Shown piece after piece: positions 1 through 64,000 of a stretch of 64,000 bases of DNA. The number at the start of each line of letters is the position of its first letter. Position 1 is the stretch's first letter. The notes beneath the pieces were generated by a model that was not told where the DNA came from, did no database searches, and saw only the letters and a list, made by a program, of their open reading frames with translations. The DNA is from TPA_inf: Saccharomyces. Its lineage: Eukaryota. Made by a program: the position numbers and the translations under genes. The stretch lies in assembly GCA_000146045.2 (NCBI GenBank), contig BK006935.2, positions 1 to 64,000 of the forward strand, in the 5' to 3' direction.

Positions 1-62
1 CCACACCACACCCACACACCCACACACCACACCACACACCACACCACACCCACACACACACA
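1..62. repeat. Terminal telomeric C1-3A/TG1-3 repeat tract
   Basis: Irregular CCACACC/CACACCC units run from base 1 and stop abruptly at 62. This matches the budding-yeast telomere repeat and places the window at a chromosome end. Confidence 0.95.
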
Positions 63-336
63 TCCTAACACTACCCTAACACAGCCCTAATCTAACCCTG
101 GCCAACCTGTCTCTCAACTTACCCTCCATTACCCTGCCTCCACTCGTTACCCTGTCCCATTCAACCATACCACTCCGAACCACCATCCATCCCTCTACTT
201 ACTACCACTCACCCACCGTTACCCTCCAATTACCCATATCCAACCCACTGCCACTTACCCTACCATTACCCTACCATCCACCATGACCTACTCACCATAC
301 TGTTCTTCTACCCACCATATTGAAACGCTAACAAAT
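63..336. repeat. Subtelomeric X-element combinatorial repeats (STR) with TTAGGG-like units
   Basis: C/A-rich degenerate repeats lie immediately inside the telomere tract. Several CCCTAA units (taccctaacacagccctaatctaaccctgg near 70-110) are the Tbf1-type vertebrate-like repeat typical of yeast STR elements. The boundary is approximate. Confidence 0.7.
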
Positions 337-801
337 GATCGTAAATAACACACACGTGCTTACCCTACCACTTTATACCACCACCACATGCCATACTCAC
401 CCTCACTTGTATACTGATTTTACGTACGCACACGGATGCTACAGTATATACCATCTCAAACTTACCCTACTCTCAGATTCCACTTCACTCCATGGCCCAT
501 CTCTCACTGAATCAGTACCAAATGCACTCACATCATTATGCACGGCACTTGCCTCAGCGGTCTATACCCTGTGCCATTTACCCATAACGCCCATCATTAT
601 CCACATTTTGATATCTATATCTCATTCGGCGGTCCCAAATATTGTATAACTGCCCTTAATACATACGTTATACCACTTTTGCACCATATACTTACCACTC
701 CATTTATATACACTTATGTCAATATTACAGAAAAATCCCCACAAAAATCACCTAAACATAAAAATATTCTACTTTTCAACAATAATACATAAACATATTG
801 G
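337..801. repeat. Core X element of an X-only telomere (no Y' element follows)
   Basis: About 460 bp of AT-rich non-coding sequence sits between the STR repeats and unique DNA and ends with a perfect ARS consensus match. Only short spurious ORFs lie on it. Limits are recalled from the known structure of this chromosome end, not derived independently. Confidence 0.55.
753..763 (-). promoter_or_regulatory. ARS consensus sequence (ACS) 11/11 match, X-element origin
   Basis: The plus strand reads taaacataaaa at 753-763. Its reverse complement TTTTATGTTTA fits WTTTAYRTTTW exactly. Core X elements are known to carry an ACS. Confidence 0.55.
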
Positions 802-1806
802 CTTGTGGTAGCAACACTATCATGGTATCACTAACGTAAAAGTTCCTCAATATTGCAATTTGCTTGAACGGATGCTATTTCAGAATATTTCGTACTTACA
901 CAGGCCATACATTAGAATAATATGTCACATCACTGTCGTAACACTCTTTATTCACCGAGCAATAATACGGTAGTGGCTCAAACTCATGCGGGTGCTATGA
1001 TACAATTATATCTTATTTCCATTCCCATATGCTAACCGCAATATCCTAAAAGCATAACTGATGCATCTTTAATCTTGTATGTGACACTACTCATACGAAG
1101 GGACTATATCTAGTCAAGACGATACTGTGATAGGTACGTTATTTAATAGGATCTATAACGAAATGTCAAATAATTTTACGGTAATATAACTTATCAGCGG
1201 CGTATACTAAAACGGACGTTACGATATTGTCTCACTTCATCTTACCACCCTCTATCTTATTGCTGATAGAACACTAACCCCTCAGCTTTATTTCTAGTTA
1301 CAGTTACACAAAAAACTATGCCAACCCAGAAATCTTGATATTTTACGTGTCAAAAAATGAGGGTCTCTAAATGAGAGTTTGGTACCATGACTTGTAACTC
1401 GCACTGCCCTGATCTGCAATCTTGTTCTTAGAAGTGACGCATATTCTATACGGCCCGACGCGACGCGCCAAAAAATGAAAAACGAAGCAGCGACTCATTT
1501 TTATTTAAGGACAAAGGTTGCGAAGCCGCACATTTCCAATTTCATTGTTGTTTATTGGACATACACTGTTAGCTTTATTACCGTCCACGTTTTTTCTACA
1601 ATAGTGTAGAAGTTTCTTTCTTATGTTCATCGTATTCATAAAATGCTTCACGAACACCGTCATTGATCAAATAGGTCTATAATATTAATATACATTTATA
1701 TAATCTACGGTATTTATATCATCAAAAAAAAGTAGTTTTTTTATTTTATTTTGTTCGTTAATTTTCAATTTCTATGGAAACCCGTTCGTAAAATTGGCGT
1801 TTGTCT

Positions 1807-2169
1807 CTAGTTTGCGATAGTGTAGATACCGTCCTTGGATAGAGCACTGGAGATGGCTGGCTTTAATCTGCTGGAGTACCATGGAACACCGGTGATCATT
1901 CTGGTCACTTGGTCTGGAGCAATACCGGTCAACATGGTGGTGAAGTCACCGTAGTTGAAAACGGCTTCAGCAACTTCGACTGGGTAGGTTTCAGTTGGGT
2001 GGGCGGCTTGGAACATGTAGTATTGGGCTAAGTGAGCTCTGATATCAGAGACGTAGACACCCAATTCCACCAAGTTGACTCTTTCGTCAGATTGAGCTAG
2101 AGTGGTGGTTGCAGAAGCAGTAGCAGCGATGGCAGCGACACCAGCGGCGATTGAAGTTAATTTGACCAT
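1807..2169 (-). CDS. PAU8: Seripauperin (PAU/TIR family cell-wall mannoprotein), 120 aa
   Basis: The ORF product [76 protein letters not shown]... is the conserved seripauperin sequence. It has an N-terminal signal peptide, and its subtelomeric position is typical of PAU genes. Confidence 0.93.
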
Positions 2170-2479
2170 TGTATTTGTTTTGTTTGTTAGTGCTGATATA
2201 AGCTTAACAGGAAAGGAAAGAATAAAGACATATTCTCAAAGGCATATAGTTGAAGCAGCTCTATTTATACCCATTCCCTCATGGGTTGTTGCTATTTAAA
2301 CGATCGCTGACTGGCACCAGTTCCTCATCAAATATTCTCTATATCTCATCTTTCACACAATCTCATTATCTCTATGGAGATGCTCTTGTTTCTGAACGAA
2401 TCATAAATCTTTCATAGGTTTCGTATGTGGAGTACTGTTTTATGGCGCTTATGTGTATTCGTATGCGCAGAATGTGGGA

Positions 2480-2707
2480 ATGCCAATTATAGGGGTGCCG
2501 AGGTGCCTTATAAAACCCTTTTCTGTGCCTGTGACATTTCCTTTTTCGGTCAAAAAGAATATCCGAATTTTAGATTTGGACCCTCGTACAGAAGCTTATT
2601 GTCTAAGCCTGAATTCAGTCTGCTTTAAACGGCTTCCGCGGAGGAAATATTTCCATCTCTTGAATTCGTACAACATTAAACGTGTGTTGGGAGTCGTATA
2701 CTGTTAG
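2480..2707 (+). CDS. Small uncharacterised ORF (75 aa from the second Met of the 84-aa ORF)
   Basis: Open frame 2453..2707. I recall a small annotated ORF (YAL067W-A) here starting at the internal Met at 2480. It has no recognisable domain, so coding status is uncertain. Confidence 0.25.
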   Translation: MPIIGVPRCLIKPFSVPVTFPFSVKKNIRILDLDPRTEAYCLSLNSVCFKRLPRRKYFHLLNSYNIKRVLGVVYC

Positions 2708-5700
2708 GGTCTGTAAACTTGTGAACTCTCGGCAAATGCCTTGGTGCAATTACGTAATTTTAGCCGCTGAGAAGCGGATGGTAATGAGACAAGTTGATAT
2801 CAAACAGATACATATTTAAAAGAGGGTACCGCTAATTTAGCAGGGCAGTATTATTGTAGTTTGATATGTACGGCTAACTGAACCTAAGTAGGGATATGAG
2901 AGTAAGAACGTTCGGCTACTCTTCTTTCTAAGTGGGATTTTTCTTAATCCTTGGATTCTTAAAAGGTTATTAAAGTTCCGCACAAAGAACGCTTGGAAAT
3001 CGCATTCATCAAAGAACAACTCTTCGTTTTCCAAACAATCTTCCCGAAAAAGTAGCCGTTCATTTCCCTTCCGATTTCATTCCTAGACTGCCAAATTTTT
3101 CTTGCTCATTTATAATGATTGATAAGAATTGTATTTGTGTCCCATTCTCGTAGATAAAATTCTTGGATGTTAAAAAATTATTATTTTCTTCATAAAGAAG
3201 CTTTCAAGATATAAGATACGAAATAGGGGTTGATAATTGCATGACAGTAGCTTTAGATCAAAAAGGAAAGCATGGAGGGAAACAGTAAACAGTGAAAATT
3301 CTCTTGAGAACCAAAGTAAACCTTCATTGAAGAGCTTCCTTAAAAAATTTAGAATCTCCCATGTCAACGGGTTTCCATACCTCCCCAGCATCATACATCT
3401 TTTTTCAAAGAAACTTCAAATGCCTCTTTTATGCAAGGGGCAAAATCCTGAAATGACTTAAACTTAGCAGTTTCGTCTTTTTTCAAAGAGAATGGTTGAA
3501 GAAGAATTGTTTTGGACGCTTATTGACAATCTGTTGCATTGATAAAGTACCTACTATCCCAGACTATATTTGTATACAAGTACAAAATTAGGTTTGTTGA
3601 AACAACTTTCCGATCATTGGTGCCCGTATCTGATGTTTTTTTAGTAATTTCTTTGTAAATACAGGGAGTTGTTTCGAAAGCTTATGAGAAAAATACATGA
3701 ATGACAGGTAAAAATATTGGCTCGAAAAAGAGGACAAAAAGAGAAATCATAAATGAGTAAACCCACTTGCTGGACATTATCCAGTAAAGGCTTGGTAGTA
3801 ACCATAATATTACCCAGGTACGAAACGCTAAGAACTTGAAAGACTCATAAAACTTCCAGGTTAAGCTATTTTTGAAAATATTCTGAGGTAAAAGCCATTA
3901 AGGTCCAGATAACCAAGGGACAATAAACCTATGCTTTTCTTGTCTTCAATTTCAGTATCTTTCCATTTTGATAATGAGCTAGTGATCCGGAAAGCTACTT
4001 TATGATGTTTCAAGGCCTGAAGTTTGAATATTTATGTAGTTCAACATCAAATGTGTCTATTTTGTGATGAGGCAACCGTCGACAACCTTATTATCGAAAA
4101 AGAACAACAAGTTCACATGCTTGTTACTCTCTATAACTAGAGAGTACTTTTTTTGGAAGCAAGTAAGAATAAGTCAATTTCTACTTACCTCATTAGGGAA
4201 AAATTTAATAGCAGTTGTTATAACGACAAATACAGGCCCTAAAAAATTCACTGTATTCAATGGTCTACGAATCGTCAATCGCTTGCGGTTATGGCACGAA
4301 GAACAATGCAATAGCTCTTACAAGCCACTACATGACAAGCAACTCATAATTTAAGTGGATAGCTTGTGATAAATTGAATTTTCTCTGTTTAGTACTTGCC
4401 GAATAGTTACTTGTTAGTTGCAGATGCTTTTTGATGACAAAGTTATCAATCTCAATATTAAACTTTTTAGGCTTTCAGGTTTAATCTTTCTTTGAGGGTG
4501 TATTAATTTTCATACAAATATTTGATTCATTATTCGTTTTACTGTTACATTAGACCTGCTCATTACATGGAGTAACTTAAGTTTTCTCAAACGCTTGATA
4601 GCATGATTTGATGTAGTAAAAAAAAAGGCAGAGTTTCCAAAAAAAATTGTTAATCGACAAAGTTAATATTATGGTGGTAGTATCTCAAATATCTGGATAA
4701 CCAGATCGTACATCTCTGATAAACAATCTTTGCCACTGCTTTATCCTTTTAAATTGTATTGAGTGCTTCAGTCATTGCAAAATTTTACGAGATTTAAAAT
4801 TTGTGAACCCGACCTTACCGAGAAATGATGAGCTAATTTTTATAGGTCGACCCTTCTGTCGCTTACTGGGTTGATTATCTTGTGCTTTCTTAGTATCTAT
4901 CACAAAGGAGACAAAATCGTTGATAAAAAGTGCATCAACATTCCCAGCCAGAAAATGCACATCATAAAGACATGTTATTCAAGAGCCACGACCGTCTTCA
5001 ATTTATCTTTTATAAAAAACCCTTGTTCTACTGACAGGATGGAATAGATATTAAATATACATTTTGCATTTTTTTTTTTTTCTGTATTGAAGATTTGTAT
5101 ATGAAAGATGTTTATACATCAAATGCTTTGAATAAAGCCATCTTAATTTCAATTTCATGCCCTCCTTCACCGTTTTCTGTTGGTCTAGAGGTAGCTTGTT
5201 GTGGTCACTAATGAGAACTTAAATAGTTTTCAACTGCTGGTGATAAATCAATAATTTATGTTCTTAACCTAACATTTGATGACCTTTGATGCGTTGGTTA
5301 TGTTGAAGACAAATTGCCTCTAATCAGTTCCATTAAGAAATCTTCTTAACTCCTCCAAATATTCTGCCCATACGATACCTATTTGTTTACTTTGTCATTT
5401 TGCCATAAGATTGGTATCCACTTCTTGTCTGTAAAATAATTAGAAAGTAGCACAATTTTTACAGTAATGTAGCACGCGTAACTCCTAAACTTTGTCATAA
5501 TGGTTGAAATGAATGTATGATATAAAAACTCGGACCCTGTTTTACTTCTTTTATAGAACCTTATTTTTGACGCAGGGAGGCGACATTTATCCAAATTAAG
5601 TTTTGACATGGCGCATCAGGGAATAAAAAAAACTTTATTATGTGGCCGAATCAACATTAATCAAATGCACTAATATTGTAACGTTCTTACAAAGGGCAGA

Positions 5701-7234
5701 CAACTTGAGAACTTTCATGCGTGCAACAGTATTAATATTTTACTGTCTTGATATCGTTATCCTCATCGTAACGTGAATTTTTTTGTCTCATACGTTAAGG
5801 TAAATTTTGATGACCCCCGTTGTCCTTGTTTGCCTTACTGTATAAAGCACCCTTTTATTGTTTAGAATACTAGAATGATAACTGCATTCGGACTATGAAA
5901 GAAAAAATGGTAGTAGCAAAGGATAGGCATCGCCGTATTTACTACTTTGTAAACCAGTGGATTTTTGCTCAACATATAAAAAACTAAAGACCTTTTTTTC
6001 ATCAATATACTTCTGAGACGTGCAGATGTGATATTCGGGTTTGAGCTTGTAGTCAACGAAGCGGGTTCATGGGCAAATTTTCTTTTTTTTCCCTTTTTTT
6101 TTGTCTAGATTATTTCGAATATGAGTTAATCATACGTTGATTAGTACTGTTGGTCTCTCATTGAAATTTTACGTGACACCATCATTTTACTTCCACATAA
6201 GTTCTAATGTTACGTAGTTCAATTTTAGTCGACCTAGCTTCATATTTATTTTAGAAGCAATTCGTAATTATCATTTTGCTTTCGAAGAAAATTAAGACTT
6301 CATTTACTATTCTCGTGATATTTTAGTAGGCGCTTCTTTTGTATCGAACCATTTTATTGCAATGGCCCTTAAGTTACCGTTATTCATACCAATTTGACGT
6401 TAATTTTAAATGCGTTCTGAAGTTTCTTAAATAACCCGGATTGGTTAGGTTCAGCCATGCCTGGCGCGTACATTGAGGCATTAGAAGATCCGCAGATAAA
6501 TAATAAGCTTAGTAAATCCTAAAGATAACAACTAAAATTATATTTCCATCAGCTCAATACCGCAGTACTTTGAAACCTGATTTATATATTGCAGAACTTA
6601 ATTAAAAGTACATTGTAGTTCAAAAAATAAATATCAAACTTTTGGACCCTCTCTTATTGCCTCCCAATTAATTAAAACATCTTTTCTTCCAATCTACAGG
6701 TTTGAAAAGGTAATAAGTAATATAAACTTGAGAACCAAAAAAAAAAAAAAAAAAATACTGATCCTTACAGGTTTTAAGGTTGCAAAGGGAACATTTATTG
6801 AAAGGAGCTAACAATAGTGGGTATGAGTAAAGATATATAGATCGATATTTTGAATTCTAAATGATGAACTAGGGAAGTAATTTAGGTGAAACATTGCAAC
6901 CAATCATTTTACACTTTTGGTTGCACGTAATGTACCTTTTTATGATATTTTTTTTTTATAGTAGTAGTGTGAAAATTTCTTCAGGACTTGCAAAAAGAAT
7001 CTAACTGATCTTCGGATGAGCCTTTATCGATTATTTTTTTCCTAAATATAATACTTTACAAGCGAATGTTTTGTTAGGAGAAAGATATAAAAATTATGCG
7101 GCATAGGCATATTATCCAATAAAAAGGAAATTTATATATAAACTTCATTTACGTCATAAGAAAATGTTAAGTTCTCTTAACGAAAACTGTGCGAATTTTG
7201 TGTTAAAGCTGGATGATGAGAAATTATTCTCGTA

Positions 7235-9016
7235 TTATTTTTCATCAGATACTGATAAGGTTTCAACGTCTTTTGACGTTGGCTTTTCCACACCATGTTT
7301 AGAGTTATAAAGCACAATACCGTTCTTCTTGGCATTGTTCCTTTCATCACGTTTATAGAAGTAGAGTACAACAAAAGTCCAAATGGAGAGACAAAAAGCA
7401 GAACATGCAGTGAAAGTAAACCCCTTTAAATACCTGGGAGCTTCTTCTGTTTTCCAAACCAAAACACTTATCCATGCGGTAGATGATTGAGCCATAATAT
7501 TCATTGTAACTAAAGTAATAGCTCTAGTTTGAGCATCTCGGCGACAAATATCGTTTTGCCAAGAGTATAAAACAGGAGCCATAGCCCAACCAAAACATTG
7601 CAGCATAAATGCAAACCATTTGGCTCCTTCTGCGACGTCCCAAGCGGCTAATATGGAGTTACCAATGATATTGAAAACCTGAGTAAAAATAATCGCAAAC
7701 CAACGAGAGTGTAATTTATCTGCAATAATACCAGTAAGCATCAAATAAACCATACCTAAACCCGGAGTAATCATGGATAACTGATTGAGCTTAGGAATAG
7801 AGTATCTTTTCAAAGATTTCAACCATAGTAGGTATGCCCCAGATGAAACATTACTGTCATTCCAACAGAAAATATTCCATAAAGTTAAAATGTATATTTT
7901 CCAATCACTGAAAATTGTTTTCCACAGTTTAATATCGAATACTTTTGTTTCAAAATCACTTTTACCTGTTTGGTTTTCTTTTAATCTTTTCCTCGCCAAC
8001 CTAATTTCATCATCAGTTAAGAAAATAGAATAACAGTTGTATGGGTCACCTGGCAGGGAGTAAAATCCAATAAGGCCCACTACGACAGACACAATAGCGT
8101 CAATAATAAAGTTCCATCTCCATCCCTCTAAACCATTTACACCATTTAACGATGAATATACGGCTGACTGGATCCCACCAGCGGATAGAATACCGATATA
8201 CTGGCCCAAATAGTAAAAAGCAGAACGACGCACCATTTCATCATGTTTGTAAAAGGAACCAAACAAATATTGGTATGCCAAATAACTTGGCGCTTCAAAA
8301 GCCCCAATGAAAAACCTAATTGCTTTCAAGTGTGGTACAGAATTGACATATGCAGCACCAACGGTTAAAAGCGACCAACATAAGTCGAGGCTTGGTAAAA
8401 CATAGTTTAATGGGAGCTTGTTCAGGTAAATCAAAAATGGCAATTGAAATATAATATTACCAACTGTGTACATTACTTGAGTATGCACCAAATCATTACC
8501 TTGAAAGCCTAAATCTTCCTTCATTCCCGAAACGTAAGCGTTGTTTATATTAACCGTATCCAGATATTTCACCCAATAAGCAATACAAGAATAAAAGGCT
8601 AAAAGGACATCCAATTTAATTAATAATTTTTTTTCTTTGAAAGAGGTACCCTGTTTGAACCAACTATACCATTTATTGTGAGATCTTTCCTTTTCATTGA
8701 TCCGATACTCTTGTTCATCGAAAAATCTCCACCATGGCCTATCGGCTTCATCTCTATATTCATAACTTCTAGTAACGTTCACATTGTCTTTATGTTCACT
8801 ATAGCTACTAGTCTCAAAATGTAGTTGATCTTTTTCACTTGTAGTCGTGATGAAATTTTCAGCTGTTTCATGACTCTGGATACTGTTGGAGATAGTGACA
8901 ATTTCTGTTGAATTTAAGTCATCTGGCAGGTCTTCCACCTGCCGCTTTACTGGAATAAAACCCCATTTTAGTCTTTTGTAAGGATCTACAATAATCTCTT
9001 TAACAATTGAATACAT
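7235..9016 (-). CDS. SEO1: Major-facilitator-superfamily permease of the allantoate/Dal5 family, 593 aa
   Basis: A 593-aa ORF with a long hydrophilic N-terminus followed by multiple hydrophobic TM segments ([55 protein letters not shown]). It matches SEO1 from memory. Confidence 0.9.
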
Positions 9017-10090
9017 GTATGTTATTTATATATGCAGTAGTTCTCTTTGTAATTTTTTTTAACAAATAGAGAGTAAGATATGTAGCGAATGTCCATTCAT
9101 CATAACAGGTAAACTAGATGCTCTTTTATATAGTCTGGTTGTATAAATAATTTATATCCTCATCTAAACGCATGTCTCCGCTTGGTTTCTTATCTATTTG
9201 TGGAGGCACCCGTAGTACTGTGCTTTCGTATTTTTTTATTTATTTATTATTTGTAGCAGTTTTTTTCCAGTGACACAATCTTTACCATTACACAGTTTTT
9301 ACTATTTCTAATGATTACATTGGACCATCGGAAAACTGCGCTAACTTTGGATAACGCCACAGAACGTGATCTGACTATTGTAAAGGTGTCATTCGGTAAG
9401 GTAAACCTTCAAGGCGTCCACACCTTTAACCATATAACAGCGTAAACTCTTGTTAAAATACAGGGGTAAGACATTGGTGGATATTCAACAAGATCCGATA
9501 CCTCCAATTCCGATTTCTACAAATTGTGCTCTACATATTACTGCGATGCAATTATCCACACATAAAATCGATGCCTTTAGAAAAAGACATAAAGCAGACG
9601 GCATTGTAGATATTTGACCAATTAGAATTGAATGAGATGAATATCTCACCAAGCTATTCGATATTATAGATAAAGTTTGTATCTTAGTTATGCATTGTGA
9701 GTTGGTTGCTCTACTCGCGGTTACCAGTCTCTTCTAAAAAATCTAAGGCCAATGGTATCCATGACATTTCTGCACTTTTTGTAATTGGTTTAGTTATGAA
9801 AGGAACGTCAAACCAAATGGTTTTTCAGATAAGAAATTGACAGTATCTGAGAATTTGCTATCAAAGCTCAGAGGATTTACATATTTTAACGTAATTAAAA
9901 CATTTTTATGTTCGATATATTAGCAAATAGCGTATTAATATACAGCTGTTGCGCTCATGGTAAAATTTAGCGATATACTTTGCATCTTGGCTGCAAAGAA
10001 GAATGAATCGGATATACTATTTTTGATCATAATGACGGACATCATGATATAATAACGTTATACGGATAACTTTATTTCAAAAGCACCATC

Positions 10091-10399
10091 ATGTTATCTC
10101 TTGTAAAAAGAAGTATTCTTCATTCAATACCAATTACTCGTCACATTCTTCCAATCCAATTAATATTGGTTAAAATGAACCATGTGCAAATCAGAAACAT
10201 AAAATTATATCACTTTATTTCATATGGTTTCATGCTTACAAAGCTTACTGTCTTTCTCTTTAACTTATTTTTCTACAGGCTACGAATTCTTTGCAGGCTT
10301 ACTTTACTCATATTATCATTACCTGTACAAATATATATTAAAGAAATCCAAACAAAAATGCTTGAAAAGCATACAGCTTCCGATACATCATGTATATAG
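10091..10399 (+). CDS. Dubious 102-aa ORF
   Basis: An AT-rich ORF of low complexity with no recognisable domain. I recall it is annotated as dubious (YAL066W). Probably not protein-coding. Confidence 0.15.
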   Translation: MLSLVKRSILHSIPITRHILPIQLILVKMNHVQIRNIKLYHFISYGFMLTKLTVFLFNLFFYRLRILCRLTLLILSLPVQIYIKEIQTKMLEKHTASDTSCI

Positions 10400-11564
10400 A
10401 AAATCACAGTACAAAAATTTTGAATTTATGTATAACCGTTTCGCCTGATATATGTAAGAGCTCTTGATTGTCGGAATAGTTCGGGAATTCTGGGTGGAAC
10501 TAGTAGCTGGAGATGCGTTCTAAAGGATCTAAAATCAGACTCACCCCAAAAACCAAAATTTTGATATTCAACTTTAGTATTAGCCAGTCTTAAAATGATT
10601 TTTTGCCAAGAAAGCCGAAGTTTAACGAGCGTTTTAAAATATGCACAAGTCCATTAATTAAATTTGATCACAGTGATTACCAATTTTGTTGAAAGCAGTA
10701 ATTTGTGACGTCCGTTTTTGGCACAAGTAAAAAATATTTGTTTTGAAGTCTAGTTACAAGAAGCTACTGAAAACACAGGGCTGGATATAGATGTTTATAA
10801 GCTCCTCCCATGGTCTAAGAGTTTCTCCAAACGCCTAATGTATGCAATTTGTTAAATAAAAATGAAGAATAGATGCATAAACAAGCGTCATTAAAGTTCT
10901 TATCATTATTCCATGTAGAAATGACCTGCAAGTACGAGCTGGTTATGCGAAACTGAGCTTAACAACATAGTTTTCTTTTCCATTGGCTTGGATATAAATT
11001 TTTCGCTGAGAAACTTCTCTGCATTTTTTAAGCATTAAGCGTACATAACATAAAGTCACTGAGATATTAGAGGTTATAAAAAAAGACTACGTGGGTGTTT
11101 ACCTAAGATTTTCACAACTTGTTTATTAATTGGATAAATAGTATTTTTCTTGGCATTTACAAACTTTATGTTTTTAGGTGTATTTGCAGTTCCATTAAGG
11201 GAAATAAGTCATAAGCTTTTTTGGAAAACAGATTTTTTGCCCCGCTTAACCTGAAATTGATATTAAAAGAATGTGTGAATGGCCATTAACTAACAAGAGA
11301 ATTAATAATGTTAAAACACAGATACCTCGAAACAAACTCTATGTAAACACTTATTTTATTGTGGTAATATTTTTTGATAACAACACATCTGAAACAAAAT
11401 AATGCAAAGCCGAATAGTTAGGCTAAAAATGTACTCTTAGACATTTAAAAAGGTTTATGAATCCTATGGTATTTAATATATTAAAGAACGAAGTAAATGG
11501 GAAAAAATGTGTAAACACTATAAGCGTGATGATAGAATTATTAATATAAGATGATGCCGTGCGT

Positions 11565-14149
11565 TTACCATACGATTGCCAGCAATACGGTGGAAATAAA
11601 AACACTTATGCCATTATTGGTCAACAGACCATTGGCAATACCAACGTAGGTTGAGATTTCTAAAGAGGCAGTACTAGATCCTATTATGCTACTTGCTGGT
11701 GTGCTACGAGGCTGTTGCGACATAGTACTTAACCCGGAAGTTATTAGACTCTTGGTGTTGCCAGTTTCGGATACAGAAACAACACTACTGCTGTGACCAA
11801 TCACATCGGTCGCGGAAGCCGTCTGTGTTTCAGCATGATTGAATCTTGAAATTGAAGAGGTGACTACTGTTTTCGTCTCAGCAGCTCCAGTACTGGTAGT
11901 TGTCTCAGCAGCTCCAGTATTGGTTGTTGTCTCACTGGTAGCACTGTTCATTTTAGAGCTGACAGACTCTTCATTCGTAGTCTGTGGCCTCCATGTTGGA
12001 TAGACCGTAACAACATCATTCACAGTAGCCGTGGCCGTCGAAACAATGGCAGGTGAAGCAGTTTCGGAACACACACCAGATTCGCAGGAAGTAACAGTAA
12101 CTAGCGTAGTTTGTTGCCTCGATTCTGTGGTGGAAATAGGACACCATGTCGTGTATTCTGTGGTAACGCCGTTAATAGTAGCAGTGCTTATAGATACAAT
12201 GGCTGGAGAAGCAGTCTTAGAGCATACGTCAGATTCACAAGAAGAAATTGTAACTACTGTGGTTTGCTCTGTTGTCCCCTTGGTTTGCTTTGTTGTCTCC
12301 GTAGTTTGCTTTGTTATCTCTGTGGTAGAAATAGGGCACCATGTGGTATACTCTGTTGTGGCACCGCTAACAGTAACGGTGGCCGTGGAAACAATTGCAG
12401 AGGAGATGGATTCAGTGCACACATGAGATTCGCAGGATGTCACGGTAACCAAAGTGGTTTGTTCGCTCGTTTTTGTAGTGGTAGCAGGTGGTAATGAAGA
12501 AGCAGTTTCCTGGCTTGTTGTTGTACTGATAACAGGTGGTAATGATGAAGTAATTTCCTGACTTGCTGTCGCACTGGTAACAGGTGGTAATGAAGAAGTA
12601 ATTTCCTGACTTGTTGTTGTACTGGTAACAGGTGGTAATGATGAAGTAATTTCCTGACTTGTTGTTGTACTGGTAACAGGTGGTAATGAAGAAGTAATTT
12701 CCTGACTTGTTGTTGCACTGGTAACAGGTGGTAATGATGAAGTAATTTCCTGACTTGTTGTTGTACTGGTAACAGGTGGTAATGATGAAGCAGTTTCCTG
12801 GCTTGTTGTTGCAGTGGTAATAGGTGGTAATGATGAAGACGAATATGTAGACTTTGGTGATTCAGAAGAGATAGAAGAGGAAGAAGAGACAGAACTAGCT
12901 GAACTAGTTTCGCTCTCAGAAGAACCAGAGGTGGAACTACTGGTTGGAATGACGGATGATTTAAATGATTCAGAGAATATAGAAGTGGAGGTTGTTGTAG
13001 AAGAAATGACAGGGGAAGAAATGAATGAAGAAGAAATGACTGGAGAAGAAGTGACTAGAGAAGAAGTGACTGAGGAAGAAATGACTAGAGAAGAAGTGTC
13101 TGAGGAAGAAATTACTGAGGAGGAAATCACAGAAGTTCCATTGCTAGGATAGAATGGGGTAATAATTGGATGCTAAGACGTGATAGAGCTGGTTATTTGT
13201 TCTGAAGAAGATGATGACAAACTGGATGAGGTGGCAGTGGTTGGACTTTTAGCAACAATAACGGTTTCGTCAGTTGGTTGACCATTAGTGCCAGTGACAG
13301 TAGTCATCTCAGTAGAAGTCGAAGTGGTAGTTGCGATGGTGCTAGTAGTATGTTTTGAAGGATCAGGGATAGTACAATTGGGCTGTTAGGTCATCGTCAA
13401 AAGAGTAAACGTGCCCTGCAAAATCATCGCTAACAGTAGTAACATCAGGCAATTCCACGCTAACTGGCAGTGTATGCCAAGAAACAGCGTTTGAGTAGAC
13501 AATCTTCATTGGACAGTAGAATCCAGCATACATATACACAGTCCCTGCAATGTTATCGGGCAATCTTCCTTGCCATGGCTTGATACCATTAATCGTAAAG
13601 TTTGTGGATGTAATTGGAGGTTGCTCTTGTGCACAGCATCCGAATGCAACGTCGCCACCGACTGATAGAATTGCAGAGTCATCGACCTTAGCAAACCTGA
13701 ACGTGTAAGAACTTGTTTGTGGTGGTAAAAAGTAACCTGTCATTTCTAGAGTAGCGTTTTTTGGGATAGTATAGAAACCAAGTAAATCAGTACTCCAATA
13801 GGTCTTTCCTGGCTATTTTGAACATTCACTATGACCTCTGCATCCCCAGTTTCCATAAGCATCTGATTGAGCACATTTAAAAGTTCCTGAAGAGATAACA
13901 CAAGAAAGATCGTAGTCAATTGAGAAATCCGTCTGTCCGCCAACGGAACCTAATTCCAATTCGAGGCATATCCAGAAGTCATATATTGCGGGTAGGAATA
14001 CGTTGTTGAATTCAGTAATGAGTACAAAAGTTGACATTCATCCCATTTTTCCTCGGGTCCGTTGGCAAGCATGCTTGTGTACTTCCTGAAACAACATTGG
14101 ACGTGGCCAGGTAGGTGAAGAGTGCCAAAAATAAATAGTGATGAGGCAT
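11565..14149 (-). pseudogene. Degenerate FLO-family flocculin gene (FLO9/FLO1 paralog) broken by frameshifts and a stop
   Basis: The 11565..13130 ORF (521 aa) is near-identical to the C-terminal third of FLO9, including the [39 protein letters not shown] modules and the hydrophobic GPI-type tail. The fragment 13363..13743 matches the FLO9 PA14 region ([30 protein letters not shown]...GIKPW...VYMYAGFY) and runs into a TGA at a point where FLO9 stays open. Bases 13131-13362 hold a single 135-nt FLO repeat unit in another frame. The reverse complement of 14149..14015 encodes [41 protein letters not shown], a FLO1-like signal peptide followed by a stop. The fragments are annotated as separate small ORFs (YAL065C, YAL064C-A). 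Confidence 0.85.
12443..12836. repeat. Tandem 48-nt (16-aa, [16 protein letters not shown]) coding repeat, about 8 copies
   Basis: The unit acaggtggtaatgatgaagtaatttcctgacttgttgttgtactggta repeats head-to-tail. The antisense ORF 12440..12718 reads [16 protein letters not shown] repeatedly, confirming the period. The equivalent FLO9 stretch near 24925-25010 has only about 2 copies. Confidence 0.85.
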
Positions 14150-14689
14150 TTCTTGGTTCGTCAATCAGGTATGGGTATATTAAACAATAACTTTAAGCCA
14201 TGCTGTTAATGATGAAAATTCTGATGCTGGTCTCTTCATATGTCATTGTTTTGGGAACTGTCTTTTTTCGATCAGATGTATGCGCAACGATTTGTTTAGC
14301 GTAGTGATGTTCCCGCGTAGTACTTAGGAAATTTTGGTATCGAAACGTCCCTACAACACTTTTTGTCGCTGATATCTGCACATGTGAGTAACGCAGATTC
14401 CATTGCATTATTACCTTCCCCTTCCCAGAAACGATTTATTACGACTCAACAAGTTCAAGAAAAAAATTAAAAAGGTTACAACCGCATTTTGCGTTTAGGT
14501 GCAGCGAGACTTACCTTGATGCAGTCCTAAAGGGTCCTGCAGCGGTTGTAACGAATCCTATTTGCTTTTGTGCATTCCTAAACGGGCTGAAGTAAAAGTC
14601 TTGAGGAACTCCAGGAGAAGATACGATAAGCTCCGAAGTGCCAAATTTTATTATCAAAAAAAAATATTTGTACGAGCGGAAAAGGATTA

Positions 14690-14940
14690 TACTCTTCCTC
14701 TTTTGCTTCATCACAAGAGGATTATTTTGACGTCGTCTGTTGTACTACTTCTTTATCGGTGTGCGCAGGAAAAGAAAGAAAAAGGAAGGAAAAATAGATG
14801 TCAAAAATCGATGTCAAAAAATCTCGTGAGACCTCCGGAATTTTGACGCTGCAAGTCAATCTACGGGAAAGAAGAAATTTTTTAAACCTAATGCAAAATA
14901 AGCTTTTCTTGGAAAATAAGATTTTCGGCAATAAAAGGTA
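14690..14940. repeat. Copy A of an unannotated diverged ~230-bp dispersed direct repeat
   Basis: It shares ordered blocks with 20880-21095: cttttgcttcatcacaag, tttatcgg, aaaaggaaggaaaaat, tgcaagtcaatctacgggaaagaagaaatttt, aacctaatgcaaaataag.ttttc. Both copies are in the same orientation. Confidence 0.6.
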
Positions 14941-17900
14941 AATGCAGCCAAAAATCAAAATACTTCAGAAGAAGTCGTAGCGAGGACTGCTAAGGGGAAG
15001 CGGATTTGAAGATCCTTTCCAGAACAAGAAGGAGCCGAAAGCTGTCAGGAACTGTTCCTGATTTTTTAGGAAAACAATTAATAGGTATCTCGTCTAGAGT
15101 AGTATCTCGAGCTTCCAGAAGTTGCAGATAATCAAAATCATTGTTTTATCCCTTTTTTTAGATTACAGCTTAGAAGAGTAGAGAGCAAGTTTACTGAAAC
15201 GGTTCCTTGTTTACAATAATATTCCTAACAAACTTTACGAATTAGGATGCAGCATGATTTTTTATATTGCTTCACTTCCTAAAGTATGAATTTTTATCCG
15301 TAGTCGCAAACAAAACAGCTACTGGAAATCTGCAGCTTGTTAAAAACCGGTAGTTTCCGAATACTCCTCGTCCTTGAGTTGTATACCGTTAAACTTCCTA
15401 GGGTGTCATGTGTCTGGCCCAATTGGCCCACAAAATCTGGTCCTATTGACGGTTTTCTTTTGATTTTCAGCATCTTCCTCTAAGAAGGACAGAAAATTAT
15501 GTAATATATGGGAGAAACGGCCTCCCAACTGCTAAGTGTCCCCGGCAGCACGAGTAAGCAAAATTCAGGCAAACTATTGCATTAAGAAGCCGTACATAAT
15601 TCAGCGTGATATGATGAAATTTTGTTAATTGCAAATTTTAGTACGATTTGGTTGTTAGTGTGTGTTTATGCAAGTAATTATTGAACCCTAAGTAGTTACT
15701 GTCTTCTTTTGCTGTAATTCGTGGATTCACGGCCCTCCAGCAACATGGATTGAAAGGTTCTTTAAAGTTTTCAATCCGTAAAGTTCTGAAATGTATTTTA
15801 ATCATGTCAATAATTTTACTGGTGAGTAGCATTTATGACCAAAAGCGTACTTAAATTAGCAGCAAAAAAATTTTTAATAACGAAACTATAAGGAAAATAC
15901 GAGGTACTGATTATGAGAGTCCCCGTTTCTCATTTTTGAGACATGATCTGAACAAGGCTGAAAACAGCAATCTTTTTCGATAACTTTTGCAAAAATTTCA
16001 AACATTGTTGTTTGAATGCAGCCAATTTTTATAGGGTACAGAGCTTAATGCTTTACATGTGCTTTATTTTCGGTACTTTCCTTAAAGTGTCTACATTATC
16101 TCTCAGGACTTGAATGTCTTCGGCTGAATTACTATAAAATCTTGAGTTTTCTCTGAAGTTTAATCCTAAGACAATAGTGGTGAGTGATGTAGTTCACGTG
16201 TGTGCCACTGGTAATAATAGAGATAACTATCTCAGTTAAGTTTGAAAAGGTAAAAAATAGTTTAAGTAGTCATTTTTTGCGACGGTCATTCTTCTCTGAT
16301 GCACGTTCTTTAGACTACCTATAAACACCATTCTTACGGAATTATAATGGAAATAAAACATCAGTACGTGTTGCTGTCGGTGATAGAGGGGTAACAGAAC
16401 CTTAATTGAAAAATTAGCACAGTGCATAATTTATTAACATGATTGTTTTCTGTGGAAAATAAGAAATTCAGCACCAGTAAAAGACGAGAAATATAGGCAC
16501 ATAAATGCGCTCTTACTCGTATGTTCCAGGATGAAAATGTTTAGGGCATCAAGTATTGCCGAAAGGGCAATATGCTTTAACACCAGAAAATCCACTGTAT
16601 ACTCGTTACGGGTAAACAAAGCAAAACGCAGTGCGTGATAATGTTTCTAAAATCTCTGCACACTGTTGAAATGCGGCTCTGATACTTTAGCCCTTAGTAC
16701 CTGACGGTGCCTAAAATGAGGATAAGTATATGAGTTTACAACGAATATAATGCTTTTTACCTCATCATATAAAGAATAATATTAATTTAAAAGTAAAAAT
16801 TAGACCTAGGTGGTAATGAGGAATGTGTCCTAATGAATTTATGTAGTTGATGCTTTTGCAGCGTTTTTTTTTTTTTGTATTAATCAAAGTGCACTACGTG
16901 ACAAAAATAAAAAGTGGATGAAAACAAAAAAATCACAGATTTTCATAAAAATAACATGGTATTCTTAATCGTATATCGTAATGGATTGTCAAAAATAAAG
17001 AGAATATAGTCGGTTCAAACCACTTTGTACGTCTACAGAGTATAGTGTAGAAATTATAGTTAGGATTGTGACATCCCTTTTTCTTTAACATAATAAGTTT
17101 GCTTCAAATTAATTGATCAATTAGGATAATAACTCTCAACACCTTTATTATTTATGTTTAGAGAGTTTATGGTCAGATGGTGATTGGTATTGATACTTAT
17201 ACTTTTTTTCTCATTAGTATAATACGCTATATTCCATGTTTGAATAGATCTTATTTTTTGGCTGTCTAGATAATAAACATACCGTTTTTAACACACACAC
17301 ACCAATGAGTAGACGTTATTGCGACTGTATGCCCTTTAAGATATTCTGTTCAAAGAGATAAGGTATTTATTCGTTTTCTTGCAATTTCTTCTCATCTATC
17401 ATTATCATACCAGATTGAATCTTATTTTTTAATTTTTAGTCTATTTGATGACGGCTACTGAATCTTTACATTACTTGAGCTGAGAAGTAAAATTGCATTA
17501 TTCATATTAAACAAAAAAATCAATTTCCCATAAAGACAATAGCTCAACTTCATCACGTCCTTGGTTTTTACCGAGTACATATATTTGATGAATTCTGATT
17601 TGAAAATATCAATTTGTTCCTCTAGAATATTTCCACTCGCACATTCAAAAGCAGGTATTGGAACGCACAAGAAGCGATCGTCACCTTCCATTGGGGTTAG
17701 TAGCAGGATATATATTTCCATTCTATATTCCAGGTTCTCTTTCACAATTTTATTGAATGAAATACCTGAGCTACCAAATCAGTCTTAATAACACCATCTT
17801 TTACACCGGTACTACAACAAACCATACTGAGTCTGAAATTGGACTTCTGCAATGAAAAATTTAAGCCCTGATCTACGCATAATGCCCGCTATAAACCTTA

Positions 17901-20879
17901 TTTTTTATATGGGGGTCTGGCGCTTCGGGAAAAGAGAGGAAAACTTGTAACTCAATATATCTCGATACAACATTACGTTTTGTAAATTTATCACAAAAGC
18001 CAAATGATGATATCTCTCTTGCAAGTTATCGAACATTGATTGGTAATTTGTTTGAAAATTGTTAATTTATTGAATATTTCTTTTGCAAAAGAAATAGTCT
18101 CAGCGAAAGCTGGTTACAAAATTTACATCATGAGTTTACGGGATTTGTAAATACGCTTTTTGCATAAAAATACTTTGCCGTTTCCCACCCTTGCATATTC
18201 ACTTACTCCCCCCTTCATATACTCTATGTAATGATGATTAAGCTTTGGCCGCTAAGTCTCTCAATTAGTGTTGATTTTGGTTTTATTCATATGATTCTTC
18301 TTTAGTGAAGTATTGATCAATTACGTGAGTCAGCTTTTTGAAAACCCCATTTGGAAGGAATTAGGAAATTATTTTGCTTACTACGACCACTAATTTACCG
18401 CCATTTCTGGGCCTTTTTATTGACTATTTTGACCATGTGCTCGACTAGAAGAACGGCATCATAATCTGCTGGTAGAGTTAGTCTATAATGATTGTTGAAA
18501 ATAAAGGCATAAGAGATATTCCACCTAAAATTCAAGTTATTGACTTTATTATCAGGATCTTAGTATCCTTTTTTGGTAAGTCATATTCAATGAACTAGGT
18601 CTCGCAAACTTTTTGTTCGAAAAGCGGTAGTGCATAGTTATGCTAACTCTGGATATATGGCATAAACCGTACAACACTAGCCCATTTTTTTGGAAGTAGT
18701 GAGGGCAGCTAGACTGTATGATGAATATTCGCCTGCATACTGAGTTTTTTGGTCCTTTTTTTTATGTGGCTGGCCTTACGATATGATGCACAATTCATAA
18801 TTTGGAAGAAGGGCAGAACAATTGCATCTGTGCTTGGCTCTCAAGAACGGTGTTTGGTGCATCAAAAGTTTTCGACTGCTTATTTGGTCGGAAATATAAA
18901 AACTCGATCCTCTTATCTAAGCAGTATACATTCTTCTTTTTGAAATGAATGTACTCCGTAATATCTTCTTATTTGGCATTTTCATCCTTAACTTTTGCAT
19001 GGCTCTGAACTAGTCAGATAGTTGCCCTTTTCAGCAAACCTCTTATTATTGAAAGCATGGTGTACATCCGTTATACTATTATATTATAAGAAATTGGGAT
19101 GCCAATTTTTTTGCTTTTGTTTTGCCTGTTTTCCTTCTTTTCGCAAAAGTAATTGCAGATTTAATAGCAGGATATTATACCGTTGGTAAAACTTAAGGAT
19201 TTTATGAACAATAGCTTCAAGTACAGCATTCATAGAACCAACTACTAAGGATGAAACTAGTATGTTTTTGTCAAAATATTTTCTTGACCTTGCTGTAACA
19301 TCAAGATCTGTTTCTCTAAGATATTAAAGTTGAGTAAAAACAAAGCTGATATGAGAAAAATACGTAATTGCTCCACATAATACGTGGGTCAGACATAAAG
19401 GTAGAATACTTGATACAGAAGAGATTATTCGGTACTCTTGATGGCGTGCTTGAACTGGTGCCTCTTAACAACCGGTAATATAGTCAGATGAGTCACTACG
19501 AGTGTGTGTAGTAGCAAGTGTTTTACCTACGTGGCAGTAAGAGTAGCTCTATGGTTGTGTAATAGTGGTGCTTATTCCTAATGCTCTGAAGTCTGAAGCG
19601 GTACAGTTGGTCTGGTCTATATCATGGTCAAAGGAGCAAACATATCTTCTGAAGTGACCGCAAATAGTACTATGATGTGGTTGGCAATATAACTTAAAAG
19701 GAAATAACCACAAGGAATTGCACCCATGTACACAGTTTTTCCCGGAAATTGGGAAACCAGTACGAACATATATCAATTACTTTTACATTATCTTGATTGG
19801 AAAACTGGCACAATTGACTGTGACGTTAGTAGTATGTTGTTCTTCTCTACATCAGTTAAATATACGTGTCAACATCAACTAATCAACTTTCCCCCGTTTA
19901 CCACATTGAAGCTGGGTGTGGAAGATTTATTTGAAGAAACTAAAACGTACCCTGTCATTTCCTGAGTCCCCTTTCAACTTAGTGTGAAAGCCGAACAATT
20001 ATAATCCTCGGTAGACAACAGATTTATTGTACTAAAGTTACTCTTCCTGTTATCTTCCTTGATTTTACTGTTATAGCAATGACCCACCGCAATCAGGAGA
20101 GCCGCCGTATGGAATAGCATACCAAGTCATAAAATCGTCAACCTATTAACGGGGTTCAGGTTCTTTTTCAGCGTAGTAGCCCTTTAACAAGCGCTGACAA
20201 AGTTGACACTCAGAGAAAATTCAGGATTTATTGTAATCCAGCTACTCATCCTTAGATCCGCTTGCAGGCATGGTTTTTTTCACCTTGAGAGGCTATTTTG
20301 GGTAAGCCAGGAAGGCTGAAAAATCCCAAAAGGACACAGTAATAAGAAATTGTTGTTGTTGTATGATGCATTTAGAACTCAAAAGACGAGTTTCTGAAAA
20401 TGCTTACAATACTCCATAGGTAACATGATTTTTTTATTAAAAAAGTATACTGTTCCTTTGGGTAAAAATTATGCAACCCTTGAGTGTCCGATGAAGATAA
20501 GACTACGAAACAATTTGCGGTAAATTTTTTCTGCTATTGACATTTACACATGCTCCAATCCATTACCCTTTCCATTCTCGTAATAAAACCTCGAACTGTT
20601 ATTTCATATTTACATCTAGACGGGTATCGGCCTCAACAACTCCAAACAAAAGTAAATAGAAAAGAGCCAGACCTATCGCACCGGGTAGAGCCAGAAAATA
20701 TTTTAAACTATAGTTGACGTATTCTACGGCTGTTGTTTAGGACAATACTTTTTCCTTCACAGGCTTCGAATTACGCACATGCAGAACTCCTGTAGAAACC
20801 ACGAAGAAAAGTTTAATTAACTTTCAAATGCCAGAACTAAAGATTGATGAAACAGTTATACGAATTTAAGGGGAACTTG

Positions 20880-21095
20880 CTTTTTCCTTTTGCTTCATCA
20901 TAAGCGCAATATTCGCAGCGGTGGCGTCGCGTCTTACCATTTATCGGCACATTTTTCCGAAAAGGAAGGAAAATGGCGGTGTCAAACGGTCTGGTGTGAC
21001 ATCTAGAAGTTCGGCATTGCAAGTTAATCTACGGGAAAAAGAAAATTTTCTTATAACCCTAATGTATAATAAGGTTTTCGGAGAAAGCAACTCAC
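20880..21095. repeat. Copy B of the same diverged dispersed direct repeat
   Basis: Blocks cttttgcttcatcataag (20888), tttatcgg (20940), aaaaggaaggaaaat (20961), tgcaagttaatctacgggaaaaagaaaatttt (21018) and aaccctaatgtataataaggttttc (21055) appear in the same order and spacing as in 14690-14940, allowing for small indels. Confidence 0.6.
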
Positions 21096-21565
21096 GGGGA
21101 ACAATTGGTTAGAAGAGACCGTAGAAGCGCCCCACTAACCTGGAGTTGATTATCGAGGATCTTTCTCAGAAAAGCAGCTAATAAATGAGCACAGTACTCA
21201 AAAATTACTCATAGTATTATAATTACTTACTTAGTCAATATGGCTGCGCTTTTAAAATGAGTATCTTTTATTTTTTGACAAGGAAGAAAAAGATGCAAGC
21301 AAAGAGAAATTTACTAAGTACAAGCTCATTTCCAAAAATTCAGTTTGCCTGTAACAATGGGTAGCGATCTTCAACATATGGGATTATGCCTTGAATGAGA
21401 TTTTTGAACGTAGAGGAAAAAATCGCAGACAGGCTTTATTGTGCTGTTTGACATAGTATACTCAGCCGTTGTGGTGTTAATGAATACTATCGATGTGTAT
21501 ACAAACGTACTTCAAATAAGCAATGCGAATATACTGCAACTTTTCGGCCTTTGCAACGATTTGTA

Positions 21566-21850
21566 ATGAATCCTTTTGCATCGCTAGAAGGACAAGATAA
21601 TATTTCTTCTGTTTTTTTTTTACATATGCAACAATTTGAAAGTCAGGTCAAAGACAGATTCCGGTTCCCCATATTCAGATTGGAGAGAAAAACTTTTGGC
21701 AACTCATGTTACCAAGTCGAGACGCTTAAAGTTAAGTGTCGGCCAAGACACGCAAAATCTTGTAATCTTTTAACGCTGCTCTTCAAATCACGGACGCAAT
21801 CAGTACTTGTACCTAATTTTGGTTTTCTAATATTGAATAGCGAACCATAG
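21566..21850 (+). CDS. Small uncharacterised ORF (94 aa)
   Basis: Open frame 21551..21850. I recall an annotated small ORF (YAL064W) from the Met at 21566. No domain is recognisable and coding status is uncertain. Confidence 0.2.
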   Translation: MNPFASLEGQDNISSVFFLHMQQFESQVKDRFRFPIFRLERKTFGNSCYQVETLKVKCRPRHAKSCNLLTLLFKSRTQSVLVPNFGFLILNSEP

Positions 21851-22394
21851 GTCGAAAATTTAAGGCCACATAAATCCAGAGCCCGCAACTTGGATAGGTA
21901 TTTACTTGATTTTTAGTTTGCTTTCAATAGTGTCGTGAAATTATAAAGTACGCCGCATATATATCTTGATTAGTTAAAAATAGCAGTGTTCAATGATGAT
22001 TTGATAGGGTTCATAACTGGTACCAGCGTAGTACAATTACGATTATCCATGAACATAAAAGTGGTTTAAGTACTATATATCAGTGAAGCTTCAAAGTAAG
22101 CAAACGAGATACCAAGATCTTGTAGGACCACGATATATAAGAAGCCTAGTTCCGTTGTAGCATCACATAGAAGAGAGCGACAATGCCTCAGAAATTCTAC
22201 AGCAACAGAAAGCACAGTGAGTCATTAACTGTTGGAATAAGACTCAACTGCGAGCTATCGACTAGTACTTATATTACTAGTATATTATATACGGTGTGAA
22301 AAGACGACATGAAGATTGAGGAAATGGTCCCAAGATCTAATGGACACTGAAATGCAAAAGTTGATAATGTAACATGAAAATTAAGGACAGCATA

Positions 22395-22685
22395 TTAAAC
22401 AGAAGAGGAAATAATGGTATTTTTACATAGAGATATGAATTTCCCTTTTTCTTTGTTCCTATATCTCTGATAATAAGTTATAATATACTTTGTGCATCTT
22501 ATATCATGCCTTTTCAACAATGAAATATCAGCAGTTATCAAAGCATTCGCCAAATTTTTATTAATAAAACAAATGTCAGAAATATGGCCGGAATCTAATC
22601 TGAAAGTTAAAATAATTCTTACGATATTCTTATCATAAAACCAATGATTAATGTTTATGATGAGCAAAACTGTGCGAGGGCACAT
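22395..22685 (-). CDS. Small uncharacterised ORF (96 aa)
   Basis: An AT-rich 96-aa ORF with no recognisable domain, annotated I believe as YAL063C-A. Coding status is uncertain. Confidence 0.2.
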   Translation of the reverse strand: MCPRTVLLIININHWFYDKNIVRIILTFRLDSGHISDICFINKNLANALITADISLLKRHDIRCTKYIITYYQRYRNKEKGKFISLCKNTIISSSV

Positions 22686-23712
22686 ACATACAGTGGGACC
22701 TCATGAGATCCAGAAAAAAAGCAAAGGAAAGTTCGATCGAAACATTAGCTCTTAGATATTACAGACGTGAGGTATCTCTTCCTTGAAGAGAATCTGGCCC
22801 TGATCAAAAACTTTATTTTGATACTGTTCGAAAAGAGAAATAAGGACAACGTTCTAATTTATACAAATATAACCAGTAGGCTTTATCGTAAAATCCTCGA
22901 ACTTGCTTCTCATCACAGAAGTATAAAAAGTAAAGAGGTCAAGCAAGAAACGAATAACCACCAAATTTTTTTCAATTGAAAAGCGAAACGTAATGGAAAT
23001 TCACCTGCTTTGAATCGTTGTTGAATTCTTATCATCAGTCATTATTTTCCTCTTTTAAAGCTTAAGTCAACCGCATCTAAGTTTAACACTTCGTTCCCGT
23101 TTTGAAGTTTATCAAAATTCCAAAATACAGTAGTTAGGTGCTCGTGACAAACCTTTTTCCAAAGTGTCATTAGACTTCATGGAACTACTACACTTCTGGG
23201 GAACGAAAAGCTACCATTTGCTCATCATTGGATAATTTCTTTTTTTTTTTTTGATGCATCCAAACTTGGACCCCTTTTGAATGTCGAGTATGAAGTATCA
23301 ATTTTAGGGCAAGTAGTTTTACAATAATTTTGGTGCACTTTTACGTCTCTGCTGATATTTTTAATACTAGTGCAAAAGAATTCGAAATAAATATAAAAGA
23401 ACAAGGAGGATTAACATACTTTAAATAACTAATTATCACCATTATTTCAAGTTTCAAGTACTGCGTATGGCATGCACAGCAGATTTCTACTCAAAAACAT
23501 CCTAAGCGAACCACACTAGATCTTACGTTAGTACTGCTGAAAATGGCAATAATTGTTAAAGCAAAAATTGGCGATGGTTCATTAATTGCTAAACAAAATA
23601 GGGCATTTTTCCTCGTTAATGATAAGTACTCATACTTCTGTTTCTATAAGTGTTAGTTGTAACTTATGAAATATCGATTTAAATTCGAAGTGTTGTTTGC
23701 AGGATATAAATC

Positions 23713-23762
23713 AAAAAAAAAAAAAAAAAAAAAAAATTAAATAAATAAATAAAATAAATACA
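23713..23762. repeat. A24 homopolymer followed by an (AAAT)n-like tract
   Basis: aaaaaaaaaaaaaaaaaaaaaaaa at 23713-23736, then ttaaataaataaataaaataaataca. It lies about 240 bp downstream of the FLO9 stop codon. Confidence 0.9.
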
Positions 23763-23999
23763 ATGATATCGATAACGGTGAAATTCTTTTCATGGATTTT
23801 TGTTGCCCAAGAAAATAACAATAACGTTTTCTTTATGATACATATATCTACTTTTTCAAAAAAGGAAGCGCAAGAATTATCATTTAGTTCAATTTGAATA
23901 TTTGAAAGTTTGGAGGAGAAACAGTTAAAAAATAATTCATGTCAGCGTATATTTAGCAAAGAAAAGATACACAGATACGTAAAAAGAACGCGAATTTTA

Positions 24000-26900
24000 T
24001 TAAATAATTGCCAGCAATAAGGACGCAATGAAGACACTTAAACCACTACCGGCCAGTAAGCTGTTGGCACTGCCAGCATACGTTGAAATTTCTAAAGAAG
24101 CTGTACTAGATCCTACCATGCTACTTGCTGGTGTGCTACGAGGCTGTTGCGACATAGTACTCAACCCGGAACTTGTTAGACTCTTGGTGTTGCCAGTTTC
24201 GGATACAGAAACAACACTACTGCTGTGACCAATCACATCGGTCGCGGAAGCCGTCTGTGTTTCAGCATGATTGAATCTTGAAATTGAAGAGGTGACTACT
24301 GTTTTCGTCTCAGCAGCTCCAGTACTGGTAGTTGTCTCAGCAGCTCCAGTATTGGTTGTTGTCTCACTGGTAGCACTGTTCATTTTAGAGCTGACAGACT
24401 GTTCATTCGTAGTCTGTGGCCTCCATGTAGAATAGACCGTAACAACATCATTCACAGTAGCCGTGGCCGTCGAAACAATGGCAGGTGAAGTAGTTTCGGA
24501 ACACACACCAGATCCGCAGGAAGTAACAGTAACTAGCGTAGTTTGTTGCTTCGATTCTGTGGTGGAAATAGGACACCATGTTGTGTATTCTGTGGTAACG
24601 CCATTAATAGTAGCAGTGCTTGTAGATACAATGGCTGGAGAAGCAGTCTTAGAGCATACGTCAGATTCACAAGAAGAAATTGTAACTACTGTGGTTTGTT
24701 TTGTTGTTTCTGTGGTTTGCTCTGTTGTCCCCTTGGTTTGCTTTGTTGTCTCCGTAGTTTGCTTTGTTATCTCTGTGGTAGAAATAGGGCACCATGTGGT
24801 ATACTCTGTTGTGGCACCGCTAACAGTAACGGTGGCCGTGGAAACAATCGCAGAGGAGATAGATTCAGTGCACACATGAGATTCGCAGGATGTCACGGTA
24901 ACCAAAGTGGTTTGTTCGCTCGTTTTTGTAGTGGTAACAGGTGGTAATGAAGAAGTAATTTCCTGACTTGTTGTTGCACTGGTAACAGGTGGTAATGATG
25001 AAGACGAATATGTAGACTTTGGTGATTCAGAAGAGATAGAAGAGGAAGAAGAGGCAGAACTAGCTGAACCCGTTTCGCTCTCAGAAGAACCAGAGGTGGA
25101 ACTACTGGTTGGAATGACGGATGATTTAGATGATTCAGAGAGTATAGAAGCGGAGGTTGTTGTAGAAGAAATGACAGGGGAAGAAATGAATGAAGAAGAA
25201 ATGACTGGAGAAGAAGTGACTAGAGAAGAAGTGACTGAGGAAGAAATGACTAGAGAAGAAGTGTCTGAGGAAGAAATTACTGAGGAGGAAATCACAGAAG
25301 TTCCATTGCTAGGATAGAATGGGGTAATAATTGGACGCGCAGACGTGATAAAGCTGGTGATTTGTCCTGAAGAAGATGACAAACTGGATGAGATGGCAGT
25401 AGTTGGAGTTTTGACAATAATGACAGTTTCATCAGTTGGTTGACCGTTGGTTCCAGTGATGGTGGTCATCTCAGTAGATGTAGAGGTGAAAGTACCGGTC
25501 CATGGCTCGGTTGTAGTTGTAACCAAACCTTCACTGGTTGGAGTTCTGATAACAATCACGGTTTCGTCAGTTGGTTGACCGTTAGTACCGGTGACGGTGG
25601 TCATCTCAGTGGATGTAGAGGTGAAAGTACCAGTCCATGGTTCAGTGGTGGTGCTGATTAGACCTTCACTAGTTGGAGTTCTGATGACAATGACGGTTTC
25701 GTCAGTTGGAACGCCGTTGGTACCGGTGACGGTGGTCATTTCAGTGGATGTAGAGGTAAAAGTGTCGTTCCATGGCTGAGTTGTAGTCATGGCAGTAGTG
25801 GCTGTTGTTGGTGTTCTGATGACAATGATGGTCTCATCAGTTGGCAAACCGTTGGTACCGGTGACGGTGGTGATTTCAGTGGATGTAGAGGTAAAAGTGT
25901 CGTTCCATGGCTGAGTTGTAGTCATGGCAGTAGTGGCTGTTGTTGGTGTTCTGATGACAATGATGGTTTCATCAGTTGGCAAACCGTTGGTACCGGTGAC
26001 GGTGGTCATTTCAGTGGATGTAGAGGTAAAAGTGTCGTTCCATGGCTGAGTTGTAGTTATGGCAGTAGTGGCTGTTGTTGGTGTTCTGATGACAATGATG
26101 GTTTCATCAGTTGGCAAACCGTTGGTACCGGTGACGGTGGTCATTTCAGTGGATGTAGAGGTAAAAGTGCTGTTCCATGGCTCAGTTGTAGTTATGGCAG
26201 TAGTGGCTGTTGTTGGTGTTCTGATGACAATGATGGTTTCATCAGTTGGCAAACCGTTGGTACCGGTGACGGTGGTCATTTCAGTGGATGTAGAGGTAAA
26301 AGTGTCGTTCCATGGCTGAGTTGTAGTCATGGCAGTAGTGGCTGTTGTTGGTGTTCTGATGACAATGATGGTCTCATCAGTTGGCAAACCATTGGTACCG
26401 GTGACGGTGGTGATTTCAGTGGATGTAGAGGTAAAAGTGTCGTTCCATGGCTGAGTTGTAGTCATGGCAGTAGTGGCTGTTGTTGGTGTTCTGATGACAA
26501 TGATGGTCTCATCAGTTGGCAAACCATTGGTACCGGTGACTGTGGTCAATTCGGTAGAAGTAGAGGTAAAAGTGTCGTTCCATGGCTGAGTTGTAGTCAT
26601 GGCAGTAGTGGCTGTTGTTGGTGTTCTGATGACAATGATGGTCTCATCAGTTGGCAAACCATTGGTACCGGTGACTGTGGTCAATTCGGTAGAAGTAGAG
26701 GTAAAAGTGTCGTTCCATGGCTGAGTTGTAGTCATGGCAGTAGTGGCTGTTGTTGGTGTTCTGATGACAATGATGGTCTCATCAGTTGGCAAACCATTGG
26801 TACCGGTGACTGTGGTCAATTCGGTAGAAGTAGAGGTAAAAGTGCTGTTCCATGGCTCAGTTGTAGTTATGGCAGTAGTGGCTGTTGTTGGTGTTCTGAT

Positions 26901-27968
26901 TACAATGATGGTTTCGTCAGTTCGTACACCATTGGTGCCAGTGACTGTGGTCAATTCGGTAGAAGTAGAGGTAAAAGTGCTGTTCCATGGCTCAGTTGTA
27001 GTTATGATGGTGCTAGCAGTTGTTGGAGTTCTGATGACAATGACGGTTTCGTCAGTTGGAACGCCGTTGGTACCGGTGACGGTGGTCATTTCAGTAGATG
27101 TAGAAGTGAAAGTACCGGTCCATGGTTCCGTTGTAGTTATGGTAGTACTGACAGTATAATTTGAAGGGTCTGGAATGGTACAGTTTGGCTGGCTTAGATT
27201 GTTGTCAAAAGTATATACGTACCCTTCAAAGTCATCACTAACGGTAGTGCCATCTGGTAGTGTCACACTAATTGGAAGTGTACCCCAGGCAACGGCATTT
27301 GAGTAAACAATCTTCATTGGATAATAGAAACCAGCATACATGTAGACAGTCCCTGTAATATTATCAGGGGGACTTCCATTCCATGGCTTGATACCATTGA
27401 TGGTGAAGTTAGTCGACGTGATGGGAGGTTGTTCTTGTGCACAACATTCGAACGCAATGCTACCACCGACTGATAGAATTGCAGAGTCGTCAACTGTAGC
27501 AAACTTGAATGTGTAAGAACCCGTCTGTGGTGGTAAAAAATAACCTGTCATTTCTAGGGTTACGTTTGTTGGGGTAGTATAGAAACCAAATAAATCAGTA
27601 CTCCAGTATGCAATTATTGGATTATTAGAACAAGCACCAATTCCTTTGCATCCCCAATTACCATATAAATCTTCTTGAGGACAAGGAAATGTGCCTGATG
27701 AACTAACACAAGGAATATTATAATCAATCGAGATATCAGTTTGTCCTCCGACAGAACCCAGTTTAGTTTTTGAGGCATATCCATAAGCCATATATGCTGC
27801 ATTCGAATATGTGGAGGAATCTCTCAATGAATACTGGTAAAAGTTTACATTCATACCATTCTTCCTTGAGTTTGCTGGCAGGCATGCCGCTGTAGTCGCA
27901 GAGACAACATTAGTTAATCCCAGCAATGTGACGATGGCTAGTAGTAAACAATAATGTGCCAGAGACAT
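24000..27968 (-). CDS. FLO9: Lectin-like cell-wall flocculin, GPI-anchored, 1322 aa from the Met at 27968 (the open frame extends to 28010)
   Basis: An N-terminal signal peptide ([24 protein letters not shown]) is followed by a PA14/Flo mannose-binding domain ([31 protein letters not shown]...[22 protein letters not shown]). Then come 13 tandem 45-aa Thr-rich repeats ([38 protein letters not shown]), a Ser/Thr-rich stalk with Cys-containing modules, and a C-terminal hydrophobic GPI-attachment tail ([14 protein letters not shown]). Confidence 0.93.
25400..27160. repeat. Array of 13 tandem 135-nt in-frame coding repeats inside FLO9
   Basis: A 135-bp periodicity holds across about 1.76 kb. Many adjacent units are nearly base-identical, for example 25786-25920 against 25921-26055. 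The antisense ORFs at 26059..26319 and 26734..27159 repeat for the same reason. Confidence 0.9.
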
Positions 27969-30900
27969 TTTTGGGGCTTTTATTGTACAATTGTTCTTTT
28001 TAAATTGCAATTTAAAGAGCGTACCTGTAAATAAGAAGGAAGAACGTTATGTTATTAATGGACTTTTAGTGTCATCGAATTTTATGTAATATATAAGAAG
28101 GTAGAATAATTTGGCAGGATAATGTGTTAGCAAAGGAGGAAATCGAATACCTTTAAAAGAGAAAAAATTTTTTAGCTGCTTAAATTTCTGTGTTATACCA
28201 CCCGATAGATTTTGAGTTATGCTTTCTAATTGATCTGACTGCGAACGTTTTCTTTATGCCATCTGAATTGTCAGGAACAAAGAAGAAAAAGAAAAGTTTT
28301 TAAAAAATCTGTGGTCGTGTGTGATGTACCTTTCCTTTACATGCATTAATGCGCTCTGAAATGTGGTACGATATCCTTACAGAGAATATATTTTCTGTAT
28401 ATCGTGCAATGTTGAATAACCTATGAAGGAAAGTACCCATCGCTCAAGGTAAGCATTCCAGGAGGGTCGCCAGAAACTTAAACTAGTTTTAGCGACAGAT
28501 CCGAAAATTGATAGAGACATTGAAAAAATCACTACTCCGTCCTTTTTAGTGCTTTCTCAATGCATAATTTTGGTGCACGACTAAAAAATTCTAGAACACT
28601 ATAGTTGCATTTTTTGGGCCGGAAGAAGAAAAACGCATGTAACTTTAATGTCAAATAAAGTTTTCACCTAGTAAGCGCGATACAAAAAAAACACAGAAAT
28701 AGCCATAGGAAAGTGAATTTTGTCAGCCGACTAAAATTAAGGTTAGCTTACAAAGCAGCAAAAAATTTGACATCGCACGGTATTCCCTGAAAAAGGAGCA
28801 GGCAGGTGCTGTATATTTTTTTCGGTTCCTGCCTCTTACATGGCGTCGGTGTATCTTAAATACTAAAGTGAGCTGACTACCCTTTTGAGTGCCCTATGTG
28901 ACCTCTGATCTCGAAAGTAAACAAGAGATACCTAATTTCACAGCCACTTTTTGTTGCGGACACTGACGGGATGTGTTGTGAATATTTTAAACCTTAAAAG
29001 TATTTATTGGTTAGTTATACTTAATTCTTATACGTCCTTTAAAACCAGTGTGCAGTAAGTCTGTCACACAAAAATATGATTGATGCATTTTCAAAAAATA
29101 ATGGCTTTGAGGTAATTCGTTCCACTTTTGAGACTTATTCACATGTCCCAGCTGGGTGCAATCAAAATATACCGGCATTTCAGCAAGGTAACTATATACG
29201 CTTTTTTTCTCATGGTTTTTGAAATCATACCTGCCAAGCTTGCTGCACTTGGAAGGCAACTCCGTTTTTCAGAGATTAGATCCTTTTTTTTTTGAAGAAA
29301 AGGCAGCCAAGTTACGTCATAGAGAAAACTCCCTAGAGCGCTGCAAACACTTGTTAGTTTGCAGCTTACTTCACGTGTGGCTGGAAAATTGAAAAGTTAC
29401 AATACGGTAAAAATACTTTGAAGACACTACACTATAACTGCTTGACCAAATTTTTACTCGTGAAAAATTTGTTCCAGCCGGTCTGTTACTGATATTAAGT
29501 TAAGGAATAGTAAACCGTATATTTTTCATCCACGTTTTTGTAGTTTATTTTCGGTTTACTAGCTATGCATTGATTGTCTATCAGAGCATATCAAGGTGGT
29601 TATGGAGGTGCTGATATTTAATCAATAAAATTATAGAAATTTTGAGAAAACAATAATGATTGTTTCTACAATGAAAATCAGTTCATGGAATAGTTGCCTT
29701 CGCACTACTTTTTCACCAGATTAATGGTGCATCAGAGCTTTCCCTTTTTGTCTTTTTCTTGTTTCCTTTTTCGATTGGTTTATCACGTAAGTTTCTTATG
29801 ACATAAGAAGAGGCAAGAAACGAAAAGGGAAATATTGCCTACTTTTTTCTTTTCGAACGTAAATAATGACGGGATTTTGGTGTCATTTTTTTTCGTCTGG
29901 ATTTTCTCAGAGAAGTACGTTTCGTCGCACAAGCTAAAATCATTGACAGGGCATGAGTTACGTCAATCTCTGGTCAATCCATGTCCAAAAAAATTTCTTG
30001 ATTTGTTCAAAGTTTTTGCATAGGCACATTAATTGGTTTAGCGAAGTATACATTCTGAAGAACATTTTTGGGTGTATTTTCCACATAGAAAATTCGATTT
30101 TTTTTTTTCAATGCACCACTTGTCGAGTATACGTTAACTTTAATGTATTGAAGATGCAAAAATGAAAAGCCTACTTGGCATATGGAATTACAATAAATGG
30201 TCAATTCCTGTTTAAGCTAGCAGCGGCACTGTCGGTGTAAATTTGGGTTTAAACTATTGTTTACTTACTTTGAGAAATTTATGTATCGCCTATATTTTTC
30301 AATAAGTGCGATATCTTTAGCTTTCCACAGAACCCCCCCTCAGGCTATGGACGTGCGGTTATATGATCTTCTAATAAAAATCTCTTAGACTACGGTTCAT
30401 GGAATACTTCTTGACTTCTTGGCGAAGGAAAGGCGCATAAATGTTGTGATCGAATGACCAGTAATACGTCGTTTGTTCTCTTGCTGAACAGCGAGGAAGA
30501 GATATTCATCCAAATGCATGAACGCAGAATCCTGTAAAAGTCGTAAAAATGTTAATCGCAATGTTGTAAAAACCGTCAAGGCATTTATCGTTCAAAATGG
30601 CGATCATTGTTACTACTAAACACTTACTGTTAAATTAAAAAGCTGATGTTGCGTAATCCATTGACCAATTCATAGGCAATGTATTTCAATGACGCACAAG
30701 ATTCATAACAAATTTTTTATTTACGATGTACCTGTACATTGTGCAGAAGGTCTTCAGAGTGAGTTTAAGCTAGGCTGTAAATATTTTAATGTTAAGATGA
30801 AATTTAAGTGAGCTGGTAATATCAAGTGAGGCATAATTTGTTATATGTAGCTGAACTTCAACTTTAAATAGAAAAATTACAACTAACAAGCACCGGATTG

Positions 30901-31116
30901 TTTCAGAATTCAAAGTGTAGAAGCTATTATTCTTGCAAAATAAAACGCTTTCAAAGTTTTCTTCTATAAACATACTTGTGGCAGCTTGTTTTTTTTGTTT
31001 TATTTTTAAGTTTTGTTGGGTCTCTGAGAACTTTCAAAAAAAGAAAAAGTAAAGTATGATAAAACGGAGCACTTGCCAAAGTAATTAACGCCCATTAAAA
31101 AGAAGGCATAGGAGGC

Positions 31117-31146
31117 ATATACATATATATATATATATATATATAT
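31117..31146. repeat. (TA)n microsatellite, about 14 units
   Basis: atatacatatatatatatatatatatatat is read directly. It lies about 420 bp upstream of the GDH3 ATG. Confidence 0.9.
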
Positions 31147-31460
31147 GGCTGCTGACAGATATTCTGCACTTAAAAACTAAAAATATTATACCAACTTTTC
31201 TTTTTCTTCCCGTTCAGTTTGCTTGATTGGCCCAGCTCTTTGAAGAAAGGAAAAAATGCGGAGAGGGAGCCAATGAGATTTTAAAGGGTATATTACTTAT
31301 CTTATCGATAAGCAGTATTGATATTAAAGGGACAGTTTTATCGTTGGTTAATATGGAAAAAGTGATGACCATGATGCCTTTCTTAAAAAGAGTATTTCTT
31401 TTTATTTCACTTTCACATAAACAGTTAATGACTTCTGACTTTGAGCCGTTCGAACTCAGT

Positions 31461-31468
31461 TATATAAA
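31461..31468 (+). promoter_or_regulatory. Candidate TATA box (TATATAAA) for GDH3
   Basis: A perfect TATATAAA lies 99 bp upstream of the GDH3 ATG, with the right orientation and distance for a yeast core promoter. Confidence 0.45.
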
Positions 31469-31483
31469 GGTACATACATAGGC

Positions 31484-31521
<38 letters not shown>
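31484..31521. repeat. Compound (CA)10(TA)8 microsatellite
   Basis: cacacacacacacacacacac followed by atatatatatatatata, 46-83 bp upstream of the GDH3 start codon. Confidence 0.9.
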
Positions 31522-31566
31522 GGGAAGTAGCAACAGTCACCGAAAAGAAAAGGTAAAAAGTAAAAA

Positions 31567-32940
31567 ATGACAAGCGAACCAGAGTTTCAGCAGGCTTACG
31601 ATGAGATCGTTTCTTCTGTGGAGGATTCCAAAATTTTTGAAAAATTCCCACAGTATAAAAAAGTGTTACCTATTGTTTCTGTCCCGGAGAGGATCATTCA
31701 ATTCAGGGTCACGTGGGAAAATGATAATGGCGAGCAAGAAGTGGCTCAAGGATACAGGGTGCAGTTCAATTCAGCCAAGGGCCCTTACAAGGGTGGCCTA
31801 CGCTTCCACCCATCAGTGAACCTGTCTATCCTAAAATTTTTGGGTTTTGAACAGATCTTCAAGAATGCGCTCACTGGGCTAGATATGGGCGGTGGTAAGG
31901 GTGGCCTGTGTGTGGACTTGAAAGGCAAGTCTGACAACGAGATCAGAAGGATTTGTTATGCGTTCATGAGAGAACTGAGCAGGCATATTGGTAAGGACAC
32001 AGACGTGCCCGCAGGAGATATTGGTGTCGGTGGCCGTGAAATTGGCTACCTATTCGGCGCTTACAGATCATACAAGAACTCCTGGGAAGGTGTGTTGACT
32101 GGTAAGGGTTTAAACTGGGGTGGCTCACTTATCAGGCCGGAGGCCACCGGGTTCGGCTTAGTTTACTATACGCAAGCAATGATCGATTATGCAACAAACG
32201 GCAAGGAGTCGTTTGAGGGCAAACGTGTGACAATCTCCGGAAGTGGCAATGTTGCGCAATATGCAGCTTTGAAAGTGATCGAGCTGGGTGGTATTGTGGT
32301 GTCTTTATCCGATTCGAAGGGGTGCATCATCTCTGAGACGGGCATTACTTCTGAGCAAATTCACGATATCGCTTCCGCCAAGATCCGTTTCAAGTCGTTA
32401 GAGGAAATCGTTGATGAATACTCTACTTTCAGCGAAAGTAAGATGAAGTACGTTGCAGGAGCACGCCCATGGACGCATGTGAGCAACGTCGACATTGCCT
32501 TGCCCTGTGCCACCCAAAACGAGGTCAGTGGTGACGAAGCCAAGGCCCTAGTGGCATCTGGCGTTAAGTTCGTTGCCGAAGGTGCTAACATGGGTTCTAC
32601 ACCCGAGGCTATTTCTGTTTTCGAAACAGCGCGTAGCACTGCAACCAATGCAAAGGATGCAGTTTGGTTTGGGCCACCAAAGGCAGCTAACCTGGGCGGC
32701 GTGGCAGTATCCGGTCTGGAAATGGCTCAGAATTCTCAAAAAGTAACTTGGACTGCCGAGCGGGTCGATCAAGAACTAAAGAAGATAATGATCAACTGCT
32801 TCAACGACTGCATACAGGCCGCACAAGAGTACTCTACGGAAAAAAATACAAACACCTTGCCATCATTGGTCAAGGGGGCCAACATTGCCAGCTTCGTCAT
32901 GGTGGCTGACGCAATGCTTGACCAGGGAGACGTTTTTTAG
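31567..32940 (+). CDS. GDH3: NADP-dependent glutamate dehydrogenase, 457 aa
   Basis: It carries the Glu/Leu/Phe/Val dehydrogenase catalytic lysine motif [12 protein letters not shown] and the NAD(P) Rossmann motif [12 protein letters not shown]. The sequence matches GDH3 rather than GDH1, consistent with the subtelomeric chromosome I position. Confidence 0.95.
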
Positions 32941-33268
32941 CCGTAAGCGCTATTTTCTTTTTGTTCGTAACTATCTGTGTATGTAGTAGTGTAATCTACT
33001 TTTAATTTACTATGCAAATAGGGTTCAGCATTACGGAAGAAACTGAAATCCCTTCCGCGGAAGTTTCTTAGTAGTGGCCGTGCGGGGTGAGGAGATTACA
33101 TGTCGGTAATTAGATGATTAACCTAGGCAATTTGAAGGGGGATAGTGGCATTGGTTAGCTCAGATATGATAAGGAGAACTAAGCAAGGGGGTTAACCACC
33201 ACGGCTGTAGCACAAGACCGGCAGATGCGATTATTAGCAACACATTAGTTAATGCTTTTGATAAAATG

Positions 33269-33276
33269 TATATAAA
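33269..33276 (+). promoter_or_regulatory. Candidate TATA box (TATATAAA) for BDH2
   Basis: The sequence is gtatataaaggc, about 175 bp upstream of the BDH2 ATG. Confidence 0.35.
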
Positions 33277-33447
33277 GGCTGTCGTAATGTGCAGTAGTAA
33301 GGACCTGACTGTGTTTGTGGTTCTCTTCATTCTTGAACCTTGTCATTGGTAAAAGACCATCGTCAAGATATTTGAAAGTTAATAGACAGTTAACAATAAT
33401 AACAACAGCAATAAGAATAACAATAAATTCATTGAACATATTTCAGA

Positions 33448-34701
33448 ATGAGAGCCTTAGCGTATTTCGGTAAAGGTAACATCAGATTCACCAACCATTT
33501 AAAGGAGCCACATATTGTGGCGCCCGATGAGCTTGTGATTGATATCGAATGGTGTGGTATTTGCGGTACGGACCTGCATGAGTACACAGATGGTCCTATC
33601 TTTTTCCCAGAAGATGGACACACACATGAGATTAGTCATAACCCATTGCCACAGGCGATGGGCCACGAAATGGCTGGTACCGTTTTGGAGGTGGGCCCTG
33701 GTGTGAAAAACTTGAAAGTGGGAGACAAGGTAGTTGTCGAGCCCACAGGTACATGCAGAGACCGGTATCGTTGGCCCCTGTCGCCAAACGTTGACAAGGA
33801 ATGGTGCGCTGCTTGCAAAAAGGGCTACTATAACATTTGTTCATATTTGGGGCTTTGTGGTGCGGGTGTGCAGAGCGGTGGATTTGCAGAACGTGTTGTG
33901 ATGAACGAATCTCACTGCTACAAAGTACCGGACTTCGTGCCCTTAGACGTTGCAGCTTTGATTCAACCGTTGGCTGTGTGCTGGCATGCAATTAGAGTCT
34001 GCGAGTTCAAAGCAGGCTCTACGGCTTTGATCATTGGTGCTGGCCCCATCGGACTGGGCACGATACTGGCGTTGAACGCTGCAGGTTGCAAGGACATCGT
34101 CGTTTCAGAGCCTGCCAAGGTAAGAAGAGAACTGGCTGAAAAAATGGGTGCCAGGGTTTACGACCCAACTGCGCACGCTGCCAAGGAGAGCATTGATTAT
34201 CTGAGGTCGATTGCTGATGGTGGAGACGGCTTCGATTACACATTTGATTGCTCCGGGTTGGAAGTCACATTGAATGCTGCTATTCAGTGTCTCACTTTCA
34301 GAGGCACCGCAGTGAACTTGGCCATGTGGGGCCATCACAAGATACAGTTTTCTCCGATGGACATCACATTGCATGAAAGAAAGTACACAGGGTCCATGTG
34401 CTACACACACCACGATTTTGAGGCAGTAATAGAAGCTTTGGAAGAAGGCAGGATTGACATTGATAGAGCAAGACATATGATAACGGGCAGAGTCAACATT
34501 GAGGACGGCCTTGATGGCGCCATCATGAAGCTGATAAACGAGAAGGAGTCTACAATCAAGATTATTCTGACTCCAAACAATCACGGAGAGTTGAACAGGG
34601 AAGCCGATAATGAGAAGAAAGAAATTTCCGAGCTGAGCAGTCGGAAAGATCAAGAAAGACTACGAGAATCAATAAACGAGGCTAAACTGCGTCACACATG
34701 A
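33448..34701 (+). CDS. BDH2: Zinc-containing medium-chain alcohol dehydrogenase, putative (2R,3R)-butanediol dehydrogenase paralog, 417 aa
   Basis: It has the catalytic-zinc motif (GHEMAGTV), a structural-zinc Cys cluster, and the NAD-binding motif LIIGAGPIGLG. It is collinear with the next gene BDH1 but carries an extra charged C-terminal tail of about 35 aa. Confidence 0.93.
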   Translation: MRALAYFGKGNIRFTNHLKEPHIVAPDELVIDIEWCGICGTDLHEYTDGPIFFPEDGHTHEISHNPLPQAMGHEMAGTVLEVGPGVKNLKVGDKVVVEPTGTCRDRYRWPLSPNVDKEWCAACKKGYYNICSYLGLCGAGVQSGGFAERVVMNESHCYKVPDFVPLDVAALIQPLAVCWHAIRVCEFKAGSTALIIGAGPIGLGTILALNAAGCKDIVVSEPAKVRRELAEKMGARVYDPTAHAAKESIDYLRSIADGGDGFDYTFDCSGLEVTLNAAIQCLTFRGTAVNLAMWGHHKIQFSPMDITLHERKYTGSMCYTHHDFEAVIEALEEGRIDIDRARHMITGRVNIEDGLDGAIMKLINEKESTIKIILTPNNHGELNREADNEKKEISELSSRKDQERLRESINEAKLRHT

Positions 34702-35154
34702 TTGTGATTGAGTACTCACGTTCTCGTGTTAATCCCGCGGTCTTCTTGTTTTACTAACTTTTCTTTCTCTCATAGCATTCTCTTGACAGTGTTTTATATA
34801 CATCATATGTACATTTATCGAGCCAATCGAGGGCAGCAGTTTAACATCAAGCCGGATTTGCTCACGCTACTTTGACCCCTTTTCGTTTCGACGGAGAGAA
34901 GAAACCGGTGTTTTCCTATCCTTGCCTATTCTTTCCTCCTTACGGGGTCCTAGCCTGTTTCTCTTGATATGATAATAGGTGGAAACGTAGAAAAAAAAAT
35001 CGACATATAAAAGTGGGGCAGATACTTCGTGTGACAATGGCCAATTCAAGCCCTTTGGGCAGATGTTGCCCTTCTTCTTTCTTAAAAAGTCTTAGTACGA
35101 TTGACCAAGTCAGAAAAAAAAAAAAAAAGGAACTAAAAAAAGTTTTAATTAATT

Positions 35155-36303
35155 ATGAGAGCTTTGGCATATTTCAAGAAGGGTGATATTCACTTCACTA
35201 ATGATATCCCTAGGCCAGAAATCCAAACCGACGATGAGGTTATTATCGACGTCTCTTGGTGTGGGATTTGTGGCTCGGATCTTCACGAGTACTTGGATGG
35301 TCCAATCTTCATGCCTAAAGATGGAGAGTGCCATAAATTATCCAACGCTGCTTTACCTCTGGCAATGGGCCATGAGATGTCAGGAATTGTTTCCAAGGTT
35401 GGTCCTAAAGTGACAAAGGTGAAGGTTGGCGACCACGTGGTCGTTGATGCTGCCAGCAGTTGTGCGGACCTGCATTGCTGGCCACACTCCAAATTTTACA
35501 ATTCCAAACCATGTGATGCTTGTCAGAGGGGCAGTGAAAATCTATGTACCCACGCCGGTTTTGTAGGACTAGGTGTGATCAGTGGTGGCTTTGCTGAACA
35601 AGTCGTAGTCTCTCAACATCACATTATCCCGGTTCCAAAGGAAATTCCTCTAGATGTGGCTGCTTTAGTTGAGCCTCTTTCTGTCACCTGGCATGCTGTT
35701 AAGATTTCTGGTTTCAAAAAAGGCAGTTCAGCCTTGGTTCTTGGTGCAGGTCCCATTGGGTTGTGTACCATTTTGGTACTTAAGGGAATGGGGGCTAGTA
35801 AAATTGTAGTGTCTGAAATTGCAGAGAGAAGAATAGAAATGGCCAAGAAACTGGGCGTTGAGGTGTTCAATCCCTCCAAGCACGGTCATAAATCTATAGA
35901 GATACTACGTGGTTTGACCAAGAGCCATGATGGGTTTGATTACAGTTATGATTGTTCTGGTATTCAAGTTACTTTCGAAACCTCTTTGAAGGCATTAACA
36001 TTCAAGGGGACAGCCACCAACATTGCAGTTTGGGGTCCAAAACCTGTCCCATTCCAACCAATGGATGTGACTCTCCAAGAGAAAGTTATGACTGGTTCGA
36101 TCGGCTATGTTGTCGAAGACTTCGAAGAAGTTGTTCGTGCCATCCACAACGGAGACATCGCCATGGAAGATTGTAAGCAACTAATCACTGGTAAGCAAAG
36201 GATTGAGGACGGTTGGGAAAAGGGATTCCAAGAGTTGATGGATCACAAGGAATCCAACGTTAAGATTCTATTGACGCCTAACAATCACGGTGAAATGAAG
36301 TAA
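35155..36303 (+). CDS. BDH1: NAD-dependent (2R,3R)-2,3-butanediol dehydrogenase, Zn-MDR family, 382 aa
   Basis: It has GHEMSGIV, the Cys cluster C..C..C, and LVLGAGPIGLC. It aligns end-to-end with BDH2 (MRALAYF.KG.I.FTN... through ILLTPNNHGE). Confidence 0.95.
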   Translation: MRALAYFKKGDIHFTNDIPRPEIQTDDEVIIDVSWCGICGSDLHEYLDGPIFMPKDGECHKLSNAALPLAMGHEMSGIVSKVGPKVTKVKVGDHVVVDAASSCADLHCWPHSKFYNSKPCDACQRGSENLCTHAGFVGLGVISGGFAEQVVVSQHHIIPVPKEIPLDVAALVEPLSVTWHAVKISGFKKGSSALVLGAGPIGLCTILVLKGMGASKIVVSEIAERRIEMAKKLGVEVFNPSKHGHKSIEILRGLTKSHDGFDYSYDCSGIQVTFETSLKALTFKGTATNIAVWGPKPVPFQPMDVTLQEKVMTGSIGYVVEDFEEVVRAIHNGDIAMEDCKQLITGKQRIEDGWEKGFQELMDHKESNVKILLTPNNHGEMK

Positions 36304-36508
36304 TGACAAAATAATATTTGGGGCCCCTCGCGGCTCATTTGTAGTATCTAAGATTATGTATTTTCTTTTATAATATTTGTTGTTATGAAACAGACAGAAG
36401 TAAGTTTCTGCGACTATATTATTTTTTTTTTTCTTCTTTTTTTTTCCTTTATTCAACTTGGCGATGAGCTGAAAATTTTTTTGGTTAAGGACCCTTTAGA
36501 AGTATTGA

Positions 36509-37147
36509 ATGTGGGAACAAAGACGACAAAAGGTAGTTTTTTCCTTGACTATACTGGTAAGATATCGTCTAAAACAAAGCATGGCCAAGAAAATATCAAA
36601 GAATTCAAGAGCTGCTAGACAATCGGATGCTCTTGAACCAGAGGTAAAGGATTTAAGTGAACTACCTAGAGCTGAAAAAACCGATTTGACTAATATTTTG
36701 ATTAGAACAGCAGCCAAGAATGAGGCATTGCTGGAAGCAAAGATATCTAAGAAAGCCAATAAAAGTAAGAGGGGCAAGAAGTTAAATAAAAAGGCTCTGG
36801 AAGACAAACTGGCCAACTCTATTTCATCCATGGACAGGGATCGTTTAGTGAAGGCCTTGAATTTTACCAATCGTCTGGACGGTAAAATTGCCAAGTCCAT
36901 TTCTCGTGCCAAGTACATTCAAAATACAAGAAAGGCTGGCTGGGATAGCACCAATGAGACTATAAAAAAAGAGCTGGCTTTTTTGAACGGAGGGTTGTCT
37001 GTGCAGGCAAAAAGTGCTAGTGAAGGTAATGCTGAAAAGGAAGATGAGGAGATCCCAGAAGTTTTTGACTCTTTAGCAGAGGATAACACAGTGCAGAAGA
37101 CTCCTACAAATAGATTCGGTGTCCTGCCAGACGATGTTGAAGAATAG
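36509..37147 (+). CDS. ECM1: Lys/Glu-rich pre-ribosomal (60S export) factor, 212 aa
   Basis: A highly charged, low-complexity 212-aa ORF with KKxxK-type nuclear-localisation stretches. It matches ECM1 from memory. Confidence 0.85.
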   Translation: MWEQRRQKVVFSLTILVRYRLKQSMAKKISKNSRAARQSDALEPEVKDLSELPRAEKTDLTNILIRTAAKNEALLEAKISKKANKSKRGKKLNKKALEDKLANSISSMDRDRLVKALNFTNRLDGKIAKSISRAKYIQNTRKAGWDSTNETIKKELAFLNGGLSVQAKSASEGNAEKEDEEIPEVFDSLAEDNTVQKTPTNRFGVLPDDVEE

Positions 37148-37463
37148 AAAATTTTCATATGAAAGGTCCTAGGAATACACGATTCTTGTACGCATTCTTC
37201 TTTTTTCTATCTTCTTTCATTCTTTGTACATTAGATAACATGGTTTTAGCTTAGTTTTATTTTATTTTTTATATATCTGGATGTATACTATTATTGAAAA
37301 ACTTCATTAATAGTTACAACTTTTTCAATATCAAGTTGATTAAGAAAAAGAAAATTATTATGGGTTAGCTGAAAACCGTGTGATGCATGTCGTTTAAGGA
37401 TTGTGTAAAAAAGTGAACGGCAACGCATTTCTAATATAGATAACGGCCACACAAAGTAGTACT

Positions 37464-38972
37464 ATGAAATTTTCTGCGTATTTATGGTGGCTGTTTTTGA
37501 ATCTAGCGTTGGTGAAAGGCACTTCATTGCTATCCAACGTTACATTAGCGGAAGATTCTTTCTGGGAGCATTTTCAGGCTTACACTAATACAAAGCATTT
37601 AAACCAAGAGTGGATCACAAGTGAAGCCGTCAACAATGAAGGCTCTAAAATATATGGTGCACAATGGCGACTATCACAGGGTCGATTGCAAGGATCCGCA
37701 TGGGATAAAGGAATCGCAGTTCGAACAGGCAATGCCGCAGCTATGATAGGACATCTCTTGGAGACACCTATTAATGTTTCAGAAACGGATACCTTGGTTG
37801 TCCAGTACGAAATTAAGTTGGACAATTCTTTGACGTGCGGCGGTGCGTTTATTAAGTTAATGTCTGGTTTCATGAATGTTGAAGCATTAAAACACTATGC
37901 ACCCGATACAGAGGGTGTCGAGTTAGTTTTTGGTCCGGATTATTGTGCTCCTGAAATAAATGGCGTGCAATTTGCCATCAATAAGGTTGACAAGATCACA
38001 CATGAATCTAAACTAAGATATTTGCAAGAGATGCCCCTGTCAAAATTAACTGATACCTCGCAATCTCATCTGTATACGCTCATAATAGATGAATCAGCGC
38101 AGTCTTTTCAAATTCTTATAGACGGTAAGACGGTTATGGTAAGAGAACATATCGAAGACAAGAAAAAGGTCAATTTTGAGCCACCCATTACACCGCCTTT
38201 AATGATTCCTGATGTTTCAGTAGCGAAACCGCATGATTGGGATGATCGCATCCGAATCCCAGATCCTGAGGCGGTGAAGCTCAGTGATCGGGATGAACGA
38301 GACCCATTGATGATTCCACATCCAGATGGCACTGAACCACCAGAATGGAACAGCTCCATCCCCGAATACATTCTTGACCCAAATGCTCAAAAGCCCTCGT
38401 GGTGGAAGGAACTTGAGCACGGGGAATGGATACCGCCCATGATTAAAAATCCTCTTTGCACTGCAGAACGTGGTTGTGGCCAGCAGATACCAGGGCTGAT
38501 AAATAATGCCAAGTACAAAGGTCCAGGCGAACTCAATGAAATCATAAATCCCAATTACATGGGGGAATGGCATCCACCGGAAATTGAAAACCCGCTATAC
38601 TACGAAGAGCAGCACCCATTGCGCATCGAAAACGTTATCAGTGGTGTGATCCTCGAGTTTTGGAGTGGATCTCCAAACATGTTGATAAGCAACATTTATG
38701 TTGGTAAAAATGTAACAGAGGCGCAAATTATTGGGAATAAGACTTGGCTGATGAGAGACCGCGCGTTTAGAGGCTCCGATGGCCCCACAGAACGCAAATT
38801 CATGAATAGCAGACTAGGAAATCTACAAACAACTTTCCATAACGAAAGAGAATCCCCTAATCCATTTGACCGCATTATAGATCGCATATTAGAGCAACCT
38901 CTGAAATTTGTGCTTACTGCGGCCGTCGTGCTCTTGACGACGTCGGTTCTTTGTTGTGTAGTATTTACATAG
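37464..38972 (+). CDS. CNE1: Calnexin (ER lectin chaperone), 502 aa
   Basis: It has a signal peptide, a calnexin/calreticulin lectin domain, and a proline-rich P-domain with the repeat motifs KPHDWDDRIRIPDPEAVK and MIPHPDGTEPPEWN plus GEWIPPMIKNP / GEWHPPEIENP. A C-terminal TM segment (LTAAVVLLTTSVLCCVVF) follows. Confidence 0.95.
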   Translation: MKFSAYLWWLFLNLALVKGTSLLSNVTLAEDSFWEHFQAYTNTKHLNQEWITSEAVNNEGSKIYGAQWRLSQGRLQGSAWDKGIAVRTGNAAAMIGHLLETPINVSETDTLVVQYEIKLDNSLTCGGAFIKLMSGFMNVEALKHYAPDTEGVELVFGPDYCAPEINGVQFAINKVDKITHESKLRYLQEMPLSKLTDTSQSHLYTLIIDESAQSFQILIDGKTVMVREHIEDKKKVNFEPPITPPLMIPDVSVAKPHDWDDRIRIPDPEAVKLSDRDERDPLMIPHPDGTEPPEWNSSIPEYILDPNAQKPSWWKELEHGEWIPPMIKNPLCTAERGCGQQIPGLINNAKYKGPGELNEIINPNYMGEWHPPEIENPLYYEEQHPLRIENVISGVILEFWSGSPNMLISNIYVGKNVTEAQIIGNKTWLMRDRAFRGSDGPTERKFMNSRLGNLQTTFHNERESPNPFDRIIDRILEQPLKFVLTAAVVLLTTSVLCCVVFT

Positions 38973-39258
38973 TGGACAAGTGTTAGTTTATAACATGGTC
39001 TCAATAATTGCACCACAACGGCTTCTCTTTTATAGATGGTTAACATTATAGTATCAATATTATCATCATGATTAAATGATGATGTATAATACTTACCCGA
39101 TGTTAAATCTTATTTTTTCATGCAGTAAGTAATCATGCAACAAGAAAAACCCGTAATTAAGCGAACATAGAACAACTAGCATCCCCGATAAGACGGAATA
39201 GAATAGTAAAGATTGTGATTCATTGGCAGGTCCATTGTCGCATTACTAAATCATAGGC

Positions 39259-41901
39259 ATGGAAATTTCCAGTTCACCATGGAACGACGGTGGATACAGC
39301 CCCTATGAGAGAAACAGAGTCGCTGTATCACCATTTTCATCAGCGTTGGAAGGCGAAGAACGAATAGAAACCTCTCGATCTTTGGGTGATCATTGCTTTG
39401 AACCTTTGCCATACGTGACGAATTATCTTTCTATTTTCGCGCTTTTTGGTAAAGAGATATTTGGTGACAAGGGAAATGTGAGCTCAAGAAATGAATATTT
39501 GCTAAAAAAATACTACTCTTTGAAAAAGCCATTTGTATTGCGACATAATGGGCATGCGTTGAAGAATCCCGACATGCCACTCCAGAGGAATGACATATTG
39601 CAAACCAATTTCATGGTTGACAAATTTCTGAATCGTACTGTGCGGTCAGTGAATTTTAATAATTTCAAGATAATATCAGATATGCAAAGTAAAAGCGGTC
39701 GAGGAACAAAGTCAGGCACAAATCAGAATCAAAGTGCCGACGCTATTCAAAATATTTGTCTACCATCTATACCGTCGGCGTTGCCTTATTTCCAGTATTA
39801 TAGGAAGCTATTGACAGTTAATACCAAAGAATGGGATATTTTAAAACTGCACAGTTTATGGGTACCAAAGCTAAGGAAGGATTTTAAAGATTTTTCGTTG
39901 TATGGTGATAAAAACTCTTTAAAGCCGATCGATAGTCACTATGATGAGGATAATACCATGAAGAAAAATTTATTTTTTGAAAGATCTCCAAGTCGACAGA
40001 CTCTAGATGGTAAAGGGTGTGCCTCTAAGGGGTATGACATTTCTTCCGGTAATATGATTATCCCATCCCTATTTTCTGAAGATAAGCTGCCGGCTTTAAC
40101 TTATCATTGTTCCGTAGAATTAAATGGAAACATTTACATATTTGGGGGATTGATGCCATGCTACAGCTATGAGGAGGATGCGCCGATGCTGAACGATTTT
40201 TTTGTAGACGGAATAAAGAACTTACCTCCGCCTTTACTACCTCAAGTGATTAATAATCCATCAATGGTCAATAATCCTCATCTTTATGTCGCTTCTATAC
40301 CATCATGCCGGTTTAGCAAACCTAAAATGGGGGGTTATATACCGCCTCCATTGCTATGTGTTCAAGGATCCAAATTAACGGACCGACATATTTTCTTTTA
40401 TGGCGGATTTGAAATCAGGACAGAAACCCGTGGTGATGAAAATGGGAAGTATCATCTCAAGAAAAGATTATATGTGAATAACACTGGTTACATACTCGAT
40501 ATTATGTCGTTCAAGTTCACTAAAATAGATATCATAGTACAACCTTCCAAATATAATGCATATCCGACAATGTCATCGAGGTTTGGTCACTTACAAATTT
40601 CTATTGATAATCCAAATAGGAGAGCTAGCGTTCATTCTTCAAGCATGAACGAAATTCATAAAATGGGGAGTGCTTCCATGAAACAAGGTAGCAGCATCAC
40701 TTCCGGGCGGCTTGAAAAAGCAGCAGTACTTTCATCATTACCTCATAATACTGTGCACACGGTTATAATATTTGGTGGTTACAGACAAACCGGTGATGAT
40801 CGTTACGAAGCAATGAATGATTTGTGGAAGATAGAGATACCCGTGATACGTCGCGGTAAAAAAGGTTATTGTAAGTTTTCAGAGACAGCTAACGCGATAC
40901 TACTGACGCCAAGCGAAAAGGACAAATCGGATTGGCCCGAAGAAAGAGCCTTTTCTGCCTTTTCTGTTCATGGGACTTCGTTAATGGATAGGAGTTCTCT
41001 TGACATGAGACTATTGAACAACTTAAAAAACCATTTTGTTTTAAAACCGTCATATATATCACAGGATCGCGTTGTTAGTCCTAAACCGGTTTTCCCCATG
41101 ATGGTTCATGGCACGCATCAAGATCTTTTCAATAGTGGCTCTGCGGCACAAGAATCGCCCAAAGCTGGTGCCTCGGCCAGCAGCGCAAGTGCTGCGAGCT
41201 TTGATCCCGATATGGACGATAATTTGGAAAATTATATAGTCAATCCAGGGAGAAAATCGTCATCTATTCCAATGACTGCGATAGGGAGACAGAGATTAAT
41301 TTTAAGCCAAGAGAAGCCAGTAGGTAAAACTGTTGTATTGCATGGTGGGTCTAACGGTCTCAACGTTCTTGATGATATGTGGTTGATGGACTTAGAGTGT
41401 GAGACATGGACTCCAATAGAGACATTTGCAAAGGCAGATTCGAGCGAAGACGGTGATGAAAAATTGGATAGTGTGAACGTAGGTCTCGTTGGCCACAGAA
41501 TGGAAAGTATTGGACGAATATGTGTATGTATAGGTGGTATGGTACAAGAGGATGTTGACCAATTTTACTCGGAGAATGATGATGAGCCTCCTCGAAAACG
41601 CAAGGTCGATACATTACCGTTGGGTGGTAATTTTTTGAACACAATTGATTTAAGCACGCAGTGTTGGGAAGAACATAAAATTACTCTGTCCAAGAAGGAA
41701 GACGATGAGGACAGACAAGATAGCGAAAATGAAGATACAAATTCAAATATAGTAGTTGGTGTCGGTGGCACTTCTTTGCAATGTGACAAAAGTATTATTT
41801 TGATTGGCGGATTGATATCTAGACGGAGCAATGTAAAAGAAATATATTTACATGGTACCATAACGAAAAGTATTTTTCCTAGCGTAAATCCTAGTGCATA
41901 A
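39259..41901 (+). CDS. GPB2: Kelch-repeat protein, negative regulator of PKA/Ras signalling, 880 aa
   Basis: An 880-aa ORF with repeated kelch-like blades (IYIFGGL, IFFYGGF, VIIFGGY, VVLHGGS, ILIGGLI). It matches GPB2 (KRH1). Confidence 0.88.
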   Translation: MEISSSPWNDGGYSPYERNRVAVSPFSSALEGEERIETSRSLGDHCFEPLPYVTNYLSIFALFGKEIFGDKGNVSSRNEYLLKKYYSLKKPFVLRHNGHALKNPDMPLQRNDILQTNFMVDKFLNRTVRSVNFNNFKIISDMQSKSGRGTKSGTNQNQSADAIQNICLPSIPSALPYFQYYRKLLTVNTKEWDILKLHSLWVPKLRKDFKDFSLYGDKNSLKPIDSHYDEDNTMKKNLFFERSPSRQTLDGKGCASKGYDISSGNMIIPSLFSEDKLPALTYHCSVELNGNIYIFGGLMPCYSYEEDAPMLNDFFVDGIKNLPPPLLPQVINNPSMVNNPHLYVASIPSCRFSKPKMGGYIPPPLLCVQGSKLTDRHIFFYGGFEIRTETRGDENGKYHLKKRLYVNNTGYILDIMSFKFTKIDIIVQPSKYNAYPTMSSRFGHLQISIDNPNRRASVHSSSMNEIHKMGSASMKQGSSITSGRLEKAAVLSSLPHNTVHTVIIFGGYRQTGDDRYEAMNDLWKIEIPVIRRGKKGYCKFSETANAILLTPSEKDKSDWPEERAFSAFSVHGTSLMDRSSLDMRLLNNLKNHFVLKPSYISQDRVVSPKPVFPMMVHGTHQDLFNSGSAAQESPKAGASASSASAASFDPDMDDNLENYIVNPGRKSSSIPMTAIGRQRLILSQEKPVGKTVVLHGGSNGLNVLDDMWLMDLECETWTPIETFAKADSSEDGDEKLDSVNVGLVGHRMESIGRICVCIGGMVQEDVDQFYSENDDEPPRKRKVDTLPLGGNFLNTIDLSTQCWEEHKITLSKKEDDEDRQDSENEDTNSNIVVGVGGTSLQCDKSIILIGGLISRRSNVKEIYLHGTITKSIFPSVNPSA

Positions 41902-42176
41902 AAAGGCAGTTTTCAATGCTTTCACTTTGTAAACTTTGTTTAGTAGTAGAATATAATATATTCAGTTTTGTTTTATAGTCACATAACACTTTGTCTTTCA
42001 AAGAATAATCTCCTTCGCAATACCAGCGAAATATTTTGGCAAAAAATTAACAATTAGGTTCATAGTCCCCTAATTCAATTAATCGAAAAAAAAAAAATAA
42101 AATATAAGGGAAGATTGTGCTGATGAAATAGACAATGAAACAATAATGAAGAATAAAGAAGAAGAAGATATAAAAC

Positions 42177-42719
42177 ATGCCACCACCATCAAGAAGTAGA
42201 ATAAACAAAACAAGAACATTAGGAATAGTGGGTACAGCTATAGCAGTGTTGGTCACGTCCTACTATATATATCAAAAGGTGACAAGTGCAAAGGAAGATA
42301 ATGGGGCACGACCTCCAGAGGGTGATTCAGTAAAAGAGAACAAAAAGGCAAGGAAGAGCAAATGTATTATAATGAGCAAGTCGATACAAGGACTGCCCAT
42401 AAAGTGGGAGGAGTACGCCGCTGATGAAGTGGTTTTGCTGGTACCTACGAGCCACACTGATGGATCAATGAAACAAGCCATTGGGGATGCCTTTCGCAAG
42501 ACGAAAAACGAACACAAAATCATATATTGCGATAGCATGGATGGATTATGGTCATGTGTAAGACGGCTAGGTAAATTTCAGTGCATATTGAACTCCAGGG
42601 ACTTCACAAGTAGTGGTGGTAGCGATGCAGCAGTCGTTCCTGAAGATATAGGCAGGTTTGTCAAATTTGTTGTTGATAGCGATGTAGAGGATGTGCTGAT
42701 TGACACTTTATGCAATTAA
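42177..42719 (+). CDS. PEX22: Peroxisomal membrane protein anchoring the Pex4 E2, 180 aa
   Basis: A 180-aa ORF with a single N-terminal TM anchor (TLGIVGTAIAVLVTSYYIY) followed by a soluble domain. It matches PEX22. Confidence 0.85.
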   Translation: MPPPSRSRINKTRTLGIVGTAIAVLVTSYYIYQKVTSAKEDNGARPPEGDSVKENKKARKSKCIIMSKSIQGLPIKWEEYAADEVVLLVPTSHTDGSMKQAIGDAFRKTKNEHKIIYCDSMDGLWSCVRRLGKFQCILNSRDFTSSGGSDAAVVPEDIGRFVKFVVDSDVEDVLIDTLCN

Positions 42720-42880
42720 TGTAGAAAAGAGTTTCTTGTAACAGTATGTAAAGAATAAATAATTATAAGTATAAATAAAAAGAGAAGGTGAAATAATAAT
42801 AAGTAAGCAGCTCGGTTATAAGAGAACAAAAACACACGAAAAAAAAAAAGTCGTCAATATAAAAAGGAAAGAAATCATCA

Positions 42881-45022
42881 TTACAACTTGACCGAATCAA
42901 TTAGATGTCTAACAATGCCAGGGTTTGACAATGTAGAAACGTCGCCTAGTTGGTCACTTTCTCCTGCTAGGATTTTTCTTAAAATACGTCTCATAATTTT
43001 GCCGGATCTTGTCTTGGGCAAGTCATCCACTAAAATGATCAATTTTGGTGCGGCAAATGGCCCGATGTCTTTTCTAACAGTAAAGACCAAATGCTTCTTG
43101 ATATCTTGTAATTCATCATCTGTTGCGGTGGACCAACTAGATTTGTTTTTCAACACCACAAATGCAGCAACTGCTTGACCAGTCAAGTCATCGTTGAATC
43201 CGACAACAGCACACTCGGCCACAATTGGATCTTCGATAATAGCAGCCTCAATTTCAGCGGTAGACAGACGGTGACCAGAGACGTTCACCACATCGTCTAC
43301 ACGACCCAAAATCCAGATATAACCATCCTTATCCTTTGCAGCACCATCACCAGTGAAATAGTAGCCAGGGTAAGGGTTCAAATAAGTGTCTAGATACCTA
43401 TCATGATTTTTCCAAATAGTTCTTGCAAATGATGGCCATGCAGCTTTGACGGCAAGGACACCCTCTGCGTGGCTGGTGTTAAGTTCTTCACCAGTGTTAG
43501 GGTCAAGAACAACTGCATCAATACCGAAGAAGGGGAATGAGGCAGAACCCGGTTTCATTGGTGTAACACCACCAGCCAGCGGGGTGACCAGATGCGAACC
43601 AGATTCTGTTTGCCAGTAGGTGTCTACAATGGGGATTTCATTTTTACCTATTTTTTCAGAGTACCACTCCCAAACTTCAGCAGCAATTGGCTCACCGACC
43701 GAACCCAAGCAACGCAAAGATTTTAAGGAATGATTTTCGATGTAGGAATCACCAGCTCTTTTCAACAAACGCAAAGCAGTTGGCGCAACATAAAATTGGG
43801 TGACTTTGTGTTCATCAATAATATCCCAATAACGGGAGTAATTTGGGTACGCAGGAGTCCCTTCAAAGACCAAAGTGGCACAACCATATAGTAAGGGACC
43901 ATAAACCACATAAGTGTGGCCTGTAATCCAGCCAATGTCTCCAGCTGTGAAGAAAACGTCTTCTTGGTGAGTGTCAAAAGTGTAGCGCATGGTCAACAAA
44001 GCTCCCAGCAAGTAACCTGCGGTAGAATGTTGAACACCCTTGGGGGCACCAGTAGAACCAGACGTATACAACAAGAATAATGGATCCTCAGAATCAACGG
44101 GTGTGCATGGATAGTAGGTCTTGTATTTCTTCTTTTCTGTTGCCCAATCCAAATCTCTGGGGGCATGGAAAGCAACAGATGGATTGTTGGTCTTTCTATA
44201 AACCAAGACGTGTCTCACGCCTGGGGTCTCTCTTAGCGCGTCATCAACAATTCTTTTAGTCTCAATGACTTTACCACCTCTGTTGGATTCATCTGTAGTG
44301 ATGACAACTTTAGAGTCCCCATCGTTGATACGATCTCTCAAGGAGTTGGAAGAAAACCCGGCAAAGACTACGGAGTGAATGGCACCGATACGGGAAATGG
44401 CCAACAAGGTTATGATTGCTTCTGGGACCATAGGCATGTACACGGCAACAGTATCGCCCTTGCGAACGCCCATAGAGTAAGTCAGCACTTGTGCCACTTG
44501 ACAAACTTCTTCAAGTAGTTCCTTGTAGGTAATGGAATAGCCTTGGCCAGGCTCGTCACCTTCGAAAATAATGGCTTTCTTGTTAGGAGTCTTCAAGGCA
44601 TGTCTGTCAACACAGTTGTAACAGGCGTTTAATTGGCCGTTGAGGAACCATGCATTGTTCTGGAAGGAGGGCCTGCCCGTTTTAGGGTCTGGGATGAACA
44701 CCTTATCGAATGGCTTAGACCAGTTTAAAAATTGGGTAGCTTTAGAACCGAAGAACTTAGCAGGGTCTTCAATAGACTCCTTGTGCAAGCGCTGATAGTC
44801 CTGCAACCCGTCCAAGTGTGGAGAATAGTGGGTAGCAATTGCGGGCTGCAGTCTATCTGAGATGGGCCGTTGTGGCACGATCTTGACCGAAGTCAAATGT
44901 TCATACTCATGTTCCTTCTTCTGCTGCGCAGTGGCGGCAGACTGGGACATTTTTGCTTTCAACTTGTCAATTTCACTTGACTGTTCTTCTAGTTTTGATG
45001 ATTGTACGGCAGAGGGCGACAT
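42881..45022 (-). CDS. ACS1: Acetyl-CoA synthetase (glucose-repressed isoform), 713 aa
   Basis: AMP-binding signature [14 protein letters not shown], acyl-adenylate family motifs ([28 protein letters not shown]) and the C-terminal [11 protein letters not shown] lysine motif. The N-terminal extension is typical of Acs1 rather than Acs2. Confidence 0.96.
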
Positions 45023-45238
45023 AGCACAGTGGGCAATGTCTTTCTAGTAGTTTTGATATGTTTGGTTTTGCTTATAGATAGAAAATATAAGAACAAGATA
45101 TAACGTACTACCAGATAACCTAAGGGAGAAATATGCTTAGAATAGCCGCCCAGTTTATATACAAAATGAAGGGAGAACTATTTGCCACCGAGGAACTGTA
45201 CCCCAACTGCAATACCCATTGAATAATGGCATCGGAGG

Positions 45239-45248
45239 CTCGGCGGCA
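45239..45248 (+). promoter_or_regulatory. URS1-like element (Ume6 site) in the ACS1 upstream region
   Basis: tcggcggcaa matches the URS1 consensus TCGGCGGCTA at 9 of 10 positions, about 220 bp upstream of the ACS1 ATG. Literature reports URS1/Ume6 control of ACS1. The site is matched by pattern only. Confidence 0.4.
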
Positions 45249-45359
45249 ATTCGTACCCCAACCTTTTTTTTTTACTTTTCTTTGGATCTTAGAGATAACA
45301 GAAAAAAAGGATGACCCCAATCATTTGCCACGGCATGTCAACAGGTGAGTGCCTTTTGA

Positions 45360-45369
45360 GGGGGGGGGG
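45360..45369. repeat. G10 homopolymer
   Basis: gagggggggggtcatc, an uninterrupted run of ten G in an otherwise AT-rich intergenic region. Confidence 0.9.
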
Positions 45370-45436
45370 TCATCTCGACATCCGGCGAAATGGAGCAGTC
45401 ACACGTGAACATTTTTAGGGGATGGAGAGTGCTACG

Positions 45437-45447
45437 CCGTTCGTCCG
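45437..45447 (+). promoter_or_regulatory. Carbon-source-responsive element (CSRE) match upstream of ACS1
   Basis: ccgttcgtccg fits the CSRE consensus CCRTYSRNCCG at all 11 positions, about 415 bp upstream of the ACS1 ATG. ACS1 is a known Cat8/Sip4 target. The site is matched by pattern only. Confidence 0.45.
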
Positions 45448-45634
45448 AGATGATTATCATATTTACACAGCCGTACATACACGTGCCATTTATCTTGATA
45501 TCATTCTGGACGTATGTGCACATGTGATTTGCTTTTGTTTTTTTAAGAATGTCGGGTAATAAACAGATTGTTTTTCTGGGAGGATAATCTTTTCTTTTTT
45601 CCTGTTGGTATTCTAAAATTAACCTTGCTGTTTC

Positions 45635-45656
45635 TTTTTTTTTTTTTTTTCGCGCG
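45635..45656. repeat. T16 homopolymer directly followed by CGCGCG
   Basis: tttttttttttttttt at 45635-45650, then cgcgcg at 45651-45656. A poly(dA:dT) nucleosome-excluding tract in the ACS1/FLC2 divergent promoter. Confidence 0.9.
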
Positions 45657-45898
45657 ACTACTCAGCCATCTTGCATTTTTAAAGAAAAAGATAATCATTA
45701 ATGCCTTCACGGGAATACGTATAGAACATTATTAAAAGTATATGAATGGCATATATATATAGAACACCACCCTTGGAAAACATTTATACCCCTTAAACTA
45801 AAACAATTTGCTGCGCTATACCGTGTTTCAGTGTATTATAATACATTCATTTCTGTTTCATTACGATTATATTGACGTGATAAAAAGATTATATAGCC

Positions 45899-48250
45899 AT
45901 GATCTTCCTAAACACCTTCGCAAGGTGCCTTTTAACGTGTTTCGTACTGTGCAGCGGTACAGCACGTTCCTCTGACACAAACGACACTACTCCGGCGTCT
46001 GCAAAGCATTTGCAGACCACTTCTTTATTGACGTGTATGGACAATTCGCAATTAACGGCATCATTCTTTGATGTGAAATTTTACCCCGATAATAATACTG
46101 TTATCTTTGATATTGACGCTACGACGACGCTTAATGGGAACGTCACTGTGAAGGCTGAGCTGCTTACTTACGGACTGAAAGTCCTGGATAAGACTTTTGA
46201 TTTATGTTCCTTGGGCCAAGTATCGCTTTGCCCCCTAAGTGCTGGGCGTATTGATGTCATGTCCACACAGGTGATCGAATCATCCATTACCAAGCAATTT
46301 CCCGGCATTGCTTACACCATTCCAGATTTGGACGCACAAGTACGTGTGGTGGCATACGCTCAGAATGACACGGAATTCGAAACTCCGCTGGCTTGTGTCC
46401 AGGCTATCTTGAGTAACGGGAAGACAGTGCAAACAAAGTATGCGGCCTGGCCCATTGCCGCTATCTCAGGTGTCGGTGTACTTACCTCAGGGTTTGTGTC
46501 TGTGATCGGTTACTCAGCCACTGCTGCTCACATTGCGTCCAACTCCATCTCATTGTTCATATACTTCCAAAATCTAGCTATCACTGCAATGATGGGTGTC
46601 TCAAGGGTTCCACCCATTGCTGCCGCGTGGACGCAGAATTTCCAATGGTCCATGGGTATCATCAATACAAACTTCATGCAAAAGATTTTTGATTGGTACG
46701 TACAGGCCACTAATGGTGTCTCAAATGTTGTGGTAGCTAACAAGGACGTCTTGTCCATTAGTGTGCAAAAACGTGCTATCTCTATGGCATCGTCTAGTGA
46801 TTACAATTTTGACACCATTTTAGACGATTCGAATCTGTACACCACTTCTGAGAAGGATCCAAGCAATTACTCAGCCAAGATTCTCGTGTTAAGAGGTATA
46901 GAAAGAGTTGCTTATTTGGCTAATATTGAGCTATCTAATTTCTTTTTGACCGGTATTGTGTTTTTTCTATTCTTCCTATTTGTAGTTGTCGTCTCTTTGA
47001 TTTTCTTTAAGGCGCTATTGGAAGTTCTTACAAGAGCAAGAATATTGAAAGAGACTTCCAATTTCTTCCAATATAGGAAGAACTGGGGGAGTATTATCAA
47101 AGGCACCCTTTTCAGATTATCTATCATCGCCTTCCCTCAAGTTTCTCTTCTGGCGATTTGGGAATTTACTCAGGTCAACTCTCCAGCGATTGTTGTTGAT
47201 GCGGTAGTAATATTACTGATCATCACGGGACTTCTGGTTTATGGAACTATAAGGGTTTTCATCAAGGGAAGAGAGTCTCTCAGATTATACAAGAATCCTG
47301 CGTACCTACTTTACAGTGATACCTACTTCTTGAACAAGTTTGGGTTCTTATACGTTCAATTCAAAGCAGATAAGTTTTGGTGGCTTTTACCCTTATTAAG
47401 TTATGCGTTCTTAAGATCCCTGTTTGTTGCCGTTTTACAAAACCAAGGTAAGGCTCAAGCAATGATCATCTTTGTCATTGAACTAGCTTACTTCGTTTGT
47501 CTCTGTTGGATAAGACCATATTTGGACAAGAGAACTAATGTTTTCAATATTGCTATTCATTTGGTGAATTTGATCAATGCATTTTTCTTTTTGTTTTTCA
47601 GTAATTTGTTCAAGCAACCAGCAGTGGTTTCGTCAGTGATGGCGGTTATTCTGTTCGTTTTGAACGCGGTGTTTGCTCTATTCCTATTATTGTTCACTAT
47701 TGTCACCTGTACACTGGCATTACTACACAGAAACCCAGATGTCCGTTACCAACCAATGAAAGATGACCGTGTGTCATTCATTCCTAAGATTCAAAATGAT
47801 TTCGATGGCAAAAACAAAAATGATTCTGAACTGTTTGAATTGAGAAAAGCTGTTATGGACACCAATGAAAATGAGGAAGAAAAAATGTTCCGTGACGACA
47901 CTTTCGGCAAGAACCTGAATGCAAACACAAATACAGCAAGACTCTTTGATGATGAGACTAGTTCATCCTCTTTTAAGCAAAATTCCTCTCCCTTCGATGC
48001 CTCGGAAGTAACGGAGCAACCTGTGCAACCAACCTCCGCTGTCATGGGTACGGGTGGCAGCTTCTTGTCTCCACAGTACCAACGTGCGTCATCTGCTTCT
48101 CGTACTAATCTAGCGCCGAATAATACAAGCACCTCCAGTTTAATGAAGCCTGAATCAAGTCTCTACCTGGGGAATTCCAATAAATCATATTCGCATTTTA
48201 ACAACAACGGCAGCAACGAAAACGCCCGCAACAACAACCCATATTTGTAA
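45899..48250 (+). CDS. FLC2: Flavin-carrier / TRP-like ER membrane protein, 783 aa
   Basis: A signal peptide and a lumenal N-terminal domain are followed by 8 or more TM helices (IVFFLFFLFVVVVSLIFF, LLPLLSYAFLRSLFVAV, MIIFVIELAYFVCLCWI, VILFVLNAVFALFLLLFTIV). The C-terminal tail is Asn/Ser-rich. Confidence 0.9.
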   Translation: MIFLNTFARCLLTCFVLCSGTARSSDTNDTTPASAKHLQTTSLLTCMDNSQLTASFFDVKFYPDNNTVIFDIDATTTLNGNVTVKAELLTYGLKVLDKTFDLCSLGQVSLCPLSAGRIDVMSTQVIESSITKQFPGIAYTIPDLDAQVRVVAYAQNDTEFETPLACVQAILSNGKTVQTKYAAWPIAAISGVGVLTSGFVSVIGYSATAAHIASNSISLFIYFQNLAITAMMGVSRVPPIAAAWTQNFQWSMGIINTNFMQKIFDWYVQATNGVSNVVVANKDVLSISVQKRAISMASSSDYNFDTILDDSNLYTTSEKDPSNYSAKILVLRGIERVAYLANIELSNFFLTGIVFFLFFLFVVVVSLIFFKALLEVLTRARILKETSNFFQYRKNWGSIIKGTLFRLSIIAFPQVSLLAIWEFTQVNSPAIVVDAVVILLIITGLLVYGTIRVFIKGRESLRLYKNPAYLLYSDTYFLNKFGFLYVQFKADKFWWLLPLLSYAFLRSLFVAVLQNQGKAQAMIIFVIELAYFVCLCWIRPYLDKRTNVFNIAIHLVNLINAFFFLFFSNLFKQPAVVSSVMAVILFVLNAVFALFLLLFTIVTCTLALLHRNPDVRYQPMKDDRVSFIPKIQNDFDGKNKNDSELFELRKAVMDTNENEEEKMFRDDTFGKNLNANTNTARLFDDETSSSSFKQNSSPFDASEVTEQPVQPTSAVMGTGGSFLSPQYQRASSASRTNLAPNNTSTSSLMKPESSLYLGNSNKSYSHFNNNGSNENARNNNPYL

Positions 48251-48563
48251 TCCAATATATACTCACATGTAACAACTTATTATATAAATATTTAAGGGCA
48301 AGGATATCCTACATTATATTTCATAGAAAACCGCTCAAAAAGGTGTATTATCTCCATTACATCCCAACACCACACATATTTCAGCGATAAAAACCTTAAA
48401 TGTGAAATTCGCTTTGGCTCTGCTTCCTTAAATGTACGCAATTGCCGCTTTTTTCTGACATCTTTTTTGACGTGTAGAGAAGGAAACAGATCCTCCAGAA
48501 GGGATTTACTGTTGGCTATTTTGTGTTAGAAGCAGGTTAATAATAGATTAGGTTGCGTAAGTC

Positions 48564-51500
48564 ATGGTCGAAAATAGTACGCAGAAGGCCCCACATGCCG
48601 GAAATGATGATAATAGCTCTACCAAGCCATATTCGGAGGCGTTTTTCTTAGGGTTCAATAACCCAACGCCTGGATTAGAAGCTGAGCACTCAAGCACATC
48701 GCCTGCCCCCGAGAACTCCGAAACACATAATAGGAAAAGAAATAGAATATTGTTTGTCTGCCAGGCTTGTAGGAAGTCAAAAACAAAGTGTGATAGAGAA
48801 AAACCTGAATGTGGTCGATGCGTCAAGCATGGGTTAAAATGTGTTTATGACGTATCAAAACAGCCAGCACCACGAATTCCGAGTAAAGACGCCATTATAT
48901 CAAGGTTGGAAAAAGATATGTTTTATTGGAAAGATAAAGCTATGAAGCTACTAACAGAGAGAGAGGTGAATGAATCAGGCAAGAGATCAGCAAGTCCGAT
49001 CAATACAAACAATGCTAGCGGGGACAGTCCTGATACCAAGAAGCAGCATAAAATGGAACCTATATATGAACAAAGTGGTAACGGGGATATAAACAATGGT
49101 ACCAGAAATGATATTGAAATCAACTTGTATAGAAGTCATCCAACCATGATCATGAGTAAAGTCATGAAAAGAGAAGTTAAGCCGTTATCTGAAAATTATA
49201 TTATAATTCAGGACTGTTTTCTAAAAATCCTGGTCACTTCAGTGTTCCTTGACACTTCAAAGAACACGATGATACCGGCATTGACGGCAAACGCGAATAT
49301 TACAAGAGCCCAGCCTAGCGTAGCAAATAACCTTTTGAAATTGAAGGAAATGCTAATCAGACAGTGTCAAACCGAAGATGAAAAAAATCGTGTAAACGAA
49401 TTCACTGATAGAATACTACAAAATACAAATTCAAATAGAAACTTGAAAATCGGTATGCTATTATCAATGCTTTACAATTCTGTCGGTTACCAATATCTGG
49501 AGGATCATTGCCCTCAAGGTGGCGAATATTCGGATTTATTGAGAAATTTGATCAATGAATGTGAAGCTATTTTGCCATCTTACGAAATTATTGAACGCTA
49601 CAAGAACCACTTTTATGAGTACGTTTATCCAAGTCTACCTTTCATCGAATTAGAAATTTTTGAAGAATCATTAAGTCAAACAATTTTTCCGGACCCAAAC
49701 AACCCCTCCAAGGTGCAAATACGTATGGGTAGCACACATTTGAGAGCTAAGGTGGAAAACTTGAGTCTTCTATTGGTTATCTTGAAACTCTCATACATGT
49801 CAATAAGGTTTTTAGATCATAGTACAGCAGACTCGAGTTTTTATCTTTCAAAGGAAATAATTGATAAATACCCAATACCGAACGATTTTATTTTATTGAG
49901 TCAAAGATGTCTAGCATCGGAAAATTGGTGTGCATGCGCTAATGAAAACATCATATCATGTTTACTATATATCTGGTCTTTTTTTGCTTTTTCTCCTGAA
50001 GAGGGTGATTTCTTTCTCGAGCACCCCACCGATGTTATCAGTAGTTTGATAATGATGCTTTCCACCTCGATTGGTCTCCACAGAGATCCTTCAGATTTCC
50101 CTCAATTGATTTCCCCGTCCACCTCAGATAAAAGAACCTTGAATCACAGAAGAATACTCTGGTTGAGTATCGTTACCGTTTGTTCGTTTGAAGCAAGTCT
50201 CAAAGGTAGACATTCTGTCTCACCGATATCTTTAATGGCCTTATTCCTAAATATTAAGGATCCTGATTCTCTGACGGTATATATGAACCGAGTTAGGGGC
50301 GATCTAAGCGATATCAATAATCACAAACTTTTGAGAATTCATAAATTTACATTCAAGAGAGCCCAGCTTGCGTTACTCCTGTCGGACTTAGATAACTTGA
50401 CGATGACATACTATGGTAGTTTCCATTTGCATTCAATTGAATTCATAAGAGAAAAGATTGAGATTTTTGTGGAGGAAAACTTTCCCATAGTACCATTAAA
50501 AAGTGTCGCACAGGATAAGTCAGACCTTGATGACATGAATGTGATTTCAGAAATGAATATATTATCTTCAGAAAATTCTTCTTCATTTCACAATCGAATA
50601 ATGAATAAACTATTGATGTTGAGAACTTCAATGGCCGTATTCTTGCATTTTGAAACACTTATCACTAAGGATAAAAGTATCTTCCCATTCTACAAGAAAT
50701 ACTTTATGGTTAGCTGTATGGATGCGTTGTCACTAATAAATTATTTCAATAAGTTTTTCAACGGAGAATATCGACACGCAATATCTTCTTTAACCAGTTT
50801 TAATGTTACAAAATTTATTCAGTTAGCACTATCCAGCACAATCTTCAGCCTATTAGGGATTATACTAAGAATAGGTTTAGCCATCCATATGTTATCTTCT
50901 GAAGTACAAAAGTTATCGGGAACGACAGATCCAAGAATAAAGGAGTTAAATACCAAAGTCGAAAAATTTAGTACCCTGCAAAGAGATCTCGAGTCTGCTT
51001 TAGAAGGTATATATTGCTCTGCTTCGGAACATTTAAGATTCACATACTTCCCCGTTTTTAAGATGTTGGCTTTATTCGATGTCATTGTACAAAGGATGAG
51101 AAAGGGTGAATTATGGCACGGCATATTTACGATGATTCAAATGGAACAAATGCATTCTAGGATAATCAAGACATTAAGCATTACCTTAGGAGTCAAACTG
51201 GACAAAAAGGATAGGCTATTAGAGGAATTGATGGCATGCAATCACGTTGCGAATTTTAGCGTTGAAGATATAGATGAGCTGAACCGTAATATCAAAAAAG
51301 AGATTCAAATTTCTTCAGGATTGAAGCCGCCTGTAAACACAATTGACTTAACCAACGGCGAACCATTCGGAAATGCTGTTCCTACCTTCACAAAGACATG
51401 GAGTTCATCCTTAGATAATTTAGAAAAACTATCATCGGCCGCTGCAGTTGGTCAGAGCTTGGACTACAACAGTGGTTTACGTCAGGGTCCTTTGGCGGGT

Positions 51501-51707
51501 GGTGGTTCAAAAGAGCAAACGCCAATAGCCGGGATGAATAACTTGAACAATTCAATCAATGCTACACCAATTGTCGATAACTCATCTGGATCACAACTTC
51601 CTAATGGTTTCGATAGAGGCCAAGCGAATAATACTCCTTTTCCAGGTTATTTTGGAGGTTTGGATTTATTTGATTATGACTTTTTGTTTGGCAATGACTT
51701 TGCTTAA
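48564..51707 (+). CDS. OAF1: Oleate-activated Zn2Cys6 transcription factor, 1047 aa
   Basis: A Zn(II)2Cys6 binuclear cluster (CQACRKSKTKCDREKPECGRCVKHGLKC) lies near the N-terminus of a large fungal-transcription-factor body. It matches OAF1. Confidence 0.93.
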   Translation: MVENSTQKAPHAGNDDNSSTKPYSEAFFLGFNNPTPGLEAEHSSTSPAPENSETHNRKRNRILFVCQACRKSKTKCDREKPECGRCVKHGLKCVYDVSKQPAPRIPSKDAIISRLEKDMFYWKDKAMKLLTEREVNESGKRSASPINTNNASGDSPDTKKQHKMEPIYEQSGNGDINNGTRNDIEINLYRSHPTMIMSKVMKREVKPLSENYIIIQDCFLKILVTSVFLDTSKNTMIPALTANANITRAQPSVANNLLKLKEMLIRQCQTEDEKNRVNEFTDRILQNTNSNRNLKIGMLLSMLYNSVGYQYLEDHCPQGGEYSDLLRNLINECEAILPSYEIIERYKNHFYEYVYPSLPFIELEIFEESLSQTIFPDPNNPSKVQIRMGSTHLRAKVENLSLLLVILKLSYMSIRFLDHSTADSSFYLSKEIIDKYPIPNDFILLSQRCLASENWCACANENIISCLLYIWSFFAFSPEEGDFFLEHPTDVISSLIMMLSTSIGLHRDPSDFPQLISPSTSDKRTLNHRRILWLSIVTVCSFEASLKGRHSVSPISLMALFLNIKDPDSLTVYMNRVRGDLSDINNHKLLRIHKFTFKRAQLALLLSDLDNLTMTYYGSFHLHSIEFIREKIEIFVEENFPIVPLKSVAQDKSDLDDMNVISEMNILSSENSSSFHNRIMNKLLMLRTSMAVFLHFETLITKDKSIFPFYKKYFMVSCMDALSLINYFNKFFNGEYRHAISSLTSFNVTKFIQLALSSTIFSLLGIILRIGLAIHMLSSEVQKLSGTTDPRIKELNTKVEKFSTLQRDLESALEGIYCSASEHLRFTYFPVFKMLALFDVIVQRMRKGELWHGIFTMIQMEQMHSRIIKTLSITLGVKLDKKDRLLEELMACNHVANFSVEDIDELNRNIKKEIQISSGLKPPVNTIDLTNGEPFGNAVPTFTKTWSSSLDNLEKLSSAAAVGQSLDYNSGLRQGPLAGGGSKEQTPIAGMNNLNNSINATPIVDNSSGSQLPNGFDRGQANNTPFPGYFGGLDLFDYDFLFGNDFA

Positions 51708-51854
51708 AAATTTTCTTTCCAAACTCCTACCTATTCATTTCATCAATTAATTAATATTATATAGCCACGAATTTATGAAACTGACCGATAATATAAAGTG
51801 CTCAATATATATATATATGTATATAACGGTTAACGTAAGAAGAGCTCTTCCCTC

Positions 51855-52595
51855 TTAAACATTCGAAAAATGATTGAACCAGTATATTTGGTCGAGCAAG
51901 ACTTTCTCCTTCGCATATTTTACGGCAGGTATGGATATATCGCCTCTTGCTGCAAACCCGTGAGCCACACCACTGAAGAGGTCTAACTGGTAAGTAGCGT
52001 GATTATCCTTTAATTTTTCCTCCGTTAAGTGTCTTAAGTTTGCCGGAAAGATGTGATCCTCTTCCGCTGCTGAAATCAATATTGGTTTCTTGCTATCAAT
52101 TGCTTCAATTTCCTCGATGCTGACGAAAGATGGATGTGCAATGGCTGCAGCATTGGCAAGACCCCCGTCGCCACTAATGTGTTGGACGGCAAACTTTGCA
52201 CCAAAACAGTAACCCACAACGCCAATAAACTTTGGGTCATATTCAAGTTTTAACAACTTCATGAATCCATCAACAATTTTCTTGGTGACTTCAGGAGAAT
52301 GTCTTTGAAACCAGGCATCACGATCAATTGGTTTGTCCGATGAGATAGCATCGCCGAATAAAATATCGGGAACAAAGACCATGTACCCAGCACTAGCAAA
52401 TTTGTCGGCCGTTAATAAAACATTGTTGAATTTATTGCCATACACATCTGTCAAGATAACTATAACTTTTTCCTTGGGAGATGTAGAGCCTGCTGCATAA
52501 GTATCTAAACCGAAGATTTCTTCACGACGACCCTTGGGTGTTCCATCGTGACAAACTCCTTCAAAGCAACACTTGCCAGGTTGATTAGATGCCAT
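51855..52595 (-). CDS. AIM2: Dienelactone-hydrolase-family protein, 246 aa
   Basis: An alpha/beta-hydrolase (DLH) fold with the nucleophile-elbow-like GYCFGAK motif and a conserved His near the C-terminus (GVAHGFA). Confidence 0.88.
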
Positions 52596-52800
52596 TTGAT
52601 TGAAATAATTTTGTTCTGCTGTAGTTAGACGTAGTGGAAAACTTTAAGTCTACTGAGTCTTGAGACCTTATCACCCTTTGAAGGTTTCTTGCAAATGAGC
52701 GTGGTTTGGCATTTTTTATCGGAAAGAAAAAAAGGGCTCCGCCTTAGGCCAGATATCATAGAAATGCAACACTTCCCTAATATAGAAATTTGGGCATTAA

Positions 52801-54789
52801 TTATTTTGAGAATTTTGATGATTTGAATAATTTCATTAACGTAAAGGAACATAGTGCTACGAATCCAACAGTGGACCCAAAAATGAGAGCCGTTTGTCTG
52901 TAGTCGACATCTTTTGCTGCTGTTTCTTCTGGCAATCCCGGAGTGTTTTTGCCAGGATCAAGAGCAGCTTCTGTGATTTTAATAAACAATTCATTAAGGG
53001 AACTTAGCCATCTGGATGATATGTGCAGTGGGTGGTTCACAAATAGCTCGTCTGCCAGTTCATCTGGTTGGATTTGACACCTTTGTTGCTGCTTATCCAA
53101 ATCTGCCTTAGAAGCTACAAATACCAACGGTAGATCTTGTAAATGTGTGAATTTGTCTAGAAGCGAAACTAAGTAGGAGAATGATTCTGGGTCGCTGGAA
53201 TCGTATGTTAGACAGATTACGTCACATTCTTTTAACTTATCCTTATTCTCTAGTATGGCGTATTCCTGTTCTCCAAGTTCTTGCAAAATCAAATAGTACT
53301 GTTTCCCACCTTTGAGTTCTAAACTATTGACTGCAATTCTTGGTTTGATTGTCGGAGAATACTCCTCCGAGAAAGATCTGCCCAAGAAGGCCTCTAGCAA
53401 AGAGCTTTTGCCGCAACATGGCTTTCCAATGACAAAGCAATTGAACACTTTTCTGTCATTGATATTGGATCTGTAAAGTTTCCCGGAACGGCGTCTCATT
53501 TTCCTTGGCTTGGTTACTTGTAGGGCTAGTCTTGCATCTTCCTGAAAGCCAAAATACACCAAGTAAGCGGTAGTTGTGCTATAGTTCAAGAAAGTCGTCA
53601 TACTCCATTGTGCTAGCCAGCCTTGTAAGGTGATGCAACCCTTGTTGTTTACGACAGTGGAGAAGGGGAAATTCGTTGAGGTCCATAGTTTAGGCAGCCC
53701 TGGTGTGCACTTAAATAGACGATGTAATTCTTGATTATTCAAACCACCATCATTGTCGATATCAAACTTCAAAAAAATATCTACAAGAAATCTGTAGCCC
53801 TTGGGGCTCAATTCCACACTGGAAGTGTCAGGGACAACCAACCTCGGATGGAGAATTTTGTCATTAATACACAAGGAATCTGTGTAATGGAAAGTTCTTA
53901 GGATAGCCCATGTAGTTTCGTGTCTCCCCCTTTCAGCGTATATTTTGTTCAGTACAAGGAAACCATCTTTGGTGATGCCTTTTCCCGGTACGTATAGCTT
54001 GCGGTTAATGTACTCTTGATCGTGCTTGGAAATATCCAAAAGCAAATCTTTAATAAAATTCAGTTCGTTTACATCGATACTCTTATTGAAGCACTTTTTT
54101 TGTAAGCCCAAGATTTCGTTGTCATCTAAATATGAGTCCTGGTTTAAATCGCTTAAAAGAAAAATTCTTTTTAAAGCCATGACAGCCAATGGCTTTAGTT
54201 CACCTACCATGGCATCAAATAAAGGTGATATTGGGTGTGTTATAGCCCTTTGGCAAAGATAAAACGCTTGGTTAAGATCAAACTGTGTCTTGGCACTTGT
54301 CTTAATGCAAGTGTCGATTTCTTTAAACTCCATTAATATTGGGATAAATTCTTCATCCTCCACTTTGGTATCGATATCATCATCACTGTTCTCTGACACG
54401 ACCATTGCATTGGCATTAACATTCGATATGGAATCACATTTATTTTTGCAGAGAATGACAGGAATATTCAACCCCAGGGATCTGAAATGAGGCAACCAAA
54501 AGAGAGAAACATGGTCATACGATTCGTGATCGCAATACACAAGCCAAATTACGTCGGCGGACTTCAACTCATGGTCTAAAGCTATGAGGTCCGAATCTGA
54601 AGTGTCTATAAGTACTGTATTCTTAGGAGAATATGTAGGTGATGATGAGAAATCTCTTGGGATACTGATGGGTGGCAGCACGTCCTGTATGGTCGGTATG
54701 AATTCAGCTTTTGTTAATGATACAATCAGACTGGATTTACCAACCCCTTCATCACCGCAAATAACTACCCGAATCGTTTCTTTAGTCAT
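52801..54789 (-). CDS. GEM1: Mitochondrial outer-membrane Miro GTPase with two GTPase domains and EF-hands, 662 aa from the Met at 54789 (the open frame extends to 54861)
   Basis: An N-terminal P-loop ([11 protein letters not shown]) and a second GTPase P-loop ([11 protein letters not shown]). EF-hand loops lie between them ([24 protein letters not shown]). A C-terminal TM tail-anchor ([18 protein letters not shown]) follows. Confidence 0.93.
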
Positions 54790-54988
54790 TGTGTTGTTCA
54801 ACACATTAGTATTTAGAAGTCCGCTATTTTTGTTTTCAATTTTTATTTGTTTAATATACAAATTTCATTCTTGTTTTGAGGGTAAACCACTATACCAAAT
54901 GTTGAAGATCTAAAGGTATCGATCAAATATGTTGCTAGAGAGTGACTGAGTGTTACATTAAATATATTTATATATAAACGTATGATAT

Positions 54989-56857
54989 TTAGGGATTGTT
55001 GATTGATAGGTTGAAAAGTTTCGATCTCAATGACTCATTTTCCTGTTCTAAAGCCTTGATTCGAGCTTCTGAAGCGTTAGCATCGAGCTTCCGTCTTTCT
55101 CTTTCGGATATCCATCTTCTTTGTAACTCCTCTATTCGTAAGGTCAGTTCTTTATTTGGAGTTGCCGTTAATTCATTGCCCTGTTGATGTGGCTGCTCTG
55201 GGGTTTCCATGGAAATCAGTGAAGAGATATATGAGTTTATTATGGACTCTAATGCAGTCTCTATAAAAGTGTAGAGCGATTCTAGTTTGGGCTGAATCAA
55301 ATTCAAGTTTTTCAACGCATTTGGTACAGATTTTATGGATTTCATTTTCCTGTCAAATTGGGCAATAGAACTTTCTTGTAAGATTTTCTGCAGAATATTG
55401 AAAATACTGTCAAGGTGTAGTAAAAGGTTCTGATTAAATTTGATAAAATTGCTTTCATATTGGGATAGTATTAACTTTTGGTTGTCCAAAGTATTTAACT
55501 GATTTTTTAATTGGTAATTCTCCAAGTCTAATTTGTCTAACTGATTTTGTATTACGTGGAATTCCTCTGATTTATCGATTTGAAGGTCATTGATTTGTTT
55601 TTCCAAGTCATTGATGTAGCTGTCCCAATTATTTTCCTTTAGTTTATTGATTTTGGTCTGAGTTTCCAGTTCTTTGGTTAAAACTTTTTCATTTTGTTTC
55701 ATTTTAATGATGTCTTCCTTCAATTTTTCCAAATTGTTTATCAAGACAGATTGCGATTCGATCTTTTCCTTCAGTTGGGAAATCAAATGATCTTGTTTTT
55801 CTATAACGGAACTAGAATTTTCTTCCAATTCTAAGGAATCTAGTAGATGAGACTGCTCATTTAGTTTGGACGCTATTATTTTTTCTAATTTTTGCGATTT
55901 CTCGAATTTCAATCTAATGGAATTTATAAATTGATCATATTCTTTGTGCAAATTTTCTATGACAATCTCTAATTGAGTGTCTAAGGTTTTCTCAAAACGA
56001 GACTCGACGGCTGAAATTGGTAAGGAAGTACTGTTTGCCATTACATTTTCTGTATCAATGTGGTTGTTACTGTCATGAATTTCGTCATTCTGGTATCCAC
56101 CATCAGTATTCTCCTCTTTACTTGATGGTGAGTCCCTACTTTCTAACTGTGATCCTGCTGGTGAGGACTGGGCCAGTGAAAGAAATTCTTCCTTATCCTG
56201 CTTTGATTCCGCTCGACTTTTGGAATGCAAAAAGTCCTGCAAGAATTGGATGATGAACTTGGACAAAGTATCCATTTTTTCAAGAACATAATCCGAGCTC
56301 AGCTCTAAAGTTTCCTCCAGGGTCTCCCTCTCTTCTTTATCAAGAAGATGGGCATTTTCATCTTGCTCATTAAAATGCGTCAATATAAAGGACAATAGGT
56401 GATTGATCGTATTCACGATACTTTCCGAATTTTCTAAATTCTCTTGAACGAATTGTAGCGTATCTTGGTACTCGACTTCCTTCGCCTTTAAATCCTGTTT
56501 CAATTTGTTTATTTCAAGATTTAGACCCTCGATAATCGAATTTCTAAAATCAGTGTCATTGCCCAGCGATGGTGCATTGCCGTCTTTATTAGGGATTCTG
56601 CGAATGTATTCATAGAGTACTTGAATCTTGATTTTGGCATTAGTCAACTCCTTCTCCAAATTTTTGACTTTGTTGGAATCGTTCATCAGAGCAGGCTTGA
56701 TGGGATCGTTATGAGATGACCTCGTGGTCATGGAGTCCCTGAGTGATGGTATGGACATCCCAGAATCCATCGAGTTTGTGAACTCGCTGTCGTCATCATC
56801 ACCAGTGTTGTCATTATTGCGAAGATGCCTGCCACTAGGAATCCATCGACGTACCAT
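54989..56857 (-). CDS. SPC72: Spindle-pole-body gamma-tubulin-complex receptor, coiled-coil, 622 aa
   Basis: A 622-aa protein dominated by heptad-rich coiled-coil sequence (many L/E/K/Q repeats). It matches SPC72. Confidence 0.88.
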   Translation of the reverse strand: MVRRWIPSGRHLRNNDNTGDDDDSEFTNSMDSGMSIPSLRDSMTTRSSHNDPIKPALMNDSNKVKNLEKELTNAKIKIQVLYEYIRRIPNKDGNAPSLGNDTDFRNSIIEGLNLEINKLKQDLKAKEVEYQDTLQFVQENLENSESIVNTINHLLSFILTHFNEQDENAHLLDKEERETLEETLELSSDYVLEKMDTLSKFIIQFLQDFLHSKSRAESKQDKEEFLSLAQSSPAGSQLESRDSPSSKEENTDGGYQNDEIHDSNNHIDTENVMANSTSLPISAVESRFEKTLDTQLEIVIENLHKEYDQFINSIRLKFEKSQKLEKIIASKLNEQSHLLDSLELEENSSSVIEKQDHLISQLKEKIESQSVLINNLEKLKEDIIKMKQNEKVLTKELETQTKINKLKENNWDSYINDLEKQINDLQIDKSEEFHVIQNQLDKLDLENYQLKNQLNTLDNQKLILSQYESNFIKFNQNLLLHLDSIFNILQKILQESSIAQFDRKMKSIKSVPNALKNLNLIQPKLESLYTFIETALESIINSYISSLISMETPEQPHQQGNELTATPNKELTLRIEELQRRWISERERRKLDANASEARIKALEQENESLRSKLFNLSINNP

Positions 56858-57028
56858 GGCTATAACTTTCCTTATGTTGTTTGCTTAGTTTTTTGATATT
56901 AGTGTTGCTTATGTGAAATTTCGCGATTTCAATTAAAATAATAAATACATATATAAAGAATATACACAGAGGGAAGCAAAAGTAAACTAAAAGTGATACT
57001 TACACGAGCTTTTTTGGTTCCAAACTGT

Positions 57029-57385
57029 TCATGATGATGCCGGACCCTTCCCAGTTGACTTCTTAGTGGTCAATTGTAGGCCATGCCATCTGGAAATATC
57101 GTCCCTCAAAATTCTGTTCACCAGCTGGTGCTGCTTGATGAGACTCAGTCCGTTGAACTTCTTGCTTGTTATGTTGATAGCAAACATGGATCCGCAGCCA
57201 CCGGAAACGTCTTGCACTTTACACACTTCAGGTTCCAGTTCCTGTTGTAGTTTATCGGTGATCATCTTCTCCTCCGGAGTCATTGCCATCTGCGTTGAGT
57301 ACCAAAGCTTTGAGCCCGTCAGAATCCTTGGCCACCGGACATGCTTCACAGATATAGAACGTAGCATGGTCTGTGGGAGCTTCAT
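57029..57385 (-). CDS. BOL3: Mitochondrial BolA-like protein (Fe-S cluster transfer), 118 aa
   Basis: The BolA fold signature region CGSMFAINITSKKFNGLSLIKQHQLVNRIL (a Cys before the helix-turn-helix) with an N-terminal mitochondrial presequence. Confidence 0.85.
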   Translation of the reverse strand: MKLPQTMLRSISVKHVRWPRILTGSKLWYSTQMAMTPEEKMITDKLQQELEPEVCKVQDVSGGCGSMFAINITSKKFNGLSLIKQHQLVNRILRDDISRWHGLQLTTKKSTGKGPASS

Positions 57386-57487
57386 TTCTATGTTTTACCT
57401 TCTCTTTTCGCTTTTATGGTTCTCAGTGACCAAATAAAGAAACTTATATATGTTCCGGAATGACGAATCAAAAAGAGAATAGCATCG

Positions 57488-57796
57488 TTAGCAGCAAACG
57501 AAAGTGGAAAGAGAATAATGTTCAAGAGAGCAATGAGCACAGATGGTCCCGTGGCACGTACCATCCTGAAGAGACTGGAATGCGGCTTTCCAGATTACAA
57601 GAACTTTGCGTTTGGCCTCTACAACGATTCTCACAAGCATAAGGGCCATGCTGGTGTACAGGGAAATGTCTCTGCTGAGACACATTTCCGGATTGAGATG
57701 GTCAGTAAAAAGTTCGAAGGCCTGAAACTTCCACAACGCCATCGTATGGTTTATTCCCTCTTGCAAGACGAGATGGCTCAGGCGAACGGTATCCAT
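57488..57796 (-). CDS. Dubious ORF entirely antisense to BOL1
   Basis: A 102-aa ORF fully overlapping the conserved BolA gene on the opposite strand. I recall it is annotated as dubious (YAL045C). Almost certainly not coding. Confidence 0.08.

Positions 57797-64000: not shown

Follow-up and report, generated by a model that had tools for sequence, protein, structure and literature searches.

The interval from 11565 to 14149 near the left end of chromosome I raises two questions: whether it holds one broken flocculin gene or several small genes, and whether such a gene would be a decayed copy of its neighbour FLO9. The window, by which we mean the whole stretch of 64,000 nucleotides that was analysed, contains both loci. 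That the locus YAL065C / YAL064W-B / TDA8 is a pseudogene has long been known and is an ordinary finding; YAL065C, YAR061W/YAR062W and YHR213W are all treated as FLO pseudogenes in the literature (Teunissen and Steensma 1995). What is new is the mosaic make-up of the locus. In our main reading, to which we give a probability of roughly 0.8, the interval is a non-functional flocculin pseudogene recombined from two histories, a dead head and the native tail of FLO9.

One disabled flocculin gene

The following features define the locus and its surroundings.

11565 to 14149, minus strand: whole FLO pseudogene, with ATG at 14149, stop codon at 11567-11565 and a frame-repaired product of 863 aa
14150 to 23999, no strand: spacer between the pseudogene and FLO9, 9.85 kb, not present in single-gene strains
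24000 to 27968, minus strand: reference FLO9, 1322 aa, with 13 units of the 135-nt repeat; forms a direct repeat with the pseudogene

Using blastn of the region against the window together with alignment, we found the minus strand from 14149 to 11565 to be collinear with FLO9 over its full length, start and stop codons included. Positions 11575-12550 match FLO9 24007-25003 at 93.1%, 12754-13326 match 24919-25488 at 92.7%, and 13234-14098 match 27016-27911 at 74.4%, all on the minus strand. With E-values from 0 to 3e-168, these matches are far above chance. The end coordinates proposed from the sequence alone coincide with the start and stop codons. The window begins with C1-3A telomere repeats, which places the pseudogene between the telomere and FLO9; the distance of 9.85 kb agrees with the 10 kb given in the sequence-only reading. 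Outside the coding sequence, blastn of the pseudogene flanks against the FLO9 flanks returned only one weak match of 105 nt. The tRNA and Rfam scans of 9000-30000 gave zero matches.

The frame-repaired product carries the parts of a flocculin. Pfam detected PA14 (3.5e-22), GLEYA (1.7e-16) and three Flocculin_t3 repeats (2.9e-30), and the N-domain matched the crystal-structure sequences of Flo5 (1.2e-129) and Flo1 (1e-125). The hydrophobic start MPHHYLFLALFTYLATSNVVSG lines up with the signal peptides of FLO9 and FLO1 and is a putative signal peptide. The parts are as follows.

13345 to 14149, minus strand: dead head, comprising the putative signal peptide and PA14/GLEYA; ~74% DNA and 73% protein identity to FLO9
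13233 to 13343, minus strand: single flocculin repeat of the 45-aa type, 111 nt and not 135, having lost 24 nt in frame at 13327/13326
12469 to 12838, minus strand: 48-nt minisatellite, 7.7 copies, with a unit of 16 protein letters
11982 to 12455, minus strand: three Cys-containing flocculin type-3 repeats (12455-12327, 12260-12132 and 12107-11982)
11568 to 11675, minus strand: GPI-type C-terminal tail of type V (...STYVGIANGLLTNNGISVFISTVLLAIVW); the tail of reference FLO9 is type A instead

The collinear arrangement of putative signal peptide, PA14, repeat, Cys stalk and GPI-type tail, as described in the sequence-only reading, is thus borne out by blastn and Pfam. The domain order is common to FLO9, FLO1 and FLO5 (signal peptide, PA14/GLEYA, 45-aa repeat, Ser-rich region, three type-3 Cys repeats, GPI-type tail), and the pseudogene also keeps the VDD and NAVSW stretches, which form the calcium and mannose site of Flo5. 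On the other hand, the repeat had been described as one complete unit of 135 nt. The actual unit is truncated and falls below the Pfam Flocculin-repeat threshold, giving no PF00624 match at the cutoff of E <= 0.001; the array in FLO9 numbers 13 units. A repeat scan detected no 48-nt array in reference FLO9, where the alignment is mostly a gap; the array is longer in the FLO9 alleles L003 and L004. When the C-terminal tail was used as query, just 8 short proteins came back, among which both tail types were seen, with no outgroup.

The reading frame is interrupted by five lesions.

14025 to 14026, minus strand: 4-nt deletion (ATAA), frameshift; only in the window and its four nearest copies
13962 to 13963, minus strand: 1-nt deletion, frameshift; in 15 of 15 pseudogene copies, at three chromosome ends
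13813 to 13815, minus strand: first TAG in frame, falling at codon 114 after repair; in 15 of 15 copies
13384 to 13385, minus strand: 2-nt deletion, frameshift; carried by L019, L020 and the copies on chrI-L; marks the end of the 126-aa TDA8 ORF
13173 to 13175, minus strand: second in-frame TAG (ITS*HP); in 14 of 15 copies and common to the chrI-R and chrVIII-R pseudogenes, the FLO9 alleles having TCG or GCG

Two further deletions in the pseudogene, of 6 nt and 24 nt, are in frame. The same lesions occur in independent assemblies and at other chromosome ends, and therefore they are real and not sequencing errors. With three frameshifts and two stop codons, the locus has no uninterrupted adhesin frame, unlike FLO1, FLO5 and FLO9, and it is predicted from its sequence to make no adhesin. 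The collinear pieces and the lesions together uphold the earlier view of a single disabled FLO gene with a frame broken at several points. However, alignment with FLO9 places all the breaks between 14026 and 13173, in the first 977 of the 2585 nt, and the rest is open. If lesions were spread evenly, the chance of finding all five there would be 0.008.

Two histories in one interval

The open part and the joint that precedes it are listed below.

13147 to 13170, minus strand: lineage switch interval, pseudogene-type on the 5' side and native FLO9-type on the 3' side
11565 to 13172, minus strand: unbroken frame of 1608 nt, matching at 98-100% the 3' end of FLO9 in other strains with the single-gene layout

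The sequence-only reading had called the whole interval a decayed copy of FLO9, a description that fits neither part: the head belongs to a dead lineage shared with chrI-R and chrVIII-R, and the tail is undecayed. Between the head and FLO9, dS is 1.06 and dN/dS is 0.15, values which indicate divergence as a working gene and not as a recent FLO9 copy. In protein identity, the N-domain of the head is 70-73% to FLO1, FLO5 and FLO9, while those three are 82-87% to one another. Its DNA is 94-97% identical to that of the chrI-R and chrVIII-R pseudogenes. Judging from these rates, the head, from 14149 to ~13170, represents a FLO lineage separate from FLO1/5/9, which would have diverged under purifying selection and later died. 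A protein search found no intact version of it, with nothing above 79% identity at full coverage among the matches listed; such a search lists few long repetitive proteins, which makes this absence weak evidence. The closest protein among the matches listed is encoded by a variant gene that occupies the FLO5 position of one strain.

The dead lineage was found at three chromosome ends: on chrI-L, where it lies ~10 kb downstream of FLO9; on chrI-R, downstream of FLO1; and on chrVIII-R. Compared with YAR061W/YAR062W on chrI-R and YHR213W on chrVIII-R, the chrI-L copy shares the 94-97% DNA identity over both head and upstream spacer, the 1-nt frameshift and both TAG codons, and for chrI-R a like placement ~10 kb downstream of a FLO gene was also shown. 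In the chrI-R and chrVIII-R pseudogenes FLO homology ends soon after the Ser-rich region and unrelated sequence follows, whereas the chrI-L copy goes on as open FLO9 sequence through to a complete 3' end. Further differences are the extra 2-nt and 24-nt deletions of the chrI-L copies and, in the reference, the 4-nt deletion.

The change of affiliation is abrupt. From 13420 to 13250 the window is 96-97% identical to L001, the closest chrI-R pseudogene copy, against 32-83% for the FLO9 alleles and at most 78% for the window's own FLO9. Beyond this, starting at 13134, its identity to the FLO9 allele L003 is 98.4-100%, against 86-90% for the chrI-R and chrVIII-R pseudogenes. The tail, from ~13147 to 11565, is accordingly best described as the putative native 3' end of chrI-L FLO9, still open. 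With the window's own FLO9 the pseudogene forms a direct repeat of 1.5 kb, ~98% identical, the two copies lying 12.2-12.4 kb apart. Short conversion tracts make the 3' parts mosaics, and the junctions are blurred. The exchange between FLO pseudogenes and FLO genes suggested earlier is seen in a FLO-type conversion patch in the pseudogene copy L019 and in pseudogene lesions common to several chromosome ends.

The locus in other strains and at other chromosome ends

In many other strains, single FLO9 genes terminate at the stop codon of the pseudogene, 2549 nt from SEO1. Three of these are intact and have the type V tail, identical to that of the pseudogene: L003 (2122 aa), L004 (1583 aa) and L010 (841 aa). 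Others are damaged, with a stop at codon 29 in L002 and L006 and a broken 3' frame in L016. The strain sample behind these comparisons is small and non-random, being picked by exact SEO1 protein identity. The strains with an intact FLO9 ending at this stop codon have neither the spacer nor the dead head. The sequence-only reading had thought an intact gene possible at this place in strains other than the reference. Some intact genes do have their 3' end at this position, but by promoter and N-domain they are FLO9; a comparison across assemblies found intact FLO9 tails, but all 15 dead heads examined carry the same frameshift and first TAG. Only 17 of 93 strains have YAL064W, which lies inside the spacer, against 92 of 93 for FLO9.

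On chrI-R, the arrangement of FLO1, spacer and pseudogene (in L018, L019, L021 and L023) is collinear with the window from 26612 to 13089 at ~95-96%, and the match takes in the stop codon, tail and downstream flank. The spacer itself is collinear at 94-97% with the spacer between FLO1 and the pseudogene on chrI-R and with that upstream of the chrVIII-R pseudogene. Reference FLO9 is of the FLO1-module type over its last ~135 nt and in the flank that follows. As for other species, the SEO1 matches listed included none from S. paradoxus, whose SEO1 presumably falls within the 90% cluster of S. cerevisiae; SEO1 of S. uvarum is on another chromosome; the S. eubayanus match corresponds to the FLO1 position on chrI-R, with no second PA14 gene within 10 kb.

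Origin of the reference layout

On balance, we lean towards the reading that on chrI-L the reference carries a derived layout found in a minority of strains, and that it arose when a block of ~12.2-12.4 kb from another chromosome end entered a single FLO9. YAL065C would then be the ancestral FLO9 3' end, and the reference "FLO9" would be a FLO9/FLO1-type chimera. The starting point would be an ancestral single FLO9 gene on chrI-L with its own 3' end. Most likely, ectopic homologous recombination between subtelomeric FLO modules would have brought the block into FLO9; it would be a block of FLO1 type, made up of the 3' portion of a FLO gene ending in a type A tail, then the 10-kb spacer, and last a head that was already dead. 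As a result, the reference "FLO9" would have received a foreign 3' end, and the native 3' end would have been orphaned behind the dead head. As far as we found, no explicit statement of this account exists in the literature searched. A two-gene ancestor losing 12 kb by FLO9-pseudogene recombination would give the same single-gene structure, and the direction of the event is inferred.

This opposite course is possible but less probable. FLO9, the spacer and a full-length pseudogene with the type V tail would be ancestral on chrI-L, and the single-gene alleles would be deletions through recombination between FLO9 and the pseudogene, by which the 3' end of the latter was revived. Direct repeats of ~1.5 kb at 98% are a good deletion substrate, the predicted products match the observed single-gene structure exactly, and the layout of FLO gene, spacer and pseudogene also exists on chrI-R, with spacer and pseudogene on chrVIII-R. 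However, an extra conversion is needed to explain the switch from pseudogene-type to FLO9-type at 13170-13147, and 1608 nt of supposedly dead sequence would have stayed free of lesions while the head gathered five (P ~0.008, as above). Crossovers would be expected mostly in the 98% identical 3' part, leaving variants of the reference-FLO9 type there, but the single-gene alleles are instead mostly pseudogene-type right to the repeats. Moreover, the single-gene haplotypes are diverse (97-99.4% to the window), while the spacer is the minority allele.

A local tandem duplicate of FLO9 that has decayed evenly since is very improbable: it would fit the collinearity, the same orientation and the distance of 10 kb, but the divergence is uneven (head 74%, tail ~98%), the head has dS ~1 with dN/dS 0.15, head and spacer are 94-97% identical to two other chromosome ends with lesions in common, and the tail has no lesions.

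The small open reading frames

As the sequence-only reading stated, annotation splits the locus into small ORFs on both strands, and public assemblies list the corresponding 128-aa and 126-aa products as genes of their own.

11565 to 11951, minus strand: 128-aa ORF, YAL065C, made of the final 128 codons of the unbroken frame
12046 to 12426, plus strand: 126-aa antisense ORF, YAL064W-B, with a counterpart antisense ORF in FLO9 at 24463-24879
13363 to 13743, minus strand: 126-aa ORF, YAL064C-A/TDA8, beginning at an internal PA14 Met and stopping at the 2-nt frameshift

We regard it as highly unlikely that TDA8/YAL064C-A, YAL064W-B and YAL065C are independent, expressed and conserved genes. The name TDA8 comes from a genetic screen, which would count in favour of such genes. 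Also in favour, YAL064W-B is up together with the FLO genes in an MSS11 over-expression array, and one mass-spectrometry preprint assigns peptides to YAL065C, a claim that is unvalidated. Because YAL065C has ~98% DNA identity to FLO9 outside the divergent tail, peptide and array signals are ambiguous. Against independence, the ORF ends are set by the lesions: the TDA8-type product is 126 aa with the 2-nt deletion and 198 aa without it. TDA8 corresponds to a PA14 domain's C-terminal half and has no signal peptide, and YAL064W-B is antisense to Thr/Ser-rich repeats, for which FLO9 holds an equivalent antisense ORF. The whole region is missing in most strains. It was also taken out in a loxPsym-bearing engineered version of the region, apparently synthetic.

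Related systems and consequences

Ectopic recombination across the FLO repeat region yields chimeric FLO alleles (Christiaens et al. 2012, PMC3512402), in which the N-part of one paralogue is joined to the C-part of another. The joint at 13170-13147 is of this kind, as is the FLO1-head/FLO9-tail gene of L020. Unlike in those chimeras, one partner here was already dead, and so the outcome is a pseudogene and an altered FLO9 with no new working adhesin. YFL051C/"FLO12" and REMYFR054C/"FLO13" (PMC12157680) are likewise FLO fragments in the reference strain that are intact in other strains or species. In those cases the remnant and its intact form are one gene at one position, whereas here the intact genes at the position are FLO9.

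For annotation, YAL065C, YAL064W-B and YAL064C-A/TDA8 are best read as parts of one pseudogene. If the derived layout that we favour is right, the 3' end of reference FLO9 is not orthologous to the FLO9 3' end of most strains. The direct repeat of 1.5 kb at 98% can mislead the mapping of reads, the assignment of array and peptide signals, the design of primers and the calling of variants at FLO9, and it predicts a recurrent deletion of ~12 kb. At present, the only plausible activity of the locus would be as a recombination partner, the donor or recipient of short conversion tracts. The locus serves as an example of subtelomeric adhesin genes exchanging their ends, dead copies included, a principle that is already established.

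Structure of the pseudogene and its lesions

The window is the left end of Saccharomyces cerevisiae chromosome I, from the reference strain or one very close to it. It opens with C1-3A telomere repeats, and carries at 7235-9016 a 593-aa permease (SEO1/YAL067C, according to the names given to its relatives) and at 24000-27968, on the minus strand, the 1322-aa gene FLO9. It is 99.7-99.9% identical to L009, a public chromosome I assembly. The FLO pseudogene at YAL065C is real but already known; in papers citing Teunissen and Steensma 1995, YAL065C, YAR061W/YAR062W and YHR213W are the three FLO pseudogenes. What we add is a corrected history, in which a dead head was joined to a live FLO9 tail, in a minority allele.

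The collinearity with FLO9 proposed in the sequence-only reading holds, as 14149-11565 (minus strand) aligns from start codon through stop codon. When the frame is repaired by reference to FLO9, an 863-aa product is obtained. Its hydrophobic N-terminus leads into the PA14/GLEYA domain, which is followed by a single truncated 45-aa repeat, a Ser-rich segment, the 48-nt minisatellite, three type-3 Cys repeats and, at the end, a hydrophobic tail. The N-domain matches the crystal-structure sequences of Flo5 (~1e-129) and Flo1 (~1e-125). That reading had also described one 135-nt repeat unit; there is indeed a single unit, but it is 111 nt long and fails the Pfam repeat model. It did not mention the minisatellite (12469-12838, 7.7 copies in the window), whose copy number differs between alleles: among other chrI-L loci, L003 and L004 have longer arrays and L002, L007 and L010 shorter ones, and in reference FLO9 no array was detected. 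The frame had been said to be broken at several points, and three frameshifting deletions and two TAG codons were found.

Frame breaks in the pseudogene
14026/14025, minus strand, 4-nt deletion
13963/13962, minus strand, 1-nt deletion
13815-13813, minus strand, first TAG
13385/13384, minus strand, 2-nt deletion
13175-13173, minus strand, second TAG

A 6-nt and a 24-nt deletion also occur, both in-frame. The five lesions are confined to the first 977 of 2585 nt (P = 0.008 under an even spread), which we call the head (14149 to ~13170); the tail runs from ~13147 to 11565.

The head as a separate dead lineage

The head is 74% identical to FLO9 in DNA and 73% in protein; the N-domains of FLO1, FLO5 and FLO9 are 82-87% identical among themselves. 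Since dS between head and FLO9 is ~1.06 and dN/dS is 0.15, most of the divergence accrued while the head was still a working gene.

Further pseudogene copies were obtained through database protein matches and by way of a small spacer ORF; the spacer (14150-23999) separates the pseudogene from FLO9. Dead-head copies are located downstream of a FLO1-type gene on chrI-R (L001, L012, L018, L019, L021, L023) and on chrVIII-R (L013, L014), and at these loci 94-97% identity with the window extends from ~23450 to 13089. Four chrI-R loci reach further, L018, L019, L021 and L023, and align from 26612 (L018 from 26337) through the FLO stop codon and flank. All 15 copies carry the 1-nt frameshift and the first TAG, and 14 of them the second TAG; the exception is L019, where a short working-FLO patch, a conversion tract, spans the site. 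The 2-nt and 24-nt deletions are restricted to the chrI-L copies, L019 and L020 (also on chrI-R), and the 4-nt deletion to the window and its four closest copies. As lesions are common across copies, either the gene was dead before the block of FLO 3' part, spacer and head spread, or the lesions themselves spread by conversion. The interval L019:19540-19900 is a mosaic of the chrI-L-type 2-nt and 24-nt deletions, the working-FLO patch and then chrI-R-type sequence, and shows directly that short tracts are converted between FLO genes and pseudogenes.

The nearest N-domain to the dead head found without frameshifts or stops is that of L015, 79% identical to the head and 73-79% to the compared FLO1/FLO5/FLO9 alleles. 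This FLO gene, whose N-domain is unusual (L015:10001-13205), occupies the chrVIII FLO5 position after YHR207C-YHR210C in strain CPA_1a, and is split into ORFs of 380 and 643 aa. In S. eubayanus (L026 and L027, chrI-R beyond YAT1 and SWH1) the gene at the FLO1 position is just a 345-aa ORF, with no further PA14 gene found within 10 kb, so the FLO-spacer-pseudogene block may be absent from that species.

The tail as the probable native 3' end of FLO9

Until ~11700 the tail and the 3' part of FLO9 are 97.5-98.8% identical; identity then drops to 85% and 68%, with no similarity beyond the stop. When strain loci at chrI-L were anchored on the exact SEO1 protein, several strains were found to have one FLO gene between GDH3 and SEO1; its stop codon, which lies 2549 nt from SEO1, is that of the window tail. 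These single-gene alleles have the upstream region and N-domain of FLO9, and over their 3' part identity is 98-100% to the window tail versus ~93-95% to the reference FLO9 3' part. All of them (L002, L003, L004, L006, L010, L011, L016) lack window 13.3k-26.9k. Intact genes, MSLAHYC... through ...LLAIVW, are found in L003, L004 and L010 (2122, 1583 and 841 aa). In L011 (L011:1-7452) the frame stays open through at least 2483 codons, as far as the fetched DNA reaches; ~5 kb of 135-nt repeats extend past its edge, many more units than the 13 in the reference. The L002 and L006 alleles are probably dead too, with a stop at codon 29 (4866 and 4882, respectively) replacing Cys29 (ATTAA*LPANS); their annotated proteins, of 842 and 837 aa, begin at a downstream Met. 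In L016 the 3' frame is broken. The reference layout occurs in three other assemblies (L007/L022, L009/L025 and L024), and a 93-strain survey reported the spacer ORF YAL064W in 17/93 and FLO9 in 92/93. The reference spacer carries two private deletions, at 17221-17227 and 21428-21430, where every non-reference copy, including chrI-L in L007, has ~207 nt and ~92 nt of extra AT-rich sequence.

The change of lineage is sharp. Over 13420-13250 the window shares 96-97% identity with L001, the closest chrI-R pseudogene, versus 32-83% with FLO9 alleles and at most 78% with its own FLO9; from 13134 on it is 98.4-100% identical to the L003 FLO9 versus 86-90% to the chrI-R and chrVIII-R pseudogenes. Pseudogene-type sites end with TAG and CAT at 13175-13170, and the first FLO9-type site, at 13147, is TATCCTAGC against TATCGCAGC.

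Origin of the layout

Most likely, a single FLO9 received by recombination a block made up of a FLO 3' part with the type A tail of reference FLO9, then the spacer, then the dead head. On chrI-R this block is found whole. Of the two ends of the exchange, one would fall within the repeats or the 3' region and the second at 13170-13147, and a single event with two homologous ends would suffice. Such an insertion would account for the intact tail, the sharp lineage switch, and the foreign tail and flank of reference FLO9. A two-gene ancestor, with the single-gene alleles as later deletions, seems less likely; it requires an additional conversion and the improbable survival of a 1608-nt open frame.

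That FLO end swaps occur is demonstrated by L020 (chrI-R, 193.7-214.0 kb, on the contig of L011), in which a FLO1-type head is followed by sequence 99.8% identical to window 24366-12379, a reference-type chrI-L block that includes the 4-nt deletion. Apparently chrI-R received a copy of the chrI-L end; the strain's own chrI-L has a single giant FLO9.

Small ORFs

Annotation was said to split the pseudogene into small ORFs, and the publicly annotated ORFs are indeed pieces of its frame or of the antisense.

Annotated ORFs in the pseudogene
11565-11951, minus strand, 128-aa ORF (YAL065C), last 128 codons of the tail
12046-12426, plus strand, 126-aa ORF (YAL064W-B), antisense to the Thr/Ser-rich repeats, with a counterpart inside FLO9
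13363-13743, minus strand, 126-aa ORF (TDA8), C-terminal half of the PA14 domain, without signal peptide

A mutation placed by a paper at 'chromosome 1, 12690, intergenic YAL064W-B/TDA8' agrees with these ORFs. The TDA8-type ORF is 126 aa with the 2-nt deletion and 198 aa without it. The same set of long plus-strand antisense ORFs is found in FLO9 (24271-24435, 24463-24879, 24543-24947, 25096-25317) and in the pseudogene (11839-12003, 12031-12426, 12111-12494, 12814-13152), which counts against YAL064W-B being a gene; the shared ORFs seem to be a side effect of Thr/Ser codon use. We saw no evidence of a working product. YAL065C peptides and YAL064W-B induction have been reported, signals inseparable from those of FLO1/5/9 given how closely the sequences agree.

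One further chrI-L locus, L005 (contig CP111106.1, 453 kb; locus 8842-19428), contains six loxPsym sites and therefore belongs to an engineered, apparently synthetic, chromosome. Window 9515-23405, with pseudogene and spacer, is deleted there, and the identity of its FLO9 is just 88%, presumably from recoding.

Follow-up and report, generated by a model that had tools for sequence, protein, structure and literature searches.

The closest described counterpart of the elements reported here is the upstream region of FLO1, where the Cyc8-Tup1 co-repressor has been located at about −700 together with a DNase I hypersensitive site of 100 bp (Fleming 2014, PMC4316177) and where a Flo8p-binding site, AAAACCTTATTCTACGGAAAACCTTATT, has been placed at −751 to −724 (Kobayashi 1999 via Fichtner 2007, PMC2780560). 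Repression of FLO1 is reportedly Sfl1p-independent (PMC2780560), and two papers treat the identity of the recruiter of Cyc8-Tup1 at this gene as an open question. The promoter of FLO11 shows a further likeness, being a distant upstream adhesin element in which Flo8p is set against a Tup1-linked repressor at a shared Flo8p/Sfl1p site (PMC2780560). However, FLO11 is not a member of the PA14-type FLO1 family, and the ICR1/PWR1 non-coding RNA toggle is a feature of FLO11, with none known for the two elements discussed below. An upstream on/off element of this kind is thus already known for FLO genes; what is new is two orphaned instances of it.

The DNA analyzed (the window, 64,000 nucleotides) represents the left arm of chromosome I of S. 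cerevisiae S288C, as it encodes the exact SEO1, GDH3, YAL064W and Tda8p proteins. An earlier note, made from the letters of this window, had proposed a diverged direct repeat with one copy at 14690–14940 (copy A) and another at 20880–21095 (copy B). The comparisons made here identify A and B, both oriented on the minus strand, as paralogues of the control module found upstream of FLO1-family genes. Taken as a whole, the best explanation of the pair is that they are the FLO1-type upstream control modules of a FLO pseudogene (A) and of a FLO gene relic (B), to which a probability of roughly 0.78 is given.

All five of the ordered, same-orientation blocks on which the repeat had been proposed were located at both sites, namely CTTTTGCTTCATCA (14700 in A, 20887 in B), TTTATCGG (14752, 20940), AAAAGGAAGGAAAA (14780, 20960), TGCAAGT (14850, 21018) and AAC(C)TAATG (14885, 21055) with AATAAG.TTTT (14897, 21068). 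Local alignment of 14804–14908 with 20970–21079 gave a score of 86, far above that of shuffled controls in which dinucleotide composition was preserved (18.9 ± 2.5, maximum 29), while the best unrelated real window of 216 nt scored 36. With blastn, A and B were 75.7% identical over 111 columns (E 2.6e-13). When the two proposed intervals were aligned globally over their whole length, 163 of the 204 aligned columns were identical (80%) and a further 59 columns held gaps, for a score of 22 compared with −166 ± 17 for shuffles. The identity of 70–80% with small indels that had been estimated was therefore accurate. Copy A contains a 13-bp tandem duplication (AAAAATCGATGTC, 2.4 copies, 14790–14820, no strand assigned), which explains part of the difference in length between the two copies.

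The suggestion that the element might be common to other FLO loci was borne out, as homologous blocks forming a module of ~130–250 bp were found to precede each S. cerevisiae FLO1-family gene examined (FLO1, FLO5, FLO9, FLO10 and the chrVI-L FLO gene) as well as all pseudogene copies. The module has a fixed orientation and lies 0.55–0.95 kb before the FLO start codon, with one extra copy ~4.7 kb upstream of FLO1 being the exception to this position. Copy A occupies −541 to −791 relative to the start codon of the pseudogene (14149). Copy B also conforms, lying at about −524 to −739 from the former start of the relic (~20356), a placement which depends on a weak relic with a signal-peptide-like start near 20356. 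Of all module copies, A is closest to B and B to A (72%).

A leave-out profile was trained solely on the upstream modules of FLO1, FLO5, FLO9, FLO10 and the chrVI-L FLO gene, with A and B excluded. Over the 64 kb this profile was significant only at the core of copy A (14806–14933, minus strand, nhmmer) and at copy B (20833–21081), with an E-value of 2.4e-14 for each, and at the module of FLO9, itself part of the training set; the core of copy A reached 5.4e-28 with the full profile. Using blastn with A or B, matches were detected upstream of FLO5 (−602 to −704, E 2e-8), FLO1 (−690 to −764, E 3e-6) and the chrVI-L FLO gene (−650 to −692, E about 1e-5). The module of FLO9 (28581–28681, minus strand) is more diverged, with a Flo8-like AAAACTTTATT at 28654–28664, which puts it at −686 to −696 relative to the FLO9 ATG (27968). 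Direct pairwise alignment of A or B with the FLO9 promoter was no better than shuffles, and this match is clear only with the multi-copy profile. For S. eubayanus and S. uvarum a profile including A and B was used, the targets being outside the training set. Four FLO genes were examined in these species, and two of them, both in S. eubayanus, were found to be preceded by the module, namely FLO10 (−961 to −846, E 3.4e-15) and the chrVI-L FLO gene (−734 to −632, E 1.7e-5); none was found upstream of S. eubayanus FLO1 or of one S. uvarum FLO gene. The results show that the Flo8/Cyc8-Tup1 control region known from FLO1 is a family-wide module which includes dead relatives and two S. eubayanus FLO genes. 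The literature searched yielded no earlier account of the relic and none of FLO promoter conservation across the family. The 2004 study of Lafontaine et al. is said to concern yeast gene relics.

The Flo8p core motif AAAACCTTATT was found in gene orientation in every S. cerevisiae module copy. In copy B it is exact (21068–21078, minus strand), and copy A carries a tandem pair of similar minus-strand motifs with one mismatch each, AAAAGCTTATT (14897–14907) and AAAATCTTATT (14915–14925), at a spacing of 18 nt like that of FLO1. The last block of the proposed repeat (aataag.ttttc), when reverse-complemented, proved to be the Flo8p-binding site published for FLO1. Further sub-blocks, namely CATTARRGTT, a T-rich TTTCTTCTTTCC, TGCAGC, TTCnnGA(A) and TCACG..ATT, occur in the same order in A, B and FLO1. 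Conservation is concentrated in these short motif blocks with variable spacers between them, and the core identity of A and B to the FLO1 module is only about 47–55%. The HSE-like TTCnnGAA was considered as a possible site for Sfl1p but is not claimed as one, since repression of FLO1 is reportedly Sfl1p-independent and the complete motif was present in only five of ten copies. Given this independence and the open question of the recruiter, the repression step is not assignable to any one motif. The conserved sub-blocks nevertheless present concrete candidates for the binding site of the DNA-binding partner of Cyc8-Tup1 at FLO1.

The left arm of chromosome I was found to hold three tandem minus-strand FLO units, consisting of FLO9, a relic at 19531–20356 and the YAL065C/TDA8 pseudogene. 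FLO9 (24000–27968) is the intact unit. The pseudogene (11565–14149), the pieces of which are YAL065C and TDA8/YAL064C-A, lies downstream of copy A, encodes the exact Tda8p protein and matched FLO9 by tblastn over amino acids 3–313 and 990–1322, with the matches scattered over several frames. At the nucleotide level (blastn), its 3′ part is 93% identical to FLO9 and its N-terminal part only 74%. YAL064W-B is located antisense to this pseudogene.

Downstream of copy B, the unannotated region 19531–20356 (minus strand) is identified, on a weak homology signal, as a heavily decayed FLO gene relic corresponding to a FLO N-terminal region (PA14/GLEYA-type) with stops and frameshifts. It comprises a signal-peptide-like part (20350–20288) and domain pieces at 19985–19857 and 19860–19531, all on the minus strand. 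It was detected by tblastn with E-values of 9e-5 and 2e-5 against FLO9 and about 3e-8 against other FLO proteins, and by a FLO N-terminal HMM with an E-value of 1.4e-7 and a second colinear piece at 0.024, on the expected strand; amino acid identity was about 30% to every FLO paralogue. The joined conceptual translation gave no family in an hmmscan against Pfam (PA14/GLEYA) even at an E-value of 10, and being too decayed for this it is considered a relic rather than a domain-bearing pseudogene. A search of 14940–19530 with FLO9 (tblastn) for the C-terminus or Ser/Thr-rich repeats of the relic found nothing; GC-skew and Ser/Thr-composition signals were absent from this interval, and a Pfam scan of two of its six frames gave nothing meaningful. 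A search for further relics beside the distal module copy of FLO1, and in the DNA preceding FLO9, FLO5, FLO10 and the chrVI-L FLO gene, found none.

This arrangement changes how the repeat is to be viewed. The copies had been described as bracketing a block, but each instead stands in front of a minus-strand FLO gene or pseudogene as its control region. The description of the intervening 6 kb as ORF-poor holds in that it is without an ORF of at least 100 amino acids and fails in that a decayed FLO gene relic lies inside it. Origin by an old segmental duplication, which had been one of the suggestions made, agrees with the corresponding positions that A and B occupy in two FLO units arranged in tandem. 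Approximately 7.8 kb of unannotated chromosome I reference DNA would in this manner be accounted for as the wreck of a tandem FLO gene of which the upstream switch survives.

The region 13089–23458 was found to be colinear with loci on chrI-R and chrVIII-R at 94–96% identity, and each of these blocks has the relic and two modules, one of A type and, ~6.4 kb upstream of it, one of B type. Copy A is 96% identical to its counterparts upstream of YAR061W/062W and YHR213W, a figure that rises to 97.8% for copy B and its counterparts on chrI-R and chrVIII-R. YAR061W/YAR062W (chrI-R) and YHR213W (chrVIII-R) are annotated FLO pseudogene loci, accompanied by the dubious ORFs YAR060C/YHR212C. A later duplication carried the block with the pseudogene, the relic and both modules to the subtelomeres of chrI-R and chrVIII-R.

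The module core corresponds to the nucleosome-free, DNase I-hypersensitive site of FLO1 at about −700 (roughly 100 bp). At FLO1, Cyc8-Tup1 on the module sets up repressive, deacetylated nucleosome arrays, and this repression is relieved by Flo8p/Mss11p with Swi-Snf. If these factors still bind A and B, copy A could both drive and repress a transcript of the pseudogene, and copy B, with its own gene dead, could act on the divergent transcription of YAL064W. The latter is a small ORF (21566–21850, plus strand, exact protein match to NP_009337.2) which points away from copy B, with copy B sitting 470–690 bp upstream on the opposite strand.

Published data on the neighboring transcripts are consistent with such a role. 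In tup1 mutants, log2 fold changes of 5.5 for YAR062W, 4.3 for YHR213W, 4.2 for YAL064W and 3.1 for YAL064W-B are recorded, with 6.9, 5.6 and 4.2 for the intact genes FLO1, FLO9 and FLO5, respectively (PMC10446238 supplements). YAL064W, YAR062W and YHR213W are raised 14- to 44-fold in these mutants (YAL064W about 18-fold), with a similar outcome in cyc8 mutants (PMC10446238), and ChIP-exo peaks of both Tup1p and Cyc8p have been assigned to YAL064W, by feature rather than by coordinate (PMC10446238 supplements). Overexpression of MSS11 was found to increase YHR213W, YHR213W-A and YAL064W-B (PMC3276193). It should be noted that, with about 96% identity among the three paralogous blocks, reads or probes can cross-map between them. 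A and B are like the FLO1 upstream region in distance, orientation and the AAAACCTTATT motif (a tandem pair in A, one exact copy in B), and transcripts beside A- and B-type copies are, like FLO1, repressed by Tup1/Cyc8 and responsive to Mss11. Unlike FLO1, which is a working adhesin gene, A serves a pseudogene and B an erased relic, and the two are known here from their sequence. It is plausible that A and B themselves still bind Flo8p/Mss11p and Cyc8-Tup1, and the orphan copies could serve as natural tests of how the module behaves without its gene. Signals from expression or ChIP that have been credited to YAL064W, to YAR060C/YHR212C and to the pseudogene fragments are probably read-outs of the module and not proof of genes.

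Comparison of decay between A and B gave a z-score of 7.6 for the module, against 0.5 and 1.1 for flanking promoter DNA and 3.4 for the dead coding sequence. The module is therefore a conservation island amid otherwise saturated DNA, which agrees with the suggestion of a conserved non-coding element. A more tentative reading, judged rather unlikely, is that copy B outlived its gene and that selection keeps in it a site for Cyc8-Tup1 recruitment and nucleosome organization, governing divergent YAL064W or non-coding transcription, or helping to set the repressed chromatin domain around FLO9. The same may perhaps apply to the orphan copy that lies 4.7 kb upstream of FLO1. If this is true, a ten-way paralogue footprint (TTCnnGA(A), TGCAGC and TCACG..ATT beside the Flo8 sites) would mark the site of the Cyc8-Tup1 recruiter of FLO1-type genes.

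The alternative which survives best is that A and B are homologous yet idle, with their similarity stemming from past selection that acted when both genes still functioned and the responses of their neighbors arising via other elements or through cross-mapping. When the blocks of chrI-L, chrI-R and chrVIII-R are compared, mismatches in the modules amount to 2.3–2.8% against 3.8% in their surroundings, which is not a significant excess of conservation in an underpowered test (P about 0.3), and this comparison of recent blocks gave no direct sign of present-day selection on the modules. The support from expression and ChIP is also indirect, as it is assigned to features and not to coordinates, and the near identity of the blocks leaves room for mis-assigned signal. 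However, equal neutral decay is hard to square with the z-score of the module relative to those of the relic coding sequence, which is close to shuffled sequence, and of the adjacent promoter, which is fully decayed, and YAL064W, the ORF beside copy B, is both strongly derepressed in tup1 and assigned Tup1p and Cyc8p peaks. Idle copies are for these reasons considered rather unlikely.

The control-module reading also has to be weighed against short-tract gene conversion, in which a tract of ~250 bp would have passed from one copy to the other, or into them from a different FLO promoter, long after the tandem duplication, so that the island of similarity would not be due to selection. FLO loci do exchange sequence, as the uneven identity of the two ends of the pseudogene to FLO9 indicates, and the coding sequences of FLO1, FLO5 and FLO9 are 81–84% identical while their modules are merely 44–52% identical. 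Against this, A and B are only 72–80% identical, so any conversion must itself be old, and the sub-blocks kept in A and B are the same ones kept in FLO1, FLO5, FLO9, FLO10 and S. eubayanus, a pattern of binding-site constraint and not of a uniform copied tract. Conversion is accordingly judged improbable as the source of the similarity.

A remnant of a mobile element (solo LTR or similar), a structured ncRNA gene or a small protein-coding gene is highly improbable, for although small ORFs lie over both copies (14562–14846, 14722–14958, 20837–21022 and 20921–21112) and a 111-aa gene has been called across the chrI-R A-type copy, the copies in the DNA examined keep to the fixed position before FLO genes, bar the one upstream of FLO1, and the indels between A and B are mostly not multiples of three, so that no frame is preserved and the doubt already cast on these ORFs as genes was justified. 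An LTR or solo delta was rejected, as the copies are tied to FLO genes and TG...CA ends are absent from both, the repeat having been called not LTR-like from the outset. A tRNA search found none, and an Rfam scan of 9000–32000 gave nothing at the gathering threshold. The 111-aa call lies at 8610–8945 of the chrI-R sequence examined, and the corresponding ORF of chrI-L (14562–14846) is shorter.

Copies A (14690-14940) and B (20880-21095) of the diverged direct repeat add two more unannotated members to a regulatory module already known, the upstream control block of FLO1-family adhesin genes, with copy A attached to a FLO pseudogene and copy B to a FLO relic. All of the sequence blocks quoted for the pair in an earlier note were present at both sites with their order kept. 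The best local alignment (14804-14908 against 20970-21079) scored 86, compared with 18.9 ± 2.5 for dinucleotide-preserving shuffles and 36 for the best unrelated real window, and so the repeat stands against the shuffled controls by which the note had proposed to judge it. BLASTN of copy A against copy B gave 111 columns at 75.7% identity (E 2.6e-13), while global alignment of the full claimed intervals gave 163 identities in 204 aligned columns with 59 gap columns and a score of 22 (−166 ± 17 in shuffles). A 13-bp tandem duplication within copy A accounts for one length difference between the copies. The observation is therefore confirmed and its cautious interpretation supported. A duplication longer than the repeat itself is suggested by seeds lying beyond its limits (13726/19941, offset 6215).

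Other readings of the repeat were discarded: no tRNA or Rfam family was found, A/B indels leave no conserved reading frame, LTR-like ends are absent, as the note had held, and in the DNA examined there are no copies outside FLO upstream regions. At the right end of chromosome I (chrI-R, YAR061W/062W) a 111-aa gene call, which we take to be YAR060C/YHR212C, lies over the A-type copy (L001 8610-8945, minus strand); its counterpart in the window is a 94-aa ORF at 14562-14846 (plus strand). Signals attributed to ORFs over A-type copies probably come from the regulatory module.

Exact S288C proteins are encoded for SEO1 (7235-9016, minus), Tda8p (13363-13743, minus), YAL064W (21566-21850) and GDH3 (31567-32940), which identifies the window as the left arm of S. 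cerevisiae chromosome I. The FLO9 protein aligned in several frames to a minus-strand pseudogene at 11565-14149, which places copy A at −541 to −791 from its start codon. Downstream of copy B, TBLASTN with FLO9 detected a colinear minus-strand relic (E 9e-5 and 2e-5) at 20350-20288 (FLO9 aa 3-23), 19967-19878 (aa 137-166) and 19860-19558 (aa 173-278), interrupted by stops and frameshifts. An HMM of FLO N-terminal domains matched 19531-19683 (E 1.4e-7) and 19857-19985 (E 0.024), the two matches being colinear in the profile. Matches to the FLO9 N-terminal query were Saccharomyces flocculins only; other flocculins matched the relic with E about 3e-8 at ~30% identity, none being clearly nearest. 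No recognised Pfam domain was detected in the relic, and no remains of the gene's repeats or C-terminus were found. Measured from where the relic once began, copy B lies at about −524 to −739, so that both copies have the same placement relative to their own FLO unit. The relic, a FLO remnant that had gone unrecognised or at least lacks annotation, makes with FLO9 and the pseudogene three tandem minus-strand FLO units on this chromosome arm. It should also be noted that an A-rich low-complexity tract with a period of 9-13 (23706-23760; A46-like) lies shortly past the FLO9 stop codon.

FLO loci were fetched via their proteins, and both chrI-R and chrVIII-R (YHR213W) have counterparts of copy A (96% identical) and of copy B (97.8% identical) in the order and spacing of the window. 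These loci are colinear with 13089-23458, relic included, at 94-96% identity, and hence the A/B duplication predates the spread of the 10-kb block to three subtelomeres. The search for copies near FLO1, FLO5 and FLO10 that the note had proposed found diverged matches to the repeat core at FLO5 (−602 to −704, E 2e-8), FLO1 (−690 to −764, E 3e-6) and the chrVI-L FLO gene (−650 to −692, E about 1e-5), with multiple alignments bringing in the modules of FLO9 (28581-28681) and FLO10; the suggested element shared with other FLO loci is thus found at FLO1, FLO5, FLO9, FLO10, chrVI-L FLO, chrI-R and chrVIII-R. A leave-out profile trained solely on the modules of five intact FLO genes, FLO9 among them, matched 14806-14933 (copy A) and 20833-21081 (copy B) with E 2.4e-14 each, and had no other significant match in the 64 kb except the module of FLO9, on which it had been trained. 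With A and B included, the profile matched two untrained targets in S. eubayanus, FLO10 (−961 to −846, E 3.4e-15) and chrVI-L FLO (−734 to −632, E 1.7e-5), with no match at S. eubayanus FLO1 or one S. uvarum FLO gene. One more copy was found ~4.7 kb before the start codon of FLO1, on its upstream side (L008 5096-5384, E 1.5e-16), with no FLO relic detectable adjoining it; this distal copy is 71-73% identical to copy A, the similarity reaching 15038 in the window.

In gene orientation, the ten-way module consensus consists of one or two AAAACCTTATT units, CATTARRGTT, an A-run and TTTCTTCTTTCC, followed by TGCAGC, TTCnnGA(A) and TCACG..ATTATTT. The Flo8p-binding site of FLO1 is given as AAAACCTTATTCTACGGAAAACCTTATT at −751 to −724 by Fichtner et al. 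(2007; PMC2780560), citing Kobayashi (1999), and in the fetched FLO1 locus the two units lie at −754 to −724. Copy B contains one exact unit (21068-21078), copy A two units with one mismatch each, 18 nt apart, and FLO5, FLO9, FLO10 and chrVI-L FLO one or two each; in reverse complement, this site is the last block quoted in the note, aataag.ttttc. FLO1 also has, at about −700, a Cyc8-Tup1 ChIP peak together with just one DNase I-hypersensitive site of ~100 bp inside a positioned nucleosome array, the DNA-binding protein recruiting Cyc8-Tup1 being stated as unknown (Fleming et al., 2014; PMC4316177). The repeat is therefore the counterpart of the region through which FLO1-type genes are both activated and repressed.

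Between copies A and B, matches over length reached 0.68 in the module against a null of 0.51 ± 0.02 (z 7.6), whereas flanking promoter DNA (z 0.5 and 1.1) did not exceed background and dead coding sequence barely did (z 3.4), a contrast which favours constraint that outlasted the gene. Old short-tract conversion, though improbable, could also account for this contrast, since FLO loci plainly exchange sequence. Module mismatch in the recent paralogous blocks was 2.3-2.8% against 3.8% elsewhere, which is not significant (P about 0.3), and the sequence evidence for constraint is mixed. Across the modules compared (window 14806-14933, 20979-21099 and 28581-28681, with loci L004, L007, L008 and L009), identity was 72% for A-B, 71% for copy A with the distal FLO1 copy and 71% for FLO1-FLO10, FLO10's module being the nearest to FLO1's, and only 44-52% among FLO1/5/9. 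The coding sequences of FLO1/5/9 are 81-84% identical and their relationships disagree with those of the modules; homogenisation seems to have affected the coding regions, with promoters retaining older histories.

RNA-seq of tup1 against wild type gave log2 fold changes of 5.5 for YAR062W, 4.3 for YHR213W, 4.2 for YAL064W and 3.1 for YAL064W-B, and of 6.9, 5.6 and 4.2 for the intact FLO1, FLO9 and FLO5, with similar values in cyc8 (Lee et al., 2023; PMC10446238). YAL064W, which copy B precedes by 470-690 bp, is listed by feature among both Tup1p and Cyc8p peaks (Rossi 2021 ChIP-exo, compiled in PMC10446238). In the portions of these two peak lists (S2 Appendix) that were covered, FLO1 (YAR050W) and FLO9 (YAL063C) did not appear; both lists include XUT_1F-4, a non-coding forward-strand transcript close to chromosome I's left end. 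YHR213W, YHR213W-A and YAL064W-B are raised by MSS11 overexpression (PMC3276193). Such expression and ChIP signals can cross-map because the paralogous blocks are ~96% identical. The orphaned module may remain a functional Cyc8-Tup1/Flo8 site, and the paralogue footprint may identify the missing recruiter.

Compared with FLO9 (24007-27911), the pseudogene is a mosaic whose identity switches near 13230-13330; by BLASTN its 3' part, a third of its length, is 93% identical and its N-terminal domain only 74%. The FLO1 3' end and downstream flank (L008 11658-15303) are 95.8% identical to 9001-12646 of the window. On sequence grounds, the mosaic and FLO1-like flank suggest that FLO loci have undergone gene conversion or recombined with one another. 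In some other S. cerevisiae strains (L010, L004), a FLO gene at the FLO5 or chrVI-L position joins the block normally found after YHR213W/YAR062W, and UniRef holds a 'FLO1/YAR062W fusion protein' entry (P0006). It seems that a FLO gene can recombine with the pseudogene so that the ~10 kb separating them is lost, and both copies of the module with it.
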